From positions 620,001-684,000 of the forward strand of contig CM102287.1 in NCBI GenBank assembly GCA_046563655.1: a DNA stretch of 64,000 nucleotides, given 5' to 3'. Below are positions 1 through 64,000 of this stretch, piece by piece. How positions within the stretch are numbered: the first letter of the stretch is position 1; every line of letters begins with the position of its first letter. The DNA comes from Yuukianura sp. NJ FZ-2021. Taxonomy: Eukaryota. The notes below the pieces were generated by a model. That model saw nothing but the letters and a program-made list of their open reading frames with translations, had not been told where the DNA came from and searched no databases. The translations under genes were made by a program, and so were the position numbers.

Positions 1-3000
1 ATTAAGTTGCGTTGAGTTACTTAGCATACCTATTCGTAAGAAGTATTTATAATGTCAAGCAACTAATTAGTCTCATAGGCAAGATAGAGCTACATATTTG
101 CAAAGCATCCAGTAATGGGGCTCTCGATACTGGTGTTTACATTTAAAGCCCCATGATTTCACTACAGTAAATAGCTATACCCCCTAAGTTCTATGATGAA
201 GGTTTCTCATCTTGGAGCCATAACATTAGATGCTAGGTGGGGTTGTGGGTATTGCTATAACTTCAATGTAACCTTTGCATGTATTGTTGGCCATGATTTT
301 AGTAAAGCATTTATTCCAAAGCAAATTGTGCTGATATTTGCCATCGTTACCAACTGGGAACAAATCCATCAAATATCCCTTTGTCATTTTTGAAAACTGC
401 CTACTTTTGGTATTAAGTTGCGTTGAGTTACTTAGCATACCTATTTGTAAGAAGTATTTATAATGTCAAGCAACTAGTTAGTCTCATAGGCAAGATAGAG
501 CTACATATTTGCAAAGCATCCAGTAATGGGGCTCTCGATACTGGTGTTTACATTTAAAGCCCCATGATTTCACTACAGTAAATAGCTATCCCCCTAAGTT
601 ATCTGATGAAGGTTTCTCATCTTGGAGCCCTAACATTAGAGGCTTGGCAGGGTTGTGGGTATTGCTATAACTTCAATGTAACCTTTGCATGTATTGTTGG
701 CCATGATTTTAGTAAAGCATTTATTCCAAAGCAAATTGTGCTGATATTTGCCATCGTTACCAACTGGGAACAAATCCATCAAATATCCCTTTGTCATTTT
801 TGAAAACTGCCTACTTTTGATATTAAGTTGCGTTGAGTTACTTAGCATACCTATTTGTAAGAAGTATTTATAATGTCAAGCAACTAGTTAGTCTCATAGG
901 CAAGATAGAGCTACATATTTGCAAAGCATCCAGTAATGGGGCTCTCGATACTGGTGTTTACATTTAGAGCCCCATGATTTCACTACAGTAAATAGCTATC
1001 CCCCTAAGGTATCTGATGAAGGTTTCTCATCTTGGAGCCCTAACATTAGAGGCTTGGCAGGGTTGTGGGTGTTGCTATAACTTCAATGTAACCTTTGCAT
1101 GTATTGTTGGCCATGATTTTAGTAAAGCATTTATTCCAAAGCAAATTGTGCTGATATTTGCCATCGTTACCAACTGGGAACAAATCCATCAAATATACCT
1201 TTGTCATTTTTGAAAAGTGCCTACTTTTGATATTAAGTTGCGTTGAGTTACTTAGCATACCTATTCGTAAGAAGTATTTATAATGTCAAGCAACTAATTA
1301 GTCTCATAGGCAAGATAGAGCTACATATTTGCAAAGCATCCAGTAATGGGGCTCTCGATACTGGTGTTTACATTTAGAGCCCCATGATTTCACTACAGTA
1401 AATAGCTATCCCACCTAAGTTCTATGATGAAGGTTTCTCATCTTGGAGCCATAACATTAGATGCAAGGTGGGGTTGTGGGTATTGCTATAACTTCAATGT
1501 AACCTTTGCATGTATTGTTGGCCATGATTTTAGTAAAGCATTTATTCCAAAGCAAATTGTGCTGATATTTGCCATCGTTACCAACTGGGAACAAATCCAT
1601 CAAATATCCCTTTGTCATTTTTGAAAACTGCCTACTTTTGATATTAAGTTGCGTTGAGTTACTTAGCATACCTATTTGTAAGAAGTATTTATAATGTCAA
1701 GCAACTAGTTAGTCTCATAGGCAAGATAGAGCTACATATTTGCAAAGCATCCAGTAATGGGGCTCTCGATACTGGTGTTTACATTTAGAGCCCCATGATT
1801 TCACTACAGTAAATAGCTATCCCCCTAAGTTATCTGATGAAGGTTTCTCATCTTGGAGCCCTAACATTAGAGGCTTGGCAGGGTTGTGGGTATTGCTATA
1901 ACTTCAATGTAACCTTTGCATGTATTGTTGGCCATGATTTTAGTAAAGCATTTATTCCAAAGCAAATTGTGCTGATATTTGCCATCGTTACCAACTGGGA
2001 ACAAATCCATCAAATATACCTTTGTCATTTTTGAAAAGTGCCTACTTTTGATATTAAGTTGCGTTGAGTTACTTAGCATACCTATTCGTAAGAAGTATTT
2101 ATAATGTCAAGCAACTAATTAGTCTCATAGGCAAGATAGAGCTACATATTTGCAAAGCATCCAGTAATGGGGCTCTCGATACTGGTGTTTACATTTAGAG
2201 CCCCATGATTTCACTACAGTAAATAGCTATCCCCCCTAAGTTCTATGATGAAGGTTTCTCATCTTGGAGCCATAACATTAGATGCTAGGTGGGGTTGTGG
2301 GTATTGCTATAACTTCAATGTAACCTTTGCATGTATTGTTGGCCATGATTTTAGTAAAGCATTTATTCCAAAGCAAATTGTGCTGATATTTGCCATCGTT
2401 ACCAACTGGGAACAAATCCATCAAATATCCCTTTGTCATTTTTGAAAACTGCCTACTTTTGATATTAAGTTGCGTTGAGTTACTTAGCATACCTATTTGT
2501 AAGAAGTATTTATAATGTCAAGCAACTAGTTAGTCTCATAGGCAAGATAGAGCTACATATTTGCAAAGCATCCAGTAATGGGGCTCTCGATACTGGTGTT
2601 TACATTTAAAGCCCCATGATTTCACTACAGTAAATAGCTATCCCCCTAAGTTATCTGATGAAGGTTTCTCATCTTGGAGCCCTAACATTAGAGGCTTGGC
2701 AGGGTTGTGGGTATTGCTATAACTTCAATGTAACCTTTGCATGTATTGTTGGCCATGATTTTAGTAAAGCATTTATTCCAAAGCAAATTGTGCTGATATT
2801 TGCCATCGTTACCAACTGGGAACAAATCCATCAAATATCCCTTTGTCATTTTTGAAAAGTGCCTACTTTTGATATTAAGTTGCGTTGAGTTACTTAGCAT
2901 ACCTATTCGTAAGAAGTATTTATAATGTCAAGCAACTAATTAGTCTCATAGGCAAGATAGAGCTACATATTTGCAAAGCATCCAGTAATGGGGCTCTCGA

Positions 3001-6000
3001 TACTGGTGTTTACATTTAGAGCCCCATGATTTCACTACAGTAAATAGCTATCCCCCTAAGTTCTATGATGAAGGTTTCTCATCTTGGAGCCCTAACATTA
3101 GATGCTAGGTGGGGTTGTGGGTATTGCTATAACTTCAATGTAACCTTTGCATGTATTGTTGGCCATGATTTTAGTAAAGCATTTATTCCAAAGCAAATTG
3201 TGCTGATATTTGCCATCGTTACCAACTGGGAACAAATCCATCAAATATCCCTTTGTCATTTTTGAAAACTGCCTACTTTTGATATTAAGTTGCGTTGAGT
3301 TACTTAGCATACCTATTTGTAAGAAGTATTTATAATGTCAAGCAACTAGTTAGTCTCATAGGCAAGATAGAGCTACATATTTGCAAAGCATCCAGTAATG
3401 GGGCTCTCGATACTGGTGTTTACATTTAAAGCCCCATGATTTCACTACAGTAAATAGCTATCCCCCTAAGTTATCTGATGAAGGTTTCTCATCTTGGAGC
3501 CCTAACATTAGAGGCTTGGCAGGGTTGTGGGTATTGCTATAACTTCAATGTAACCTTTGCATGTATTGTTGGCCATGATTTTAGTAAAGCATTTATTCCA
3601 AAGCAAATTGTGCTGATATTTGCCATCGTTACCAACTGGGAACAAATCCATCAAATATCCCTTTGTCATTTTTGAAAACTGCCTACTTTTGATATTAAGT
3701 TGCGTTGAGTTACTTAGCATACCTATTTGTAAGAAGTATTTATAATGTCAAGCAACTAGTTAGTCTCATAGGCAAGATAGAGCTACATATTTGCAAAGCA
3801 TCCAGTAATGGGGCTCTCGATACTGGTGTTTACATTTAGAGCCCCATGATTTCACTACAGTAAATAGCTATCCCCCTAAGGTTATCTGATGAAGGTTTCT
3901 CATCTTGGAGCCCTAACATTAGAGGCTTGGCAGGGTTGTGGGTGTTGCTATAACTTCAATGTAACCTTTGCATGTATTGTTGGCCATGATTTTAGTAAAG
4001 CATTTATTCCAAAGCAAATTGTGCTGATATTTGCCATCGTTACCAACTGGGAACAAATCCATCAAATATCCCTTTGTCATTTTTGAAAAGTGCCTACTTT
4101 TGATATTAAGTTGCGTTGAGTTACTTAGCATACCTATTCGTAAGAAGTATTTATAATGTCAAGCAACTAATTAGTCTCATAGGCAAGATAGAGCTACATA
4201 TTTGCAAAGCATCCAGTAATGGGGCTCTCGATACTGGTGTTTACATTTAGAGCCCCATGATTTCACTACAGTAAATAGCTATCCCCCCTAAGTTATCTGA
4301 TGAAGGTTTCTCATCTTGGAGCCCTAACATTAGAGGCTTGGCAGGGTTGTGGGTATTGCTATAACTTCAATGTAACCTTTGCATGTATTGTTGGCCATGA
4401 TTTTAGTAAAGCATTTATTCCAAAGCAAATTGTGCTGATATTTGCCATCGTTACCAACTGGGAACAAATCCATCAAATATCCCTTTGTCATTTTTGAAAA
4501 CTGCCTACTTTTGATATTAAGTTGCGTTGAGTTACTTAGCATACCTATTTGTAAGAAGTATTTATAATGTCAAGCAACTAGTTAGTCTCATAGGCAAGAT
4601 AGAGCTACATATTTGCAAAGCATCCAGTAATGGGGCTCTCGATACTGGTGTTTACATTTAGAGCCCCATGATTTCACTACAGTAAATAGCTATCCCCCCT
4701 AAGTTATCTGATGAAGGTTTCTCATGTTGGAGCCCTAACATTAGAGGCTTGGCAGGGTTGTGGGTATTGCTATAACTTCAATGTAACCTTTGCATGTATT
4801 GTTGGCCATGATTTTAGTAACGCATTTATTCCAAAGCAAATTGTGCTGATATTTGCCATCGTTACCAACTGGGAACAAAACCATCAAATATCCCTTTGTC
4901 ATTTTTGAAAACTGCCTACTTTAGATATTAAGTTGCGTTGAGTTACTTAGCATACCTATTTGTAAGAAGTATTTATAATGTCAAGCAACTAGTTAGTCTC
5001 ATAGGCAAGATAGAGCTACATATTTGCAAAGCATCCAGTAATGGGGCTCTCGATACTGGTGTTTACATTTAGAGCCCCATGATTTCACTACAGTAAATAG
5101 CTATCCCCCCTAAGTTATCTGATGAAGGTTTCTCATTTTGGAGCCCTAACATTAGAGGCTTGGCAGGGTTGTGGTATTGCAATAACTTCAATGTAACCTT
5201 TGCATGTTTTGTTGGCCATGATTTTAGTAAAGCATTTATTCTAAAGCAAATTGTGCTGATATTTGCCATCGTTACCAACTGGGAACAAATCCATCAAATA
5301 TCCCTTTGTCATTTTTGAAAAGTGCCTACTTTTGATATTAAGTTGCGTTGAGTTACTTAGCATACCTATACGTAAGAAGTATTTATAATGTCAAGCAACT
5401 AATTAGTCTCATAGGCAAGATAGAGCTACATATTTGCAAAGCATCCAGTAATGGGGCTCTCGATACTGGTGTTTACATTTAGAGCCCCATGATTTCACTA
5501 CAGTAAATAGCTATCCCCCTAAGTTATCTGATGAAGGTTTCTCATCTTGGAGCCCTAACATTAGAGGCTTGGCAGAGTTGTGGGTGTTGCTATAACTTCA
5601 ATGTAACCTTTGCATGTATTGTTGGCCACGATTTTAGTAAAGCATTTATTCCAAAGCAAATTGTGCTGATATTTGCCATCGTTACCAACTGGGAACAAAT
5701 CCATCAAATATCCCTTTGTCATTTTTGAAAACTGCCTACTTTTGATATTAAGTTGCGTTGAGTTACTTAGCATACCTATTCGTAAGAAGTATTTATAATG
5801 TCAAGCAACTAATTAGTCTCATAGGCAAGATAGAGCTACATATTTGCAAAGCATCCAGTAATGGGGCTCTCGATACTGGTGTTTACATTTAGAGCCCCAT
5901 GATTTCACTACAGTAAATAGCTATCCCCCCAAGGTATCTGATGAAGGTTTCTCATCTTGGAGCCCTAACATTAGAGGCTTGGCAGGGTTGTGGGTGTTGC

Positions 6001-9000
6001 TATAACTTCAATGTAACCTTTGCATGTATTGTTGGCCATGATTTTAGTAAAGCATTTATTCCAAAGCAAATTGTGCTGATATTTGCCATCGTTACCAACT
6101 GGGAACAAATCCATCAAATATACCTTTGTCATTTTTGAAAAGTGCCTACTTTTGATATTAAGTTGCGTTGAGTTACTTAGCATACCTATTCGTAAGAAGT
6201 ATTTATAATGTCAAGCAACTAATTAGTCTCATAGGCAAGATAGAGCTACATATTTGCAAAGCATCCAGTAATGGGGCTCTCGCTACTGGTGTTTACATTT
6301 AGAGCCCCATGATTTCACTACAGTAAATAGCTATCCCCCCTAAGTTATCTGATGAAGGTTTCTCATCTTGGAGCCCTAACATTAGAGGCTTGGCAGAGTT
6401 GTGGGTGTTGCTATAACTTCAATGTAACCTTTGCATGTATTGTTGGCCACGATTTTAGTAAAGCATTTATTCCAAAGCAAATTGTGCTGATATTTGCCAT
6501 CGTTACCAACTGGGAACAAATCCATCAAATATCCCTTTGTCATTTTTGAAAACTGCCTACTTTTGATATTAAGTTGCGTTGAGTTACTTAGCATACCTAT
6601 TCGTAAGAAGTATTTATAATGTCAAGCAACTAATTAGTCTCATAGGCAAGATAGAGCTACATATTTGCAAAGCATCCAGTAATGGGGCTCTCGATACTGG
6701 TGTTTACATTTAGAGCCCCATGATTTCACTACAGTAAATAGCTATCCCCCTAAGGTATCTGATGAAGGTTTCTCATCTTGGAGCCCTAACATTAGAGGCT
6801 TGGCAGGGTTGTGGGTGTTGCTATAACTTCAATGTAACCTTTGCATGTATTGTTGGCCATGATTTTAGTAAAGCATTTATTCCAAAGCAAATTGTGCTGA
6901 TATTTGCCATCGTTACCAACTGGGAACAAATCCATCAAATATATTTGTCATTTTTGAAAAGTGCCTACTTTTGATATTAAGTTGCGTTGAGTTACTTAGC
7001 ATACCTATTCGTAAGAAGTATTTATAATGTCAAGCAACTAATTAGTCTCATAGGCAAGATAGAGCTACATATTTGCAAAGCATCCAGTAATGGGGCTCTC
7101 GCTACTGGTGTTTACATTTAGAGCCCCATGATTTCACTACAGTAAATAGCTATCCCCCCTAAGGTATCTGATGAATGTTTCTCATCTTGGAGCCCTAACA
7201 TTAGAGGCTTGGCAGAGTTGTGGGTGTTGCTATAACTTCAATGTAACCTTTGCATGTATTGTTGGCCACGATTTTAGTAAAGCATGTATTCCAAAGCAAA
7301 TTGTGCTGATATTTGCCATCGTTACCAACTGGGAACAAATCCATCAAATATCCCTTTGTCATTTTTGAAAACTGCCTACTTTTGATATTAAGTTGCGTTG
7401 AGTTACTTAGCATACCTATTCGTAAGAAGTATTTATAATGTCAAGCAACTAATTAGTCTCATAGGCAAGATAGAGCTACATATTTGCAAAGCATCCAGTA
7501 ATGGGGCTCTCGATACTGGTGTTTACATTTAGAGCCCCATGATTTCACTACAGTAAATAGCTATCCCCCTAAGGTATCTGATGAAGGTTTCTCATCTTGG
7601 AGCCCTAACATTAGAGGCTTGGCAGGGTTGTGGGTGTTGCTATAACTTCAATGTAACCTTTGCATGTATTGTTGGCCATGATTTTAGTAAAGCATTTATT
7701 CCAAAGCAAATTGTGCTGATATTTGCCATCGTTACCAACTGGGAACAAATCCATCAAATATACCTTTGTCATTTTTGAAAAGTGCCTACTTTTGATATTA
7801 AGTTGCGTTGAGTTACTTAGCATACCTATTCGTAAGAAGTATTTATAATGTCAAGCAACTAATTAGTCTCATAGGCAAGATAGAGCTACATATTTGCAAA
7901 GCATCCAGTAATGGGGCTCTCGATACTGGTGTTTACATTTAGAGCCCCATGATTTCACTACAGTAAATAGCTATACCCCCTAAGTTCTATGATGAAGGTT
8001 TCTCATCTTGGAGCCATAACATTAGATGCTAGGTGGGGTTGTGGGTATTGCTATAACTTCAATGTAACCTTTGCATGTATTGTTGGCCATGATTTTAGTA
8101 AAGCATTTATTCCAAAGCAAATTGTGCTGATATTTTCCATCGTTACCAACTGGGAACAAATCCATCAAATATCCCTTTGTCATTTTTGAAAACTGCCTAC
8201 TTTTGATATTAAGTTGCGTTGAGTTACTTAGCATACCTATTTGTAAGATGTATTTATAATGTCAAGCAACTAGTTAGTCTCATAGGCAAGATAGAGCTAC
8301 ATATTTGCAAAGCATCCAGTAATGGGGCTCTCGATACTGGTGTTTACATTTAGAGCCCCATGATTTCACTACAGTAAATAGCTATCCCCCCTAAGGTATC
8401 TGATGAAGGTTTCTCATCTTGGAGCCCTAACATTAGAGGCTTGGCAGGGTTGTGGGTGTTGCTATAACTTCAATGTAACCTTTGCATGTATTGTTGGCCA
8501 TGATTTTAGTAAAGCATTTATTCCAAAGCAAATTGTGCTGATATTTGCCATCGTTACCAACTGGGAACAAATCCATCAAATATCCCTTTGTCATTTTTGA
8601 AAAGTGCCTACTTTTGATATTAAGTTGCGTTGAGTTACTTAGCATACCTATTCGTAAGAAGTATTTATAATGTCAAGCAACTAATTAGTCTCATAGGCAA
8701 GATAGAGCTACATATTTGCAAAGCATCCAGTAATGGGGCTCTCGATACTGGTGTTTACATTTAGAGCCCCATGATTTCACTACAGTAAATAGCTATCCCC
8801 CTAAGGTATCTGATGAAGGTTTCTCATCTTGGAGCCCTAACATTAGAGGCTTGGCAGAGTTGTGGGTGTTGCTATAACTTCAATGTAACCTTTGCATGTA
8901 TTGTTGGCCATGATTTTAGTAAAGCATTTATTCCAAAGCAAATTGTGCTGATATTTGCCATCGTTACCAACTGGGAACAAATCCATCAAATATCCCTTTG

Positions 9001-12000
9001 TCATTTTTGAAAACTGCCTACTTTTGATATTAAGTTGCGTTGAGTTACTTAGCATACCTATTCGTAAGAAGTATTTATAATGTCAAGCAACTAATTAGTC
9101 TCATAGGCAAGATAGAGCTACATATTTGCAAAGCATCCAGTAATGGGGCTCTCGATACTGGTGTTTACATTTAGAGCCCCATGATTTCACTACAGTAAAT
9201 AGCTATCCCCCTAAGGTATCTGATGAAGGTTTCTCATCTTGGAGCCCTAACATTAGAGGCTTGGCAGGGTTGTGGGTGTTGCTATAACTTCAATGTAACC
9301 TTTGCATGTATTGTTGGCCATGATTTTAGTAAAGCATTTATTCCAAAGCAAATTGTGCTGATATTTGCCATCGTTACCAACTGGGAACAAATCCATCAAA
9401 TATACCTTTGTCATTTTTGAAAAGTGCCTACTTTTGATATTAAGTTGCGTTGAGTTACTTAGCATACCTATTCGTAAGAAGTATTTATAATGTCAAGCAA
9501 CTAATTAGTCTCATAGGCAAGATAGAGCTACATATTTGCAAAGCATCCAGTAATGGGGCTCTCGATACTGGTGTTTACATTTAGAGCCCCATGATTTCAC
9601 TACAGTAAATAGCTATACCCCCTAAGTTCTATGATGAAGGTTTCTCATCTTGGAGCCATAACATTAGATGCTAGGTGGGGTTGTGGGTATTGCTATAACT
9701 TCAATGTAACCTTTGCATGTATTGTTGGCCATGATTTTAGTAAAGCATTTATTCCAAAGCAAATTGTGCTGATATTTTCCATCGTTACCAACTGGGAACA
9801 AATCCATCAAATATCCCTTTGTCATTTTTGAAAACTGCCTACTTTTGATATTAAGTTGCGTTGAGTTACTTAGCATACCTATTTGTAAGATGTATTTATA
9901 ATGTCAAGCAACTAGTTAGTCTCATAGGCAAGATAGAGCTACATATTTGCAAAGCATCCAGTAATGGGGCTCTCGATACTGGTGTTTACATTTAGAGCCC
10001 CATGATTTCACTACAGTAAATAGCTATCCCCCCAAGGTATCTGATGAAGGTTTCTCATCTTGGAGCCCTAACATTAGAGGCTTGGCAGGGTTGTGGGTGT
10101 TGCTATAACTTCAATGTAACCTTTGCATGTATTGTTGGCCATGATTTTAGTAAAGCATTTATTCCAAAGCAAATTGTGCTGATATTTGCCATCGTTACCA
10201 ACTGGGAACAAATCCATCAAATATCCCTTTTGTCATTTTTGAAAAGTGCCTACTTTTGATATTAAGTTGCGTTGAGTTACTTAGCATACCTATTCGTAAG
10301 AAGTATTTATAATGTCAAGCAACTAATTAGTCTCATAGGCAAGATAGAGCTACATATTTGCAAAGCATCCAGTAATGGGGCTCTCGCTACTGGTGTTTAC
10401 ATTTAGAGCCCCATGATTTCACTACAGTAAATAGCTATCCCCCCTAAGGTATCTGATGAATGTTTCTCATCTTGGAGCCCTAACATTAGAGGCTTGGCAG
10501 AGTTGTGGGTGTTGCTATAACTTCAATGTAACCTTTGCATGTATTGTTGGCCACGATTTTAGTAAAGCATGTATTCCAAAGCAAATTGTGCTGATATTTG
10601 CCATCGTTACCAACTGGGAACAAATCCATCAAATATCCCTTTGTCATTTTTGAAAACTGCCTACTTTTGATATTAAGTTGCGTTGAGTTACTTAGCATAC
10701 CTATTCGTAAGAAGTATTTATAATGTCAAGCAACTAATTAGTCTCATAGGCAAGATAGAGCTACATATTTGCAAAGCATCCAGTAATGGGGCTCTCGATA
10801 CTGGTGTTTACATTTAGAGCCCCATGATTTCACTACAGTAAATAGCTATCCCCCTAAGGTATCTGATGAAGGTTTCTCATCTTGGAGCCCTAACATTAGA
10901 GGCTTGGCAGAGTTGTGGGTGTTGCTATAACTTCAATGTAACCTTTGCATGTATTGTTGGCCACGATTTTAGTAAAGCATTTATTCCAAAGCAAATTGTG
11001 CTGATATTTGCCATCGTTACCAACTGGGAACAAATCCATCAAATATCCCTTTGTCATTTTTGAAAACTGCCTACTTTTGATATTAAGTTGCGTTGAGTTA
11101 CTTAGCATACCTATTCGTAAGAAGTATTTATAATGTCAAGCAACTAATTAGTCTCATAGGCAAGATAGAGCTACATATTTGCAAAGCATCCAGTAATGGG
11201 GCTCTCGATACTGGTGTTTACATTTAGAGCCCCATGATTTCACTACAGTAAATAGCTATCCCCCCTAAGGTATCTGATGAAGGTTTCTCATCTTGGAGCC
11301 CTAACATTAGAGGCTTGGCAGGGTTGTGGGTGTTGCTATAACTTCAATGTAACCTTTGCATGTATTGTTGGCCATGATTTTAGTAAAGCATTTATTCCAA
11401 AGCAAATTGTGCTGATATTTGCCATCGTTACCAACTGGGAACAAATCCATCAAATATACCTTTGTCATTTTTGAAAAGTGCCTACTTTTGATATTAAGTT
11501 GCGTTGAGTTACTTAGCATACCTATTCGTAAGAAGTATTTATAATGTCAAGCAACTAATTAGTCTCATAGGCAAGATAGAGCTACATATTTGCAAAGCAT
11601 CCAGTAATGGGGCTCTCGATACTGGTGTTTACATTTAGAGCCCCATGATTTCACTACAGTAAATAGCTATCCCCCCTAAGTTCTATGATGAAGGTTTCTC
11701 ATCTTGGAGCCATAACATTAGATGCTAGGTGGGGTTGTGGGTATTGCTATAACTTCAATGTAACCTTTGCATGTATTGTTGGCCATGATTTTAGTAAAGC
11801 ATTTATTCCAAAGCAAATTGTGCTGATATTTGCCATCGTTACCAACTGGGAACAAATCCATCAAATATACCTTTGTCATTTTTGAAAAGTGCCTACTTTT
11901 GATATTAAGTTGCGTTGAGTTACTTAGCATACCTATTCGTAAGAAGTATTTATAATGTCAAGCAACTAATTAGTCTCATAGGCAAGATAGAGCTACATAT

Positions 12001-15000
12001 TTGCAAAGCATCCAGTAATGGGGCTCTCGATACTGGTGTTTACATTTAGAGCCCCATGATTTCACTACAGTAAATAGCTATCCCCCTAAGGTATCTGATG
12101 AAGGTTTCTCATCTTGGAGCCCTAACATTAGAGGCTTGGCAGGGTTGTGGGTGTTGCTATAACTTCAATGTAACCTTTGCATGTATTGTTGGCCATGATT
12201 TTAGTAAAGCATTTATTCCAAAGCAAATTGTGCTGATATTTGCCATCGTTACCAACTGGGAACAAATCCATCAAATATCCCTTTGTCATTTTTGAAAACT
12301 GCCTACTTTTGATATTAAGTTGCGTTGAGTTACTTAGCATACCTATTCGTAAGAAGTATTTATAATGTCAAGCAACTAATTAGTCTCATAGGCAAGATAG
12401 AGCTACATATTTGCAAAGCATCCAGTAATGGGGCTCTCGATACTGGTGTTTACATTTAGAGCCCCATGATTTCACTACAGTAAATAGCTATCCCCCTAAG
12501 GTATCTGATGAAGGTTTCTCATCTTGGAGCCCTAACATTAGAGGCTTGGCAGGGTTGTGGGTGTTGCTATAACTTCAATGTAACCTTTGCATGTATTGTT
12601 GGCCATGATTTTAGTAAAGCATTTATTCCAAAGCAAATTGTGCTGATATTTGCCATCGTTACCAACTGGGAACAAATCCATCAAATATACCTTTGTCATT
12701 TTTGAAAAGTGCCTACTTTTGATATTAAGTTGCGTTGAGTTACTTAGCATACCTATTCGTAAGAAGTATTTATAATGTCAAGCAACTAATTAGTCTCATA
12801 GGCAAGATAGAGCTACATATTTGCAAAGCATCCAGTAATGGGGCTCTCGATACTGGTGTTTACATTTAGAGCCCCATGATTTCACTACAGTAAATAGCTA
12901 TCCCCCCTAAGGTATCTGATGAAGGTTTCTCATCTTGGAGCCATAACATTAGATGCTAGGTGGGGTTGTGGGTATTGCTATAACTTCAATGTAACCTTTG
13001 CATGTATTGTTGGCCATGATTTTAGTAAAGCATTTATTCCAAAGCAAATTGTGCTGATATTTGCCATCGTTACCAACTGGGAACAAATCCATCAAATATC
13101 CCTTTGTCATTTTTGAAAACTGCCTACTTTTGATATTAAGTTGCGTTGAGTTACTTAGCATACCTATTTGTAAGAAGTATTTATAATGTCAAGCAACTAG
13201 TTAGTCTCATAGGCAAGATAGAGCTACATATTTGCAAAGCATCCAGTAATGGGGCTCTCGATACTGGTGTTTACATTTAGAGCCCCATGATTTCACTACA
13301 GTAAATAGCTATCCCCCCTAAGTTATCTGATGAAGGTTTCTCATCTTGGAGCCCTAACATTAGAGGCTTGGCAGGGTTGTGGGTATTGCTATAACTTCAA
13401 TGTAACCTTTGCATGTATTGTTGGCCATGATTTTAGTAAAGCATTTATTCCAAAGCAAATTGTGCTGATATTTGCCATCGTTACCAACTGGGAACAAATC
13501 CATCAAATATCCCTTTGTCATTTTTGAAAACTGCCTACTTTTGATATTAAGTTGCGTTGAGTTACTTAGCATACCTATTTGTAAGAAGTATTTATAATGT
13601 CAAGCAACTAGTTAGTCTCATAGGCAAGATAGAGCTACATATTTGCAAAGCATCCAGTAATGGGGCTCTCGATACTGGTGTTTACATTTAGAGCCCCATG
13701 ATTTCACTACAGTAAATAGCTATCCCCCCTAAGGTATCTGATGAAGGTTTCTCATCTTGGAGCCCTAACATTAGAGGCTTGGCAGGGTTGTGGGTGTTGC
13801 TATAACTTCAATGTAACCTTTGCATGTATTGTTGGCCATGATTTTAGTAAAGCATTTATTCCAAAGCAAATTGTGCTGATATTTGCCATCGTTACCAACT
13901 GGGAACAAATCCATCAAATATCCCTTTGTCATTTTTGAAAACTGCCTACTTTTGATATTAAGTTGCGTTGAGTTACTTAGCATACCTATTCGTAAGAAGT
14001 ATTTATAATGTCAAGCAACTAATTAGTCTCATAGGCAAGATAGAGCTACATATTTGCAAAGCATCCAGTAATGGGGCTCTCGATACTGGTGTTTACATTT
14101 AGAGCCCCATGATTTCACTACAGTAAATAGCTATCCCCCCTAAGTTATCTGATGAAGGTTTCTCATCTTGGAGCCCTAACATTAGAGGCTTGGCGGGGTT
14201 GTGGGTATTGCTATAACTTAAATGTAACCTTTGCATGTATTGTTGGCTATGATTTTAGTAAAGCATTTATTCCAAAGCAAATTGTGCTGATATTTGCCAT
14301 CGTTACCAACTGGGAACAAATCCATCAAATATCCCTTTGTCATTTTTGAAAACTGCCTACTTTTGATATTAAGTTGCGTTGAGTTACTTAGCATACCTAT
14401 TTGTAAGAAGTATTTATAATGTCAAGCAACTAGTTAGTCTCATAGGCAAGATAGAGCTACATATTTGCAAAGCATCCAGTAATGGGGCTCTCGATACTGG
14501 TGTTTACATTTAGAGCCCCATGATTTCACTACAGTAAATAGCTATCCCCCCTAAGTTATCTGATGAAGGTTTCTCATCTTGGAGCCCTAACATTAGAGGC
14601 TTGGCAGGGTTGTGGGTATTGCTATAACTTCAATGTAACCTTTGCATGTATTGTTGGCCATGATTTTAGTAAAGCATTTATTCCAAAGCAAATTGTGCTG
14701 ATATTTGCCATCGTTACCAACTGGGAACAAATCCATCAAATATCCCTTTGTCATTTTTGAAAAGTGCCTACTTTTGATATTAAGTTGCGTTGAGTTACTT
14801 AGCATACCTATTCGTAAGAAGTATTTATAATGTCAAGCAACTAATTAGTCTCATAGGCAAGATAGAGCTACATATTTGCAAAGCATCCAGTAATGGGGCT
14901 CTCGATACTGGTGTTTACATTTAGAGCCCCATGATTTCACTACAGTAAATAGCTATCCCCCCTAAGGTATCTGATGAAGGTTTCTCATCTTGGAGCCCTA

Positions 15001-18000
15001 ACATTAGAGGCTTGGCAGGGTTGTGGGTGTTGCTATAACTTCAATGTAACCTTTGCATGTATTGTTGGCCATGATTTTAGTAAAGCATTTATTCCAAAGC
15101 AAATTGTGCTGATATTTGCCATCGTTACCAACTGGGAACAAATCCATCAAATATACCTTTGTCATTTTTGAAAAGTGCCTACTTTTGATATTAAGTTGCG
15201 TTGAGTTACTTAGCATACCTATTCGTAAGAAGTATTTATAATGTCAAGCAACTAATTAGTCTCATAGGCAAGATAGAGCTACATATTTGCAAAGCATCCA
15301 GTAATGGGGCTCTCGATACTGGTGTTTACATTTAGAGCCCCATGATTTCACTACAGTAAATAGCTATCCCCCTAAGGTATCTGATGAAGGTTTCTCATCT
15401 TGGAGCCCTAACATTAGAGGCTTGGCAGGGTTGTGGGTATTGCTATAACTTCAATGTAACCTTTGCATGTATTGTTGGCCATGATTTTAGTAAAGCATTT
15501 ATTCCAAAGCAAATTGTGCTGATATTTGCCATCGTTACCAACTGGGAACAAATCCATCAAATATCCCTTTGTCATTTTTGAAAACTGCCTACTTTTGATA
15601 TTAAGTTGCGTTGAGTTACTTAGCATACCTATTCGTAAGAAGTATTTATAATGTCAAGCAACTAATTAGTCTCATAGGCAAGATAGAGCTACATATTTGC
15701 AAAGCATCCAGTAATGGGGCTCTCGATACTGGTGTTTACATTTAGAGCCCCATGATTTCACTACAGTAAATAGCTATCCCCCTAAGTTATCTGATGAAGG
15801 TTTCTCATCTTGGAGCCCTAACATTAGAGGCTTGGCAGGGTTGTGGGTATTGCTATAACTTCAATGTAACCTTTGCATGTATTGTTGGCCATGATTTTAG
15901 TAAAGCATTTATTCCAAAGCAAATTGTGCTGATATTTGCCATCGTTACCAACTGGGAACAAATCCATCAAATATACCTTTGTCATTTTTGAAAAGTGCCT
16001 ACTTTTGATATTAAGTTGCGTTGAGTTACTTAGCATACCTATTCGTAAGAAGTATTTATAATGTCAAGCAACTAATTAGTCTCATAGGCAAGATAGAGCT
16101 ACATATTTGCAAAGCATCCAGTAATGGGGCTCTCGATACTGGTGTTTACATTTAAAGCCCCATGATTTCACTACAGTAAATAGCTATACCCCCTAAGTTC
16201 TATGATGAAGGTTTCTCATCTTGGAGCCATAACATTAGATGCTAGGTGGGGTTGTGGGTATTGCTATAACTTCAATGTAACCTTTGCATGTATTGTTGGC
16301 CATGATTTTAGTAAAGCATTTATTCCAAAGCAAATTGTGCTGATATTTGCCATCGTTACCAACTGGGAACAAATCCATCAAATATCCCTTTGTCATTTTT
16401 GAAAACTGCCTACTTTTGATATTAAGTTGCGTTGAGTTACTTAGCATACCTATTCGTAAGAAGTATTTATAATGTCAAGCAACTAATTAGTCTCATAGGC
16501 AAGATAGAGCTACATATTTGCAAAGCATCCAGTAATGGGGCTCTCGATACTGGTGTTTACATTTAGAGCCCCATGATTTCACTACAGTAAATAGCTATCC
16601 CCCCTAAGGTATCTGATGAAGGTTTCTCATCTTGGAGCCCTAACATTAGAGGCTTGGCAGAGTTGTGGGTGTTGCTATAACTTCAATGTAACCTTTGCAT
16701 GTATTGTTGGCCATGATTTTAGTAAAGCATTTATTCCAAAGCAAATTGTGCTGATATTTGCCATCGTTACCAACTGGGAACAAATCCATCAAATATCCCT
16801 TTGTCATTTTTGAAAACTGCCTACTTTTGATATTAAGTTGCGTTGAGTTACTTAGCATACCTATTCGTAAGAAGTATTTATAATGTCAAGCAACTAATTA
16901 GTCTCATAGGCAAGATAGAGCTACATATTTGCAAAGCATCCAGTAATGGGGCTCTCGATACTGGTGTTTACATTTAGAGCCCCATGATTTCACTACAGTA
17001 AATAGCTATCCCCCCTAAGGTATCTGATGAAGGTTTCTCATCTTGGAGCCCTAACATTAGAGGCTTGGCAGGGTTGTGGGTGTTGCTATAACTTCAATGT
17101 AACCTTTGCATGTATTGTTGGCCATGATTTTAGTAAAGCATTTATTCCAAAGCAAATTGTGCTGATATTTGCCATCGTTACCAACTGGGAACAAATCCAT
17201 CAAATATACCTTTGTCATTTTTGAAAAGTGCCTACTTTTGATATTAAGTTGCGTTGAGTTACTTAGCATACCTATTCGTAAGAAGTATTTATAATGTCAA
17301 GCAACTAATTAGTCTCATAGGCAAGATAGAGCTACATATTTGCAAAGCATCCAGTAATGGGGCTCTCGATACTGGTGTTTACATTTAGAGCCCCATGATT
17401 TCACTACAGTAAATAGCTATCCCCCTAAGGTATCTGATGAAGGTTTCTCATCTTGGAGCCCTAACATTAGAGGCTTGGCAGGGTTGTGGGTGTTGCTATA
17501 ACTTCAATGTAACCTTTGCATGTATTGTTGGCCATGATTTTAGTAAAGCATTTATTCCAAAGCAAATTGTGCTGATATTTGCCATCGTTACCAACTGGGA
17601 ACAAATCCATCAAATATACCTTTGTCATTTTTGAAAAGTGCCTACTTTTGATATTAAGTTGCGTTGAGTTACTTAGCATACCTATTCGTAAGAAGTATTT
17701 ATAATGTCAAGCAACTAATTAGTCTCATAGGCAAGATAGAGCTACATATTTGCAAAGCATCCAGTAATGGGGCTCTCGATACTGGTGTTTACATTTAGAG
17801 CCCCATGATTTCACTACAGTAAATAGCTATACCCCCTAAGTTCTATGATGAAGGTTTCTCATCTTGGAGCCATAACATTAGATGCTAGGTGGGGTTGTGG
17901 GTATTGCTATAACTTCAATGTAACCTTTGCATGTATTGTTGGCCATGATTTTAGTAAAGCATTTATTCCAAAGCAAATTGTGCTGATATTTGCCATCGTT

Positions 18001-21000
18001 ACCAACTGGGAACAAATCCATCAAATATCCCTTTGTCATTTTTGAAAACTGCCTACTTTTGATATTAAGTTGCGTTGAGTTACTTAGCATACCTATTTGT
18101 AAGAAGTATTTATAATGTCAAGCAACTAGTTAGTCTCATAGGCAAGATAGAGCTACATATTTGCAAAGCATCCAGTAATGGGGCTCTCGATACTGGTGTT
18201 TACATTTAAAGCCCCATGATTTCACTACAGTAAATAGCTATCCCCCTAAGTTATCTGATGAAGGTTTCTCATCTTGGAGCCCTAACATTAGAGGCTTGGC
18301 AGGGTTGTGGGTATTGCTATAACTTCAATGTAACCTTTGCATGTATTGTTGGCCATGATTTTAGTAAAGCATTTATTCCAAAGCAAATTGTGCTGATATT
18401 TGCCATCGTTACCAACTGGGAACAAATCCATCAAATATCCCTTTGTCATTTTTGAAAACTGCCTACTTTTGATATTAAGTTGCGTTGAGTTACTTAGCAT
18501 ACCTATTTGTAAGAAGTATTTATAATGTCAAGCAACTAGTTAGTCTCATAGGCAAGATAGAGCTACATATTTGCAAAGCATCCAGTAATGGGGCTCTCGA
18601 TACTGGTGTTTACATTTAGAGCCCCATGATTTCACTACAGTAAATAGCTATCCCCCTAAGGTATCTGATGAAGGTTTCTCATCTTGGAGCCCTAACATTA
18701 GAGGCTTGGCAGGGTTGTGGGTGTTGCTATAACTTCAATGTAACCTTTGCATGTATTGTTGGCCATGATTTTAGTAAAGCATTTATTCCAAAGCAAATTG
18801 TGCTGATATTTGCCATCGTTACCAACTGGGAACAAATCCATCAAATATACCTTTGTCATTTTTGAAAAGTGCCTACTTTTGATATTAAGTTGCGTTGAGT
18901 TACTTAGCATACCTATTCGTAAGAAGTATTTATAATGTCAAGCAACTAATTAGTCTCATAGGCAAGATAGAGCTACATATTTGCAAAGCATCCAGTAATG
19001 GGGCTCTCGATACTGGTGTTTACATTTAGAGCCCCATGATTTCACTACAGTAAATAGCTATCCACCCTAAGTTCTATGATGAAGGTTTCTCATCTTGGAG
19101 CCATAACATTAGATGCAAGGTGGGGTTGTGGGTATTGCTATAACTTCAATGTAACCTTTGCATGTATTGTTGGCCATGATTTTAGTAAAGCATTTATTCC
19201 AAAGCAAATTGTGCTGATATTTGCCATCGTTACCAACTGGGAACAAATCCATCAAATATCCCTTTGTCATTTTTGAAAACTGCCTACTTTTGATATTAAG
19301 TTGCGTTGAGTTACTTAGCATACCTATTTGTAAGAAGTATTTATAATGTCAAGCAACTAGTTAGTCTCATAGGCAAGATAGAGCTACATATTTGCAAAGC
19401 ATCCAGTAATGGGGCTCTCGATACTGGTGTTTACATTTAAAGCCCCATGATTTCACTACAGTAAATAGCTATCCCCCTAAGTTATCTGATGAAGGTTTCT
19501 CATCTTGGAGCCCTAACATTAGAGGCTTGGCAGGGTTGTGGGTATTGCTATAACTTCAATGTAACCTTTGCATGTATTGTTGGCCATGATTTTAGTAAAG
19601 CATTTATTCCAAAGCAAATTGTGCTGATATTTGCCATCGTTACCAACTGGGAACAAATCCATCAAATATACCTTTGTCATTTTTGAAAAGTGCCTACTTT
19701 TGATATTAAGTTGCGTTGAGTTACTTAGCATACCTATTCGTAAGAAGTATTTATAATGTCAAGCAACTAATTAGTCTCATAGGCAAGATAGAGCTACATA
19801 TTTGCAAAGCATCCAGTAATGGGGCTCTCGATACTGGTGTTTACATTTAAAGCCCCATGATTTCACTACAGTAAATAGCTATACCCCCTAAGTTCTATGA
19901 TGAAGGTTTCTCATCTTGGAGCCATAACATTAGATGCTAGGTGGGGTTGTGGGTATTGCTATAACTTCAATGTAACCTTTGCATGTATTGTTGGCCATGA
20001 TTTTAGTAAAGCATTTATTCCAAAGCAAATTGTGCTGATATTTGCCATCGTTACCAACTGGTAACAAATCCATCAAATATCCCTTTGTCATTTTTGAAAA
20101 CTGCCTACTTTTGATATTAAGTTGCGTTGAGTTACTTAGCATACCTATTTGTAAGAAGTATTTATAATGTCAAGCAACTAGTTAGTCTCATAGGCAAGAT
20201 AGAGCTACATATTTGCAAAGCATCCATTAATGGGGCTCTCGATACTGGTGTTTACATTTAAAGCCCCATGATTTCACTACAGTAAATAGCTATCCCCCTA
20301 AGTTATCTGATGAAGGTTTCTCATCTTGGAGCCCTAACATTAGAGGCTTGGCAGGGTTGTGGGTATTGCTATAACTTCAATGTAACCTTTGCATGTATTG
20401 TTGGCCATGATTTTAGTAAAGCATTTATTCCAAAGCAAATTGTGCTGATATTTGCCATCGTTACCAACTGGGAACAAATCCATCAAATATCCCTTTGTCA
20501 TTTTTGAAAACTGCCTACTTTTGATATTAAGTTGCGTTGAGTTACTTAGCATACCTATTTGTAAGAAGTATTTATAATGTCAAGCAACTAGTTAGTCTCA
20601 TAGGCAAGATAGAGCTACATATTTGCAAAGCATCCAGTAATGGGGCTCTCGATACTGGTGTTTACATTTAGAGCCCCATGATTTCACTACAGTAAATAGC
20701 TATCCCCCTAAGGTATCTGATGAAGGTTTCTCATCTTGGAGCCCTAACATTAGAGGCTTGGCAGGGTTGTGGGTGTTGCTATAACTTCAATGTAACCTTT
20801 GCATGTATTGTTGGCCATGATTTTAGTAAAGCATTTATTCCAAAGCAAATTGTGCTGATATTTGCCATCGTTACCAACTGGGAACAAATCCATCAAATAT
20901 ACCTTTGTCATTTTTGAAAAGTGCCTACTTTTGATATTAAGTTGCGTTGAGTTACTTAGCATACCTATTCGTAAGAAGTATTTATAATGTCAAGCAACTA

Positions 21001-22177
21001 ATTAGTCTCATAGGCAAGATAGAGCTACATATTTGCAAAGCATCCAGTAATGGGGCTCTCGATACTGATGTTTACATTTAGAGCCCCATGATTTCACTAC
21101 AGTAAATAGCTATCCCCCCTAAGTTCTATGATGAAGGTTTCTCATCTTGGAGCCATAACATTAGATGCAAGGTGGGGTTGTGGGTATTGCTATAACTTCA
21201 ATGTAACCTTTGCATGTATTGTTGGCCATGATTTTAGTAAAGCATTTATTCCAAAGCAAATTGTGCTGATATTTGCCATCGTTACCAACTGGGAACAAAT
21301 CCATCAAATATCCCTTTGTCATTTTTGAAAACTGCCTACTTTTGATATTAAGTTGCGTTGAGTTACTTAGCATACCTATTTGTAAGAAGTATTTATAATG
21401 TCAAGCAACTAGTTAGTCTCATAGGCAAGATAGAGCTACATATTTGCAAAGCATCCAGTAATGGGGCTCTCGATACTGGTGTTTACATTTAAAGCCCCAT
21501 GATTTCACTACAGTAAATAGCTATCCCCCCTAAGTTATCTGATGAAGGTTTCTCATCTTGGAGCCCTAACATTAGAGGCTTGGCAGGGTTGTGGGTATTG
21601 CTATAACTTCAATGTAACCTTTGCATGTATTGTTGGCCATGATTTTAGTAAAGCATTTATTCCAAAGCAAATTGTGCTGATATTTGCCATCGTCACCAAC
21701 TGGGAACAAATCCATCAAATATCCCTTTGTCATTTTTGAAAACTGCCTACTTTTGATATTAAGTTGCGTTGAGTTACTTAGCATACCTATACGTAAGAAG
21801 TATTTATAATGTCAAGCAACTAATTAGTCTCATAGGCAAGATAGAGCTACATATTTGCAAAGCATCCAGTAATGGGGCTCTCGATACTGGTGTTTACATT
21901 TAGAGCCCCGTGATTTCACTACAGTAAATAGCTATCCCCCCTAAGTTATCTGATGAAGGTTTCTCATTTTGGAGCCCTAACATTAGAGGCTTGGCAGGAT
22001 TGTGGGTGTTGCTATAACTTCAATGTAACCTTTGCATGCATTGTTGGCCATGATTTTAGTAAAGCATTTATTCCAAAGCAAATTGTGCTGATATTTGCCA
22101 TCGTTACCAACTGGGAACAAATCCATCAAATATCCCTTTGTCATTTTTGAAAAGTGCCTACTTTTGATATTAAGTTG
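1..22177. repeat. Satellite DNA array, 410/411-bp monomer, ~54 copies (continues left of window)
   Basis: Near-identical head-to-tail copies; identical ORF-track entries recur every 410-411 bp; length varies mainly at a C5/C6 tract. Confidence 0.99.
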
Positions 22178-22522
22178 TGTTAGAAATATGAGACTCTTGT
22201 ATGGGAGGAGCCTGAAGGGCTCTAATTTTAAAATAGCATTTTTGTCGGTTAGGTTTCTTTTGTATTTGATTTTTGTTCAGAAATCCTAACCTTTTGTGTG
22301 TGTAATGAGTTAAGTGGATAGGAAGAAGTGGAGCCGTTAGGAGCTAAGTTTTTTGCGCTCTCACTTCATTGGTGTACTTTGATTGATTCGAATAATTAAA
22401 ATTAATAATCATTTACACCTTCCGTCTTCTTCTCTGAGTTCTTTGAGTTCTCAATTAATTGATTAACGGATACTCGGACCGGAGGTCGAGTAGTCCACAT
22501 TTGAAAGTCAGTACTTTTAATA
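22178..22522 (+). repeat. 5' LTR of BEL/Pao element (345 bp)
   Basis: TGTTAGAAAT...TTTTAATA; matches 28163-28504 except a 3-bp indel and about 2-3 substitutions. Confidence 0.95.
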
Positions 22523-22729
22523 TTTGGTGACCCTTTGAGCGGAGGTAACAGACAGCCGTAGGAGACTACAGGATCGGATCAAGTTCATCATTCAACTTCT
22601 GTCCTGCCACTTTGTGGGCCCTACCCTGAGCATTCGGGGGTACTTAAGGTAAATACGTTCCGGTTATCTTCTAGAAAGTTACCGTTTACTAATTCAGTAC
22701 TTTCTGCTGAGTTATTTTAAGGTCCAAAG

Positions 22730-25700
22730 ATGACTAACAAAGTTCGAGAGAGGGGAGTTCATCGTCGTCAACTTACTAATTTGACCAATGAAGTCAACGC
22801 TATCCTCGCTACGCCAGTTCCAGATCAGATCTTACTCCACGTCAACTTGGAAATGATGGACAACGAAATGGAGAAGATTCGTGACCTGGACACTGAAATT
22901 TTCAATGCTCTGATGGCTAAATCAGATGTCACTGACGAAGCACTGGATGAAGAGAAGAAGAGTGTGGCTGAGTACGAGAAGAAGTATCTCACCATCAAAT
23001 GCAGCATCCTGAGATCAGCTGCTCGTGACACTCCAATTTCCGCCTCCAGTACTCACTCGGAAAGTGGCGATAACCACTCAAAGAAGAAATACAAGTTACC
23101 CAAGATATCAATTAAGAAGTTGGATGGGGACTTGAGGGAGTGGCTTGGATTTTGGGCACAATTCGGCAAAATTCACGAAGATCCAGATATCGACGAGGGA
23201 GACAAGTTCCAGTATCTTTACCAGTCTACTGTCGAAGGATCGAAGGCTCGTGACGTAATTGACAGTTTCCCACAATCAGCAGCAAACTACCAAAAGGCGA
23301 TCGAGGAACTGAAAAGGCGATTTGGCAGGGAGAAACTTTTGAAACAAGTCTACGTCCGTGAGTTACTTAAGATGGTAGTCGAAAATTCAATTCAGGGACG
23401 TGACAAAGTTACTCCACTCAAAATTTATGATCGACTTGAAACTCACCTTCGTGCACTTGAGTCTTTAGGTGTTACCAGTGACCAAACCGCTACATTTCTT
23501 TATCCCATGGTGGAATCCAGTCTGCCTGACGACATTATCACCGCATTTCAACGTAGCAGTAACTACGGTCGAGATGGATCCAAAGACTCACCACCACAGA
23601 ACGAGCTTCAATTCCTCATGACCTTTCTCAGACACGAGGTCGAAGGCGAAGAACAACGAAGTTTGGCCAAAAGTGGATTCGGAATCACTTCAAGTAATTC
23701 GAAAAAGCCATTCAAAAATGAACGCAAGGGTGTTCCGGCTGAATTGAGCGAAGAGATGCCGACCGCTGCAGGATTATTTTCCGGTCAACAACAGAAGTCA
23801 AATCTTTGCCTGTTTTGCGACAAACCTCATGAAACTCAAAATTGTTTCAAGGCTCAGACTCTGACCTTGGAAGAAAGAAGAAGCCGAATTCAAGCCAAGA
23901 AAGCATGTGGACAATGTTTCAAGGTGGGGCACTTTGCGAAAAATTGCAGAAAAGCAGTCAAGTGCTTCATTTGCCAAAAGAAACATCCCACTGTCATGTG
24001 TGCAGATGTCGGCAACAATAAGAAGAAGGAAGAGAAGACAAATGAATCTACACAGTCAGCATTTTCCAGTCTGGACTGTTCAAACCGTGTCATTCTCCAG
24101 ACTCTTCTTCTCAATGTTTGGAGGCAAGGGAAACGTCACAAGGTTCGAGCAATCATTGACAGTGGATCTCAACGCTCCTACATCTTAAAATCAACGGCGG
24201 AGAAGCTGAATTTGAAACCAACAGGATCAGTTCAACTCCGTCACATTCTTTTTGGCTGCTCAACAGAAAGTCGAACACACGCCAGTTACGAAGTCAACCT
24301 GGAGGGGACACAGAATCAATTCAAAAAAGCCATCAGCGTTCTGGACCATGACCAAATCTGCGGAAATATTCCACGTTTGTCAGCTGGTGCATGGATTCAA
24401 GAACTGAAGGACAAAAACATTTGGATTGGTGATCTAGGAAGCGGAACCCCAGAGATAGAGTTGTTACTCGGCGCTGACGTTTATGGTTCTTTGCTTACAG
24501 GCCGAGTTGAGCAGTTGAGCAATGGAATTTCAGCAATCGAAACCAAGTTTGGGTGGACATTAGTAGGAGCTCTCAATTCACAGTCAACCGTGGGTATGAC
24601 TGTCACCTCTCTACTCGTATCCAACTTCGAAGTTTCAAAATTATGGGAACTTGACGTTCTCGGCATTCAAGACCCGGCAGTGGATCAGTCCAAGGAGGAG
24701 AAGGAGGAATTGGCCTTGACCCAGTTGAAATCTACTGTTTCTCGCTCCGGAGATGGACGTTACGCAGTCGCACTACCGTGGATCGGAGGCGTACAAACAA
24801 TTCCTGACAATCGTTTCGTGGCAGAAAAGAGACTCTACAACACGACTGCCAAGTTGAGGTCAAAGGGTATGTATAATTTGTATGACCAAGTTTTTCAATC
24901 CTGGCTACAGGAAGGAGTCATTGAAGTGGTTCCGGATGCTGAAATCAAAAACAATGCATACTACCTTCCACATCGTGCAGTCATTAAGCCTGAGAGCCTC
25001 ACCACACCGATTCGTCCAGTATTCGACGCTTCTTGTCGTAGCGGTCGTTCACCATCACTCAACGATTGTTTGGAGAAAGGTCCAAACCTACTGGAACTTC
25101 TACCAACCATTCTGATGCGATTCCGTCTCAAGAAAATTGGAGTAACAGCGGACATCAGAAAGGCCTTCCTCATGATTGAAGTTCAGAAGAGTGATCGGGA
25201 CGTTCTGCGATTTTTATGGTGGGAAAGTGATAACAGTGAGCGACAAGTGACATTTCGACACAAGAGAGTGGTGTTCGGAGTAAATTCGAGCCCATTTCTA
25301 TTCGCCGCTGTGATCCAGTACCACATCTCTCAAATTCAAGATCATCGGAAACAGTCGGCACTTCATTTACTCCGTGGTCTTTACGTAGACAATTGTGTCA
25401 CTTCCATGGACTCCGTGGAAGAATTACAAAAATTTAAATTTGAATCCACTGAAATTTTAGGGGAGGCCAAGATGGAGCTTAGGCAGTGGGCGTGTACTGC
25501 TGTGGAGGGTTCCAGAGTCGGCTCGTCCACTGGCGATGAGTGCGGATTGGAACCCGGCAGTAGTCACTCCTACAAGTTAACTGCCACTCCAGTACTTGGC
25601 TTGAAGTGGAATCTAATCTCAGACACTTTATTTTCTGATTTTCAGGAGAGTGATCCACCAGAAAAAATTACAAAACGGGTCATTCTCTCCAGTGTACAGA

Positions 25701-28046
25701 AAATTTTCGATCCCATTGGATACTTGTGCCCAGTTCTAGTTCTTCCAAAAATGATTCTCCAGGAAACTTGGACATGCAAAGTTGGATGGGACCAGGAGCT
25801 TCCTGAAACGTTCTGCTCAAGATTTATGGCATGGTGGGAAGATCTACGAGCCACGAGAGTGAAATTCCAAGAAATGTGACGGGGGGAATCTCAAACCAGT
25901 CAACTTGGCAACTACACTGTTTCTGCGATGCTTCTAAACTGGCTTTCGCGGCAGTCGTCTTCCTGAGATGTGAAAACGAACGTGAAGTCAGCGTCAATTT
26001 ACTCCAAGCAAGATCCAGGGCTGCACCAATCAAGTCAGTTTCAATTCCTCGCCTCGAACTTATGGCATGTCTCATCGGGGCAAGGCTGACGAAGTCGGTA
26101 GCAACCGCCTTGGATTTGTCTTCAATCAAAACTACGTTCTGGAGCGACTCCTCTACTGCTTTGGCATGGATACAGGGAGACAACAGTTGGGGAACGTTTG
26201 TTGGGAATCGTGTAAGGGACATTCTAAAAATTACCAATTCAGAGGATTGGCGTTTCGTTCCAGGCACCTTAAACCCAGCAGATTTGCCTTCAAGGGGATG
26301 CTCGGCAACCGAACTACAAAAATTCAAATGGTGGGAAGGACCCGAATGGCTAAAAGAGAAGAAGGAGCACTGGCCGAATTCAAGTTTCACTCCAGATCAG
26401 GATTTGGTGAATGTGGAACTCAAAAAGTGCAGTGTCACATCGGCAGTTGCTACAGAAGTTGTCACTCCGTGGTTCCTCAGAAGATTCTCATCACTTAAGA
26501 AAAACATCAACGTCATGGGATTCATCCATCGTTTCATTCAAAATTGTACTAGTCCAAAGGACAGAAGAATCGATGGCCCCTTGACGATTCCAGAAGTGGA
26601 AAAAGCGGAACTCAGAATCGTGAAACTAGTCCAGTCAGAAGCATTTCCGGAGTCAGGAGACATAATTAAAGGAATACACATCATTCGTGATGCTGACGGT
26701 CTCCTCAGACTCAAAACAAGACTTCTGGAGCGTGACGACACAATTGGTTTCCGACTACCACTAATTTTGCCAAATTCTCATTTATTTACTGATCAGCTGA
26801 TTCGAGAAGTTCATTTGGAAAACAGTCACGGAGGAACTCAGTTTCTCATTTCAAGACTCCGTGAGAAATTCTGGATCTTCCAGATGAGACGGGCAGTCAG
26901 CAAGATTGTTTCAAGATGTGTCAAGTGTCGTCGCTTTCAATCAAAACCATACGCCGACACTGGACTACCAACATTGCCTGGAGCACGAGTGAACACTACC
27001 AAAGTGTTTGAAGTGACGGGAGTGGACTTAGCAGGTCCTATGTACCTCAAGGGTGGTGACAAGGTTTGGATCCTACTAGCCACTTGTGCAGTCTACCGTG
27101 CTGTTCATCTGGAGCTACTAACGTCACTCAGCACAGAATGCTTCATCTTGGGCTTCCAGAAATTCATCAACAGAAGAGGACGTGTCAAAACAGTCTACTC
27201 CGACAATGGGACGAACTTCCGTGGAGCAGACAACCTCTTTGCAAAACTCGACTGGGTCCGAATACAAAAAGAATTCGAAGTAAAACGGATCCAGTGGATA
27301 TTCAATCCTCCAGCATCTCCGTGGTGGGGTGGATTTTGGGAGCGGCTGATCCGATCAGTGAAGGATATCCTCAAAAGAATTTTGGGTAAACGAGTACTGA
27401 ATTATGAACAATTGCTAACTTGCTTGTGTGACGCAGAAGCAGTTGTCAATTCTCGTCCCCTAACCTGTATCACTGAGGACTCCGAAGATCTGATCGCCTT
27501 GACACCAGCAATGTTCCTGCAAGAAATCACAGAAGTTCAGTTCCCAGAAGTTGATCAAGTCACACCGAAGGAACCTGAACTACAGAAACAATTCCGTCAT
27601 CTAACCCGTGTTCGTGAGGAGATCAAGTCCAGATTCAGAAAGGAGTACTTGTCTCTTCTGGTTCAACGTGGGAAGGAAAAGAAGATGAGGGAAATCAAGA
27701 TTGGCGACATTGTCATCATCGGGAGTGACGATGTGAGGAGACTCGTGTGGCCATTGGCAAAGGTCATCGAAATCATCCCGGGAAAGGAGGAGTCAAGCGT
27801 GTCGTCAAAGTGAAGACTGCAGTGGGAACCTTACTCCGCTCCATTCAACGTTTATACCCACTGGAAGTGTCACTGGATCTACCGGAAGTAGCTGCGATGC
27901 CACTACAAGAAGCTGCAACTGAAGTCGAAGTGGAACCGCAGAAGAAACTGACGACTGTTGTGGAAGAAGAATCTCCGATCGAAGAGAAGGTCGTCACTAC
28001 TCGTCGTGGTAGAACCATTAGACAACCGCAAAGATACGGCCAGTAA
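22730..28046 (+). pseudogene. gag-pol: BEL/Pao gag-pol polyprotein with two frameshifts (~25850, ~27790)
   Basis: Gag KLPKISIKKLDGDLREWLGFWAQF; three Cys/His knuckles; protease IIDSGSQRSY; RT ADIRKAF/YVDN; RNase H FCDASKLAFAAV; integrase GVDLAGP, SDNGTNF, PWWGGFWERL; C-terminal WPLAKVIE/VKVKT split over ORFs 22730-25879, 25831-27813, 27747-28046. Confidence 0.95.
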
Positions 28047-28162
28047 TTTCTGATTTGAATTTTTGTATAATTTGATTAATTTTCCATTCATTTCATTAAT
28101 TGACTAATTTAGTTTTAACCTTTAATTGTTTCTTTAACTCCCGTCAAAGAAAGGTGGGAAGA

Positions 28163-28504
28163 TGTTAGAAATATGAGACTCTTGTATGGGAGGAGCCTGA
28201 AGGGCTCTAATTTTAAAATAGCATTTTTGTCGGTTAGGTTTCTTTTGTATTTGATTTTTGTTCAGAAATCCTAACCTTTTGTGTGTGTAATGAGTTAAGT
28301 GGATAGGAAGAAGTGGAGCCGTTAGGAGCTAAGTTTTTTGCGCTCTCACTTCATTGGTGTACTTTGATTGATTCGAATAATTAAAATTAATAATCATTTA
28401 CACCTTCCGTCTTCTTTGAGTTCTTTGAGTTCTCAATTAATTGACTAACGGATACTCGGACCGGAGGTCGAGTAGTCCACATTTGAAAGTCAGTACTTTC
28501 AATA
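28163..28504 (+). repeat. 3' LTR of BEL/Pao element (342 bp)
   Basis: Direct repeat of 22178-22522 preceded by PPT. Confidence 0.95.
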
Positions 28505-31500
28505 AGTTGCGTTGAGTTACTTAGCATACCTATTCGTAAGAAGTATTTATAATGTCAAGCAACTAATTAGTCTCATAGGCAAGATAGAGCTACATATTTG
28601 CAAAGCATCCAGTAATGGGGCTCTCGATACTGGTGTTTACATTTAGAGCCCCATAATGTCACTACAGTAAATAGCTATCCCCCCTAAGTTCTCTGATGAA
28701 GGTTTCTCATCTTGGAGCCATAACATTAGATGCTAGGTGGGATTGTGGGTATTGCTATAACTTCAACGTAACCTTTGCATGTATTGTTGGCCATGATTTT
28801 AGTAAAGCATTTATTCCAAAGCAAATTGTGCTGATATTTGCCATCGTTACCAACTGGGAACAAATCCATCAAATATCCATTTGTCATTTTTGAAAAGTGC
28901 CTACTTTTGATATTAAGTTGCGTTGAGTTACTTAGCATACCTATTCGTAAGAAGTATTTATAATGTCAAGCAACTAATTAGTCTCATAGGCAAGATAGAG
29001 CTACATATTTGCAAAGCATCCAGTAATGAGGCTCTCGATACTGGTGTTTACATTTAGAGCCCCATGATTTCACTACAGTAAATAGCTATCCCCCCTAAGT
29101 TCTCTGATGAAGGTTTCTCATCTTGGAGCCATAACATTAGATGCTAGGTGGGGTTGTGGGTATTGCTATAACTTCAATGTAACCTTTGCATGTATTGTTG
29201 GCCATGATTTTAGTAAATCATTTATTCCAAAGCAAATTGTGCTGATATTTGCCATCGTTACCAACTGGGAACAAATCCATCAAATATCCCTTTGTCATTT
29301 TTGAAAACTGCCTACTTTTGATATTAAGTTGCGTTGAGTTACTTAGCATACCTATACGTAAGAAGTATTTATAATGTCAAGCAACTAGTTAGTCTCATAG
29401 GCAAGATAGAGCTACATATTTGCAAAGCATCCAGTAATGGGGCTCTCGATACTGGTGTTTACATTTAGAGCCCCATGGTTTCACTACAGTAAATAGCTAT
29501 CCCCCCTAAGTTATCTGATGAAGGTTTCTCATCTTGGAGCCCTAACATTAGAGGCTTGGCAGGGTTGTGGGTATTGCTATAACTTCAATGTAACCTTTGC
29601 ATGTATTGTTGGCCATGATTTTAGTAAAGCATTTATTCCAAAGCAAATTGTGCTGATATTTGCCATCGTTACCAACTGGGAACAAATCCATCAAATATCC
29701 CTTTGTCATTTTTGAAAACTGCCTACTTTTGATATTAAGTTGCGTTGAGCTACTTAGCATACCTATTTGTAAGAAGTATTTATAATGTCAAGCAACTAGT
29801 TAGTCTCATAGGCAAGATAGAGCTACATATTTGCAAAGCATCCAGTAATGGGGCTCTCGATACTGGTGTTTACATTTAGAGCCCCATGATTTCACTACAG
29901 TAAATAGCTATCCCCCCTAAGTTATCTGATGAAGGTTTCTCATTTTGGAGCCCTAACATTAGAGGCTTGGCAGGGTTGTGGTATTGCAATAACTTCAATG
30001 TAACCTTTGCATGTTTTGTTGGCCATGATTTTAGTAAAGCATTTATTCTAAAGCAAATTGTGCTGATATTTGCCATCGTTACCAACTTGGAACAAATCCA
30101 TCAAATATCCCTTTGTCATTTTTGAAAAGTGCCTACTTTTGATATTAAGTTGCGTTGAGTTACTTAGCATACCTATTCGTAAGAAGTATTTATAATGTCA
30201 AGCAACTAATTATTCTCATAGGCAAGATAGAGCTATATATTTGCAAAGCATCCAGTAATGGGGCTCTCGATACTGGTGTTTACATTTAGAGCCCCATGAT
30301 TTAACTACAGTAAATAGCTATCCCCCCTAAGTTCTCTGATGAAGGTTTCTCATCTTGGAGCCATAACATTAGATGCTAGGTGGGGTTGTGGGTATTGCTA
30401 TAACTTCAATGTAACCTTTGCATGTATTGTTGGCCATGATTTTAGTAAAGCATTTATTCCAAAGCAAATTGTGCTGATATTTGCCATCGTTACCAACTGG
30501 GAACAAATCCATGAAATATCCCTTTGTCATTTTTGAAAACTGCCTACTTTTGATATTAAGTTGCGTTGAGTTACTTAGCATACCTATTTGTAAGAAGTAT
30601 TTATAATGTCAAGCAACTAGTTAGTCTCATAGGCAAGATAGAGCTACATATTTGCAAAGCATCCAGTAATGGGGCTCTCGATACTGGTGTTTACATTTAG
30701 AGCCCCATGATTTCACTACAGTAAATGGCTATCCCCCCTAAGTTATCTGATGAAGGTTTCTCATTTTGGAGCCCTAACATTAGAGGCTTGGCAGGGTTGT
30801 GGGTATTGCTATAACTTCAATGTAACCTTTGCATGTTTTGTTGGCCATGATTTTAGTAAAGCATTTATTCTAAAGCAAATTGTGCTGATATTTGCCATCG
30901 TTACCAACTGGGAACAAATCCATCAAATATCCCTTTGTCATTTTTGAAAAGTGCCTACTTTTGATATTAAGTTGCGTTGAGCTACTTAGCATACCTATTT
31001 GTAAGAAGTATTTATAATGTCAAGCAACTAGTTAGTCTCATAGGCAAGATAGAGCTACATATTTGCAAAGCATCCAGTAATGGGGCTCTCGATACTGGTG
31101 TTTCCATTTAGAGCCCCATGATTTCACTACAGTAAATAGCTATCCCCCTAAGTTATCTGATGAAGGTTTCTCATCTTGGAGCCCTAACATTAGAGGCTTG
31201 GCAGGGTTGTGGGTATTGCTATAACTTCAATGTAACCTTTGCATGTATTGTTGGCCATGATTTTAGTAAAGCATTTATTCTAAAGCAAATTGTGCTGATA
31301 TTTGCCATCGTTACCAACTGGGAACAAATCCATCAAATATCCCTTTGTCATTTTTGAAAAGTGCCTACTTTTGATATTAAGTTGCGTTGAGTTACTTAGC
31401 ATACCTATACGTAAGAAGTATTTATAATGTCAAGCAACTAATTATTCTCATAGGCAAGATAGAGCTACATATTTGCAAAGCATCCAGTAATGGGGCTCTC

Positions 31501-32123
31501 GATACTGGTGTTTCCATTTAGAGCCCCATGATTTCACTACAGTAAATAGCTATCCCCCCTAAGTTATCTGATGAAGGTTTCTCATCTTGGAGCCCTAACA
31601 TTAGAGGCTTGGCAGGGTTGTGGGTATTGCTATAACTTCAATGTAACCTTTGCATGTATTGTTGGCCATGATTTTAGTAAAGCATTTATTCTAAAGCAAA
31701 TTGTGCTGATATTTGCCATCGTTACCAACTGGGAACAAATCCATCAAATATCCCTTTGTCATTTTTGAAAAGTGCCTACTTTTGATATTAAGTTGCGTTG
31801 AGTTACTTAGCATACCTATACGTAAGAAGTATTTATAATGTCAAGCAACTAATTATTCTCATAGGCAAGATAGAGCTACATATTTGCAAAGCATCCAGTA
31901 ATGGGGCTCTCGATACTGGTGTTTACATTTAGAGCCCCATGATTTCACTACAGTAAATAGCTATCCCCCTAAGTTATCTGATGAAGGTTTCTCATCTTGG
32001 AGCCCTAACATTAGAGGCTTGGCAGGGTTGTGGGTGTTGCTATAACTTCAATGTAACCTTTGCATGTATTGTTGGCCATGATTTTAGTAAAGCATTTATT
32101 CCAAAGCAAATTGTGCTGATATT
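28505..32123. repeat. Satellite array block 2 (~9 monomers, more diverged)
   Basis: Same 410/411-bp monomer resumes in register after the TSD. Confidence 0.99.
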
Positions 32124-32488
32124 TGAAGCGGAGAGGGACTGACGAAGGACGGATTCGGAACTCCGGGGAAAACCGAGTAGCTAGGAATAGGTAGAGTAGG
32201 AGGACTATGTTCTCGAGATAGGATACAGAAATATTCTTTTTCACATTTTTCTGTAACGAGAGTCTCTTCCCAACCTTCAACAAGTGAACACCTAATTAAA
32301 AGTCTATTCCATTAGTTCACTGTTGTTGTCACGACCAGTTCATTTCTCAGTTGATGTTGGCTCAATAGGAGAACCTAGCATTGTTGACCTCAGGTCAAAT
32401 CTTCTCTCCAGGAAGATTCGACCTGAACTGCAGATTTCCCTGTAGAGGAAATCACAGTTACGGTCTCAGGGACTGCGGGGTTGTTGCA
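32124..32488 (+). repeat. 5' LTR of Gypsy element A
   Basis: TGAAGCGGAG...GTTGTTGCA; direct repeat of 41001-41365. Confidence 0.97.
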
Positions 32489-33350
32489 GTGGCGACCGAA
32501 GGGATCATTCCAGTGATGTCATGTTGTCAACTGAAATGAAAGGTCAAGAGGTCAAGTGAGACTTTCCGGTAGAGAAAGGCTCAATTGAAGACAATTGAAG
32601 AAGGAGACGAGATAAATTGATGAGAATTTCCCTGTAGAGGAAATTCTGACCTACCAGCTGATTGATTTTCCTGCAGAGAAAAGCAATCCAGCATTGGAAT
32701 AAATCGAAAACCTGCCTGTATTTTCCAGTAGAGAAAAGACGGGTCAGGTCAAAGGTCAAATAAAGGCACGGGTGCTGCCAAAAATTTTCCGAAAATCGTT
32801 TTCACGCACGGGTGCTGCCCGATTTTTTCAAAAATTCAAACACTTTGAAATTTTTCTGAAGAGAAAAGTTCAAAGGTCGAAGACACCAAACCTACGGACA
32901 GAGAGCAATTCGTCGCTCATTTTGAAAAATCCTGAAGAGATTTTTCGAAAAACTGAACCGATTTTCCGGTAGAGAAAATCGTTCACTGTCCAATTGATGC
33001 CAAATTAAGAGGAGGAAGAGATTCGCTTAACAACCCTGACATAAATAAAGGCACGGGTGCTGCCAAAAAATTCCTAAAAATCAGACATTACGCACGGGTG
33101 CTGCCCAAAATTTTTCAAAAAGTTGAAATCACGCACGGGTGCTGCCCGATTTTCCAAAAATTACCAAATACTTTGATTTCCCTGAAGAGGAAATCGAAAA
33201 CACAAGGAGAGGAACAAGTTGTAACTTGGAGTTGAAGCTCCTGAAGAGAGCATCGACACCAAGACCATCTCAAAACCACTTAAAACAAACAGAATCCTAA
33301 AAATCGCCTCAGTTAACTGGTTTAATTGAAATTGCTGTAGAGAATTTCGT
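32433..33350 (+). promoter_or_regulatory. Array of stem-loops with conserved 7-nt loop C[T/A/G]G[T/A/C]AGA in LTR U5/5' leader
   Basis: Loops at 32440, 32567, 32632, 32671, 32726, 32856, 32932, 32967, 33182, 33241, ~33336, each flanked by different but self-complementary arms. Confidence 0.8.
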
Positions 33351-33366
33351 TTTCCAGCATTAACTA

Positions 33367-35010
33367 ATGAGCAGAAGGGAAGTGAGAGATTTAGAACAAA
33401 ACTTTCGTGCATTCCTACGTGGATTCAACATGGACAGACAAAACATAAATCCAATTCCTGAAGAACCAATTGATGTTGATGATCTTGAAGGTGACATGCA
33501 TATTCAGAATCCAGTAGATGATGATGATGATTATTCAAATGGAGGTTCAGATGCAAGTTCCGTTATTCAACGAACTGTACCAAACCAAGTCCCTATCGTC
33601 TCATCTGCTGCTCCAACAATCACAACTCAAGCTTCAACAGCAACATCAGGCATGCGTACTACGGGTTCTGGTCCATCCAGTTCACGTACTGTACCGAGTG
33701 GAGCAGATTATGTTCGCATTCCACAATCAAGTCAAATTAATGAACAAAATATTGCGAAATGGATCAATGAGGGATTAGCTGCTATGGTTTCAGAAATTGT
33801 GAATCCTATACATACGGCTCTAACACGATTGGATAGACGCATGCACAGAATGGAGAATGACAATGCAAATCCTACTGGCAGCCAATTCTACCAACCACAA
33901 TTTAACCAGAGACAGCAAATTAATCAACCTCAACAAGATTTCCTAAATGCTCTGCAAGGAATTCGCCTGACAACAGTCAGTTCTGCAATTCCAATTCCCA
34001 AGTTCAATCATAAGAAAACAACAGCTTCAGACTTCTTGAAGGATGTTGAACGATATTACAGAGCTCAACAGTACAATGAAAGTGACTACTTGTATTTGGT
34101 CAAAAACATTTTGCCAAATGACGCAAAGGAATGGTGGGACCATGTACGTCACAGAATCGATGACTGGGATGAATTCAAACAAGAATTTATGGAGAAATAC
34201 GACGGAGCTACTAACATCATGGAACGAATGAGGCTTTTGCAAACAAGACTTCAGCGTGTCCATGAGCCAACAGAGTCTTTCATTTTCGAAATGATGAAGA
34301 TGTCAAAGGTCGTTTATCCAAATGAACCTACAGAAATGGCTGTTGAAAGAACAAGAAATGCCCTATTTCCACAGTTGCGACTGGGTTTAGGAGCTCAAGA
34401 AATTAAAACACCGGAGGCTCTAGTCAAAGCTTGTCACGTGGTTCACCGTAGCCTGGAAGCTAACGCCAGAATATACAGAGAGAAATTACGCCTACCGCCG
34501 TTGAGTAAACACGAACTTGAAGAATCTAAGAAAAATCAAGGCCCCAAACAAAAATCTGAAGAAAAGTCAACTGAAAAAACGGAAGCTGAGTCGTATCGCG
34601 GTTCAACTTTCTTTCGTGGACAAAGGGGATTCAATCAAAGATACAATTCAAATTCTAGACGTCCCTTTCGCGGCGGAAGAGGAAATTTCCCTGGAAGAGG
34701 AAATTTCACTTATCGCGGTGGAAGATGGAACGGAAATCCAAGAGATGACAAACAAAATGACAAACCTCAAGAAACAAAGCCAAGTCAAAATCCATCTGAC
34801 AAGAACAAACTGGCTAACGTTCAATGCATGAAATGTAAAGGCTTTGGCCATCTTACAAAAATGCGTCCAAACAAAACCGGATTGGCACTTCCCGCTCATG
34901 ATGAGGAATGGGAAACGGAGTATGAAGAGGAATACTACCAAGAAGAGCAAATGGATGACGAAAGTACCAATCAAAATCCAGATTTAAACTCCAAAGGGAG
35001 ACACCAATAA
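33367..35010 (+). CDS. gag: Gag of element A (547 aa)
   Basis: Capsid-like AKEWWDHV...WDEFKQEFMEKY; RGG-rich NC region; degenerate knuckle CMKCKGFGHLTKMR. Confidence 0.9.
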   Translation: MSRREVRDLEQNFRAFLRGFNMDRQNINPIPEEPIDVDDLEGDMHIQNPVDDDDDYSNGGSDASSVIQRTVPNQVPIVSSAAPTITTQASTATSGMRTTGSGPSSSRTVPSGADYVRIPQSSQINEQNIAKWINEGLAAMVSEIVNPIHTALTRLDRRMHRMENDNANPTGSQFYQPQFNQRQQINQPQQDFLNALQGIRLTTVSSAIPIPKFNHKKTTASDFLKDVERYYRAQQYNESDYLYLVKNILPNDAKEWWDHVRHRIDDWDEFKQEFMEKYDGATNIMERMRLLQTRLQRVHEPTESFIFEMMKMSKVVYPNEPTEMAVERTRNALFPQLRLGLGAQEIKTPEALVKACHVVHRSLEANARIYREKLRLPPLSKHELEESKKNQGPKQKSEEKSTEKTEAESYRGSTFFRGQRGFNQRYNSNSRRPFRGGRGNFPGRGNFTYRGGRWNGNPRDDKQNDKPQETKPSQNPSDKNKLANVQCMKCKGFGHLTKMRPNKTGLALPAHDEEWETEYEEEYYQEEQMDDESTNQNPDLNSKGRHQ

Positions 35011-35032
35011 ACACCTCGATGTGTGTTCTCCC
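34983..35032 (+). promoter_or_regulatory. -1 ribosomal frameshift signal of element A
   Basis: Slippery T TTA AAC in gag frame, then stem GGGAGACAC...GTGTTCTCCC; the -1 frame is open into pol. Confidence 0.8.
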
Positions 35033-38000
35033 AATTCTCAACCGAATATCCAGAGGTGTACCTACAATTCAAGCTACTTCAAATCAATTCAAATTTTCGG
35101 CACTCTTGGACTCAGGATCTAAGTTTTGCATTATGACAGAACAATTGGCAAAAGACACCAAATCAAAAATTTCAAAATCAGAAACTTCTGTACTTCGCGG
35201 ATTGGCGGGGAAAGTACAAACAATTGGCAAAGTCAAACTTCAATTCAAAATTGGAAATCGATTAATCAATTGGCAATTTCAAGTAGTGGAGAAGCTTCCA
35301 GTCTCTTGCATTCTTGGAGCTGACTTCATTCAGAAAAACAAAATTCTGTTTGACTTAGACGAATCAAAATTTTGGTTCAAGGAGGAGCCACACCAAACAT
35401 TTTTCATCAGAGGATTTCATGACAAGAAACCCAAGCTTAGGCTATCAGTCACATCTTCCGCTTTCGAATTTTCCAGTAGAGAAAAGTCGATTGACGATCG
35501 TGTGAAAGAGATCCTAGACAAATTCCCAAATGTTGCAAGAAAGGATGGAAAATTTGGACGAACGGATGTCACATACCATGTCATTGACACTGAAGGTCCA
35601 CCAGTCAAACAACGTCCATACAAAACTTCACCAATGATGAGAGAAATTATCAAACAAAATGTCGAAATTCTAGAAAAAAATGGAATGATCAGACCATCCA
35701 GATCACCGTATGCATCACCAGTCGTTTTAGATCAAAAGAAAAATGGCCAGTGGAGGCTCTGCATTGACTACAAACGTCTCAATAAACAAACAAAAGACAA
35801 TGCTGGACCGATGCATAACGCTCACACAATTTTAAGACAAATTCCAGCAGGTTACTGGTATTCAGTCATTGATCTTCAGGCTGGATATTGGCAAATCATG
35901 CTGTCAGAAGAAAGTATTGAAAAATCCGCTTTCATTACAGAAGATGGACATTGGGATCTACTCGTTATGGGTTTCGGATTGAAAAATGCTCCAAAAACAT
36001 TTGCAGCATTGATGAACATTGTCCTTAAAGACGCAATTGGTAAATACGTTCATGTATTTATTGATGACACCATCATTTTCTCCAAAGATTTGGAAACTCA
36101 TCTCAAGCATATTGAAATGGTCATGGAGAAACTCAATACCGCAAATCTAACAATCAACTTGGAAAAATCAATTTTTGCCAAGCGGAGAGTTCCATTTCTT
36201 GGACATACAATTGGAGAAGACGGATTGAAAAAGAATTTAGACAAAATGGAAGCTATTACAGACTATCCAAAACCTCAATGTGTCAAGGACGTACAGCGAT
36301 TTCATGGCATGTGTCAATGGTATTCTACATTCATTGAACACTTTGCGCAGAAAGCTGAACCCTTATACAAGCTTCTACGAAAAGGAACAAAATGGAATTG
36401 GGGTGAAGATCAAGAAAGATCGTTCCAGACTCTCAAAAAAGACATTTGCAATGAAGTAATACTCAAAGAAGTCGACTATTCCAAACCAATTATCCTCAAA
36501 TGTGACGCATCCGATATTGGCTTGGGCGCAGCGCTGGTCCAAGTTATAGATGAAAAGGAACGGCCAATACTTTTCATCTCCAAAATTCTGAAGAAAACAG
36601 AACGGAGTGCACACATTTATGAGAAGGAAGTTTATGCAATCGTCTGGGCGTTAAAAACTCTCAAACACTATCTGCAAGGTTACAGTTTCAAAATCTACAC
36701 AGACAGCAGAGCAGTCAACTACATCAAAGGACTTAAAGACTCAAAACCAAAGTTCATGAGATGGGCTCAAGAAATTGATCGCTGGAATGCGACAATTGAA
36801 TTAAGAAAAGGCAAAGAGAATGTCGAGGCAGATGCTCTCTCACGGGCGCCAGTTGACAGTCACAATACAGAAGACATGGATGATCCTGAAGAGATCATCT
36901 ATACTCCTGTATGTTTCTGTTATGATACGCCGACATGGAGCCAAATCAAAAAAGAACAAGAAAAGGACATTGAAATTTCACGTCTCAAGAAATTGCTTTG
37001 TTATGACCCTTCAAATTCCAAGTGCGCACACTTCGTAGTTGAAGATGGAATAGTGAAGCGTCTAGTCGAGATTCCGCTCAAGAGAATCAACAAGTACTCT
37101 CTCGCAGATACTTCCGAGGTTCACTCATTAGTAGCTGAAACTCAAATTCAAAAAATGGAAATTCCGGGTTTCCAAAAATGTACATCCTGTGCCGAGGAAC
37201 AACTTCCAGTTCAGTCAGTAGGGATCGTTCCAGACTCAAATCAAACCAAAATGTCAAAACAGAAGTTAGTTTGGCAAAAAATCAAGATTCCAGTTATTCC
37301 AAAGTCACTCCAAAATGAAATTCTCAAGATATTTCATGATGCACCAGAGTCAGGTCATCCAGGAGTCAGGAAGACAAAGGAAAAAATCAAAGATAGATGT
37401 TTCTGGAATGGAATGAATAAGGACATTGCCGACTACGTCAAGTCGTGCAAAATCTGTCAAACGACAAAGCCAGACAATACCTTACCATCCGGGTTGCTTC
37501 AATCAAAAGATTACGCTACATCAGTTTTTTCTACACTACACATCGATTTTCTAGGCCCTATGGTGCCTAGTTCAAGAAGAAACAAGTTCATTTTGGTCGT
37601 AATCGATGAATTATCCAAGTGGGTGGAGCTATTTCCCATGACATCAGACACATCAGCAAAAGTTGCAGAAGTTTTAGAAGATTCAATATTTTGTCGTTTC
37701 GGAGTTGCCAAAGTTATCCTTTCTGACAATGCGAGTCAGTTCAAATCCAAAATAATCAAGAAATTGTGCAAACAATGGAGAATCCAACATCGTTTCATTA
37801 GCCCATACCATCCACAGCCAAATCAAGCAGAAAGAGTTAACAGAAATCTAAAGGCAATGATACAAGCATACGTCGAAAATAACCACAGAACTTGGGATGT
37901 TCATCTTCAAAAATTCGCATTTGCACTGAGAACATCAATAAACGAATCGACAAAAGTCACACCAGCTCTTTTGAACTTAGGCAGAAATTTGCCACTTCCG

Positions 38001-38552
38001 TTTGACAGAAATTTGGAAGCCGAAGGAAATACCAATTTTGACGAAGAAAGAGAGAAATTGACAGATTTACCCGAGAAACTACAAGAAATAATCAAATGGG
38101 TACGAGAGAACATGGAGGAGGCACATGAGAAAAATAAGAAAAATTACGACATTTCTCATCGAGAAGTTACGTACGACATTGGTGATTTAGTCTTGGTCAG
38201 AAATCACCCAATTTCCAAGAAGGACGATGCGGTTATGCAAAAACTTTCAAAACGTTGGCTTGGCCCATTCAAAATTACATCAAAAACCGCAGACGCAAGC
38301 TACGAGTTAGCAAATCCTGTCACAAACAAGAAATTCGGAAAACGTCACGTTTCGGAGCTAAAACCATTTTTTGTGCGAGAAGAAACTGCGTCAGAAAACA
38401 AGCCCAGTCACCTTCCGAAGACTAAAACAATTACCAGGAAGTTAGGCCAGAAGAAACCAACTACTGACATTCCGACAAGTCCAGCAGTTACCAGAAAATT
38501 ACGCGAAAGAAAACAAGTAAATTATAGGTCAATGGCAGGCCTACGTCAATAG
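34983..38552 (+). CDS. pol: Pol of element A (protease, RT, RNase H, integrase), expressed via -1 frameshift
   Basis: LLDSGS; WRLCIDYKRLN, DLQAGYWQI, FIDD; CDASDIGLGA; H...GH...CKIC; IDFLGP, SDNASQF, AERVNR; GPF. Confidence 0.96.
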   Translation, partial: FKLQRETPINTSMCVLPILNRISRGVPTIQATSNQFKFSALLDSGSKFCIMTEQLAKDTKSKISKSETSVLRGLAGKVQTIGKVKLQFKIGNRLINWQFQVVEKLPVSCILGADFIQKNKILFDLDESKFWFKEEPHQTFFIRGFHDKKPKLRLSVTSSAFEFSSREKSIDDRVKEILDKFPNVARKDGKFGRTDVTYHVIDTEGPPVKQRPYKTSPMMREIIKQNVEILEKNGMIRPSRSPYASPVVLDQKKNGQWRLCIDYKRLNKQTKDNAGPMHNAHTILRQIPAGYWYSVIDLQAGYWQIMLSEESIEKSAFITEDGHWDLLVMGFGLKNAPKTFAALMNIVLKDAIGKYVHVFIDDTIIFSKDLETHLKHIEMVMEKLNTANLTINLEKSIFAKRRVPFLGHTIGEDGLKKNLDKMEAITDYPKPQCVKDVQRFHGMCQWYSTFIEHFAQKAEPLYKLLRKGTKWNWGEDQERSFQTLKKDICNEVILKEVDYSKPIILKCDASDIGLGAALVQVIDEKERPILFISKILKKTERSAHIYEKEVYAIVWALKTLKHYLQGYSFKIYTDSRAVNYIKGLKDSKPKFMRWAQEIDRWNATIELRKGKENVEADALSRAPVDSHNTEDMDDPEEIIYTPVCFCYDTPTWSQIKKEQEKDIEISRLKKLLCYDPSNSKCAHFVVEDGIVKRLVEIPLKRINKYSLADTSEVHSLVAETQIQKMEIPGFQKCTSCAEEQLPVQSVGIVPDSNQTKMSKQKLVWQKIKIPVIPKSLQNEILKIFHDAPESGHPGVRKTKEKIKDRCFWNGMNKDIADYVKSCKICQTTKPDNTLPSGLLQSKDYATSVFSTLHIDFLGPMVPSSRRNKFILVVIDELSKWVELFPMTSDTSAKVAEVLEDSIFCRFGVAKVILSDNASQFKSKIIKKLCKQWRIQHRFISPYHPQPNQAERVNRNLKAMIQAYVENNHRTWDVHLQKFAFALRTSINESTKVTPALLNLGRNLPLPFDRNLEAEGNTNFDEEREKLTDLPEKLQEIIKWVRENMEEAHEKNKKNYDISHREVTYDIGDLVLVRNHPISKKDDAVMQKLSKRWLGPFKITSKTADASYELANPVTNKKFGKRHVSELKPFFVREETASENKPSHLPKTKTITRKLGQKKPTTDIPTSPAVTRKLRERKQVNYRSMAGLRQ

Positions 38553-38859
38553 TTAAGTCAAAATAATAATTAATAATTAGTTAAGAAATTATTCAAAGTA
38601 TTACAATATAAATCGTAATATTAATAGATTTATAATTTTCCTTTATTATTTCATAATTCATTCATATTTATTCATAATCGTACTGAAATAGTATAATTCC
38701 AGTATTTAGTTGTTAGATTTAATGTTAAGTAAAGTAAAATCGCACGTTGACGTTAAGCAGTTTCCGCTAAATCAGAGCTTTAGGCATATCCTCACCCACG
38801 AGCGCCACTCTCTCACATGCTTTCTAGATCCAGCACAGCACAGTCGAGAGATATACTCT

Positions 38860-38991
38860 AATTTCCCTGTAGAGGAAATTGGAATTCAAAAACTGAAAAT
38901 CTCCTGTAGAGAGAATTTCGGATTCAAAAAACGTTCAACTGATTTTCCAGAAGAGAAAATCGGTGTTGACTTCTCTGTAGAAGAAGTCGAC
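38860..38991 (+). promoter_or_regulatory. Four CNGNAGA-loop hairpins immediately upstream of ORF3 ATG
   Basis: AATTTCC-CTGTAGA-GGAAATT; AATCTC-CTGTAGA-GAGAATT; GATTTTC-CAGAAGA-GAAAATC; GACTTCT-CTGTAGA-AGAAGTC. Confidence 0.8.
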
Positions 38992-38992
38992 A

Positions 38993-41071
38993 ATGTCTGA
39001 CAAACGTTGTTCCGACGTTGAACCGAAGAAGAAATCGTTTCACGACAAGTTACTGGATGGATTCAAGGTTTCTGGACGAGTGGACGTATTACCACAACAC
39101 GACAAAAGATATCCTGATCTTGTTGCTGAAAGACGGGAAAGAAACAATTGGCCTGTGTTTCCCATTCGTAATCATCCAAAGTTCGGACTCGCGACGATGT
39201 GGAAACCGTCTGAATTCTATCGCAAAAGTTCATCGTTTCCTGTGACGAAACGGGAAAAAGTTCCCCTGACATTCGTGGATTCGGCTCTGAAATTTGAAGA
39301 AATGAAACGTGTGCTACAAGGAGAAACTGAAATTGGGGTTGACATTGAGAATTCGCTAATTCCGGACTACATTTCGAGATATACATGCCTGTTGCAATTT
39401 TCAACATTCAAAGAAGATTTCGTGGTTTGTCCGTTCCTACTTCATGCAAAAATCAAAGAATTGGAATCAATTTTTCTCAATCCGGATATCATCAAAATCA
39501 TCTTCTCTGCTCAAAACGATCTGTTAGCATTGGCACTGGATTTCCAACTCTTTGCTGTAGCGGTAATCGACCCACAAATCATTCATCGTGAATTCATTGG
39601 TGAGAACTTGTCACTGGAAAAATTTGTTCAACTTTACATGGATAAATCTACTCAAATTGACAAATCGGCTCAATGCTGTGATTGGAGAGTACGACCATTG
39701 AAGTCCGACATGTTGAACTACGCTAAAGACGACACTCATCTGTTGATTAGAGCATGGACTACAATGAAAACACAACTGGGATTGTTTAAAGAAGAAAACA
39801 AAAAGAAATTACAGAAGTCTATCGAAATCTGCAACCGAATGGTAACGAAGATTCCAAAATTACCAGTTTATCCATCGGCCGAAGAATTATCTTACAAGTT
39901 GCGAGTTCCAGTCAGTCAAAGCAGTTTGTTTGATGACTTGTACAAATGGAGACAAGAATTGGCCAAAAGGAAGAATGTGGAACCGAAATTTATCATGTCA
40001 GATACAACTTTACTTGAATTGGCAAACAACTGCCCCATTCGTACCACAAGATCGCACAATCAAGCAGGAATTCAAGATTTTCTGCGTAAAAATTCAATGG
40101 CATGGGAACGAGCTGACGATCTGGTGAAAATCACTAGAAAGTATGACAAGTACAACTACGATGTACTTAAACAAAAAGTCAACTACTTCTTTGGCTCACA
40201 GAAGAATTCCAATGCAAGTAACAAGAAAGATGACATGCAGTCTAAATTAGTAACAACGTCTACTAGAAGTAACAAAACTACTGAAATTGTTGAGAGACCA
40301 ATGGAAGTGACCACTACTCGAAACATCGCTGCTAAAGAAGACGACAATAGGTCAAAGCTATTGCCGACTTCTGCTAAAAGTGTCAACAACACTCAAATTA
40401 CTGACAAACCAACGGAAGTGAAAAGCAGTCGAAACGTCACTTTAATTCAAACCAAACCGGCACAACAAGACGTAATAACCGACATCCAACCAACGTTTAC
40501 TGTACAGCTTCCATCATTGACAGAATATCTGCAGATTCATGCTGACGAGGATATGGAAGATATAACTGACGAGTTGCAGATCAGCATCCAACAAAACGAG
40601 AGACAAGTGGTGACAGTTCCTGCATCAATTCAAAAGCCAAGTTACAAAGATTCACTTGTTTGTTATCTTTGTTTCTCAAACGGGCACAACAGACACGACT
40701 GTCCTCAAGTCAACAAAGAACCGGACGCAAGGAATACTCTGGATAGAAAACAAAACCGGAAACTCTATTTTGAACAACGTCCAGAAAAGAGAAATCATTT
40801 GACTCATAAAATGAATGTCAAAAGAAGGGAGAAACTTAAGAAGAAACGTCAATCTGGAAATTCTGCATGCTGTTTTCGGAACTCCGGACGTGTCGAGTGG
40901 AAACGAGGCGACAAGAAGACGAAGATTGTATCCGCTGGTCGAGGTCGGAGGACCGTGCATGAGGGTCGCGCTGATGGAGGCGCATTTCCCGGGCGCAATA
41001 TGAAGCGGAGAGGGACTGACGAAGGACGGATTCGGAACTCCGGGGAAAACCGAGTAGGTAGGAATAGGTAG
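38993..41071 (+). CDS. ORF3: Rrp6/EXOSC10 (RNase D family)-like DEDDy 3'-5' exonuclease + HRDC + CCHC knuckle (692 aa)
   Basis: ExoI IGVDIE, TCLLQFSTFKEDFVV, ExoII SAQNDL, DWRVRPL, ExoIII YAKDDTHLL; HRDC-like LFDDLYKWRQELAKRKNVEPKFIMSDTTLLELA; CYLCFSNGHNRHDC; ORF ends inside 3' LTR. Confidence 0.92.
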   Translation: MSDKRCSDVEPKKKSFHDKLLDGFKVSGRVDVLPQHDKRYPDLVAERRERNNWPVFPIRNHPKFGLATMWKPSEFYRKSSSFPVTKREKVPLTFVDSALKFEEMKRVLQGETEIGVDIENSLIPDYISRYTCLLQFSTFKEDFVVCPFLLHAKIKELESIFLNPDIIKIIFSAQNDLLALALDFQLFAVAVIDPQIIHREFIGENLSLEKFVQLYMDKSTQIDKSAQCCDWRVRPLKSDMLNYAKDDTHLLIRAWTTMKTQLGLFKEENKKKLQKSIEICNRMVTKIPKLPVYPSAEELSYKLRVPVSQSSLFDDLYKWRQELAKRKNVEPKFIMSDTTLLELANNCPIRTTRSHNQAGIQDFLRKNSMAWERADDLVKITRKYDKYNYDVLKQKVNYFFGSQKNSNASNKKDDMQSKLVTTSTRSNKTTEIVERPMEVTTTRNIAAKEDDNRSKLLPTSAKSVNNTQITDKPTEVKSSRNVTLIQTKPAQQDVITDIQPTFTVQLPSLTEYLQIHADEDMEDITDELQISIQQNERQVVTVPASIQKPSYKDSLVCYLCFSNGHNRHDCPQVNKEPDARNTLDRKQNRKLYFEQRPEKRNHLTHKMNVKRREKLKKKRQSGNSACCFRNSGRVEWKRGDKKTKIVSAGRGRRTVHEGRADGGAFPGRNMKRRGTDEGRIRNSGENRVGRNR

Positions 41072-41365
41072 AGTAGGAGGACTATGTTCTCGAGATAGGA
41101 TACAGAAATATTCTTTTTCACATTTTTCTGTAACGAGAGTCTCTTCCCAACCTTCAACAAGTGAACACCTAATTAAAAGTCTATTCCATTAGTTCACTGT
41201 TGTTGTCACGACCAGTTCATTTCTCAGTTGATGTTGGCTCAATAGGAGAACCTAGCATTGTTGACCTCAGGTCAAATCTTCTCTCCAGGAAGATTCGACC
41301 TGAACTGCAGATTTCCCTGTAGAGGAAATCACAGTTACGGTCTCAGGGACTGCGGGGTTGTTGCA
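41001..41365 (+). repeat. 3' LTR of Gypsy element A
   Basis: Direct repeat of 32124-32488. Confidence 0.97.
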
Positions 41366-42420
41366 TATTTGCCATCGTTACCAACTGGGAACAAATCCAT
41401 CAAATATCCCTTTGTCATTTTTGAAAACTGCCTACTTTTGATATTAAGTTGCGTTGAGTTACTTAGCATACCTATTTGTAAGAAGTATTTATAATGTCAA
41501 GCAACTAGTTAGTCTCATAGGCAAGATAGAGCTACATATTTGCAAAGCATCCAGTAATGGGGCTCTCGATACTGGTGTTTACATTTAGAGCCCCATGATT
41601 TCACTACAGTAAATGGCTATCCCCCCTAAGTTATCTGATGAAGGTTTCTCATTTTGGAGCCCTAACATTAGAGGCTTGGCAGGGTTGTGGGTATTGCTAT
41701 AACTTCAATGTAACCTTTGCATGTTTTGTTGGCCATGATTTTAGTAAAGCATTTATTCTAAAGCAAATTGTGCTGATATTTGCCATCGTTACCAACTGGG
41801 AACAAATCCATCAAATATCCCTTTGTCATTTTTGAAAAGTGCCTACTTTTGATATTAAGTTGCGTTGAGCTACTTAGCATACCTATTTGTAAGAAGTATT
41901 TATAATGTCAAGCAACTAGTTAGTCTCATAGGCAAGATAGAGCTACATATTTGCAAAGCATCCAGTAATGGGGCTCTCGATACTGGTGTTTCCATTTAGA
42001 GCCCCATGATTTCACTACAGTAAATAGCTATCCCCCCTAAGTTATCTGATGAAGGTTTCTCATCTTGGAGCCCTAACATTAGAGGCTTGGCAGGGTTGTG
42101 GGTGTTGCTATAACTTCAATGTAACCTTTGCATGTATTGTTGGCCATGATTTTAGTAAAGCATTTATTCCAAAGCAAATTGTGCTGATATTTGCCATCGT
42201 TACCAACTGGGAACAAATCCATCAAATATCCCTTTGTCATTTTTGAAAACTGCCTACTTTTGATATTAAGTTGCGTTGAGTTACTTAGCATACCTATTTG
42301 TAAGAAGTATTTATAATGTCAAGCAACTAATTAGTCTCATAGGCAAGATAGAGCTACATATTTGCAAAGCATCCAGTAATGGGGCTCTCGATACTGGTGT
42401 TTACATTTAGAGCCCCATGA
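41366..42420. repeat. Satellite array block 3 (~2.6 monomers)
   Basis: Monomer resumes in register after TSD; ends abruptly at AGCCCCATGA. Confidence 0.99.
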
Positions 42421-42803
42421 TGAGGCAGACGGAACGTCTCTACTTGACCTCTGACCTAACTGACTCCTATGCTGCCCTTACTCCAACAAATGAAAAATGA
42501 GATGGAAGGCGAAGATCGGTCAGAGAGCTCTGTCTTGGTTGAGGTCTTTATTCATACTAGCCCTGTCTATATACAAGTTTTCCCTATCTCTCATCATTTT
42601 GAATTGTGTTCCCGCCGGGGTCTCACCTTACCCGGTTGCACACTACGGGCTCTAAAAAGAACCTCCGGGAAGGGGGGGGGGGTGATCTGCCAGTGACGAG
42701 GGGGTCCTCGGGCGACGTGTCCAGGCGGCAATTCCAAGTCCAGATGAAATCCAATGTACAGGTCTGGTTGTGATCATGATGAGGGATTGTAATGATGAAG
42801 TGT

Positions 42804-44870
42804 TTATTGTTGATTTGGATTTGAATTAAATCGAAGATAAGGGTGGAATCCTCCGCATTTGTCCATGACTTTGCGCTGATTGTGTTTTTTCAATGGAATG
42901 AAGTAGTCTGGATACTTGTAGTGGAGTCGTTTCTTTTGACAGGCGCGTAAAAACTTGAATTGTGATGACTCCTTAATAAGTGGATCGTTGTGAGGACATT
43001 GTTCTCGTTGATGATCCTCGGCAAAACAGACGAAACAGTGGACTGGACATTGTGGAAGTAATTTCTGCGGAACGGATGGTTGTTGTGGATTCGGCGATTT
43101 TGCCATTGGAATTGTTGGAAGACTATTAACAGGCGTAGAAATGGTGGAATAAGGTTGAAGTACAGCAGCCAATTCAGTAGATGTGGTGCTATGTACAGGC
43201 GTAGAGATGGTGGGACTTGAGGCGAATAGTTTCAGTAACTTTGAGTTTTCACTCGTTTGGGGCGGAATGATGTTGGTTTCCGCGGGCGTTACATCGATAA
43301 CACAAGAGTCCGTCTGCGTCTGTGCAGTTGCCGTGATGGTGGTTGGCGGGGCTTCAGTTTGAATAGCCACTTCTGCATATGTTTTGATGTTGGGTTGTTC
43401 CATTGATGTGGTAAAATCTTGCAAAGTTTGTGTATCTTCTAGAGACATTGCTGAGTCACTGTCGCTTAAGTCGATGATTGGACGAAAATTGACAGTTTGT
43501 GGAATCGGCATTGTGAATGGTGGCCTGGGCGGTTGTTGAGCGAGTTCCGAATCCCAATCTTCTTCCTCTTGATTTGTGTTTGTGGGAGTTGTAACTTTAA
43601 GAGTTGAATGTGGCGGTACGACAACGACTGAGCGGATTTTTGGGCGATTTGTAGTTGGTTTCGGAGTAGATGATGTTGGCTGGACTGGAAATTTCTTGAT
43701 CAGATGCAAAGTCGGGTAAGCCATGAATCTTGAGAAGTAGCTGTGAGATGCTGACTGTGGCTCAATTTAATTTAAATCTGCACTTCCTTTGATCTGGTGA
43801 GCTTCTTTAACAATGTTCAGTAGTTTTTCTCTGGAACACAGTGATCTGGGTGGAAGGTCCTGATTTTTGCCAATTTCATTTCGCTTGTCGAAAATATGGA
43901 GAAGTAAGCGTTGTTGACTTGGACTTAAATCTTCTCTGTTCTGGATAGAATCGAATGTCTCCACAACGGGTTGAATGAAGTCTCTGGAGTGTTTTGGAGG
44001 TGACCAAGTAACCTGTAGCCATTGATCTTTGTATTGAGGAAAGTCAGTTGCAGATCCATAACGAGATTTACAGCGGTTCCATGCTTTGAGAAGAAAATGA
44101 GAGTCAGTGCGAGCATAATGGAGTTGTTCTTCAGTGAGGGGGCGTTTGGTCCAGTCTGTTGTAGCTCCGATTGACTTGTCGGTGAGTTTTTCATCATCGA
44201 AATGAACGTGTTCTCGGATGACTGTCCAGAAATCAGCTTGTTTGGATCTTTTCTCAAAATCGTACTGATGTTGAAATCTGTAGTAGACTTTTTGCAGATC
44301 AATGACAGCAACCGGAGAAATGTGGTAGAAAAGATGCCACTTATGTAAGTCTTGTTCTCCGGCATGTAGGATTTTCAAAATATTGGGGCTCTCCAGGATG
44401 GTTTTCAGTTGGCAAATTGAATCAGCAAATTTCAGTGGACATAAGATGTAATCAGTTTCTTGAGTAGAGAATTGCATCAAAGCTGGGAAGGTATGGCCGA
44501 AGTAAGAGAGATCATATTGTGGAGAGAATTCCATGTCCAAACCGATTTCGTCTTGAATTGACAGATCATTTAGCATTGAGTTGAAGTCGTCCTGAGTTTT
44601 GATGACAATGAGTGGAGTAGTTTGGCGAGTGTCATCCATTGAAAGATCATGATGTGGTTTGACATGTCGTGGTTCAAGTGCAAAGTTTAGGATGGCCTTT
44701 CGATTTACATTTTCAGGGAACAAGATTCCCGCGTGATTCCGTTTGATTGCAATTTCTCGAAAGGCTTTGTACTCAAGATTATTAAAAGGCCGGATTCTTT
44801 TAGTTGCCGCATCATTGGTGTTGGTGACTCGTTCCATGACCGATTTTCTGAGTAACTGACTTTCTGCCAT
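42804..44870 (-). pseudogene. Second Rrp6-like exonuclease + HRDC + CCHC ORF3, ~688 codons with a single in-frame TAA at 43767-43769
   Basis: IGLDME, ALMQFSTQETDYIL, HAGEQDL, DWTKRPL, YARTDSHFLLKAW; HRDC-like QQRLLLHIFDKRNEIGK; the 42 nt between ORFs 43767-44870 and 42804-43724 are open and in frame; CFVCFAEDHQREQC. Confidence 0.85.
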
Positions 44871-44944
44871 CTACAAGATGAAATAAATCAAATGAGTCAT
44901 GATTGACTAAATTGTTTTTAGAAGAGGCAAAGTGGTGAAAAACA

Positions 44945-45219
44945 TTCCAGAAAGCGGAAAATCCTTTAGTGGACATGCAACAAATTTCCTTCAAGTGGAA
45001 AAGTCTTTAATTAGACAATGTGACTTTAGTTCTTTAAGTAGAAAGTCCTGAATTGGACATTTTCAAAATTCCTTAATCGGAAAGTCTTGAATTAGACAAC
45101 GAAATCGAATTTCCCTAAATGGAAAAGTCCTAAATCGGACATTTGAAATTTCTTTAATCGAAAAGTCTTGAATTAGACATTTGAATTTCTTTAATTGAAA
45201 AGTCCTGAATTGGACATTT
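44945..45219 (-). repeat. ~40-bp-period array of alternating hairpins upstream of element B ORF3
   Basis: Seven GTC[C/T]-N6-[G/A]GAC-type units alternate with TT(T)C-N6-7-GAA(A) units. Confidence 0.85.
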
Positions 45220-45376
45220 AATGAGTTCAACATTTTTATTTTAGTTGTCTTGCTTTCGTAATGCTAACATAATTGATTTGCCTCTGTAACCAGCAAGTGT
45301 TCTGTATGATGAGTGAGGTGAGCCACTTCTACCCCCGTATTTCTCAAATTGCCCCAGGTCAACATGCGCAAAAGGA

Positions 45377-45511
45377 CAATTACGGTTGCGCGGTATTACT
45401 GTATTTCCGGTGGTACGGCGACACGTTATTCACGGTTGCGGTGACCTGAAAGGCAATTACGGTTGCGCGGTATTACAGTATTTCCGGTCGTACGACGACA
45501 CGTTATTCACG
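45377..45511. repeat. Subterminal tandem repeat (~77-bp period, x2), probable Polinton TIR region
   Basis: CAATTACGGTTGCGCGGTATTAC...GACACGTTATTCACGG occurs twice. Confidence 0.65.
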
Positions 45512-45828
45512 GGTTCACGGTATATATTCAATCATTGCTCTACGGTATTTATCCCGTTTTGAGATATTTCATCATCACCAGTTTCGCGATACGAGAATTT
45601 TCTTTGGTTAAGTGCAATCAAGCTAGGTGAAGAATTTACGTCGCAAACAATATATGTGAAAAGAAGCACTATGCGCTATGTTCATTTAAAAAGTGTATAT
45701 TGTAATTCCCTTAAATATGAATGAGTGCTAAAACGAAAAAGAAAGAATTAGGTAGCTATTATCAAATCCTAACTAAAACCTGCAGTATCTATCGAGAAGC
45801 TGAACTGGACACATCGTTGAAAACAACC

Positions 45829-46304
45829 ATGAGGCAAAAGTACGTGTTCCATCACGAACATTATTATAATACTTTGAGGGACCAAATTGGGCATGGTATC
45901 CCTGTATTTCATGGTGTGCGTCAGAGAGGAGGAGGCATTGGTTCTATCTTGGGGGGTTTGGCAAAATATGCTTTACCAATCATAATGAAGTGGATCATCC
46001 CGCACGCACGACAAGCGGCGGCTAAAACTGTGAAGTTACTGGTGGAACTCATTCAGTTAAGAGTGCTCTCAAGAAAAACAGCATTGGCTTCCTCAAAGGC
46101 GTCGGTACCGACTTGCTGAATTCTGCAGATAGCGGTCAAACCGGGAAAGGGGTTCGTTCTAAAGCGAAAAAGACTTATACCAAAAAGAAACCCCGAAAAC
46201 AAAGTGAGAAGGTTAAAACGAAATCCGTTGCGAAGAAAAGGAAGGCTTCGTCATCTTCAAAAAAAAGTACTTCCAAGAGATCAAAGCTTGACATATTTGC
46301 ATAA
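45829..46304 (+). pseudogene. Polinton basic Gly-rich core/cement-like protein (frameshifted)
   Basis: QIGHGIPVFHGVRQRGGGIGSILGGLAKYALP, QTGKG, Lys-rich tail ending DIFA, directly upstream of MCP. Confidence 0.7.
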
Positions 46305-47602
46305 TGTCACTCCTTCACTCAAGGTCTAAGCCAGCGATTCGGGGTGAAGTTGATTTGTTTTCGATCCCCGCAACAGATACTACCTGCGATTATAGCATGT
46401 ATGAAGAATATCAACCTGTAGTGAACGTTCAAGACTCTTCTAACAAAATTGAGTTTAAGATTCCCGGGAATGGGAATCATTATTTGGATTTAGCAGATAT
46501 TTTCTTGCGGATCAAGCTGAAGGTAGCTCAGAAGAACGGATCACCATTGGGGACAGACTCGACCGTTGGAACAGTTAACTTGTTCATGCATGCACTATTT
46601 TCTCAGCTTGATATTTACTGCAATGAAAAACTGGTATCCACTAGCAACAATGGGTATTCCTACAGAGCATACATCGAAACGTTATTGTGCTATGGGAAAG
46701 ATTATAAAAGCTCTCAAGGCGGATGTGCCCTTTATTACGAAGATACGAATGGTGGAATTGCGGATTCATCGAATACTGGATGGCAAAAACGGAAATCTTA
46801 CATAAGTGAGTCCAAAACCGTAGAGTTAATTGACAAACTCCGGTTTAATCTGGCAAACCAACATCGTTACATTCTGAATGACGTCAACGTAAGAATTTGC
46901 CTGACAAGATCTTCAGATTCGTTTGCACTTTTCTCAAAGACGAAAGGCGAGGAAGGTACAATCAAGCTCCTGTCAGCAACTTATTATATTCGTAAGCAAG
47001 TTCCATTCCCGAGCATAATTCTGGCACACCAAAGGCTCCTAGAAAAGGGGAGATAGCCCAATACCCATTTAAAGCAACAGAAATGAAGTACTTCACTATC
47101 GCACAAGGAAATTCGTCAGCATTGGAGGAGAATCTGTTTGCGAACACTGTGCCCAGTCGCATTGTGATTGGATTTGTAGACAGTTTAGCCTTCAACGGAG
47201 ACGTCAATTCAAATCCTTTTCGGTTCCACCATTTTCACATCAAAACGATTTCCATATCTGTCAACAACGTTTCAATACCAATACGTCCCTTGACACTAGA
47301 TTTTGCAACAGATGATTGTCTTTTGGCGTACTACCTACTTTTCACGAGCACAGGGATTGCAGGTCAAGACGTTGGACTATCATTTGGGCGTGAGGAGTAT
47401 AAAGAAAGCAACGCACTCTTTACATTCGACATTCAGCAACCCACGGGGAATGAATCATTGCTTCACTTAGAAAAAATCTGGAAACGTAAAAGTTGAAGTT
47501 CAATTTGGCGTAGCATTGGAGAAGTCAGTTCATTGTATCGTCCTATCTGAACATCAAGGGGTTCTGGAAATCGATAAGTTCAGACAAGCAGCTGTGCAAT
47601 GA
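46304..47602 (+). pseudogene. Polinton major capsid protein (double jelly-roll), two frameshifts
   Basis: EVDLFSIPAT...IEFKIPGNGNHYLDL, HALFSQLDI, YSYRAYIETLL, PSRIVIGFV, NPFRFHHF; tail GNVKVEVQF...VLEIDKFR. Confidence 0.88.
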
Positions 47603-48158
47603 ATACCACAGAAATCCGGAATATTCTTAGAAGAGGCAGCAAAAACTCATACCAGACGGCGGTACTACCCTCCGACAAGTTAAATGCAGTCACCTCAGAC
47701 CAATTTGCAATTGTGGCAAACTCTCAAACATCTAAAGAGCCAGGCATGCACTGGATAAGTATGTTTAAAAAACGAGGAAGTAATGAGGTAGAGTTTTTCG
47801 ATAGTTGTACCATGCCAATTGAATTTTACAACACTAGTTTTGTCAGTTTTCTTTTTTCAAAGAGCAATGTCAGAATGAGTAAATTTAGGGTACAACCTGA
47901 GCATAGCAACGCTTGTGGCAATTTTCATTGTATTATCTCTTTCACAGGATTAGTGGGGAGTCGTTTGAAACAATTTTGAGTAAATTTGACGAAATTGACT
48001 TAGTTAAAAACGACACTCTTGTTAGAAACTATTTATATGCTAACTTTGGGTACGATAACTCATTCAACATCGAGAGTGGTAGCAACCACGATATCCGTAC
48101 TGAGGTGCAGGAAATTGTGCAGTGTTGTGAAATTGTGGAAGTTCTTCTTTGCTTGTAA
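47599..48158 (+). pseudogene. Adenain-like cysteine (capsid maturation) protease, frameshifted
   Basis: PGMHWISM (His), EFFDS (Asp), VQPEHSNACG (Gln/Cys). Confidence 0.85.
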
Positions 48159-48257
48159 GTGGGTTTAAACAAATGTAATATTAATAATAACCTTATGATT
48201 CACTAATGTTTGAAATATATGTTAATTAATAAATATTTCAAAATTTTATTGAAGACA

Positions 48258-49178
48258 ATGAAATCCAACGTTGCAAAACAGTATAAACGCATAGGAAGAA
48301 TCGGTTATTTGGGCAGCAAAAGAGTTCTGAGTAAGTTGTGCGGAATTCCAGAATCCGAAGCTTTGAAGTTTATGCAGTCACAAGACTCATACACTCGTCA
48401 CAAAAGTCGTAGATGCAAGTTCCGCAGGAGGCGAGTGATTTCACATGGACTAAACTACCTATGGCAAGCAGACATTGTCTTCTTGCCAAAGTATACTGAC
48501 GAGAACGATGGATATTCATGTCTTCTGACTGCGATAGATGTCTTATCCAAATTCGGATTTGCTGTTCCCATGAGGTCCAAAAAAACCTGTGAAGTCATTC
48601 AAGCATTTAAAAAAATTCTGTCGTCTGGAAGACGGCCAACAACACTCGAGTGTGACCAAGGTGGTGAATTTTGGTCGGCAGCTTTCAAGAAATGGGCCAA
48701 GTCACAGGGAATACTAATGTATCATAACTTCTCAGACTTTGGCTCATCTGTCGTGGAAAGATTTAACAGAACAATTTGTACTGCCATTTCTAAGCATCTT
48801 ACACAAACCGAAGAGAAAAGATACATTGAAGCACTACCTTTACTATTGAAGACATACAATAGCAGGGTGCATTCTCGTACGAATCACGCCCCGAGGAATG
48901 TCGATAAATATAACGAAATGGACGTATGGCTGGAATGCTACAAGGATTTGTATATGAACCCAAAGCGCAAGCCTTCTTTAAAATTGTACGACAGAGTCCG
49001 TTTAGATAAAACAAAGAAGATATTTGAGAAAGGTTATTGGCCAGCATTTACAACCGAAGTTTTCGAAATTGCTGAAGTTATAAATTCCATTCCTGTGACG
49101 TACCGTGTCAAAGACCTGAATGGTGATCTAATTTCTGGAATCTATTACAGTCAAGAGCTCAGCAAGATAAACAACTAG
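48258..49178 (+). CDS. Polinton retroviral-like (c-)integrase
   Basis: LWQADIV, IDVLSKF, CDQGGEF, VVERFNRT, FEKGY...FTTEVF. Confidence 0.93.
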   Translation: MKSNVAKQYKRIGRIGYLGSKRVLSKLCGIPESEALKFMQSQDSYTRHKSRRCKFRRRRVISHGLNYLWQADIVFLPKYTDENDGYSCLLTAIDVLSKFGFAVPMRSKKTCEVIQAFKKILSSGRRPTTLECDQGGEFWSAAFKKWAKSQGILMYHNFSDFGSSVVERFNRTICTAISKHLTQTEEKRYIEALPLLLKTYNSRVHSRTNHAPRNVDKYNEMDVWLECYKDLYMNPKRKPSLKLYDRVRLDKTKKIFEKGYWPAFTTEVFEIAEVINSIPVTYRVKDLNGDLISGIYYSQELSKINN

Positions 49179-49186
49179 TTAACGAC

Positions 49187-49947
49187 ATGGCCTTCTACGC
49201 TACACTTCTGTCAAACGGCTCACGTTATTTCGCTGATAACCAAACGGCAAACTATAGGATAAAGCTTCCATCAAAAGTGAAACTTGAACCCTCGTCATAC
49301 GAAGTTGGGCTCACCGAATTAACCTATATTTGTTCAATAAAAACTATAACAGGAATTGAACAAGATAACGTAATTAGGTTTACTGGAGTTAATAGAGCAG
49401 GAAAAATAGAGCTTCCAACACTTCATTATGTTGGTGTTGAAGATATAGTTCAGACAGTGAATAGGTTCTTCCGAAAACACGAAGTGCCTTGTAACCTAAA
49501 ATATTATGCAGTAAAATGTCGTATTAGTTTGGAGGTTGGTGGTGGATATTCTATTGAGCTGAGCGACAAACTTTCTGATATTTTTTTTGTTTTAATGGGG
49601 AAACCGAATTTAACTCTAACCTACCGGAAGGATCATCGTCAGCTTATTACATAGCACCATTCAGACCCGATTTGCTTGGAGGGAGGTACCACATGTTTAT
49701 TTATTGTGACATAATCGAATCTCAAATCGTCGGTTCTTCGTTTGTTCCTCTTCTACGTATGGTTAATATCATTGGAAACGAGGGACAAGCAGTAACTCAA
49801 ACTTTTGCACATCCGTTCTACCTACCAGTTTCTCGAACAGAATTCGACATCATCTCAATTCTCTTGTGCGACGAATTTGGCGAGGAGTTACCGATCGACA
49901 AAGGTCAGGTCACATTGACCCTTCATTTCAGAAAAGTATCCACCTAA
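49187..49947 (+). pseudogene. Polinton minor capsid (penton-like), frameshifted at T-run ~49585
   Basis: FYATLLSN...YRIKLP...YEVGLTEL; YCDIIESQIVG...PLLR...LTLHFRK. Confidence 0.8.
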
Positions 49948-50667
49948 TGGAAAAGGACACGTATGAGTTCAACACCATTCAATTGCGTCACCCGTTTACA
50001 TACATTGTTGCTGGTGGGACGATGTCGGGGAAAACAACGCTTGTCTGCAAATTAATTGAAAACCTAGATCTTATGGTTACGCCAAGAATTGATGACGAAA
50101 TCGTTTTTTATAAAGTATATCAAAGTGGATATGACGTAATGAAATCATCCAACTCAAGAGTCAGGTGCATACAAGGTTTGAAGTTGGATGAAGTCTATGC
50201 ACCGAATACGTTACTTATCATTGACGACCAGATGGCAGATTTACTAAAGGATAAGGCAGTTCAAGAACTTTTTACTTGTGGTGTTCACCATAGGTAATTA
50301 CACGTTGTTCATTGTAAATTATCATAAGAATTTCGTCGTTCACACATTACTTTGGAATTTCAGGTCAATATCCGTTATATTCTTGTCGCAAAATCTGCTG
50401 CCTCAGGGGAAATATGCGAGGGATATTCGTTTGAATACACATTACATGACGATTTGCAAAACTCCCTCCTTCCCTTCGCAAGTGATGTACCTGAGTGGAC
50501 AACTTAATCCAAGAAAGCCTAGTGCGATTTTAACAGCATATGAACAGGCAACTCGGAAGCCTTATTCCTACTTGTTTTTGAACTTGCATCCAAGCTGTCA
50601 CGATAATTTACGAATTCAGTCAGGGATTTTTCCTACGGAAGAGCACATTGTTTACGTGCCAAGTTAA
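49947..50667 (+). CDS. Packaging ATPase (A32/FtsK-like) with intron 50294-50363
   Basis: Walker A GGTMSGKT, Walker B LLIIDD; splicing joins HHR|SISVIFLSQN; RDIRLN. Confidence 0.88.
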
Positions 50668-50678
50668 AGTACTTCAGA

Positions 50679-51027
50679 ATGACAAAGCGGTTAGTAAGGA
50701 ACAGAACGTTTCTGGAAGAGGTGAAGAAGTGTAAACCGTCTAAGCGTAGAAATTTAATAAAAAAAAGCTACAAAAGACAACATTGACGCCCTTTCTGAAG
50801 TCGCACTAAATACACTGCTTGGGAACGTTCCATTGAACAGGGAACATAAAAAAAAACTTCGACGACACAAGGTCAGCATCCGAAATCTAGCAAAAAAGTT
50901 TTCAATTAAAAAGAAAAAAGATTTCCTGATACAAAAAGGTGGGTTTCTACCTTTGCTGGTTACGCCTGCTTTGTCTATACTTGGTGGTCTCGCAGCGAAC
51001 GCCCTGACTCATATCGTTGGTTTGTGA
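50679..51027 (+). pseudogene. Small basic Polinton protein with adenovirus pX-like C-terminus (frameshift in A-run)
   Basis: EVALNTLLGNVPL...QKGGFLPLLVTPALSILGGL. Confidence 0.65.
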
Positions 51028-51608
51028 TGTCTAAGAAAATGAAGCTAATACCACATTTAGAGTACGAAAAACTCATTGCATTACAACGGGCGCCTCAACT
51101 TTTACACAAATCTGCCGCTGTCCAACTCATACACCGAAAACACGCTGCTGCCACAAATATTCTAAAATGGAATTCGGTTTCAGACGACGCCAAACTAGCT
51201 TTGTTCAATAGCATGGTAAAAGGTCTACATGAAAATATTTCGGCCTTGTCGAACATTCCACTTCGCGTCGAATCTGAAAAATTAACTAGCGAACCACAAA
51301 AACCGGAAGAAATACCTAAAAACGATGCAGAAACAACAGTAGACCAGTTACTGTACAACAGTCATCTTGCCAAATTTCTACCAAAAAAGTACCAAGAGGT
51401 TGCTTTAAAAATCATGCAAATTCTTTCGAGTTCTGCATTCAACATATCATGGGATGAAGCTGGTCAGGTTTCATATAAAGGTGTGCCCAGAAGCGGAGCA
51501 AACACCATTGAGTTGCTGACATATGTTCTTAAACCTCCGGCAAAAGTGACTCCTCCTAAAGGAATTAGAACATTTATTTATATTTTGAAGAAGGTGCACA
51601 TTCCAAAG
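51027..51608 (+). pseudogene. Conserved Polinton protein of unknown function, 3' truncated
   Basis: MSKKMKLIP; ISWDEAGQVSYKG...SGANTIELL...PKGIRTF...VHIP. Confidence 0.55.
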
Positions 51609-52112
51609 GATGCTGTGATTTGCTTCTATTGCGGATTATGCTTGACCTCTTGGTCACCACTTGATTCGCCATGGCTCGAACATCGAATTCACTCTCCGAA
51701 TTGCGCCTACTTAAATTTGCATCATCCGGTCACAAATGTAATAGCATATTGTATATTACAGTTTTTAAAGTTGTCTAATGAGTGTAAAATAACTGGTTAT
51801 TCATTATTGAAATCTTCTTTTAGATGCCTACGGAGGCTGAGTCAGTCGATACTAACATTCAGCAAAATATTGAAGCCGGTAAGAAGATATCTAAAAAGTC
51901 ATTTGTTGACCCGATTAAAAAATTCAATAACATTTTACAGAGCTAAACAACCTCAAGGCCTTGGTCCAGTGTAAGATTTGCATGACCCGCCAAGTATCCT
52001 AAAGTTTGCTCCTTGCTGCCACATGGTAACGTGTCTCGAATGCTGCACCACCCAGTCAATATGTCCACTATGCCGCACAGAAGTTCGACTTATTTTGAAA
52101 GTCTTTTTATAA
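51609..52112 (+). pseudogene. Inhibitor-of-apoptosis (IAP)-like remnant: half BIR + C-terminal RING
   Basis: DAVICFYCGLCLTSW...PWLEHRIHSPNCAYL; CKICM...(frameshift)PCCHMVTCLECC...CPLCRT..LKVFL*; GT-AG intron ~51879-51940. Confidence 0.82.
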
Positions 52113-52163
52113 TGAATGTTAGAATGAAAGTTATAATGAAAGTTAAACATAAAGGTTTAGGTT

Positions 52164-54550
52164 TTATTTTCTCAATAAGTAGTGACCGTAAGGCATTGTT
52201 GAAATTCCGTCTTCTAGTATACTATATCGTTTTGAGTCAAAACCATGTAATGCAGCCTTTTTCGTTTTGATATTGTAAACTTTATGTTTAAAGGAACGCA
52301 TTGAGTTTGTTGAGCAGCATAGCATCTTTTGCTTAAATAAAACTTTCTTTAACATTTCAAATGATATTGAGTTTTGTTGTATTCTTTGCGGTACTCCTTT
52401 CATTGCTGTCTTCTTAAACACGGATTCATCGTAATCTTCACCTTCAAAGCAATACGACTTCGGGGCAAGTCCAACAAACTTTGTAAGAATTTTGCCTTTA
52501 ACTTCGTCTTTCATTTTTCCTGTAACACCAGCGTTTTTCGTGGAATAATTAGGATGTAAAGTCGGTAAGTTGCTGGTGTCGAACAAATGAAGATCATTTT
52601 CAATATCCTTGTAAATATCAGCAGTGCTAATCAAGTATGATAAGCTGTCCGTGTCAGTCATCAGTAGTGTTGCATTTTCACCCCATTTTTCTTTCACATA
52701 GTCGTAATGGAAACGTGCCATATGAAGTTTGCTTAACTTTAGCACGGAAAATCCGGTGTAGATTGCCTTGTTTAGTGTAACAACTGATTCCTGCATTCGG
52801 AAGCAAGCCAGGTTTGATGCCAAAATGTCATGTGACAGAAATTGACACTTGGATATTAACTTGGAAGCAGTTTTTCTGTCGTTCACAACTTTAACGTTCA
52901 TGCGCTTTCGTACGGATTCCATTTCTTTCCCGAAGACCGCGTTAACACATAGTTTGAAAAACATTCTCTGGAAATCATTTTTGGCCATACGGCGCTGAGT
53001 GCTGTTGAACTCGACGTAAGACTTGAGCCAAGCCATTTGCCTAAATGCAAGTATTCTGGAAATTTTGTCGATCACCAAACCCTTCTGGACGTAAAATTTT
53101 AGATTTGCAACATGGCAAATGTAGTTTTTACGAGGGTAAAAGTGAGACACCAACTTATCTTATGCCTCCATGTAGTTGATTGGGAGTTGCTCAAGCATTT
53201 TCTTTTGGACACGACTAAAATGACGCGAGTTTACCGAAGTCTTCTCACACGCCAATGGATAGCACTTGTGTTTATTGTGCAACTCCGCTAATATATTTTT
53301 GAGGTTAAAATATATTCATTAACCGCAAATAAATATTTATAACAACATGTACCTGGATAAGATAGATCTACTTCCAGAATATATCCAATCTCATCATCAG
53401 GATCAACGTCGTCAATTTTGAAGTTACTGATAAGTTCTGTGGAAAAAAAAATGTAAGCAGAAAAAACATTTGAATTATAAAATTTTTAATATAAAGAAAA
53501 ATACCATTGTTTAAGAAAACAAATCCGTCTACGGGTAGTTTGCTTTCCATCGCTTTCCCATATAGGTTTACCATGTCCCATAACACGATATACAGTTGAT
53601 TTATATTTCTCTCGTCACCAGTATAGTTTTTCATTTATTTGTTCTTCGCCTCTGCGTACCGATGAGATATTTGTGAAACACCACCTAATAATTATAACCA
53701 GCAGTTTATCACAAAAGCTAAGTTGAAGAATGATTATTAGTAAATAAAAATTTTATACCTCTCATTCCTTTCTCAAGGAATGTGTACATGTCGATATCGG
53801 TGAGAAGCTCCAATTTCACACCTGAAAGCTTCAAGGCCGCGTCCCATGCGAGACCAGGCAAGGAGAAATAATGTACCGGATCAAGCTTGAAGTTCCGTAA
53901 CGCCATAGTCCGGAATTCTTCAAATACACAAGCCAAAAGTAGTGCGTCCGTTAACAAGTACAGATCATGGTACTCCCCAAGTGATGTCAGTCCAAAGCTT
54001 TCAAAAACTTGTTTAGCATACATGTAGTCGGAGGTTGTAATGTGACTGTTTGTAAGCGTGTTGAAAAATTTCGATTGTGTTGGCAGAGACGGTTCATCAA
54101 ATCGTTCCCAGGAGTCGATGTAATCATAAGGGTACACACCTTTTCTTGTTAGGAATTCAAATTTACTTCCGAAGACTTCCTGGAGCAATCGAAATCCAGT
54201 ATTTCCATTTTCTTTTAAGTTTGCGGTAAGTTCATTCAACGAACAATTCATGAACTGAAGGCTGTCAATGAACTTCAAAGACTCAATTGTAACCGACATG
54301 TACTTCTCCGTATTTGTAGGTATAACTTTTATATTCTTCGCACGAACATTGTTGAGTCCTTTTATTATGAGGCGGTGATCGTAGCCACGGAAGTTGTGCA
54401 TCTGCAAAAAACATAACAAAGCTTATAAGTAAAAGCAAACGGTGTTCATGAATATATGATAAATATATGATCCTCTGACCACTACTGGAAGAACTTCCTT
54501 GTGTTGAAATTGTAGATTACAGCTATCATGTGCAGCCCCACGAAAAACAC
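52164..54550 (-). pseudogene. polB: Protein-primed DNA polymerase B, 3' exons (introns 54402-54479, 53685-53758, 53437-53504, 53288-53352; internal stop ~53636)
   Basis: FRGAAHDSCNL, HNFRGYD, FIDSLQF, RKGVYPYDY, YHDLYL, RGGVSQ, DMVNLYG, EVDLSYP, KLCVNAVFGK, TDTDS, FVGLAPKSY. Confidence 0.92.
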
Positions 54551-54578
54551 CTAATAAAAATAATTTGTATCAAACTAC

Positions 54579-54978
54579 TGTAATGAAAAGACGTTAATTC
54601 TAGAATAAAATAACGAACTTTCCAAAACACGATTTGAGATTGCAAGTTGCAATGAGGTTAACTTTTATTTTTCAAAGTTCAAAAAAAGGTTAATGAACTC
54701 TGTCAGTCACACGACTGGCAGAGTTTTAGTATTTTTAAAGAATGAAAAACGAATGATGATCTGTAAAGGTGGGCTGGGTCCTTTTATAGGGCCCAGTGAG
54801 GCGGAAGTCAGGAGTTACGAGTAACTCCAGCGTAAATGAATATGCTAACAATGTGAGGATTACGTTGTTCTTAGAAAATGACAATGACTATTTTTAGACT
54901 AACTTTACAATTTGCAAAGTTCAAAGACAAAAGAAATCTAACATGAGAAAATAAAAGGTTGTTGACTTCTTCCTTACA
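54579..54978 (-). repeat. 3' LTR of element C
   Basis: Direct repeat of 60794-61193. Confidence 0.96.
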
Positions 54979-54989
54979 GTCCTCCCTTC

Positions 54990-55692
54990 TTAGGGTGGCA
55001 ACTCACCGGAGTTGCGAGAGACACGTTGATTGGGACAGTGCTTCTTCTTATGGCCGTACTGGTCACAAATGAAGCAGGTCCTGGATCGACGTCTTGACGT
55101 TGGTGGTGGAGCCATCGCTGCGAGAGTTGCACGGATGTCGCGGACGTCCGTGAGAACAAGTATCGGCCTCGCAGAAGATGTTGGTTGTTGAAGTTGCGGT
55201 TGTTGCTGCTGCTGATGGGGCCTTTGAGGTGGGGGCCTTGAAGTGCTCGCTCGGGCGAAACTGTACCGCCGATGTCGTGAAGCATCGAAGTTGGCAAGTG
55301 GGGATTCCGGTTGAGTAGGCGTTTCCTTCCTCTTCCTCGGAATTCTCCAGGCAGAAAAATCAGTACGTCCGTCCGGCGGGTTAGAATTCAGCAGTAGTGG
55401 CATCGTTGACGAAGTAGAGTTGAGGGAGTCCTTAGATGATGTCGAAATGGTTGGTGATGGAGTCGATTGGGTCATCTGAAGGCTCCTCATCTGATCTAAA
55501 AAAAAGAAAATAAAAATGTAATTAGTATTTTTGTTAAATAAAATTGGATTAGTGGATAGGGGGAATGAGACAAAAGGAGACACAGACACAATGCAAGGCA
55601 AAGGTCACGGTGAGCTTACCCGCTACTTCATTGTCGATTTGGAGCAATAGCTCGTCAGTCTCCGTCTCCATCGTCGTAGTCCCAGTCTCCAT
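54990..55692 (-). CDS. Spliced accessory ORF3 of element C (S/P/Q-rich, CCHC knuckle); intron 55496-55619
   Basis: METG...NEVA g|GTAAG...TTTTTTAG|at CAG joins in frame to DQMRS...CFICDQYGHKKKHC. Confidence 0.65.
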
Positions 55693-58600
55693 ACCGAGTT
55701 GGTGGTTTTCTTGACCTTGTCGACCTTCTAGGTGGAGTAATGACCTTTGTCGGAGGTTGAATCTGAGGCAGCAGAGTTTCCTCGGAAGAAGATGATGATG
55801 AAATGACACGACTCCGTGCATTGCGAGTCGTTTTTATAACCGTGAGGTCACTCACACTAGCACTACTGAGTTCACTGTCGCTACCACCAAGATTTACATG
55901 TCGGGACAATGACCTAGTCTTGGAACTAGAACTTTTTGCACTATTTTGCGATCTTGTTCCTGAACTAATTTGCTTATTACTAGACGCAGATTCACTTTTT
56001 GTTTTTGCACTCACAGCTGAGTGACGAGAAGTGGAGGGGAGAGAAGAACCAGTACTGTTCTTTTCCTTTTTCCTCCCACTGCAAGGTTGAATGGGGACTG
56101 CACTAGCCCCTTTGTTACCACTGATCTTATTTTTCCTTTCTATTTCCCTAACATGATCAGTGAAGGAACTTTCACTTTCACTGTCAGATGTCGGCAAAAA
56201 TTCTGAATGGTAATGTTCCAAATCACGCACATGAACAACTACGCTCTTGGAACGGCTGTTTAATTTTTTAATTTTATAATTAACCTCACTAGTTTGGCTA
56301 ATTATTTTGTAAGGGCCATCTTTTTGGGCAATAAAAGCTTTACTTAGACCCTTTTTAAGAATAGGCTTAGATCTTATGACCAATTCGCCTACATGAAATT
56401 TCTGTTCTTTTCGAGTCTTATTGACTCTGGATTTGTTTTTCTCATGATTTTTCTGAGAATTTAATTGAGCTTCATGCCGATGCTCATTTAATTTTTCCAA
56501 ATCGAACTCTTGATCAGAATCAAAGTTCGGCAGCTCAATGTCAATTGGCAAAGTAGCTTCTCTGCCAAATAACAAATAAAATGGAGAGAATTCTGCTGAC
56601 GAATGCTTTTGGACATTATAAGCAAATGTCGCTCTGTCCAAACATAAATCCCAATTCTTTTGATTTTCATCAACGGTTTTTGCAATTCCCTTTTTAAGGG
56701 TCTTATTGCAGCGTTCCGTCATGCCATTAGCCTGAGGGTGATATGGCGATGTAAATTTCAGCTTAAAGCTAAATTCATTTGCTGCGGCTTTTGTCAAATT
56801 TGCAGTCAATTGCCTTCCTTGATCAAGAACAAATTCTTTTGGCAAAGAATGCTTGAAAATTATTTTGTTTTTGATTGCCTGCACTGCTTCTTCTGCAGTA
56901 ACGGCTGGAATTGCGCATGTTTCAGCGTATCTAGTGTAATGATCAATGAAAACAATTGCATATTTGTTTCCTGAATCTGATTTTATAAATGGTCCTACAA
57001 AATCGACCCCTACACGCTCAAATGGCTGCGTGACCTCGTCAAAATCTTGCATAAGGCCATACTCAGGACCGGGTCGCTTTCTAAATTTTTGACAACCGAG
57101 AATGTACTTTCTCGTGTCCCTGTACATTCCAACCCAATGGAAGCGACTCCTAACCAATTCCCAAGTTTTAGTAATTCCTGAGTGACCTGCAAGGTCACCA
57201 GCATGCAGAGAATCTAACACAATTTTTCTTAAGCATTTTGGAAGAACAATCTTCCACTGGCGTCCAGAAGGCGCAAAATTGGGAAACAATAAAATTCCTT
57301 CTTGAAGACTGTACTGGTCTAATTGTTTGACATTAGGTCTTGGGATGCTACTTATCCCTTTCTCCTCAGATTCAATGTACAAAATAATTGACCTGAGAGC
57401 ATGATCTGACCTTTGTTTAACTTTCAATTCATTTTTGGAGAATAATTCAGGAACTCCATCCAGAAGAAGGACGTCTGAACTGTCCATACTCTCTGGTGGG
57501 TCAACTGGGTACCTTGACAATGGGTCTACGTCATTGGCAGTCCTCCCCGGTCTGTGGACGATGGTCATATCTTGGTTCTGCAAGGTTATTGACCATCTAG
57601 CAAGTCTACTATTGACATTGTCTTTGACAGAAAACAGCCACCTGAGGGCGTTGTGGTCAGTGTACACAGTGTATTTAGTACCATAAATGTAAGGTCTAAA
57701 TTTCTTAACTGCATAAACAACTGCTAAGCATTCTTGTTCTGTCGCAGAATATTTACGTTCTGCCTCTAGCATAGTACGACTTGCGTAAGAAATTACACAG
57801 GGTTTTCCATTTTGTATTTGGACCAGGGTTGCTCCAAGCCCATATCCACTACTGTCACAGTGTATTTCTGTGGGTACATTATCCATAGGGTACGCCAGTA
57901 TTGGACTTTTGACTAAACAGTCTTTTAATATTTGAAAAGCTAAATTCTGCTTTTCTCCCCAATCAAATTTTTGATTTTTCCTTAATAATGCAGTAAGTGG
58001 AATTGCAATTCGTCCAAAATTTTGGATAAATCGTCTGTAATATCCACACATTCCCAAAAATGACTTTACATCAGTTTGATTTTTTGGAATTGGGAACTTT
58101 TCAATTGCAACTGTTTTGTTTGGGTCCACCTGAATTCCATGTTCAGATATTATGTGGCCCAAATAGCTGAGTCTGTTAGTCCCAAACACACATTTACTGA
58201 TTTTTAAGGTCAGTCCGGCTTCTTTAAGTCGGTTTAAAACTGTGACAAGCCTACTTTTATGCTCATCAAAAGTTCTGCCCCAAATTACAAGGTCATCTAA
58301 ATACACAAGGACAACGTTCCATTTTAAATTCATTAGAACCAAGTCCATTAAGTACTGAAAACTAGATGGAGCATTGCACAATCCCATTGGAAGTCTTTTG
58401 AATTGAAATAGTCCATCAGGAGTAATGAAAGCTGTCTTTTCTTTGTCTTTCGGATCTACCTCAATTTGGTAAAATCCAGACAGTAAGTCCAAGACTGTAA
58501 AGTACTTGGCTCCTGACAGTCTATCCAATGCATCATCCATCCTTGGCAATGGGTAGGAATTTTTCTTTGTGATTGCATTTAGTTTTCTGTAGTCAATGAC

Positions 58601-59902
58601 CAGTCTGTGACTACCATCCTTTTTTGGTACCAGTATGACCGGTGAAGACCATGGGGAAATTGACTCTTCAATGATGTCACTTTCAAGCAATTTATTAATT
58701 TTCTCTTTAATTTTGCTTCTTTGAGGGTAAGAGACCCGATACGGATGACTCCGAATTGGTAAACTGTCGCCAGTGTCAATTTTATGACGAACAAGACTAG
58801 TTTTTCCCAAATCTGTTTCATCCTCAGCAAAGAGCATAGGATACTGGTTAATTAGTTTTGTAATTTCGGATTTTTCAAGACTCGTCAGGTTTTCTCCTAA
58901 TTTGGGTTTAAAATTCCCAATCATGCATTCCTCGGCTTCGATGGTCTCGCCATCTTCCGTTAGGTAATACAAGTTTTTGTTAGGAGGACATATTTCACCA
59001 TAACAAATAGTTGTGCCTTTTCCCAAGGTCACACAGAAATTGTTTAAATTGGTGAGCCATATATCAGTACGGCTGTCCCTGACTGTCGAGTAAACATAAG
59101 GTTGAAGTAAGGCTTTAGCCTCATTAAGTTCCTTGTTTGGGTTCAGTATCACTGACCCTGAAATAATGTGATCTGACTCAACCGTAATTCTTGAATTCAT
59201 TTTTGGTTGAAGTCGGACAGTTTTGGTTAACTTGAATTTGTGTAACCGAGGTACATTTTCCTCAGCCTTTGGCAAATTCAGAGGTAAATTTTCATCAATT
59301 GTTGAGATTTCCTTTTTGTTTAGGTTTCTGGTTGTCCAGTCGGTACCTAATAGCATTCTGGGCTTCAATCCTTTCATTAGGTGAAAGCCCCAAATAGTGA
59401 GAACATTTTCGTAGGTGAACTTCAGTTCAACCATTTCATCAATTTTTGTTTCACTATTGGCTGTGTTGACCACCACTGGGCAAATCCTATACCTCTTATG
59501 TACAAACTCCTGTACTTCATTTAAAAACTCTAAGCCAATGCTGCTAAAGTTAGCACCTTCATCGACTTGTATTTTATACGTTTGGGTACCGAACGTAAGT
59601 TCGGTAAAGACTTTTGGACCGTACCTCCATTTCCGGAAAGGTACAGGAACTGTAGTTCCTTCAACAGAAGTTTCCGGAATTGAATCCGTAAGATAATTAT
59701 TTTTATTTGTATTCAAATTTTGTTTCACTTTACTAGCGTAAGTATCGCTAGTAGTTTGTTTTGTTTGAATTTTTGAAAATTTTGAATTTTCAAAGACTAA
59801 GGTATTTTGCCCAAGGATGCATTTGTTTACATCCTGTGCAGTTAAAGTGTACGCTGCTTTTGTCATTGGGTGAGCGTAAACACCCGGTTTGTTTAGTTTT
59901 TT
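55655..59902 (-). CDS. pol: Pol of element C (-1 frameshift from gag at A AAA AAC, 59896-59902)
   Basis: VDEGAN protease, RLVIDYRKLN, YLDD, CDSSGYGLGA, VDFVGP, DQG, ERCNKT, GPY. Confidence 0.95.
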   Translation of the reverse strand, partial: KKLNKPGVYAHPMTKAAYTLTAQDVNKCILGQNTLVFENSKFSKIQTKQTTSDTYASKVKQNLNTNKNNYLTDSIPETSVEGTTVPVPFRKWRYGPKVFTELTFGTQTYKIQVDEGANFSSIGLEFLNEVQEFVHKRYRICPVVVNTANSETKIDEMVELKFTYENVLTIWGFHLMKGLKPRMLLGTDWTTRNLNKKEISTIDENLPLNLPKAEENVPRLHKFKLTKTVRLQPKMNSRITVESDHIISGSVILNPNKELNEAKALLQPYVYSTVRDSRTDIWLTNLNNFCVTLGKGTTICYGEICPPNKNLYYLTEDGETIEAEECMIGNFKPKLGENLTSLEKSEITKLINQYPMLFAEDETDLGKTSLVRHKIDTGDSLPIRSHPYRVSYPQRSKIKEKINKLLESDIIEESISPWSSPVILVPKKDGSHRLVIDYRKLNAITKKNSYPLPRMDDALDRLSGAKYFTVLDLLSGFYQIEVDPKDKEKTAFITPDGLFQFKRLPMGLCNAPSSFQYLMDLVLMNLKWNVVLVYLDDLVIWGRTFDEHKSRLVTVLNRLKEAGLTLKISKCVFGTNRLSYLGHIISEHGIQVDPNKTVAIEKFPIPKNQTDVKSFLGMCGYYRRFIQNFGRIAIPLTALLRKNQKFDWGEKQNLAFQILKDCLVKSPILAYPMDNVPTEIHCDSSGYGLGATLVQIQNGKPCVISYASRTMLEAERKYSATEQECLAVVYAVKKFRPYIYGTKYTVYTDHNALRWLFSVKDNVNSRLARWSITLQNQDMTIVHRPGRTANDVDPLSRYPVDPPESMDSSDVLLLDGVPELFSKNELKVKQRSDHALRSIILYIESEEKGISSIPRPNVKQLDQYSLQEGILLFPNFAPSGRQWKIVLPKCLRKIVLDSLHAGDLAGHSGITKTWELVRSRFHWVGMYRDTRKYILGCQKFRKRPGPEYGLMQDFDEVTQPFERVGVDFVGPFIKSDSGNKYAIVFIDHYTRYAETCAIPAVTAEEAVQAIKNKIIFKHSLPKEFVLDQGRQLTANLTKAAANEFSFKLKFTSPYHPQANGMTERCNKTLKKGIAKTVDENQKNWDLCLDRATFAYNVQKHSSAEFSPFYLLFGREATLPIDIELPNFDSDQEFDLEKLNEHRHEAQLNSQKNHEKNKSRVNKTRKEQKFHVGELVIRSKPILKKGLSKAFIAQKDGPYKIISQTSEVNYKIKKLNSRSKSVVVHVRDLEHYHSEFLPTSDSESESSFTDHVREIERKNKISGNKGASAVPIQPCSGRKKEKNSTGSSLPSTSRHSAVSAKTKSESASSNKQISSGTRSQNSAKSSSSKTRSLSRHVNLGGSDSELSSASVSDLTVIKTTRNARSRVISSSSSSEETLLPQIQPPTKVITPPRRSTRSRKPPTRYGDWDYDDGDGD

Positions 59903-60777
59903 GTATTTGATTGTTCTGTTTGTTCTGCTTCAACATTTGAAAATGAAGCACTAACTGTCTTTGTTCTAAGCTGTGGATGTTTTGAATAGCATCGGTCTTC
60001 AGTGTGACCATCTCGTTTACAAAATGTGCAAAATTTGGAATTACGGTACTTTGCATTTTTACCATTGTCAGTTTCAGAAGTGACAGTAGCAGTGGATTCT
60101 TTTGAGTTCAATGAAATCCCTGTGTCAGTGTTTGGTCTATTTTTGAATTGTGACATTTGACCTTGACTTTGACCTCGCTTGTCAACGGATTGCGGTTTGT
60201 CAATTTTCCGAAGTTTCTGCAGAAATTCAGCTGGAGATTTCGGATCTATGAGTGTCATCATGTTTTTCAGTGAATAATGTAATCCTTTAATTAGTTTTTC
60301 AACTTGCTTCTCGTCTGACATGTCAGGGTCAATGACCGAGAAGCAAGCTAAACGTTTGGCGACAAACTCCGAGGGAGAGTCGCAATTAGAAAGAAAAATA
60401 GATTTCAGTTTTTTTTTCGCTTCTGTTTTTATTTCCTCTGGGTCATAGAATGACCTCAGAGCAGTTTTCAATTCTTGCCATTTAGTATTGGCATTGGCAG
60501 GGGTCAAATCCCTGATTATTTTAATTTGTGACCAACGCCACCATTCCAGAGCTTCTCCTTCCATCAATTGATGGAAGTTCAGGATCAGCGCATTGCTGTC
60601 CAAAGCTCCTGATGATGATTTGTGTCCAAGGCATCACACCTAAGGGTCAAAAGGTCAACGTTCGACTTGCCATCAAAAACTGGCACAGAACGGACCACTG
60701 CCTTTAGGTCAAACGATTTGGTCAACGCTTGCGCGGACCCAGTAGCATCAGTTGGGGTGGATGTCGAGGTCATCATC
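59893..60777 (-). pseudogene. gag: Gag of element C, frameshifted near 60600
   Basis: VPVFDGK; MEGEALEWW; knuckle CTFCKRDGHTEDRC. Confidence 0.8.
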
Positions 60778-60793
60778 TTTCTCGTCCACCAAT

Positions 60794-61193
60794 TGTAATG
60801 AAAAGACGTTAATTCTAGAATAAAATAACGAACTTTCCAAAACACGATTTGAGATTGCAAGTTGCAATGAGGTTAACTTTTATTTTTCAAAGTTCAAAAA
60901 AAGGTTAATGAACTCTGTCAGTCACACGACTGGCAGAGTTTTAGTATTTTTAAAGAATGAAAAACGAATGATGATCTGTAAAGGTGGACTGGGTCCTTTT
61001 ATAGGGCCCAGTGAGGCGGAAGTCAGGAGTTACGAGTAACTCCAGCGTAAATGAATATGCTAACAATGTGAGGATTACGTTGTTCTTAGAAAATGACAAT
61101 GACTATTTTTAGACTAACTTTACAATTTGCAAAGTTCAAAGACAAAAGAAATCTAACATGAGAAAATAAAAGGTTGTTGACTTCTTCCTTACA
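60794..61193 (-). repeat. 5' LTR of element C
   Basis: Direct repeat of 54579-54978 followed by PBS. Confidence 0.96.
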
Positions 61194-61239
61194 CTACATT
61201 TAAGGAAACGTGAATCTAATTTTTTTCTGGCTTTCTTAC

Positions 61240-62457
61240 CTGTGAGGTGATCATGGTCACGACATTTTGTTCTCCCATTTGCACCGTCAAACTCTCCACC
61301 ACAAATATGAAAATTTGTGCTGCTGTGAAACATCGCCTCATCGTTCTCTGTCATTTTCATAGGAACATTAATTTTGTACAGTTCCAAGACATTTTTTGCA
61401 ATATGCAAAAGATCCTCAAGGAAAATTTCAATGGCGTCCTTGCCACGATAAACGCGGTATGTCACTAACTCGCCGGTATGTTTCACCAATGCATACGCAA
61501 ACCCAGCGGGAACATGTCGTTTCTCTTTGGTTATGGTGGTGCTGCTTAATGACGGACTGAGACGCTTTAGCAATGATTCAAGGTCGGCATAGACAACATA
61601 TCCGGCCTTCATCTGGTTTGAAACGTTTTCAAAGCTGACTTCTGGTGGACATTCACTGCCTGACTTGGGCATTTTTATTTTCTGAAACGTGAACATTTCA
61701 CAGTCAAGTCTGTGTTTATGTAACAGACATTTCCCATCACAATTGATTGTTTCACATGATTTCTGACACTTTTTAATCCTCTGTAGACAATTGAAGCATA
61801 ATACGCGTCGTTTACAGTTTCTTTTCCCGAGTAATCTATTTATGTTCCGAATTCCAACAAAGTGCCAGGAATCCGTTTTTTCGTTGCACAGGAGAATTAA
61901 ATTCGCGGTTTGAGCACTTACATAATTTTTTTCAGAAATTCGAATTGGAACAATCCCCTCAAAAGAGCACGACTCAAACACATTCACCGCAACGTTATTC
62001 ATTTCTTCAAACTTGGAAATTTCTGTCAATGAAACTGGGTACTTTACACAGTCGAAGTCGTGTAGGTGTTCAAACTGTTTGTACGACGAGGCGCGGGAAG
62101 TTTCCTTTGCAGGACGGTATAATGAGCTTAATATAGCCCACTTAAAACAGTAGTTTCCTCTAGCTTTGATATTGACAGTTGATCTGTTTGCCTGTAGAAA
62201 TTTGGGAAGCTTTTTCCAAGTGCCACCGGAGAAGGCTTGAAATCTGCCGATTCGAATATCCGCTCCGCATATTTTAGACAATTGCCACCCGGAACCATAC
62301 ACCTCAAAAATGCTAATGGAGTGTTCAATTTTAGAGATGCAATGCTTCAAAAATCGTCGCAAACTGTCTTGGTTGTTTAAAACATTCAACATATTAGAGT
62401 TCACCATTTTAGTCTGGTACTCAATAATATCACTTCCGTCTTTTGAGGAACACAAAT
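61240..62457 (-). pseudogene. polB: Polinton pPolB N-terminal exon, cut at 62457 by LTR element D
   Basis: GSGWQL, CFKWAILSSL, FEEMNNVAVNVF, VYADLESLL, YRGKDA, CRDHDHLTG|GTAAG donor. Confidence 0.9.
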
Positions 62458-62705
62458 TGTGACGGCGTAGTATTTTCCCCCGCCGTCTGAGGATTAGGAG
62501 GGGTCCGCACAGCCGCAGCAGAGCAGGAGGAGAGCTGCAGAGCCACGAGGCAGGACACCGCACCACACCACTTTAGTTTTAGTATTCATTTTAGTATTTA
62601 GATCTTTATTCCGAAGAATAAAGATCCAGTTCTCTTTTGGGTTTCACACGGGCGAGTCATCTTTTCAGATGTTCATTCAGGGGTGACACGGGGTCATTCC
62701 CTACA
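62458..62705 (+). repeat. Probable 5' LTR (248 bp) of LTR element D
   Basis: TGTGACG...CCCTACA interrupting polB; internal AATAAA; followed by PBS-like TGGCGACGTGACAG. Confidence 0.75.
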
Positions 62706-63872
62706 TTGGCGACGTGACAGAGCTTACCTCCAACCATGCCGAATCCATTGGGCTTCAGGCACAGGTCAAGGATCAAGACGTCGAGGTCAAGATCAGAGAA
62801 CCTCGCTCCAAAAGCAGCTGATCTTCAACCTCGACTTTAAATCAACGGATTCAAACGGACACATTTTTGGTACATCAAGGGTACGTTTAGTTAGTTGGGA
62901 CGCAGCGTAAACTGGCAGCAGTCCCTTAGTTGTAAGTTTTTAGAGGTCAGATTAGGTCAGAATCTTTTCCGTGACCTATGACATACACATGTGAGGCATG
63001 AATCGTTCATTTTTCATTTTTCCTTGTAAAATCAAAGTAAAACAATAAGATTCGCCCATGACCTGTTCAGTGCAATGTCATATGTTATTGTCAGTACGCG
63101 TATCCTAAAGTTCAGTATGGAATCGACATAAAAACGTTTTCTAAGGTAACGTATAGTAACGTAGAGTTAAAAATTGACCTAAAGACGTGGTATAACGTGG
63201 CGTGTTACAAAATGGCGTCGTGAGCATGCAGAGTCAGGTTATCAGCATCAGTTTCATTCAGTAGTGAATCGAGGTCACAGGAAATACCAAATTAGAGAGA
63301 TTGAATCAGAAACGCATACATGAATGAAAAGTTGTTAAAATTTTTGTAACTTAGTTGGACATGCAGTGAATCAAACCCAGTATCTTTCTAATCTTGACTT
63401 ACAATTCTAAAGTCTGCAGTTATAAAGTAAGACGCAACGTAGAGTAGGTTGTCGTCTCTTATCTCCTTCTATGTACATGATTAGTCGTTAATTTTTTCCA
63501 GTTGAGACGCAGTGTACATTAAGCAGCGTCTTTACAATTAGGTTGCAGTAAGGCGTAGATCTAAAGTTTGTTCATTGATTGGAAGTTATCACTTTGTTTT
63601 TCAAGTTTTTTGGAATGGAATGATTAATTCATGAGAAGTTATAAAGTAAATTGAAAGTAGAATTGTAAATGCGTAAAAGTTAAGGTTCTAGCGCTATAAA
63701 TTTTGAGACGCAATGTTGAACACGTCTCTCTTTGACTTATTCCTTTTAGTTTATAGTTAGTTATTAAAAACGATGGGACGACGCGAGTGGCGACGACCCA
63801 CCAAATTTTGTAAATTTGTAACAGTTAAGTTACTTTATAAGGCATAGAAGTTGCCAAAAAGATATATTCAGG

Positions 63873-63975
63873 GAAAAAAGCTAGAATTAGAGCTTAAAGA
63901 AATGTTTAGAAAAAAAAAGCTAGAATTAGAGCTTAAAGAAATGTTTAGAGAAAAAAGCTAGAATCAGAGCTTAAA
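63873..63975 (+). repeat. 38-39-bp tandem repeat, ~2.7 copies
   Basis: AAAAAAGCTAGAATTAGAGCTTAAAGAAATGTTTAG; a 39-nt unit could encode EKKLELELKEMFR (possible gag coiled coil). Confidence 0.8.
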
Positions 63976-64000
63976 CAAAAGAACAGATGAGTTTAATAGT

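Follow-up and report, generated by a model that had tools for sequence, protein, structure and literature searches.

The region between the primer-binding site and gag is the classical place for retroviral packaging signals, which are normally kept out of subgenomic mRNAs. The leaders of Ty3/gypsy elements are also known to carry arrays of DNA sites, as in Drosophila gypsy, where an array of Su(Hw) sites in the 5′ UTR forms an insulator, given in the cited text as a 340-bp stretch of that UTR (PMC3383448). Among viral RNAs, the apical part of domain V of the poliovirus IRES is described as a mimic of an anticodon stem-loop that binds glycyl-tRNA synthetase (PMC3384309). Here, we compare with these systems a hairpin array in element A, a full-length Ty3/gypsy LTR retrotransposon located in a 64,000-nucleotide stretch of DNA that was analysed as a whole (the window).

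Element A, a gypsy-type retrotransposon, is young and intact. It interrupts a 411-bp satellite, with a 4-bp target duplication (TATT) on each flank, and its LTRs are spaced 8877 nt apart and are 99% identical (Table 1). A tRNA gene search of the window found none. The leader is about 880 nt long; one 14-mer is present in it five times (0.01 expected), together with closely spaced AGGTCA pairs, and both resemble DNA sites. The pol frame is −1 relative to gag, with a slippery heptamer, T TTA AAC, at 34983–34989, and the zinc-knuckle-like motif of Gag lacks the fourth Cys. ORF3, an unusual gene whose 3′ end extends 71 nt inside the 3′ LTR, encodes an exonuclease that, judged by its sequence, looks like an Rrp6/RNase D-type enzyme. 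A second exonuclease ORF, on the other strand (44870–43767), is 28% identical to ORF3 and is preceded by a short-period repeat array of different sequence, in which no excess folding (z −0.09) and stems of only 4 bp were observed.

Table 1. Features of element A and its hairpins, in window coordinates.
Feature	Position	Strand	Description
Element A	32124–41365	+	Full-length Ty3/gypsy LTR retrotransposon; LTR pair, ORFs, Pfam domains, flanks
5′ LTR	32124–32488	+	TG...CA, 365 nt
Primer-binding-site-like sequence	32490–32506	+	Begins TGG, one base past 5′ LTR; read from sequence
gag	33367–35010	+	547 aa; ORF and Pfam: Arc/retrotransposon-Gag capsid domain, Arg-Gly-rich tail, one zinc-knuckle-like motif
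pol	35019–38552	+	Protease, RT, RNase H, integrase; ORF and Pfam domains
ORF3	38993–41071	+	692 aa; DNA_pol_A_exo1 3′-5′ exonuclease, HRDC, CCHC zinc knuckle
3′ LTR	41001–41365	+	
Inverted LTR member	32393–32423	−	12-bp stem, minus-strand loop CTGGAGA; copy at 41270–41300
Hairpin 1, LTR	32433–32453	+	7 bp, loop CTGTAGA; copy at 41310–41330
Hairpin 2, leader	32557–32583	+	5 bp + A·G + 4 bp, loop CGGTAGA
Hairpin 3, leader	32623–32647	+	9 bp, loop CTGTAGA
Hairpin 4, leader	32660–32688	+	5 bp + A·G + 5 bp, loop CTGCAGA
Hairpin 5, leader	32714–32744	+	5 bp + A·G + 6 bp, loop CAGTAGA
Hairpin 6, leader	32844–32874	+	5 bp + A·G + 6 bp, loop CTGAAGA; paralogue of hairpin 9
Hairpin 7, leader	32920–32950	+	12 bp, loop CTGAAGA; 5′ arm A-rich, unrelated
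Hairpin 8, leader	32959–32981	+	8 bp, loop CGGTAGA
Hairpin 9, leader	33172–33198	+	10 bp, loop CTGAAGA; top covariance-model score, 41 bits
Hairpin 10, leader	33231–33257	+	4 bp + A·A + 5 bp, loop CTGAAGA, inner stem GC-rich
Hairpin 11, leader	33327–33349	+	Closing G·G then 7 bp, loop CTGTAGA; 3′ end 17 nt short of gag ATG
Gag variant, Arg-Gly-rich part of Gag	34682–34707	+	9 bp, 8-nt loop CTGGAAGA
Hairpin 12, pol protease-RT linker	35464–35490	+	5 bp + A·G + 4 bp, loop CAGTAGA
Hairpin 13, pol RNase H-integrase linker	36876–36902	+	10 bp, loop CTGAAGA
Hairpin 14, pol-ORF3 spacer	38857–38883	+	10 bp, loop CTGTAGA
Hairpin 15, pol-ORF3 spacer	38893–38921	+	4 bp + A·A + 6 bp, loop CTGTAGA
Hairpin 16, pol-ORF3 spacer	38938–38964	+	10 bp, loop CAGAAGA
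Hairpin 17, pol-ORF3 spacer	38964–38992	+	11 bp, loop CTGTAGA; −13.6 kcal/mol, z −4.02

A preliminary description of this DNA had reported at least 16 hairpins with a CNGNAGA loop. All of these were found where it placed them, and the + strand of element A proved to carry 17 different hairpins with the heptaloop C-N-G-N-A-G-A. The element has about 19 in all when a gag variant with an 8-nt loop and an inverted LTR member are included. A perfect-stem scan (loop CNGNAGA, stem of at least 4 bp, G·U allowed) scored 17–18 hairpins on this strand including the second LTR copy, with 16 distinct perfect-stem sites; the 17th distinct hairpin is the imperfect hairpin 11, the weakest member (31.8 bits, −4.3 kcal/mol, z −1.46). 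One heptaloop hairpin is located in the LTR, about ten in the leader (hairpins 2–11, one imperfect), two in pol and four in the pol-ORF3 spacer; with the inverted member and the gag variant, the counts are 12 in the LTR/leader, four in the spacer and three in variable linkers of gag/pol. The array occupies both the leader and the spacer, upstream of gag and of ORF3 as had been described, and about 16 of its 17 heptaloop members precede one or the other of these start codons. The four hairpins said to stand right before ORF3 are hairpins 14–17, and the final paired base of the last one (38992) directly abuts the ATG, which starts at 38993. Neither the scan nor the covariance model found a heptaloop hairpin within the ORF3 reading frame or in the upstream portion of the LTR.

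The less regular members were also recovered. The gag variant, previously placed at about 34691, scored 24.5 bits in the covariance model (E 0.0025; folding z −1.65) and is the least certain member because it is built from a direct repeat of a self-complementary word. The LTR hairpin reported in reverse orientation scored 27.8 bits on the minus strand (E 3.4e-4) and folds at −15.4 kcal/mol there versus −13.1 on the plus strand; binding of + strand RNA leaves this copy unexplained. In pol, the single hairpin noted earlier is present as hairpin 12, in a linker that is hypervariable, with indels, among 13 relatives, but a second one, hairpin 13, had been overlooked. Hairpin 13 codes for MDDPEEIIY, a peptide that partly forces the palindrome, and a relative with Glu-Asp-Pro-Glu-Glu-Ile-Phe has a weaker hairpin at the matching site.

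The array was confirmed to be real and far beyond chance. In 1000 dinucleotide shuffles of element A, the mean number of hairpins was 0.175 and the maximum 3, compared with the 17–18 scored, and 10 stems of at least 7 bp were observed versus a shuffle mean of 0.01; the evidence throughout comes from paralogous hairpins of one element copy, and their kinship inflates the shuffle statistics. When 196 hairpins with 7-nt loops (stem of at least 5 bp, both strands) were ranked by loop pattern, CNGNAGA on the + strand came first with 15, and the best unrelated pattern had 3. Outside element A, none of the 35 CNGNAGA occurrences on the + strand of the window had a stem, and on the minus strand 2 of 32 did, with stems of 4 bp and 5 bp, the longer containing four G·U pairs; neither the scan nor the covariance model found such a hairpin in the remaining 54.7 kb. 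None of the 18 stemless CNGNAGA copies in coding sequence has gained arms.

The 17-hairpin alignment showed that the stems are held paired by compensatory change, with a wobble signature of + strand RNA. Of 170 stem cells, 91.8% are paired, versus 63.4 ± 2.4% in column shuffles and 35–58% in slid controls, and 48 are doubly changed (15.1 ± 2.9 expected; matched by 0 of 500 shuffles). Co-variation was observed in 9 of 10 stem positions, and positions 5–10, which lie outside the selection rule, pair in 12–17 of the 17 rows. Hairpins 6 and 9 sit in two mutually duplicate leader segments, and their arm differences are compensated. The 25 non-Watson-Crick cells include 11 G·U and no A·C, pointing to + strand RNA, and the heptaloop has the same orientation in all 17 + strand hairpins. 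The earlier wording, “freely co-varying”, is overstated: complementarity is kept and G·U pairs are present, but most arms follow a strong consensus, GAUUUYC/GRAAAUC, and an A located six bases 5′ of the loop (−6) is fixed, together with five loop positions, in 17/17; the closing pair is C-G in 14. When the whole leader is folded (z −5.18), or the 151 nt that precede ORF3 (z −3.38; none of 200 shuffles did as well), the hairpins are retained in both the minimum-energy and the centroid structure, although folding energy does not discriminate between strands (z −5.18 versus −4.58). These data support a strand-specific, multi-copy, structured motif that behaves as + strand RNA.

The distribution of the motif was narrow. 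No such hairpins were found in the two other LTR elements of the window or in 77 metagenomic relatives, and Rfam gave no match to the motif. Just one relative, L002, has a leader that could be read; it is distant, with 44% pol identity, and shares the gag-pol-exonuclease layout. L002 does not carry the motif, so long-term conservation gains no support, and the 136-nt spacer before its exonuclease ORF has no array.

The explanation that we favor, tentatively and as somewhat short of probable, is that the hairpins are cis-acting + strand stem-loops forming a multivalent array for one RNA-binding protein, probably Gag or ORF3, that couples RNA capture to translational control. It is also possible, though unlikely, that the protein they attract to the two 5′ untranslated regions is a host RNA-binding factor instead, acting in translation, nuclear export, stability or germline localisation. 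The placement of nearly all hairpins upstream of two start codons is the pattern of a 5′-UTR function common to two messages, and, as packaging signals are usually absent from subgenomic mRNAs, the pre-ORF3 hairpins fit such a shared role (translation, export, stability) at least equally well. However, a generally useful factor would be expected to be more widely exploited, and the absence of the motif from the two window elements and exonuclease-bearing L002 agrees more with a ligand particular to the element than with a conserved host factor. In one version, the hairpins mimic tRNA anticodon arms: the loop is of anticodon-loop size upon an inner 5-bp stem, loop position 2 is U in 12/17, positions 6 and 7 are G and A, and five hairpins have a purine-purine A·G mismatch as the sixth pair, at the place equivalent to the 26·44 mismatch that tRNAs carry. 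Five of the 17 loops are CUGAAGA, letter-identical to the yeast tRNA-Phe anticodon loop as printed in the cited text (PMC3923128), and the mimicry described for poliovirus IRES domain V gives a viral precedent (PMC3384309). On the other side, five loops have a base other than U at position 2, the pair that closes the loop is C-G, most stems extend well beyond 5 bp, and the primer-binding site has, by eye, no obvious match to Phe, Tyr or Cys tRNA; with just five fixed loop letters, partial resemblance to other loops is cheap.

It appears improbable that the hairpins give the ORF3 exonuclease places to dock or stop, serving particle loading, RNA/cDNA end processing or translational feedback on ORF3. 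ORF3 does join an Rrp6/RNase D-type 3′-5′ exonuclease to HRDC and a CCHC knuckle, four hairpins reach its start codon, the second exonuclease ORF likewise has a repeat array ahead, and the inverted LTR copy would show its loop on minus-strand strong-stop DNA, at a single-stranded 3′ end. Yet L002 has an exonuclease ORF and no array, the array before the second ORF is of different sequence and shows no excess folding, and most hairpins (12) lie in the LTR/leader, distant from ORF3. The earlier suggestion of self-protection from the element's own exonuclease is disfavoured, since about 16 of the 17 hairpins belong to the 5′ LTR/leader or to sequence ahead of ORF3, and no hairpin but that of the LTR is able to recur at the 3′ end, so that a 3′-5′ enzyme would meet the hairpins last.

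We consider it quite doubtful that the hairpins are functionless mutational by-products, arising from reverse transcriptase snap-back or template switching at a hot spot or from the spread of a palindromic module. Snap-back copying upstream of a fixed core yields perfect inverted repeats that “co-vary” without selection, segmental duplication within the leader clearly spread some hairpins, and hairpin 13 is partly explained by its peptide (Asp-Asp-Pro-Glu-Glu-Ile-Ile). Unselected decay, however, should yield A·C as often as G·U, and copying accounts neither for the unchanging A at −6 nor for a closing pair that is nearly always C-G; the compensated changes in duplicated units, the armless coding copies of the loop and the lack of such hairpins in the rest of the window also stand against it. 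Another idea is that the repeats act at the DNA level, the leader holding either sites bound by proteins or cruciform-prone palindromes. It has the precedent of site arrays in Ty3/gypsy leaders such as the gypsy insulator, as the cited text gives it (PMC3383448), and the company of the exact leader repeats (14-mer, AGGTCA pairs), but is very improbable, given that a dimeric DNA-binding protein requires conserved half-sites whereas the arms vary with complementarity alone kept, that an asymmetry of 11 G·T to 0 A·C is meaningless in duplex DNA, that an asymmetric loop has a single orientation, and that some copies lie within coding sequence and some end on a start codon.

We return to the multivalent RNA-protein array as the preferred explanation. 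Every hairpin would offer the heptaloop on a C-G closing pair with the invariant A six bases 5′, and a single RNA-binding protein, specific for both sequence and shape, would recognise the array. That ligand is most likely element-encoded, with Gag (Arg-Gly-rich tail and knuckle) and ORF3 (HRDC and CCHC knuckle) as candidates because both carry nucleic-acid-binding modules. The leader contains only 5 ATGs, versus 13.0 ± 2.7 in shuffles (0.1% of shuffles as low), which fits scanning ribosomes that a bound protein could block; ATG depletion in the pol-ORF3 spacer was not significant (2 versus 4.3, p 0.12). The 12 LTR/leader members lie where retroviral packaging signals are classically found. 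Binding along the leader would mark full-length RNA for capture into particles, and the bound protein would hinder ribosomes that scan the leader, so moving the RNA out of translation and into packaging, while the four hairpins abutting the ORF3 start codon may place ORF3 synthesis under the same control.

The preliminary description of this DNA had reported at least 16 hairpins with a conserved loop in Element A, a full-length LTR retrotransposon. Using a rule that required a CNGNAGA loop and a flanking stem of at least 4 contiguous pairs, we found 17 matches on the plus strand of the window, every one of them inside Element A, and the same scan of the plus strand of the remaining 54.7 kb returned none. 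Since 1000 dinucleotide shuffles of Element A gave a mean of 0.175 hairpins and a maximum of 3, the reported family is real; stems of at least 7 bp numbered 10, compared with 0.01 in such shuffles. As a control for the post-hoc choice of motif, we sorted by loop pattern all hairpins on either strand that had a seven-base loop and a stem of 5 bp or more (196 in total). Plus-strand CNGNAGA ranked first with 15 hairpins, and the best unrelated pattern had 3. The motif itself occurs 36 times on the plus strand of Element A, 18 times in a hairpin and 18 times stemless in coding sequence. A covariance model built from 17 different hairpins, with which the whole window was searched with filters off, recovered all 17 as well as the copy in the second LTR. 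The two irregular types described earlier were detected too, namely the inverted hairpin, present in both LTRs (27.8 bits, E = 3.4e-4), and a variant in gag with an 8-nt loop (34682-34707; 24.5 bits, E = 0.0025), and outside Element A no score in the window was better than E = 1. The single pol hairpin listed earlier was found again, together with a second one, at 36876-36902, that the list had missed.

The 31-nt windows of the 17 hairpins could be aligned without gaps. Five loop positions never vary (C1, G3, A5, G6 and A7). At position 2, 12 hairpins have T, 3 have A and 2 have G; at position 4 the counts are T 10, A 6, C 1 and G 0. The closing pair is C-G in 14 of the 17, and position -6, six bases 5' of the loop, is always A, with U as its partner in 12 hairpins and G in 5. 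The commonest arm is GAUUUYC/GRAAAUC, and six hairpins have quite different inner stems. The stems had been called freely co-varying; changes on both sides were indeed observed at 9 of 10 stem positions, but the consensus arm and the invariant A at -6 indicate that this freedom is restricted. When a fixed 10-pair structure was scored over the 17 rows (170 cells), whose selection had depended on the formation of the inner pairs, 91.8% of the cells were paired; column shuffles reached 63.4 ± 2.4%, and displacement of the partner by 1-3 columns gave 35-58%. Pairs 5-10, which lie outside the selection rule, were still paired in 12-17 of the 17 rows. Doubly changed cells numbered 48, compared with 15.1 ± 2.9 in column shuffles, and 0 of 500 shuffles attained the observed pairing values, in a test inflated by kinship, as the rows are paralogues from one copy of one element. 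Two leader hairpins (6 and 9) end clearly duplicate segments, and the differences between their arms are compensated. Individual hairpins folded at -4.3 to -13.6 kcal/mol (z = -1.5 to -4.0), and they were kept when the whole leader was folded (z = -5.18, 20 shuffles) and likewise in the 151-nt stretch that precedes ORF3 (z = -3.38, a stability that 0 of 200 shuffles equalled).

Element A is a Ty3/gypsy (Metaviridae) element, in which LTRs, a target duplication and the pol order protease-RT-RNase H-integrase are all present. Its LTRs (365 nt each, TG...CA, 99% identical) are spaced 8877 nt apart, TATT is duplicated on both flanks, and the insertion target was a 411-bp satellite. Most units of this satellite are 96-100% identical, and it occupies much of the window (1-22000, 28423-32123 and 41366-42566); a Bel/Pao-type element (~22178-28416) with identical 254-nt terminal repeats is likewise inserted in it. 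Elsewhere in the window, an ORF encoding an inhibitor-of-apoptosis (BIR) domain (51027-51971) stands amid degenerate retroelement fragments, including an integrase piece (48219-49175). The reading frames of Element A are listed in the table. The heptamer T TTA AAC (34983-34989), of canonical -1 type, lies in the gag frame, 19 nt 5' of its stop codon, and no stop interrupts the pol frame there, so that Gag-Pol is probably made by -1 frameshifting. The sole zinc-knuckle-like motif of Gag (~34827-34868) reads Cys-X2-Cys-X4-His, with no fourth Cys at the usual spacing, and the CCHC knuckle of ORF3 is complete. Close pairs of AGGTCA were observed in the LTR and leader (32385-32397, 32541-32554 and 32746-32758, as well as 41262-41274), one everted with a 1-nt gap and two direct, an arrangement that we take to resemble that of nuclear-receptor half-sites; AGGTCA is somewhat over-represented in the whole window (54 vs. 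31.9 ± 5.3).

Reading frames of Element A (window coordinates, plus strand)
Feature	Coordinates	Content
gag	33367-35010	capsid domain, Arc/retrotransposon-Gag type
pol	35019-38552	protease, RT, RNase H, integrase; -1 frame behind the T TTA AAC heptamer
ORF3	38993-41071	DNA_pol_A_exo1 3'-5' exonuclease, HRDC domain, CCHC knuckle

The hairpins were said to sit ahead of both gag and ORF3, and this was confirmed. Eleven of them (32557-33349) lie in the 878-nt leader between a primer-binding-site-like sequence (32490) and the gag ATG (33367), which is the position typical of retroviral packaging signals, and four fill the last 136 nt before ORF3, where the final stem ends at the base preceding the ATG. 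The LTR members, one on the plus strand and one inverted, are located 35-95 nt before the LTR end, and neither the scan nor the covariance model placed a family member within the reading frame of ORF3 or further upstream in the LTR. The coding copies occupy permissive sites: one lies in the Arg-Gly-rich tail of Gag, one in the linker between protease and RT, which is hypervariable, and one in an acidic linker between RNase H and integrase. The last of these copies (36876-36902) is partly forced by the encoded peptide, Asp codons being the reverse complements of Ile codons, and a weaker version occurs at the same site in a 39%-identical relative; we include it in the family with reservations. 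An upstream ORF of 92 codons (38722-39000) spans all four spacer hairpins and stops 5 nt past the ORF3 ATG, in another frame. A TTTCTAG that may be a splice acceptor has its last base at 38828, 29 nt upstream of the first spacer hairpin (hairpin 14). The leader also contains five copies (0.01 expected) of an exact 14-mer, GCACGGGTGCTGCC (32766-33146), within 41-nt repeats; the rest of the window has none. Its stems do not reach the length of a convincing hairpin, and it could be a second cis element, acting as DNA or RNA. ATG is depleted in the leader (5 vs. 13.0 ± 2.7; 0.1% of 2000 shuffles as low), and the upstream ORFs there are only 3-12 codons long, suggesting that ribosomes scan the leader of Element A. 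No significant ATG depletion was observed in the pol-ORF3 spacer.

The nearest pol relatives were 42-55% identical, the best named match being a springtail protein (48% over half of the query). In 77 metagenomic loci with pol relatives (391 kb) there was no hairpin cluster and no covariance-model match at E up to 1, and the 21 isolated regular-expression matches on both strands, at most 2 per locus, were near chance. A de novo search for over-represented loops found the family only in Element A (12 members), with at most 4 among the loci listed. The sole locus of the 77 with a gag-pol-exonuclease layout (L002; 44% pol identity, ~880 nt before gag and a 136-nt spacer) contained no CNGNAGA hairpins in its sequence, nor did the other two LTR elements of the window (Bel/Pao-type, ~22.2-28.4 kb; gypsy-type, ~54.6-61.1 kb). 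This absence suggests that the motif is specific to the lineage of Element A. A pol profile retrieved 57 viral contigs of ~7-9 kb, 22-29% identical; exact scans for the core pattern gave 73 matches in viral contigs and at least 120 in bacterial genome contigs, all single per locus and thus attributable to chance. A scan of the window and of 33 loci revealed no tRNA genes, and an Rfam search (cmscan) of 32100-41400 on both strands at E up to 1 gave no match on the hairpins. Its sole row was Hammerhead_1 (type I) within ORF3 (40560-40625; 21.4 bits, below the gathering score of 34; E = 0.23), probably a chance match. In the literature we found no paper describing a hairpin with a CNGNAGA, CUGUAGA or CUGAAGA loop, nor an arrayed conserved-loop hairpin in the leader of an LTR retrotransposon.

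Relatives of the ORF3 protein were cellular and Rrp6/EXOSC10-like (27-32% identity). A second Rrp6/RNase D-type exonuclease ORF, 28% identical to ORF3, lies on the minus strand at 44870-42804; an in-frame stop divides it into 367 + 320 codons, and no adjacent pol or LTR was detectable. Its ATG is closely preceded (45235-44935) by a tandem array whose 6-7 units measure 37-43 nt. Every unit contains two inverted repeats of 4 bp, and in one of the two, GTCC/GGAC and GTCT/AGAC alternate. As independent support for the hairpin family this array was judged too weak, with 4-bp stems and no better folding than shuffles (z = -0.09).

Five fixed loop bases and a fixed stem base within otherwise exchangeable stems appear to be the signature of a protein-binding site, and the ~19 copies may form a multivalent array of such candidate sites. 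We favour a reader encoded by the element itself, Gag or ORF3, because the motif is element-specific, both proteins carry nucleic-acid-binding parts, and the main cluster lies at the position of a retroviral packaging signal. As this protein accumulates, it would occupy the scanned leader and turn gag-pol translation off, and the copies abutting the ORF3 ATG would impose the same shut-off on ORF3. A serious rival to the element-encoded reader is a host factor recruited to both 5' untranslated regions. The idea that the hairpins protect the element from its own 3'-5' exonuclease, put forward in the preliminary description, fits poorly with their 5' placement.

Folding energy did not separate the strands (leader, z = -5.18; minus strand, z = -4.58). 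The loop has the same orientation in 17 of 17 plus-strand hairpins, the stems contain 11 G·U and 0 A·C pairs, for which unselected decay of palindromes should give equal numbers, and the arms differ in sequence yet remain complementary, a change of which a DNA half-site reader would be intolerant. Taken together, these observations point to hairpins that act on the plus strand, as single-stranded RNA, and they make it unlikely that the hairpins are DNA-level sites. A pure mutational by-product is also unlikely, since its decay should have yielded A·C like G·U. The inverted LTR copy departs from this pattern. Read on the minus strand, it fits the family well, with a G·U pair as its sole imperfection and a folding energy of -15.4 compared with -13.1 kcal/mol on the plus strand, and it would be exposed in an antisense transcript or in minus-strand strong-stop DNA. 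A kissing loop between the plus-strand form of this hairpin and the heptaloops was rejected, as a perfect match needs G at loop position 4 (0 of 17), and so was a splice acceptor (pyrimidine arm plus NAG), as several arms are purine-rich.

The nucleocapsid portion of Gag presumably reads retroviral psi stem-loops, and murine leukaemia virus has conserved GACG-loop hairpins. Like the array in Element A, psi consists of several stem-loops with conserved loops and co-varying stems, located between the primer-binding site and gag of the genomic RNA. Unlike psi, Element A repeats one module ~19 times with a near-fixed 7-nt loop, for which binding and packaging are predictions, and places copies, one of them inverted, also directly before an accessory ORF and in coding linkers. 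Four copies just before ORF3 would be unusual for a packaging signal if ORF3 has its own message. In MMTV, RNA encapsidation by Gag requires a purine-rich loop and the primer-binding site (PMC8096270), and in HBV, stem-loops with unrelated stems offer an RGAG loop motif to the capsid protein (PMC8677749). As in HBV, many stem-loops of Element A share one short purine-rich motif, the last three loop bases and the closing G reading AGAG; in HBV, however, all RGAG bases are inside the loop, and the sites are few, degenerate and genome-wide, whereas the consensus of Element A is tight and clustered in two untranslated regions. By analogy, psi stem-loops and the multi-site packaging signals of HBV seem to be the nearest conceptual relatives of the array.

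Other known systems were also compared. The Smaug/Vts1 element, a CNGGN0-3 loop on a non-specific stem, often occurs several times per mRNA and is read by a SAM-domain protein that represses translation (PMC4053848). The loop of Element A likewise opens with C-N-G and is present in multiple copies, but a Smaug recognition element was rejected, as loop position 4 is never G (0 of 17 on the plus strand); only the minus-strand LTR copy (CTGGAGA) fits CNGG. The stems vary with compensation, yet they keep a strong consensus and the invariant A at -6. The gypsy 5'-UTR insulator, an array of Su(Hw) sites (PMC3383448), is also a dense array of one short motif in a Ty3/gypsy leader, but it works in duplex DNA and has no hairpin covariation. 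The Juno and Vesta LTR retrotransposons of bdelloid rotifers combine gag-pol with an RNase D-like DEDDy 3'-5' exonuclease as ORF3, and the available text on them does not mention a hairpin, stem-loop or leader (PMC5408684). The likeness of Element A to them rests on this shared gag-pol-exonuclease order.

The hairpins were further compared with tRNA anticodon arms, whose loop consensus is 7 nt with pyrimidine-32, U33, purine-37 and A38; CUGUAGA and CUGCAGA are presumably the Tyr and Cys anticodon loops of animals. A 7-nt loop on an inner 5-bp stem is common to both, and CUGAAGA is identical to the anticodon loop of yeast tRNA-Phe (PMC3923128). An anticodon-arm mimic bound by a tRNA synthetase has been described in a stem-loop of the poliovirus IRES (PMC3384309). 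When the 17 loops were set against the tRNA consensus, C1, G6 and A7 were present in all and U2 in 12; the sixth pair is A·G in 5 of 17, resembling the 26·44 purine mismatch, and A-U in 12 of 17, where the helix continues. Several features depart from tRNA: in five loops another base replaces the U of position 2, which tRNAs conserve most strongly, C-G closes the loop, and most stems extend past 5 bp. It seems improbable that the hairpins copy G34-N35-A36 anticodon arms (CUGAAGA, CUGUAGA and CUGCAGA for Phe, Tyr and Cys) and so recruit a tRNA-handling protein, for which ORF3 would be the best candidate because RNase D-family enzymes process tRNA ends. If such mimicry were true, the ORF3 exonuclease would gain a defined RNA address, and the four copies guarding its start codon would be explained.

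To our knowledge, the RNA signals that act in cis in Ty3/gypsy elements have been poorly defined. Some LTR retrotransposons have captured an exonuclease ORF3, whose function has been discussed without a mechanism (PMC5408684). Element A is an unusually tractable case: within its 21-nt module, five loop bases and one stem A never change, and the ~19 stems that occur naturally can serve as a set of compensatory mutants. Should Gag or ORF3 prove to bind this module, protein and hairpin would make up a simple and repeatable tag-and-reader system for RNA, derived from an animal-type retroelement, and would permit a direct test of how such elements choose between translation and packaging.

Follow-up and report, generated by a model that had tools for sequence, protein, structure and literature searches.

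Within a stretch of 64,000 nucleotides from Yuukianura sp. NJ FZ-2021 (GCA_046563655.1, contig CM102287.1, positions 620,001 to 684,000; hereafter the window), we found two deeply diverged branches of one exonuclease-CCHC family, with 28% identity between them. The first is the third open reading frame (ORF3) of an LTR retrotransposon, here called element A, and the second, ORF B, lies close to it on the opposite strand. Judged by their sequences, the two genes are members of one transposon-borne family of Rrp6-like exonuclease-CCHC ORF3s, and the comparisons described below support the view that a group of retrotransposons has long carried and conserved such an accessory gene. We consider it likely that ORF B and the LTR-like tail next to it are what is present of a multi-copy retroelement, here in a copy that has been truncated and inactivated, with ORF B as its third gene and with the family history and mechanism proposed below.

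Element A (32124..41365, + strand) is a complete Ty3/gypsy element with gag, pol and ORF3, as seen from Pfam matches, a pair of LTRs, a target-site duplication (TATT) and a primer-binding site. The element is young, its LTRs (32124-32488 and 41001-41365) being 99.5% identical, and all three of its ORFs are open. The primer-binding site is an ordinary match to a tRNA 3' end, one base past the LTR, so that no unusual primer calls for an explanation. Pol matched 11 Pfam families, with no dUTPase among them. ORF3 (38993..41071, +; 692 aa) is intact and encodes an exonuclease domain (PF01612, E 6.8e-25), an HRDC domain (Pfam, E 2.8e-10) and a CCHC motif at residue 557.

ORF B is a single frame of 688 codons (window 42807-44870, − strand) with one in-frame TAA at codon 368 (43767-43769, −), which was located by reading through the frame and which breaks this copy of the gene. 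Consequently, ORF B appears as two ORFs sharing one frame, 43767-44870(−) of 367 aa and 42804-43724(−) of 306 aa. The 3' LTR of element A ends at 41365, and the stop of B lies about 1.4 kb away at 42804. An initial annotation, made from the letters alone, had described a frame of about 688 codons if one TAA is ignored, located about 1.4 kb from element A on the opposite strand and ending in a terminal sequence unrelated to that of A. All of these points were borne out; the 3' flank of B gave no BLASTN match to the LTR of A. An in-frame TAG stands immediately 5' of the ATG at 44870, so that ORF B is not fused to an upstream coding sequence. The letters immediately before this ATG form a pyrimidine-rich stretch ending in ...cttgtag, and this pyrimidine-AG suggests that ORF3 is probably expressed from a spliced subgenomic RNA.

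The N-terminal region of ORF B (residues about 20-85; 44616..44813, −) carries an RP(F/Q)xN...RN...P motif that was recognized in a 15-sequence alignment. This region corresponds to the linker that precedes the EXO domain in Rrp6/EXOSC10, as the alignment of the family profile with EXOSC10 begins at profile position 21, and an RPQ motif was found upstream of the EXO domain in many Rrp6-type sequences among the best 150 matches to B. No PMC2NT domain (PF08066) was detected by Pfam upstream of the linker; it is absent in both A and B. The linker is followed by a DEDDy 3'-5' exonuclease domain (residues 89-264; 44079..44606, −), which matched PF01612 (DNA_pol_A_exo1) with an E value of 2.2e-22 and was modelled by AlphaFold with a pLDDT of 85-97. 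All catalytic residues are present, namely LDME (D112, E114), EQD (D174) and YARTD (Y252, D256), and the catalytic columns of the alignment confirmed the earlier reading of these three motifs as intact.

A helical bundle resembling HRDC (residues 317-393; 43692..43922, −) holds the stop codon and was recognized with AlphaFold and Foldseek. Its helices were predicted at a pLDDT of 81-93 with a dip near residue 368, and Foldseek aligned about 355 columns of the ORF B model with the EXO+HRDC catalytic cores of Rrp6. In Pfam, HRDC in ORF B scored 12.8 bits (E 0.12), under the cutoff of 23.8. An HRDC-like domain is thus present in the predicted model and in the match to the Rrp6 fold. It had been proposed that ORF B has the same domain order as the ORF3 of element A; this held for the exonuclease and the CCHC motif and, in the model, for the helical bundle, whereas HRDC in B stayed below the Pfam cutoff. 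Further downstream, a linker rich in Pro/Ser/Thr and acidic residues (residues 400-606; 43053..43673, −) is predicted to be disordered (pLDDT <50) and contains an EEEDWD motif visible in the alignment. It leads to a putative CCHC zinc knuckle, CFVCFAEDHQREQC (residues 612-625; 42996..43037, −), with the spacing CX2CX4HX4C, which was identified by its motif and by alignment. Within the 15 aligned sequences, C615 is invariant and C612, H620 and C625 are conserved at at least 90%. The protein ends in a basic tail (residues 626-671; 42858..42995, −), which is conserved in the alignment and for which AlphaFold predicted two helices.

BLASTP aligned the ORF3 of element A with ORF B in a colinear manner (E 1e-24; 278 aa, of which 28% are identical). 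Their CCHC regions aligned separately (E 0.001). The motifs that the initial annotation had listed as shared by the two proteins were found in this alignment. Both proteins are truncated at the N-terminus (without PMC2NT) and have the CCHC motif and the basic tail. Features common to the 15 aligned sequences are the N-terminal motif, ExoI-III, DWxxRPL, HRDC, the acidic W motif, CCHC and an NKxxFYxxxP tail.

When the first 367 aa of B were searched with phmmer against 1.84 billion representatives, 1652 matches were obtained at E<=0.001. Besides A and B, 17 of the best 150 of these matches have a CCHC motif downstream of the exonuclease domain, and all CCHC-bearing relatives fall inside a clade of 43 rows that includes A and B. 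This clade received a support of 99 with FastTree (148 rows) and, with IQ-TREE LG+C20 (79 rows), of 99 in a quick tree and of 100 (bootstrap) and 99 (SH-aLRT) in a careful one, all of these trees being sampled from the best 150 of the 1652 matches to B and open to long branches pulling fast-evolving sequences together. For clade members that carry no CCHC motif, the label as transposable elements comes from the tree itself. In the careful tree, A and B stand together in a subclade of 24 rows (97/98), and the 43-row clade is apart from 28 Rrp6/EXOSC10 rows (99/87) and 8 RNase D rows. In three of the relatives (P0013, P0034, P0097), the exonuclease is directly preceded by residues homologous to the C-terminal ~130 aa of element A pol, where the SH3 region of the integrase lies (E values from 1e-17 to 5e-18). 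A word-indexed protein search gave no match with B and a single one with A (P0027); when the family alignment was used to search for longer proteins, no fusion of pol and ORF3 was found, only a host EXOSC10 chimera. In the ESM Atlas, the clusters retrieved for A were limited to Rrp6, RNase D and euglenozoan CCHC proteins, none of them reaching 0.9, which we regard as a lead only.

The complete catalytic set D-E-D-Y-D is intact in 37 of the 43 clade members, altered to DEED in three (P0004, P0040, P0119) and lost in three. The conservation of the active site in most lineages may point to an enzyme that the element needs, and the presence of the nuclease in many retroelement lineages, twice in one genome, argues that it is useful to the element. 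The proposal of an old cassette rather than a one-off capture is supported, in the form of a conserved feature of retroelements, by the clade (100/99), by the shared truncation, CCHC motif and tail, by the retained catalytic residues and by the three relatives fronted by a gypsy integrase.

Considering cellular relatives, the family profile matched Rrp6/EXOSC10 chains in the PDB across the linker, EXO and HRDC with E values between 1e-67 and 1e-62, compared with 1.7e-27 for RNase D, and the best fold matches of the B model found by Foldseek were Rrp6 catalytic cores. The pre-EXO linker, the DEDDy EXO domain and HRDC are thus common to the family and Rrp6/EXOSC10. In Rrp6, PMC2NT serves to bind Rrp47, and the exosome core is contacted through the C-terminus. 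In contrast, PMC2NT was found in none of 15 scanned clade members (4 of 9 host-type matches have it), and an acidic linker, the CCHC motif and a basic tail replace the long C-terminal region. Unlike a single-copy cellular gene, these genes are transposon-borne and multi-copy.

Nucleases of the mut-7/Nibbler type, which act in small-RNA pathways, have the DEDDy EXO fold in common with the family (profile E 5e-21, fold E 3e-8), but the matches are far weaker than those to Rrp6 and did not extend to HRDC or the linker. They serve here only as a precedent for nucleases of this kind acting on small RNAs. The RNase D of Trypanosoma brucei trims guide-RNA U-tails. Like the family described here, it combines a DEDDy exonuclease with a CCHC motif (PDB 7C42-7C4C, deposited as 'CCHC-type domain-containing protein'), and one entry is, according to its title, a complex with U12 RNA. 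However, this enzyme is cellular and far more distant than Rrp6 (profile E 5e-14 to 7e-17; fold E 1e-7), and its alignment of about 235 columns is confined to the EXO domain, which makes it a functional analogy only.

The sequence that follows ORF B at its 3' side contains a candidate 3' LTR of element B of ~339 bp (42422..42760, −), which we infer from its TG...CA ends and its signals TATATAG (42567-42573) and AATAAA (42547-42552). It is abutted by a 411-bp satellite that fills the stretch from the end of element A to 42421. Diverged contigs (records 1, 2, 9 and 17) continue from ORF B into the LTR-like tail. BLASTN found no second copy of the candidate LTR within the window, and no polypurine tract was seen in the adjoining sequence. 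Summed read depth of the tail exceeded that of the ORF in only two of four sequencing runs, so that depth lends no support to the LTR reading.

Upstream of ORF B, a non-coding spacer (44871..45306, −) contains 37-bp tandem repeats (45030-45219) and ends abruptly at 45306. Its predicted RNA fold was not unusual (stability against shuffled sequences, z -0.09). The sequence beyond it (45307..45720, +) is a Maverick/Polinton-like terminus, which appears to interrupt or truncate element B and not to be part of it, as suggested by the loose ends of contigs at 45299-45311. The associated genes begin about 0.85 kb upstream of ORF B on the other strand; they comprise a match to rve and weak Pfam matches to Peptidase_C5, an A32-like ATPase and polB, and this combination of an rve integrase with weak matches hints at a Maverick identity of the neighbour. 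A 478-aa ORF at 61136-62572 had no match in the PDB. Inverted repeats that could serve as Maverick termini were sought between 42500 and 64000, where only short, chance-like pairs were found, and within the window no inverted repeat joins the B side with the far side of the Maverick-like element.

As the Maverick-like element adjoins at 45306/45307, 436 bp upstream of the start of ORF B, the window contains no gag, pol or second LTR of element B. A tblastn search of the window with the pol and gag proteins of elements A and C found neither gene near ORF B. Because another element interrupts the upstream sequence at 45306, this negative result does not speak against gag and pol in element B. 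The 20-mer by which other B copies continue past 45306 is likewise absent from the window. The class of retroelement to which B belongs is therefore drawn from ORF3 homology and the LTR-like tail only. The initial annotation had regarded B as a second, very divergent LTR family; its multi-copy nature and its LTR-like 3' tail agree with this, whereas pol, gag and a second LTR are missing from the window.

The ORF B stretch was present in 113, 131, 49 and 44 contigs of four sequencing runs, at 85-100% identity and under two organism labels. Other copies contain extra letters at 43168/43169, which by arithmetic amount to +33 nt and are in frame. Twenty differences were listed among B copies at 42821-42976, six of them at sites below 42858; 14 are synonymous and 6 non-synonymous. 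The third codon position holds 13 of the 20 (p 0.004), a count that covers the 20 ORF rows among 40 listed of 307 differences and derives mostly from one or two variant contigs.

Exonuclease ORF3s in LTR elements have been known from bdelloid rotifers since 2017 (PMC5408684), and the arrangement is thus less new than was initially assumed. In the Juno and Vesta LTR elements, the ORF3 that follows pol encodes a DEDDy exonuclease, which was also described for Athena/Terminon (Rodriguez, Kenefick and Arkhipova 2017, PMC5408684). According to that report, bdelloid DEDDy ORF3s occur in unrelated LTR lineages, more than one per genome, and the transposon-borne copies are closer to one another than to cellular homologs; a Cys-His-Cys motif was noted in some of them (Vesta2, Vesta5). 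A search of the literature outside subscription journals and Repbase reports yielded only this work and an opinion article citing it (PMC6338049). As in Juno and Vesta, the exonuclease of element A is encoded by a third ORF, which follows pol. However, all Juno, Vesta and TelKA pol genes are reported to have a dUTPase, for which element A pol gave no Pfam match, and the DEDD of the rotifer ORF3s is altered to DEED, whereas A and B keep D-E-D-(D)-Y-D. HRDC is not mentioned in the main text of PMC5408684, and the descriptions given there include no C-terminal CX2CX4HX4C knuckle with a conserved tail. Since three members of the 43-row clade read DEED, the rotifer ORF3 genes may belong to the same superfamily.

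Several other explanations for the pairing of A and B were considered. It is conceivable, though unlikely, that ORF B belongs to a retroelement of a different type or of a remote lineage, such as a further gypsy clade, BEL/Pao or a Penelope-like element, which received its exonuclease-CCHC gene from gypsy by recombination or template switching, so that the gene would belong to a common ORF pool and not be an old feature of the clade. DEDDy ORFs are indeed common to the Juno and Vesta LTR elements and to the Penelope-like Athena, for which exchange between element types has been argued (PMC5408684), and the reverse transcriptase of B is missing from the window and hence does not contradict such a transfer. 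Among the best 150 matches, moreover, the nearest relative of B (P0003, 31-35% identity) differs from those of A (P0008 and P0012, about 40%). Nevertheless, all three relatives with preserved upstream context have a gypsy-type integrase C-terminus homologous to A pol, and B resembles A in layout and size from ORF to tail (688 vs 692 codons; about 339 vs 365 bp).

The possibility that ORF B is not part of any retroelement, being either cargo at the end of the neighbouring Maverick/Polinton-like element or a host gene that was domesticated and is now decaying, is very unlikely. The only recognizable mobile-element genes adjoining B are the Maverick-like ones on the other strand, and no pol precedes ORF B in the window. 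Against its being cargo, contigs from three runs with two organism labels depart from the window sequence in both directions at 45306, with three different left flanks on the Maverick side and one common continuation on the B side, so that B does not hold a constant position relative to that element. Also against this possibility, ORF B is multi-copy, with variants of 85-99% identity, and has an internal stop. Least probable of all is that A and B each captured a host Rrp6/EXOSC10 gene and then converged in architecture. For both, the closest cellular relatives are Rrp6/EXOSC10, and their mutual identity is only 28%, but the clade that unites them with 41 further representatives (100/99) excludes each of the 28 Rrp6 rows (99/87), and the loss of PMC2NT, the position of the CCHC motif and the tail are common to A and B and absent from host Rrp6. 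Two independent recent captures, the finding that would have spoken against an old cassette, are thus disfavoured.

Our preferred reading remains that ORF B is the third gene of a retroelement, the remainder of which would have been taken out of the window by the Maverick/Polinton-like element 436 bp upstream. The catalytic core of the family, with its pre-EXO linker, DEDDy exonuclease and HRDC, would be of the Rrp6/EXOSC10 type. PMC2NT and the exosome-binding C-terminus would have been lost, and their place taken by an acidic, disordered linker followed by a CCHC knuckle of retroviral type and a helical tail of basic character. The family probably has a single origin, or at least one that is not separate in A and B, with active-site residues kept in many lineages. 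ORF3 would be translated from its own mRNA, probably a spliced one. The knuckle and the basic tail may bind single-stranded nucleic acid and could bring an exosome-independent 3'-5' exonuclease to the RNA or cDNA complex of the element, where it would trim or degrade 3' ends. Its substrates could be the ends of RNA or cDNA of the element itself, or small or antisense RNAs with which the host would otherwise achieve silencing.

Gypsy env is by position a third ORF and encodes a membrane protein. The ORF3s described here occupy the same place as the env-type ORF3 of insect errantiviruses (gypsy) and retroviruses, from pol to the 3' LTR and overlapping or abutting the LTR, but they encode a nuclease and no membrane protein, so the likeness is positional only. 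To our knowledge, few retrotransposons carry accessory genes apart from env, and most such genes lack an explanation. The finding made in rotifers in 2017 is extended here by a more clearly defined architecture, in which the Rrp6 linker, EXO and HRDC are followed by CCHC and a conserved tail. Tentatively, we suggest a widespread Ty3/gypsy lineage, undescribed outside bdelloid rotifers, whose third gene is an Rrp6/EXOSC10 core without exosome docking but with a retroviral-type knuckle, and whose boldest interpretation is counter-defence. If this were true, the nuclease would free the RNA of the element from small or antisense RNAs of the host, or from 3' tails that target it to the exosome. The nuclease, apparently derived from the nuclear RNA-surveillance enzyme of the cell, offers a concrete protein for studying the 3' ends of retroelement RNA and cDNA or the evasion of silencing.

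ORF B, the broken exonuclease-HRDC-CCHC gene at 42804-44870 on the reverse strand, is split into an upstream half of 367 aa (43767-44870) and a downstream half of 306 aa in the same frame (42804-43724). Read through, it comprises 688 codons, interrupted by a sole TAA at codon 368 (nt 43767-43769). An in-frame TAG immediately precedes the ATG at 44870, indicating that ORF B is a separate ORF without upstream continuation. The PF01612 3'-5' exonuclease domain was detected by Pfam at residues 89-264 (E 2.2e-22), and the knuckle CFVCFAEDHQREQC lies at residues 612-625. As the initial annotation had stated, the LDME, EQD and YARTD residues are intact (D112 and E114, D174, Y252 and D256), and the length is nearly that of the third ORF of element A, the neighboring Ty3/gypsy element (692 codons). 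The HRDC domain, found by Pfam in ORF3 of element A (E 2.8e-10), stayed below the cutoff in ORF B (E 0.12, 12.8 bits versus 23.8). An AlphaFold2 model was computed from a 15-sequence alignment of the ORF3 family with X placed at the stop. The exonuclease domain (pLDDT 85-97) is followed by a helix bundle at 317-393 (pLDDT 81-93, dropping to 51-65 near the stop), a disordered stretch (400-606), and a confidently predicted knuckle with two helices (611-671, pLDDT 83-90). The top Foldseek matches of this model were the catalytic cores (EXO+HRDC) of Rrp6, the best being 4nlc (E 5e-15, approximately 355 aligned columns, TM 0.56-0.62 on the target). Thus, the annotated domain order is correct, with the one proviso that the HRDC domain of ORF B escapes Pfam and is identified from its predicted fold and its relatives.

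Within the disordered linker, an acidic tryptophan motif was observed at residues ~445-452 (~43515-43538). Most family members have one (EEEDWD, DDWES, DEDWEG, DEQWEV, EDNWEP), in a linker that is otherwise unalignable in the 15-sequence alignment. A role as a short site for docking is conceivable.

Element A (32124-41365, forward strand) belongs to Ty3/gypsy and is both complete and young. The two LTRs (32124-32488 and 41001-41365, both with TG..CA ends) are 99.5% identical over a 368-nt BLASTN match, and the TATT target duplication that flanks the element lies in a 411-bp satellite. The 5' LTR is followed, after one base, by a tRNA-type primer-binding site and then by gag (33367-35010), pol (35019-38552; PR, RT, RNase H, IN and SH3) and ORF3 (38993-41071), all on the forward strand. 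The protein alignment proposed in the initial annotation showed ORF B and ORF3 of element A to be colinear over their full length, with 28% identity over 278 aa (E 1e-24); the CCHC regions aligned separately (E 0.001). The 3' flank of ORF B had no similarity to the LTR of element A, in agreement with the claim of unrelated terminal sequences.

Several other features of element A were observed. The canonical CX2CX4HX4C is absent from its gag (33367-35010), where the sole knuckle-like stretch, CMKCKGFGHLTKMR, has Arg in place of the last Cys; its ORF3, unlike its gag, has a complete knuckle. A small hairpin motif (stem TTTCC/GGAAA, CTGTAGA-like loop) occurs in many copies (32430-33350, 38860-38990): one per LTR, at least seven in the 5' leader and four in the pol-ORF3 spacer, where folding returned four hairpins (z -4.0). 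The hairpin pattern matched 25 times in the window versus 7.8 expected, mostly within element A. Possibly it serves as a signal for packaging or for the binding of a protein. The spacer upstream of ORF B carries 37-bp repeats instead, and its fold was not significant.

To place ORF B among its relatives, its first 367 aa were used as a phmmer query against 1.84 billion cluster representatives, yielding 1652 proteins at E<=0.001. The whole ORF B architecture was found in the best matches: an N-terminal RPQxN...RN...HP...W motif, ExoI-III with a DWxxRPL motif, HRDC, an acidic linker with a D/E-rich W motif, the CX2CX4HX4C knuckle, and a tail of NKxxFYxxxP followed by basic residues. Besides A and B, a knuckle downstream of the exonuclease domain was present in 17 of the best 150 matches. 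Three relatives (P0013, P0034 and P0097) begin with a stretch matching the last ~130 residues of the pol of element A, the integrase SH3 (E 1e-17 to 5e-18), indicating that the gene lies directly behind a gypsy integrase in other genomes as well. These gene models evidently fuse the end of pol with ORF3.

The initial annotation regarded the cassette as an old feature and not a one-off capture; the alternative is that A and B captured their genes independently. A tree was built from the best 150 of the 1652 matches plus A and B, using the equivalent of B residues 20-360 and leaving out four pieces shorter than 220 aa (148 of 152 rows). In FastTree, all knuckle-bearing rows, A and B fell into one 43-row clade (support 99), separate from 87-89 Rrp6/EXOSC10-type and 16 bacterial RNase D-type rows; clade rows without a knuckle are classed as transposon-type by tree position alone. 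The same split was obtained with IQ-TREE (LG+C20) for 79 rows, comprising all 43 clade rows together with 28 Rrp6 and 8 RNase D rows hand-picked for spread. SH-aLRT was 99 in a quick search, and bootstrap/SH-aLRT was 100/99 in a careful search, whose bootstrap had not fully settled; the branches involved are long. The latter search also grouped A with B within a 24-row subclade (97/98) and set the Rrp6 rows apart as their own group (99/87). Among the rows in the tree, A is nearest to P0008 and P0012 (~40% identity) and B to P0003 (31-35%). Independently of the tree, PMC2NT was found in none of the 15 clade members scanned and in 4 of 9 host-type matches. The knuckle and tail are the same in A, B and their relatives, as derived characters missing from host Rrp6. 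Together, the clade and the shared derived characters (PMC2NT loss, knuckle, tail) make two separate captures by A and B very unlikely and support the view that the cassette is old.

The source of the family was indicated by a profile built from 15 members. It matched Rrp6/EXOSC10 chains best (E 1e-67 to 1e-62), from the pre-EXO linker through HRDC, followed by E. coli RNase D (1.7e-27), mut-7/Nibbler (5e-21) and the T. brucei RNase D-CCHC protein (7e-17). Many Rrp6-type matches also have the RPQ motif ahead of the EXO domain. This ranking indicates that the family is an Rrp6-type catalytic core minus the N-terminal PMC2NT and the long C-terminus, the parts with which Rrp6 docks Rrp47 and the exosome.

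We then considered what kind of element ORF B belongs to, annotated as a second LTR family. Between its stop and the satellite, which resumes at 42421, lie 382 bp, including an LTR-like tail on the reverse strand (42422-42760) that starts with TG, ends with CA, measures about 339 bp (365 bp for the LTR of element A) and contains TATATAG (42567-42573) and AATAAA (42547-42552). Diverged contigs extend from ORF B into this tail (four records). The window contains no second copy of the tail, and no polypurine tract directly precedes it. Upstream of the ATG, a non-coding stretch of 436 bp that contains 37-bp tandem repeats runs as far as 45306/45307, where contigs of three sequencing runs depart from the window sequence in both directions. 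The B-side contigs share one continuation, a 20-mer of which is not in the window; the left flanks of the right-side contigs are of three kinds. The sequence to the right is therefore the terminus of a different mobile element, which interrupts or truncates B. No B-type pol or gag was found anywhere in the window. Since the pol-ORF3 spacer of element A is 440 bp, a break 436 bp upstream of the ATG would remove all of pol, so that its absence is uninformative. B is part of a mobile element that exists in many copies, and its ORF3 is of a gypsy-linked family. That it was an LTR element we infer from these features and the tail as quite probable, a reasonable reading rather than an observation.

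To the right, a Maverick/Polinton-like element occupies 45307-54569 and resumes at 61085, reaching at least as far as 62572. It contains an rve integrase (48210-49178, E 3e-13), weak matches to an adenoviral protease (47599-47979), an A32/FtsK-type P-loop packaging ATPase (49767-50297) and polB (fragments at 53718-54422, reverse strand), and a BIR-domain (inhibitor of apoptosis) ORF (51024-51974, E 3e-11); the window lacks a terminal inverted repeat. Nested in it is a third LTR element, the Ty3/gypsy element C (54570-61084, reverse strand), with LTR pieces at 54570-54869 and 60785-61084 (98% alike), gag at 59893-60633, and a pol at 55655-59929 that is 30% identical to that of A. After pol, a small ORF (54990-55604, reverse strand) has a terminal CCHC knuckle, CFICDQYGHKKKHC, without an exonuclease; it weakly resembles the family knuckle (E 0.002-0.004). 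The 411-bp satellite, which hosts element A and adjoins the B tail, takes up a large share of the window as long tandem arrays with copies 95-100% alike (334-21686, 28423-32123, 41366-42421). Within it lies a BEL/Pao-type pol in two overlapping frames (22721-27813, forward strand) with DUF1759, Peptidase_A17, RT, integrase zinc and DUF5641 domains.

The claim that the cassette is selected was supported by the active site and by copy variation. Of the 43 clade rows, 37 retain all five catalytic residues, 3 read DEED and 3 have lost them. The B region is represented by many variants among contigs from four public runs with two organism labels; one run alone gave 113 contigs on this stretch, 40 at >=99%, 36 at 95-99%, 24 at 90-95% and 13 below 90% identity. 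Of 307 differences, 40 were listed, and 20 of these lie in ORF B (42821-42976). Third codon positions account for 13 of the 20, and synonymous changes number 14 (binomial p 0.004), a small sample drawn mainly from one or two variant contigs. At 43168/43169, in the disordered linker, a variant common to the four runs is longer by 31 letters, with a 2-nt overlap; by arithmetic, this is an in-frame insertion of 33 nt. Together with the three open ORFs of the young element A, these sequence data point to purifying selection on ORF3 in active elements. The window copy of ORF B, with its one stop, is dead.

Exonuclease ORFs in LTR elements have been described in one primary report found in the full-text literature (subscription journals and Repbase lie outside it), which is also cited in an opinion article (PMC6338049). 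In this report, by Rodriguez, Kenefick and Arkhipova 2017 (PMC5408684), ORF3s coding for RNase D-like DEDDy proteins are described from bdelloids, in the LTR clades Juno and Vesta as well as in Penelope-like Athena elements. Two or more acquisitions are given for these ORF3s, which are nearer each other than to cellular homologs and have a DEED motif; Vesta2 and Vesta5 have a Cys-His-Cys motif, and all Juno, Vesta and TelKA elements carry a dUTPase. The phenomenon is thus already published for rotifers, and the elements here differ as a variant: A and B have DEDD, the pol of element A lacks a dUTPase, and the Rrp6 linker, HRDC, CX2CX4HX4C and tail are not part of the rotifer account as consulted ('HRDC' occurs 0 times in its main text). 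These distinctions are drawn from the published description. Three clade rows (P0004, P0040 and P0119) have the DEED variant of the rotifer ORF3s at ExoII, a hint of kinship; the rotifer genes may, on this motif, be related to the 43-row clade.

As to function, ORF3 stands as an ORF of its own, placed after pol and before the 3' LTR, with a knuckle of the retroviral nucleocapsid type and a basic helical tail, and a pyrimidine-rich ...cttgtag immediately precedes the ATG of ORF B. The protein would be translated from its own mRNA, probably spliced, like env in gypsy-type elements. By way of knuckle and tail it would bind single-stranded nucleic acid in the particle or RNP of the element, where it would act as an exosome-independent 3'-5' exonuclease. 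Among candidate substrates, the one favored here is the 3' ends of RNA or cDNA intermediates of the element itself; next, as counter-defence, come small or antisense RNAs of the host or tails that target RNA to the exosome, and then mis-incorporated 3' ends (proofreading). The ordinary tRNA primer site of element A argues against a special primer-processing role. The authors of the rotifer study likewise suggested that RNA 3' ends are processed, and brought up a role similar to that of mut-7 (PMC5408684). The finding is of value for providing retrotransposons with a well-defined accessory nuclease, derived from Rrp6 and apparently widespread, whose function can be put to the test.

Follow-up and report, generated by a model that had tools for sequence, protein, structure and literature searches.

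The DNA analyzed here, referred to below as the window, is a 64-kb stretch of eukaryotic repeat DNA in which nested mobile elements break up a 411-bp satellite. Tandem Repeats Finder places the satellite at 1-22181, 28503-32125, and 41365-42421. A Bel/Pao element lies at about 22178-28504. An intact Ty3/gypsy element, element A, occupies about 32121-41364 on the plus strand. It has an LTR pair that is 99% identical and, upstream of its third open reading frame (ORF3), a gag-pol with RVT_1, RT_RNaseH, and rve matches.

Element B (42422-45306, minus strand) is a 5'-truncated copy that is assigned to Ty3/gypsy by the homology of its ORF3 and by a terminal region that abuts the satellite. This 3' terminal region (42422..42803), presumably the 3' LTR, adjoins the satellite at 42421/42422. 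Reading from there against its direction of transcription, element B comprises an ORF3 of 688 codons (42804..44870, ATG at 44870), a non-repeated spacer (44871..44944), a palindrome array of seven units (44945..45219), and a leftover upstream piece (45220..45306), all on the minus strand. The copy is cut at 45306 and has neither pol nor a 5' LTR in the window. In contigs of all four runs, X1, X2, X3, and X5, other element B copies continue past 45306 with a different sequence, and that sequence is absent from the 64-kb window. Beyond 45306, the window enters a Maverick/Polinton-like insertion with an rve integrase match and weak protease and polymerase B matches. The source organism has multiple copies of the element B family, which was also found in a run whose label names a second organism. 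The array is non-coding, and no frame of at least 100 aa covers it.

The ORF3 of both gypsy elements encodes a putative exonuclease. In element B, a 367-aa frame from the ATG at 44870 matches PF01612 (3'-5' exonuclease) with an E-value of 2e-22, as the preliminary description of this DNA had proposed for the ORF downstream of the array. The ORF3 of element A (38993..41071, plus strand) is intact, has 692 aa with PF01612, HRDC, and a CCHC knuckle, and matches PF01612 with an E-value of 7e-25. The order in element B is a DEDDy 3'-5' exonuclease, an HRDC-like region, a low-complexity stretch, and a C-terminal CCHC knuckle. The two proteins are 28% identical over the exonuclease/HRDC part, and both have the C-terminal knuckle. 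The catalytic DEDDy residues are intact in element B and both elements keep D-E-D-Y-D; in an alignment of 10 sequences, D112, E114, Y252, and D256 are invariant and D174 is nearly so. One in-frame stop (43767-43769) interrupts the element B ORF3. It appears to be private to this copy, since every aligned contig differs at that codon. The best structural match of the transposon-type ORF3 profile is Rrp6/EXOSC10 (E 1.5e-57). At E <= 1e-30, a profile search with ORF3 returned 38 proteins. Roughly the top 15, together with some lower ones, match from the N-terminus, as transposon ORF3s do, and most of the others begin to match at about query position 65-95, as Rrp6-type cell proteins do. A protein word search using the element B ORF3 with an X at the stop gave two weak matches only. 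LTR retrotransposons with a DEDDy (RNase D-like) exonuclease as ORF3 have been described from bdelloid rotifers as Juno and Vesta (Rodriguez et al. 2017, PMC5408684). Elements A and B resemble these in being of Ty3/gypsy type with a DEDDy ORF3, and passages of the same article give a Cys/His zinc motif for some of the rotifer proteins. Going by their description, the Juno and Vesta ORF3 has DEED in place of the DEDD that A and B keep (PMC5408684).

The array upstream of this gene had been described beforehand as about 13 hairpins at a spacing of about 20 nt, and it was borne out at 44945..45219 on the minus strand. Tandem Repeats Finder reports a period of 37 with 4.9 copies at 45030-45219, and a repeat search found a 36-nt unit in six copies at 44985-45219, spaced 37-43 nt apart. 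Counting a degenerate final unit, there are seven units of 37-43 nt, with starts at 45217, 45180, 45142, 45099, 45060, 45018, and 44976. On the sense strand, which is the minus strand, every unit contains two palindromes, GTCY-N6-RGAC (type 1) and TTTYC-N5-7-GRAAA (type 2). Type 1 occurs as GTCC/GGAC or GTCT/AGAC with a 6-nt loop; six are exact and the seventh is GTCC..GGAT. Type 2 occurs as TTTC/GAAA, TTCC/GGAA, TTTCC/GGAAA, or TTCT/AGAA with a loop of 5-7 nt. All the stem-loop variants quoted in the preliminary description are present. Together these give 14 palindromic modules at distances of 75-349 nt upstream from the ORF3 ATG. Adjacent modules start about 13-25 nt apart, and the last one ends at 44945, which is 75 nt short of the ATG at 44870.

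The array stands out from the DNA around it. The pattern GTCYNNNNNNRGAC has eight matches in the 64-kb window, six of them within the array, where 1.88 are expected, and none of 100 shuffles reached eight. In all six exact array matches of GTCYNNNNNNRGAC, the variable pair is Watson-Crick, although the pattern permitted mixed pairs. TTCYNNNNNNRGAA alone shows no window-wide enrichment (7 observed, 6.9 expected). A RATTHA loop closed by a stem of at least 4 bp was found at 7 of 116 minus-strand motif sites, all seven in the array, and at none of the 121 sites on the plus strand. Outside the array, no B-type hairpins were found in the window, including the LTR part of element B. The 300-nt interval from 44901 contains 20 perfect hairpins (stem of at least 4, loop 5-7), which is the highest count of any such interval in 22-64 kb, where the mean is 4.4 per 300 nt with a standard deviation of 2.8. 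The units are 60-89% identical to each other, yet both palindromes are retained in all seven. The loop AATTCA, which is asymmetric yet conserved, occurs in four of the seven type-1 loops, and the most invariant columns of the unit (G14, A15, T17, T18, T19) straddle the junction of the two palindromes. The array is AT-rich and has no CpG island and no CGG-CCG core. We conclude that it is a genuine, non-random, family-specific cis element of the element B family. It is probably a control element.

Compensatory C-G/T-A swaps had been claimed for the stems. Such swaps are present, but they amount to one covarying type-1 pair, with double changes in three of seven units. This level was reached by 23 of 500 shuffles and may reflect one or a few events. 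All 28 cells of the type-1 stems are standard pairs, including three C-G to U-A double changes and one G-U, while the loops of the array carry several changes. In type 2, a single unit has TTCT/AGAA where others have TTCC/GGAA. U1 and U2, which at 89% identity are the closest pair of units, differ in their C-G/T-A type, and two of their three substitutions fall at paired positions. The C-G and U-A forms strictly alternate by unit and show partial linkage to a third column that is unpaired; therefore, the covariation may stem from a single inherited change or from a short conversion tract. A two-unit higher-order repeat may fall short as the full cause of the alternation: units of the same type are barely more alike than units of different type, and the closest pair is cross-type. 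In neutral simulations, all seven type-1 hairpins were kept in 0.3% of runs under a naive model and in 4.7% when two ancestral unit types were assumed.

Folding predictions for element B are modest. The stems are 4-5 bp long, and the predicted energies give half of the hairpins very little stability as RNA. Type-1 hairpins range from -1.8 to -4.8 kcal/mol, with the three GTCT-type hairpins at -1.8, and type-2 hairpins range from 0 to -3.1 kcal/mol, with three of seven at 0 to -0.1. The 390-nt region as a whole folds no better than shuffles (z -0.9 sense, -1.7 antisense). No wobble strand asymmetry was seen in element B, with 18 hairpin calls with a sense G-U vs 14 with the antisense equivalent. 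A search of 32000-45400 against Rfam 15 at E <= 1 gave no match in the arrays of element A or B. The sole match in that interval was a sub-threshold hammerhead inside the ORF3 of element A.

Other genomic copies were compared by aligning the DNA contigs of the four runs to the window, with per-letter differences read from 40 of 406 rows. The number of units differs among copies: some alignments step back by 39 nt (X1, X3, X5) or 35 nt (X1), and others skip 134 nt (X1, X2) or 260 nt (X3). Among the pieces listed, those from the array are the closest to the window, with 2 differences in 184 nt (X1) and 3 in 184 and 3 in 143 nt (X5); the ORF3 pieces listed differ from the window by 2-14%. One contig has TCTC..GAGA in place of the GTCC..GGAC of the window around an identical loop, which is a fully compensated stem. 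Breaks also occur. In one contig of the second organism, two of four pairs are lost in one type-1 hairpin, and one X1 variant hairpin is only partly paired. Judged by its own sequence, element B offers weak evidence for hairpins.

Element A carries hairpins in the same position, as the preliminary description had claimed. Four of them lie directly before the exonuclease ORF3 at 38860..38988 on the plus strand. Their stems are 7 bp long and their 7-nt loop reads C-N-G-N-A-G-A; the last hairpin ends 5 nt before the ATG at 38993. In these stems, five of seven pairs have changes in both partners, and pairing is kept in 96% of cells, a level that one of 500 shuffles reached. The element A spacer has a fold z of -2.7. 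When the plus strand of the window was scanned for this loop with a stem of at least 4, all 17 hairpins found were inside element A; 10 belong to the LTR end and 5' leader, 4 to the stretch before ORF3, 2 to pol, and 1 to the 3' LTR. Six of 16 can be extended through a sense-strand G-U and none of 16 through the antisense equivalent, which indicates that these hairpins are sense-strand structures, most simply RNA. Since most of them lie in the 5' leader, the module resembles a general tag on the RNA or non-coding DNA of the element rather than an operator of ORF3.

A third family with an exonuclease ORF3 was found on a metagenome contig (L001). Here, the C-terminus of an integrase is followed by a 325-nt spacer and then by a 704-aa ORF3 with PF01612 and HRDC. 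The spacer, with a fold z of -2.3, contains three related 28-nt hairpins in which 97% of cells are paired and one G-U is invariant in all three. Four of the 11 stem pairs change on both sides, which 11 of 500 shuffles reach. These hairpins are dispersed and not tandem, and Tandem Repeats Finder detected nothing in this spacer. The 11-nt word common to all three has no further occurrence in the 5-kb contig. The ORF3 proteins of element A and L001 are only 22-28% identical to that of element B.

Several other candidates were considered. A second metagenome match, L002, comes without upstream DNA and its spacer is unreadable. L003, a 108-kb contig with dense overlapping frames, was rejected as a transposon relative and judged bacterial by its frame layout alone. 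Genome contigs contributed two frames from bacterial MAGs, each of about 380 aa, which were also set aside, judged to be RNase D-like by length and title only. A search of viral contigs for DNA of ORF3 relatives returned none. A single comparison is available with a gypsy copy that lacks an exonuclease ORF3: element C has hardly any leader and carries no array of this kind.

Hairpins are thus found in the pol-ORF3 spacer of all three exonuclease-ORF3 families in which it can be read (A, B, and L001), a small sample. Each family has a hairpin type of its own, and the expectation of family-specific hairpins and loops held, with no A-type hairpin in element B and no B-type hairpin in element A. 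AATTCA-like words occur in the spacers of all three families, located in different parts of the hairpins. The preliminary description had gone further, reading the array plus exonuclease ORF as a shared design and suggesting that all such families be surveyed for arrays before ORF3. The hairpins in three of three spacers and the covarying stems of A and L001 agree with this, but L001 has no tandem array and the hairpins of element A are mostly away from ORF3. As a pattern, a shared design with family-specific loops stands, and the evidence for it across families is suggestive.

We tentatively favor, at somewhat less than even confidence, a family-specific array of protein-binding RNA hairpins on the unspliced genomic RNA. 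Two small stem-loops with a conserved asymmetric loop would form in each unit of the sense-strand genomic RNA, and the stem-loops together would present a multivalent landing pad for a protein. Candidates for the binder are the Gag nucleocapsid of the element, the ORF3 protein with its HRDC and CCHC knuckle, or a host factor. If the array lies inside the intron of a spliced ORF3 mRNA, it would tag only the unspliced genomic RNA, like retroviral packaging or export signals, and might act in packaging, export, or control of the ORF3 message. RNA-level action in element B, splicing, and protein binding are steps that we infer.

Some features of the sequence bear on these steps. Both element B and L001 have a pyrimidine-rich run and an AG immediately 5' of the ORF3 ATG; in element A, a pyrimidine tract and AG lie 12 nt before the ATG, inside the loop of the last hairpin. 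In element B, the run and AG at the end of the spacer resemble a 3' splice site. Use of this acceptor would make the array intronic and confine it to unspliced genomic RNA. Upstream ATGs are not avoided in element B (9 observed vs 7.3 expected, with 5 in the array and 2 in the spacer at 44871..44944), which fits a stretch that is not scanned as a leader of ORF3. They are near expectation in L001 and depleted in element A, and so are not decisive. The asymmetric conserved loop fits recognition of a hairpin loop better than a dimer site on DNA. A more specific version, in which the hairpins are cognate binding sites, family by family, for the captured Rrp6-like ORF3 protein, seems to us improbable. 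It would have the nuclease loaded onto, or kept off, the genomic RNA of its own element.

Three other explanations must be weighed against an RNA hairpin array. The array could act as DNA, its tandem palindromic binding sites forming an enhancer or internal promoter for ORF3, which we consider somewhat unlikely. It could also be a functionless neutral minisatellite, a 38-nt unit with two chance palindromes amplified by slippage or template switching; the likeness to A and L001 would then be coincidence or a general habit of retroelement spacers, and we think this unlikely. The third, which strikes us as very improbable, is splicing control. Here, pyrimidine-rich arms and AGs would serve as 3' splice sites that are masked or act as decoys, or else the hairpins would modulate the acceptor before ORF3, and the balance between unspliced genomic RNA and ORF3 mRNA would be set by the array. 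The modest stems of element B suit the first two. For a minisatellite, the short, weak stems and the absent region-wide fold signal are what is expected, and perfect 4-bp hairpins are common enough in the background (4.4 per 300 nt) that finding two in one unit is unremarkable. For DNA sites, the 4-bp arms resemble half-sites, the invariant columns that span the palindrome junction could be one DNA motif and not two arms, and the marginal RNA stability of half of the hairpins and the lack of wobble asymmetry are easily accommodated. Variable-copy-number tandem arrays are typical of enhancers, and copy number that varies between genomic copies in both organisms, along with broken stems in some variant copies, is likewise in keeping with a minisatellite. 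Absence of covariation had been named as the mark of a neutral minisatellite. Covariation is clear in A and L001, but in element B it is confined to one pair and traceable to one inherited difference, in which case the retention of seven type-1 hairpins has a p of about 0.05. A minisatellite does not account well for the closest units, U1 and U2, being of opposite type with two of three substitutions at paired positions, or for 0 of 28 stem cells being unpaired while the loops change several times. Among the pieces listed, the array is kept at least as well as ORF3 between copies and between the two organisms, and two families whose ORF3s are 22-28% identical to that of B have covarying hairpins in the equivalent place, which also argues against it.

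Binding to DNA as a dimer should accept mixed half-sites, such as GTCC with AGAC, yet mixed sites account for none of the six exact sites, and the conserved center is asymmetric. The 75 nt between the array and the ATG would be space for a core promoter in element B, but in element A the last hairpin is 5 nt from the ATG and leaves no promoter room. A scan for bacterial-type promoters and terminators gave chance-level counts with models that are ill-suited to this DNA. The sense-strand G-U extension in element A (6/16 vs 0/16) and the G-U in all three L001 copies also argue against a DNA element. The RM boxes of plant Sireviruses are a close precedent for the layout and have been read as supporting an internal promoter (PMC2829016); unlike those, element B lacks its palindromes in the LTR part, and its array is AT-rich without a CpG island. 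Splicing control draws on the pyrimidine-rich 5' arm and loop-end AG of every element A hairpin, on the AG at the boundary of loop and 3' arm in each element B module, and on the pyrimidine tract and AG that precede the ORF3 ATG in A, B, and L001. Moreover, gypsy-type extra genes are commonly made from spliced RNAs according to PMC10309623 and PMC2829016. However, purine-rich 3' arms yield such AGs almost automatically, and 13 of the 17 element A hairpins are away from ORF3, 10 of them in the LTR end and 5' leader, which is hard to reconcile with control of an acceptor.

The Sirevirus boxes deserve a closer comparison. These plant Ty1/copia elements carry RM boxes that are palindromic, specific to a family, and variable in their intervening bases (Bousios et al. 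2010, PMC2829016). As given in passages of that article, 77 of 79 linker copies lie upstream of ENV, boxes also cluster in the LTR, and those upstream of the extra ORF occur only in envelope-carrying elements, where an internal-promoter role was proposed (PMC2829016). The element B palindromes are likewise family-specific, dyad-symmetric, present in many copies, non-coding, and directly before a third ORF, and the element A hairpins are, like the Sirevirus LTR boxes, also found at the LTR end and in the leader. The Sirevirus boxes, however, are GC-rich with a CGG-CCG core and CpG islands, precede an envelope-like gene in plant Ty1/copia elements, and are read as DNA sites, whereas the element B array is AT-rich and precedes an exonuclease gene in a Ty3/gypsy element within an animal-like repeat landscape. 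The B-type motif is absent from the LTR part of element B, and A and L001 show RNA-type features (G-U pairs, covarying stems, and a conserved loop), both unlike the Sirevirus boxes. The main text of the Juno and Vesta article (PMC5408684) mentions neither hairpins nor tandem repeats, and it leaves the function of an exonuclease ORF3 in LTR retrotransposons open. Elsewhere, the exonuclease domain is counted among the accessory domains (PMC6338049), and the gypsy element Cer1 has, in CERV, a spliced accessory gene that handles genomic RNA (PMC10309623). Full-text searches, with subscription journals outside their scope, turned up no paper on hairpin arrays beside such an ORF3.

Two further systems offer partial parallels. 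Retroviruses mark their unspliced genomic RNA with cis RNA signals, such as packaging signals bound by Gag and export signals of the Rev/RRE type. The logic proposed here would be similar, with structures that are carried by unspliced RNA only and whose loops are recognized, in some cases by an accessory protein that a spliced mRNA encodes. The retroviral signals are single complex structures at defined places that have been shown experimentally, whereas those described here are tandem tiny hairpins known from sequence, and there is no sequence similarity between them. Tandem arrays in the 5' UTR of insect gypsy-group elements and the monomers of mouse L1 act as enhancers, insulators, or promoters. 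They share with the element B array tandem units of variable number in a non-coding region of a retroelement. Unlike it, they lie at the 5' end and not before a third ORF, and their units are not covarying hairpin pairs.

Extra genes are rare in LTR retrotransposons and, to our knowledge, little has been learned about their expression and use. Repeated palindromes in the non-coding regions of retrotransposons are a known theme; the array of element B is a variation on it in a known kind of element. A family-specific cis element that recurs beside ORF3 in three distant families would be a handle on how such an extra gene is used, and it could show how these elements distinguish their genomic RNA from the subgenomic message. 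If the array is a DNA enhancer, the Sirevirus pattern of boxes before an extra ORF would reach from plant copia to animal-type gypsy elements. If the hairpins were cognate sites for the ORF3 protein, they would constitute an operator-protein system encoded by a retroelement, similar to Rev/RRE but with a nuclease of the nuclear exosome type.

Element A, an intact Ty3/gypsy element, carries 17 copies of its family-specific hairpin, which has the 7-nt loop C-N-G-N-A-G-A. All 17 lie on the sense strand (+), at 32440-33341, 35474, 36886, 38867-38975 and 41317. The pol coding region contains two of the 17, and one of these two has a 10-bp stem. G-U pairs on the sense strand extend 6 of 16 of the hairpins. 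A different hairpin, with a 16-bp stem, was detected in the minus-strand scan in both LTRs of element A (32395-32433 and 41272-41310), immediately preceding the first family-specific hairpin.

The 5' leader of element A also contains AGGTCA-type words in direct repeat, reported by Tandem Repeats Finder at 32541-32556 and 32745-32760 (+). A 41-nt unit with GCACGGGTGCTGCC is present there in about five copies (32766-32830 and 33051-33161, +). Counting the family-specific hairpins with these repeats, the leader has three or more types of repeated motif. Within the exonuclease ORF3 of the same element, the type I hammerhead ribozyme model gave a sub-threshold match at 40560-40625 (+). Its score was 21.4 bits, short of the gathering score of 34, and its E value 0.33; it is probably due to chance.

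Another gypsy family carrying the exonuclease ORF3, the third, is represented by the metagenome contig L001. Its spacer between pol and ORF3 (2348-2672) holds three 28-nt hairpins that covary, and an additional 7-bp hairpin is found 3' of ORF3 (4935-4960).

In element B, the 5'-truncated Ty3/gypsy copy, ORF3 has one in-frame stop, at 43767-43769 (-). This stop is absent from all contigs compared, from four public runs, and the other copies of the family probably have an open ORF3. Element B is cut by a degenerate Maverick/Polinton-like element (45307 to about 54500, +), which shows an rve integrase match, weak matches to an adenovirus-type protease and to polymerase B, and a BIR domain in one frame.

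Hairpins also occur elsewhere in the window. The stretch at 59501-59900, which ranks second in density of short perfect hairpins with 15 of them in 300 nt, lies within element C, a gypsy copy without the exonuclease ORF3, close to the gag-pol junction. A second 38-nt tandem repeat, of 3.2 copies, is found at the edge of the window (63858-63979). Its units have a 5-bp palindrome, AAGCT..AGCTT, whose 8-nt centre has an AATTC-like core, and the repeat possibly belongs to the LTR or leader of another element.

A 411-bp satellite, 97-98% homogeneous and totaling more than 65 units, occupies 1-22181, 28503-32125 and 41365-42421. At least three LTR elements have landed in it. The satellite with its inserted LTR elements resembles a landscape of centromere or heterochromatin type.
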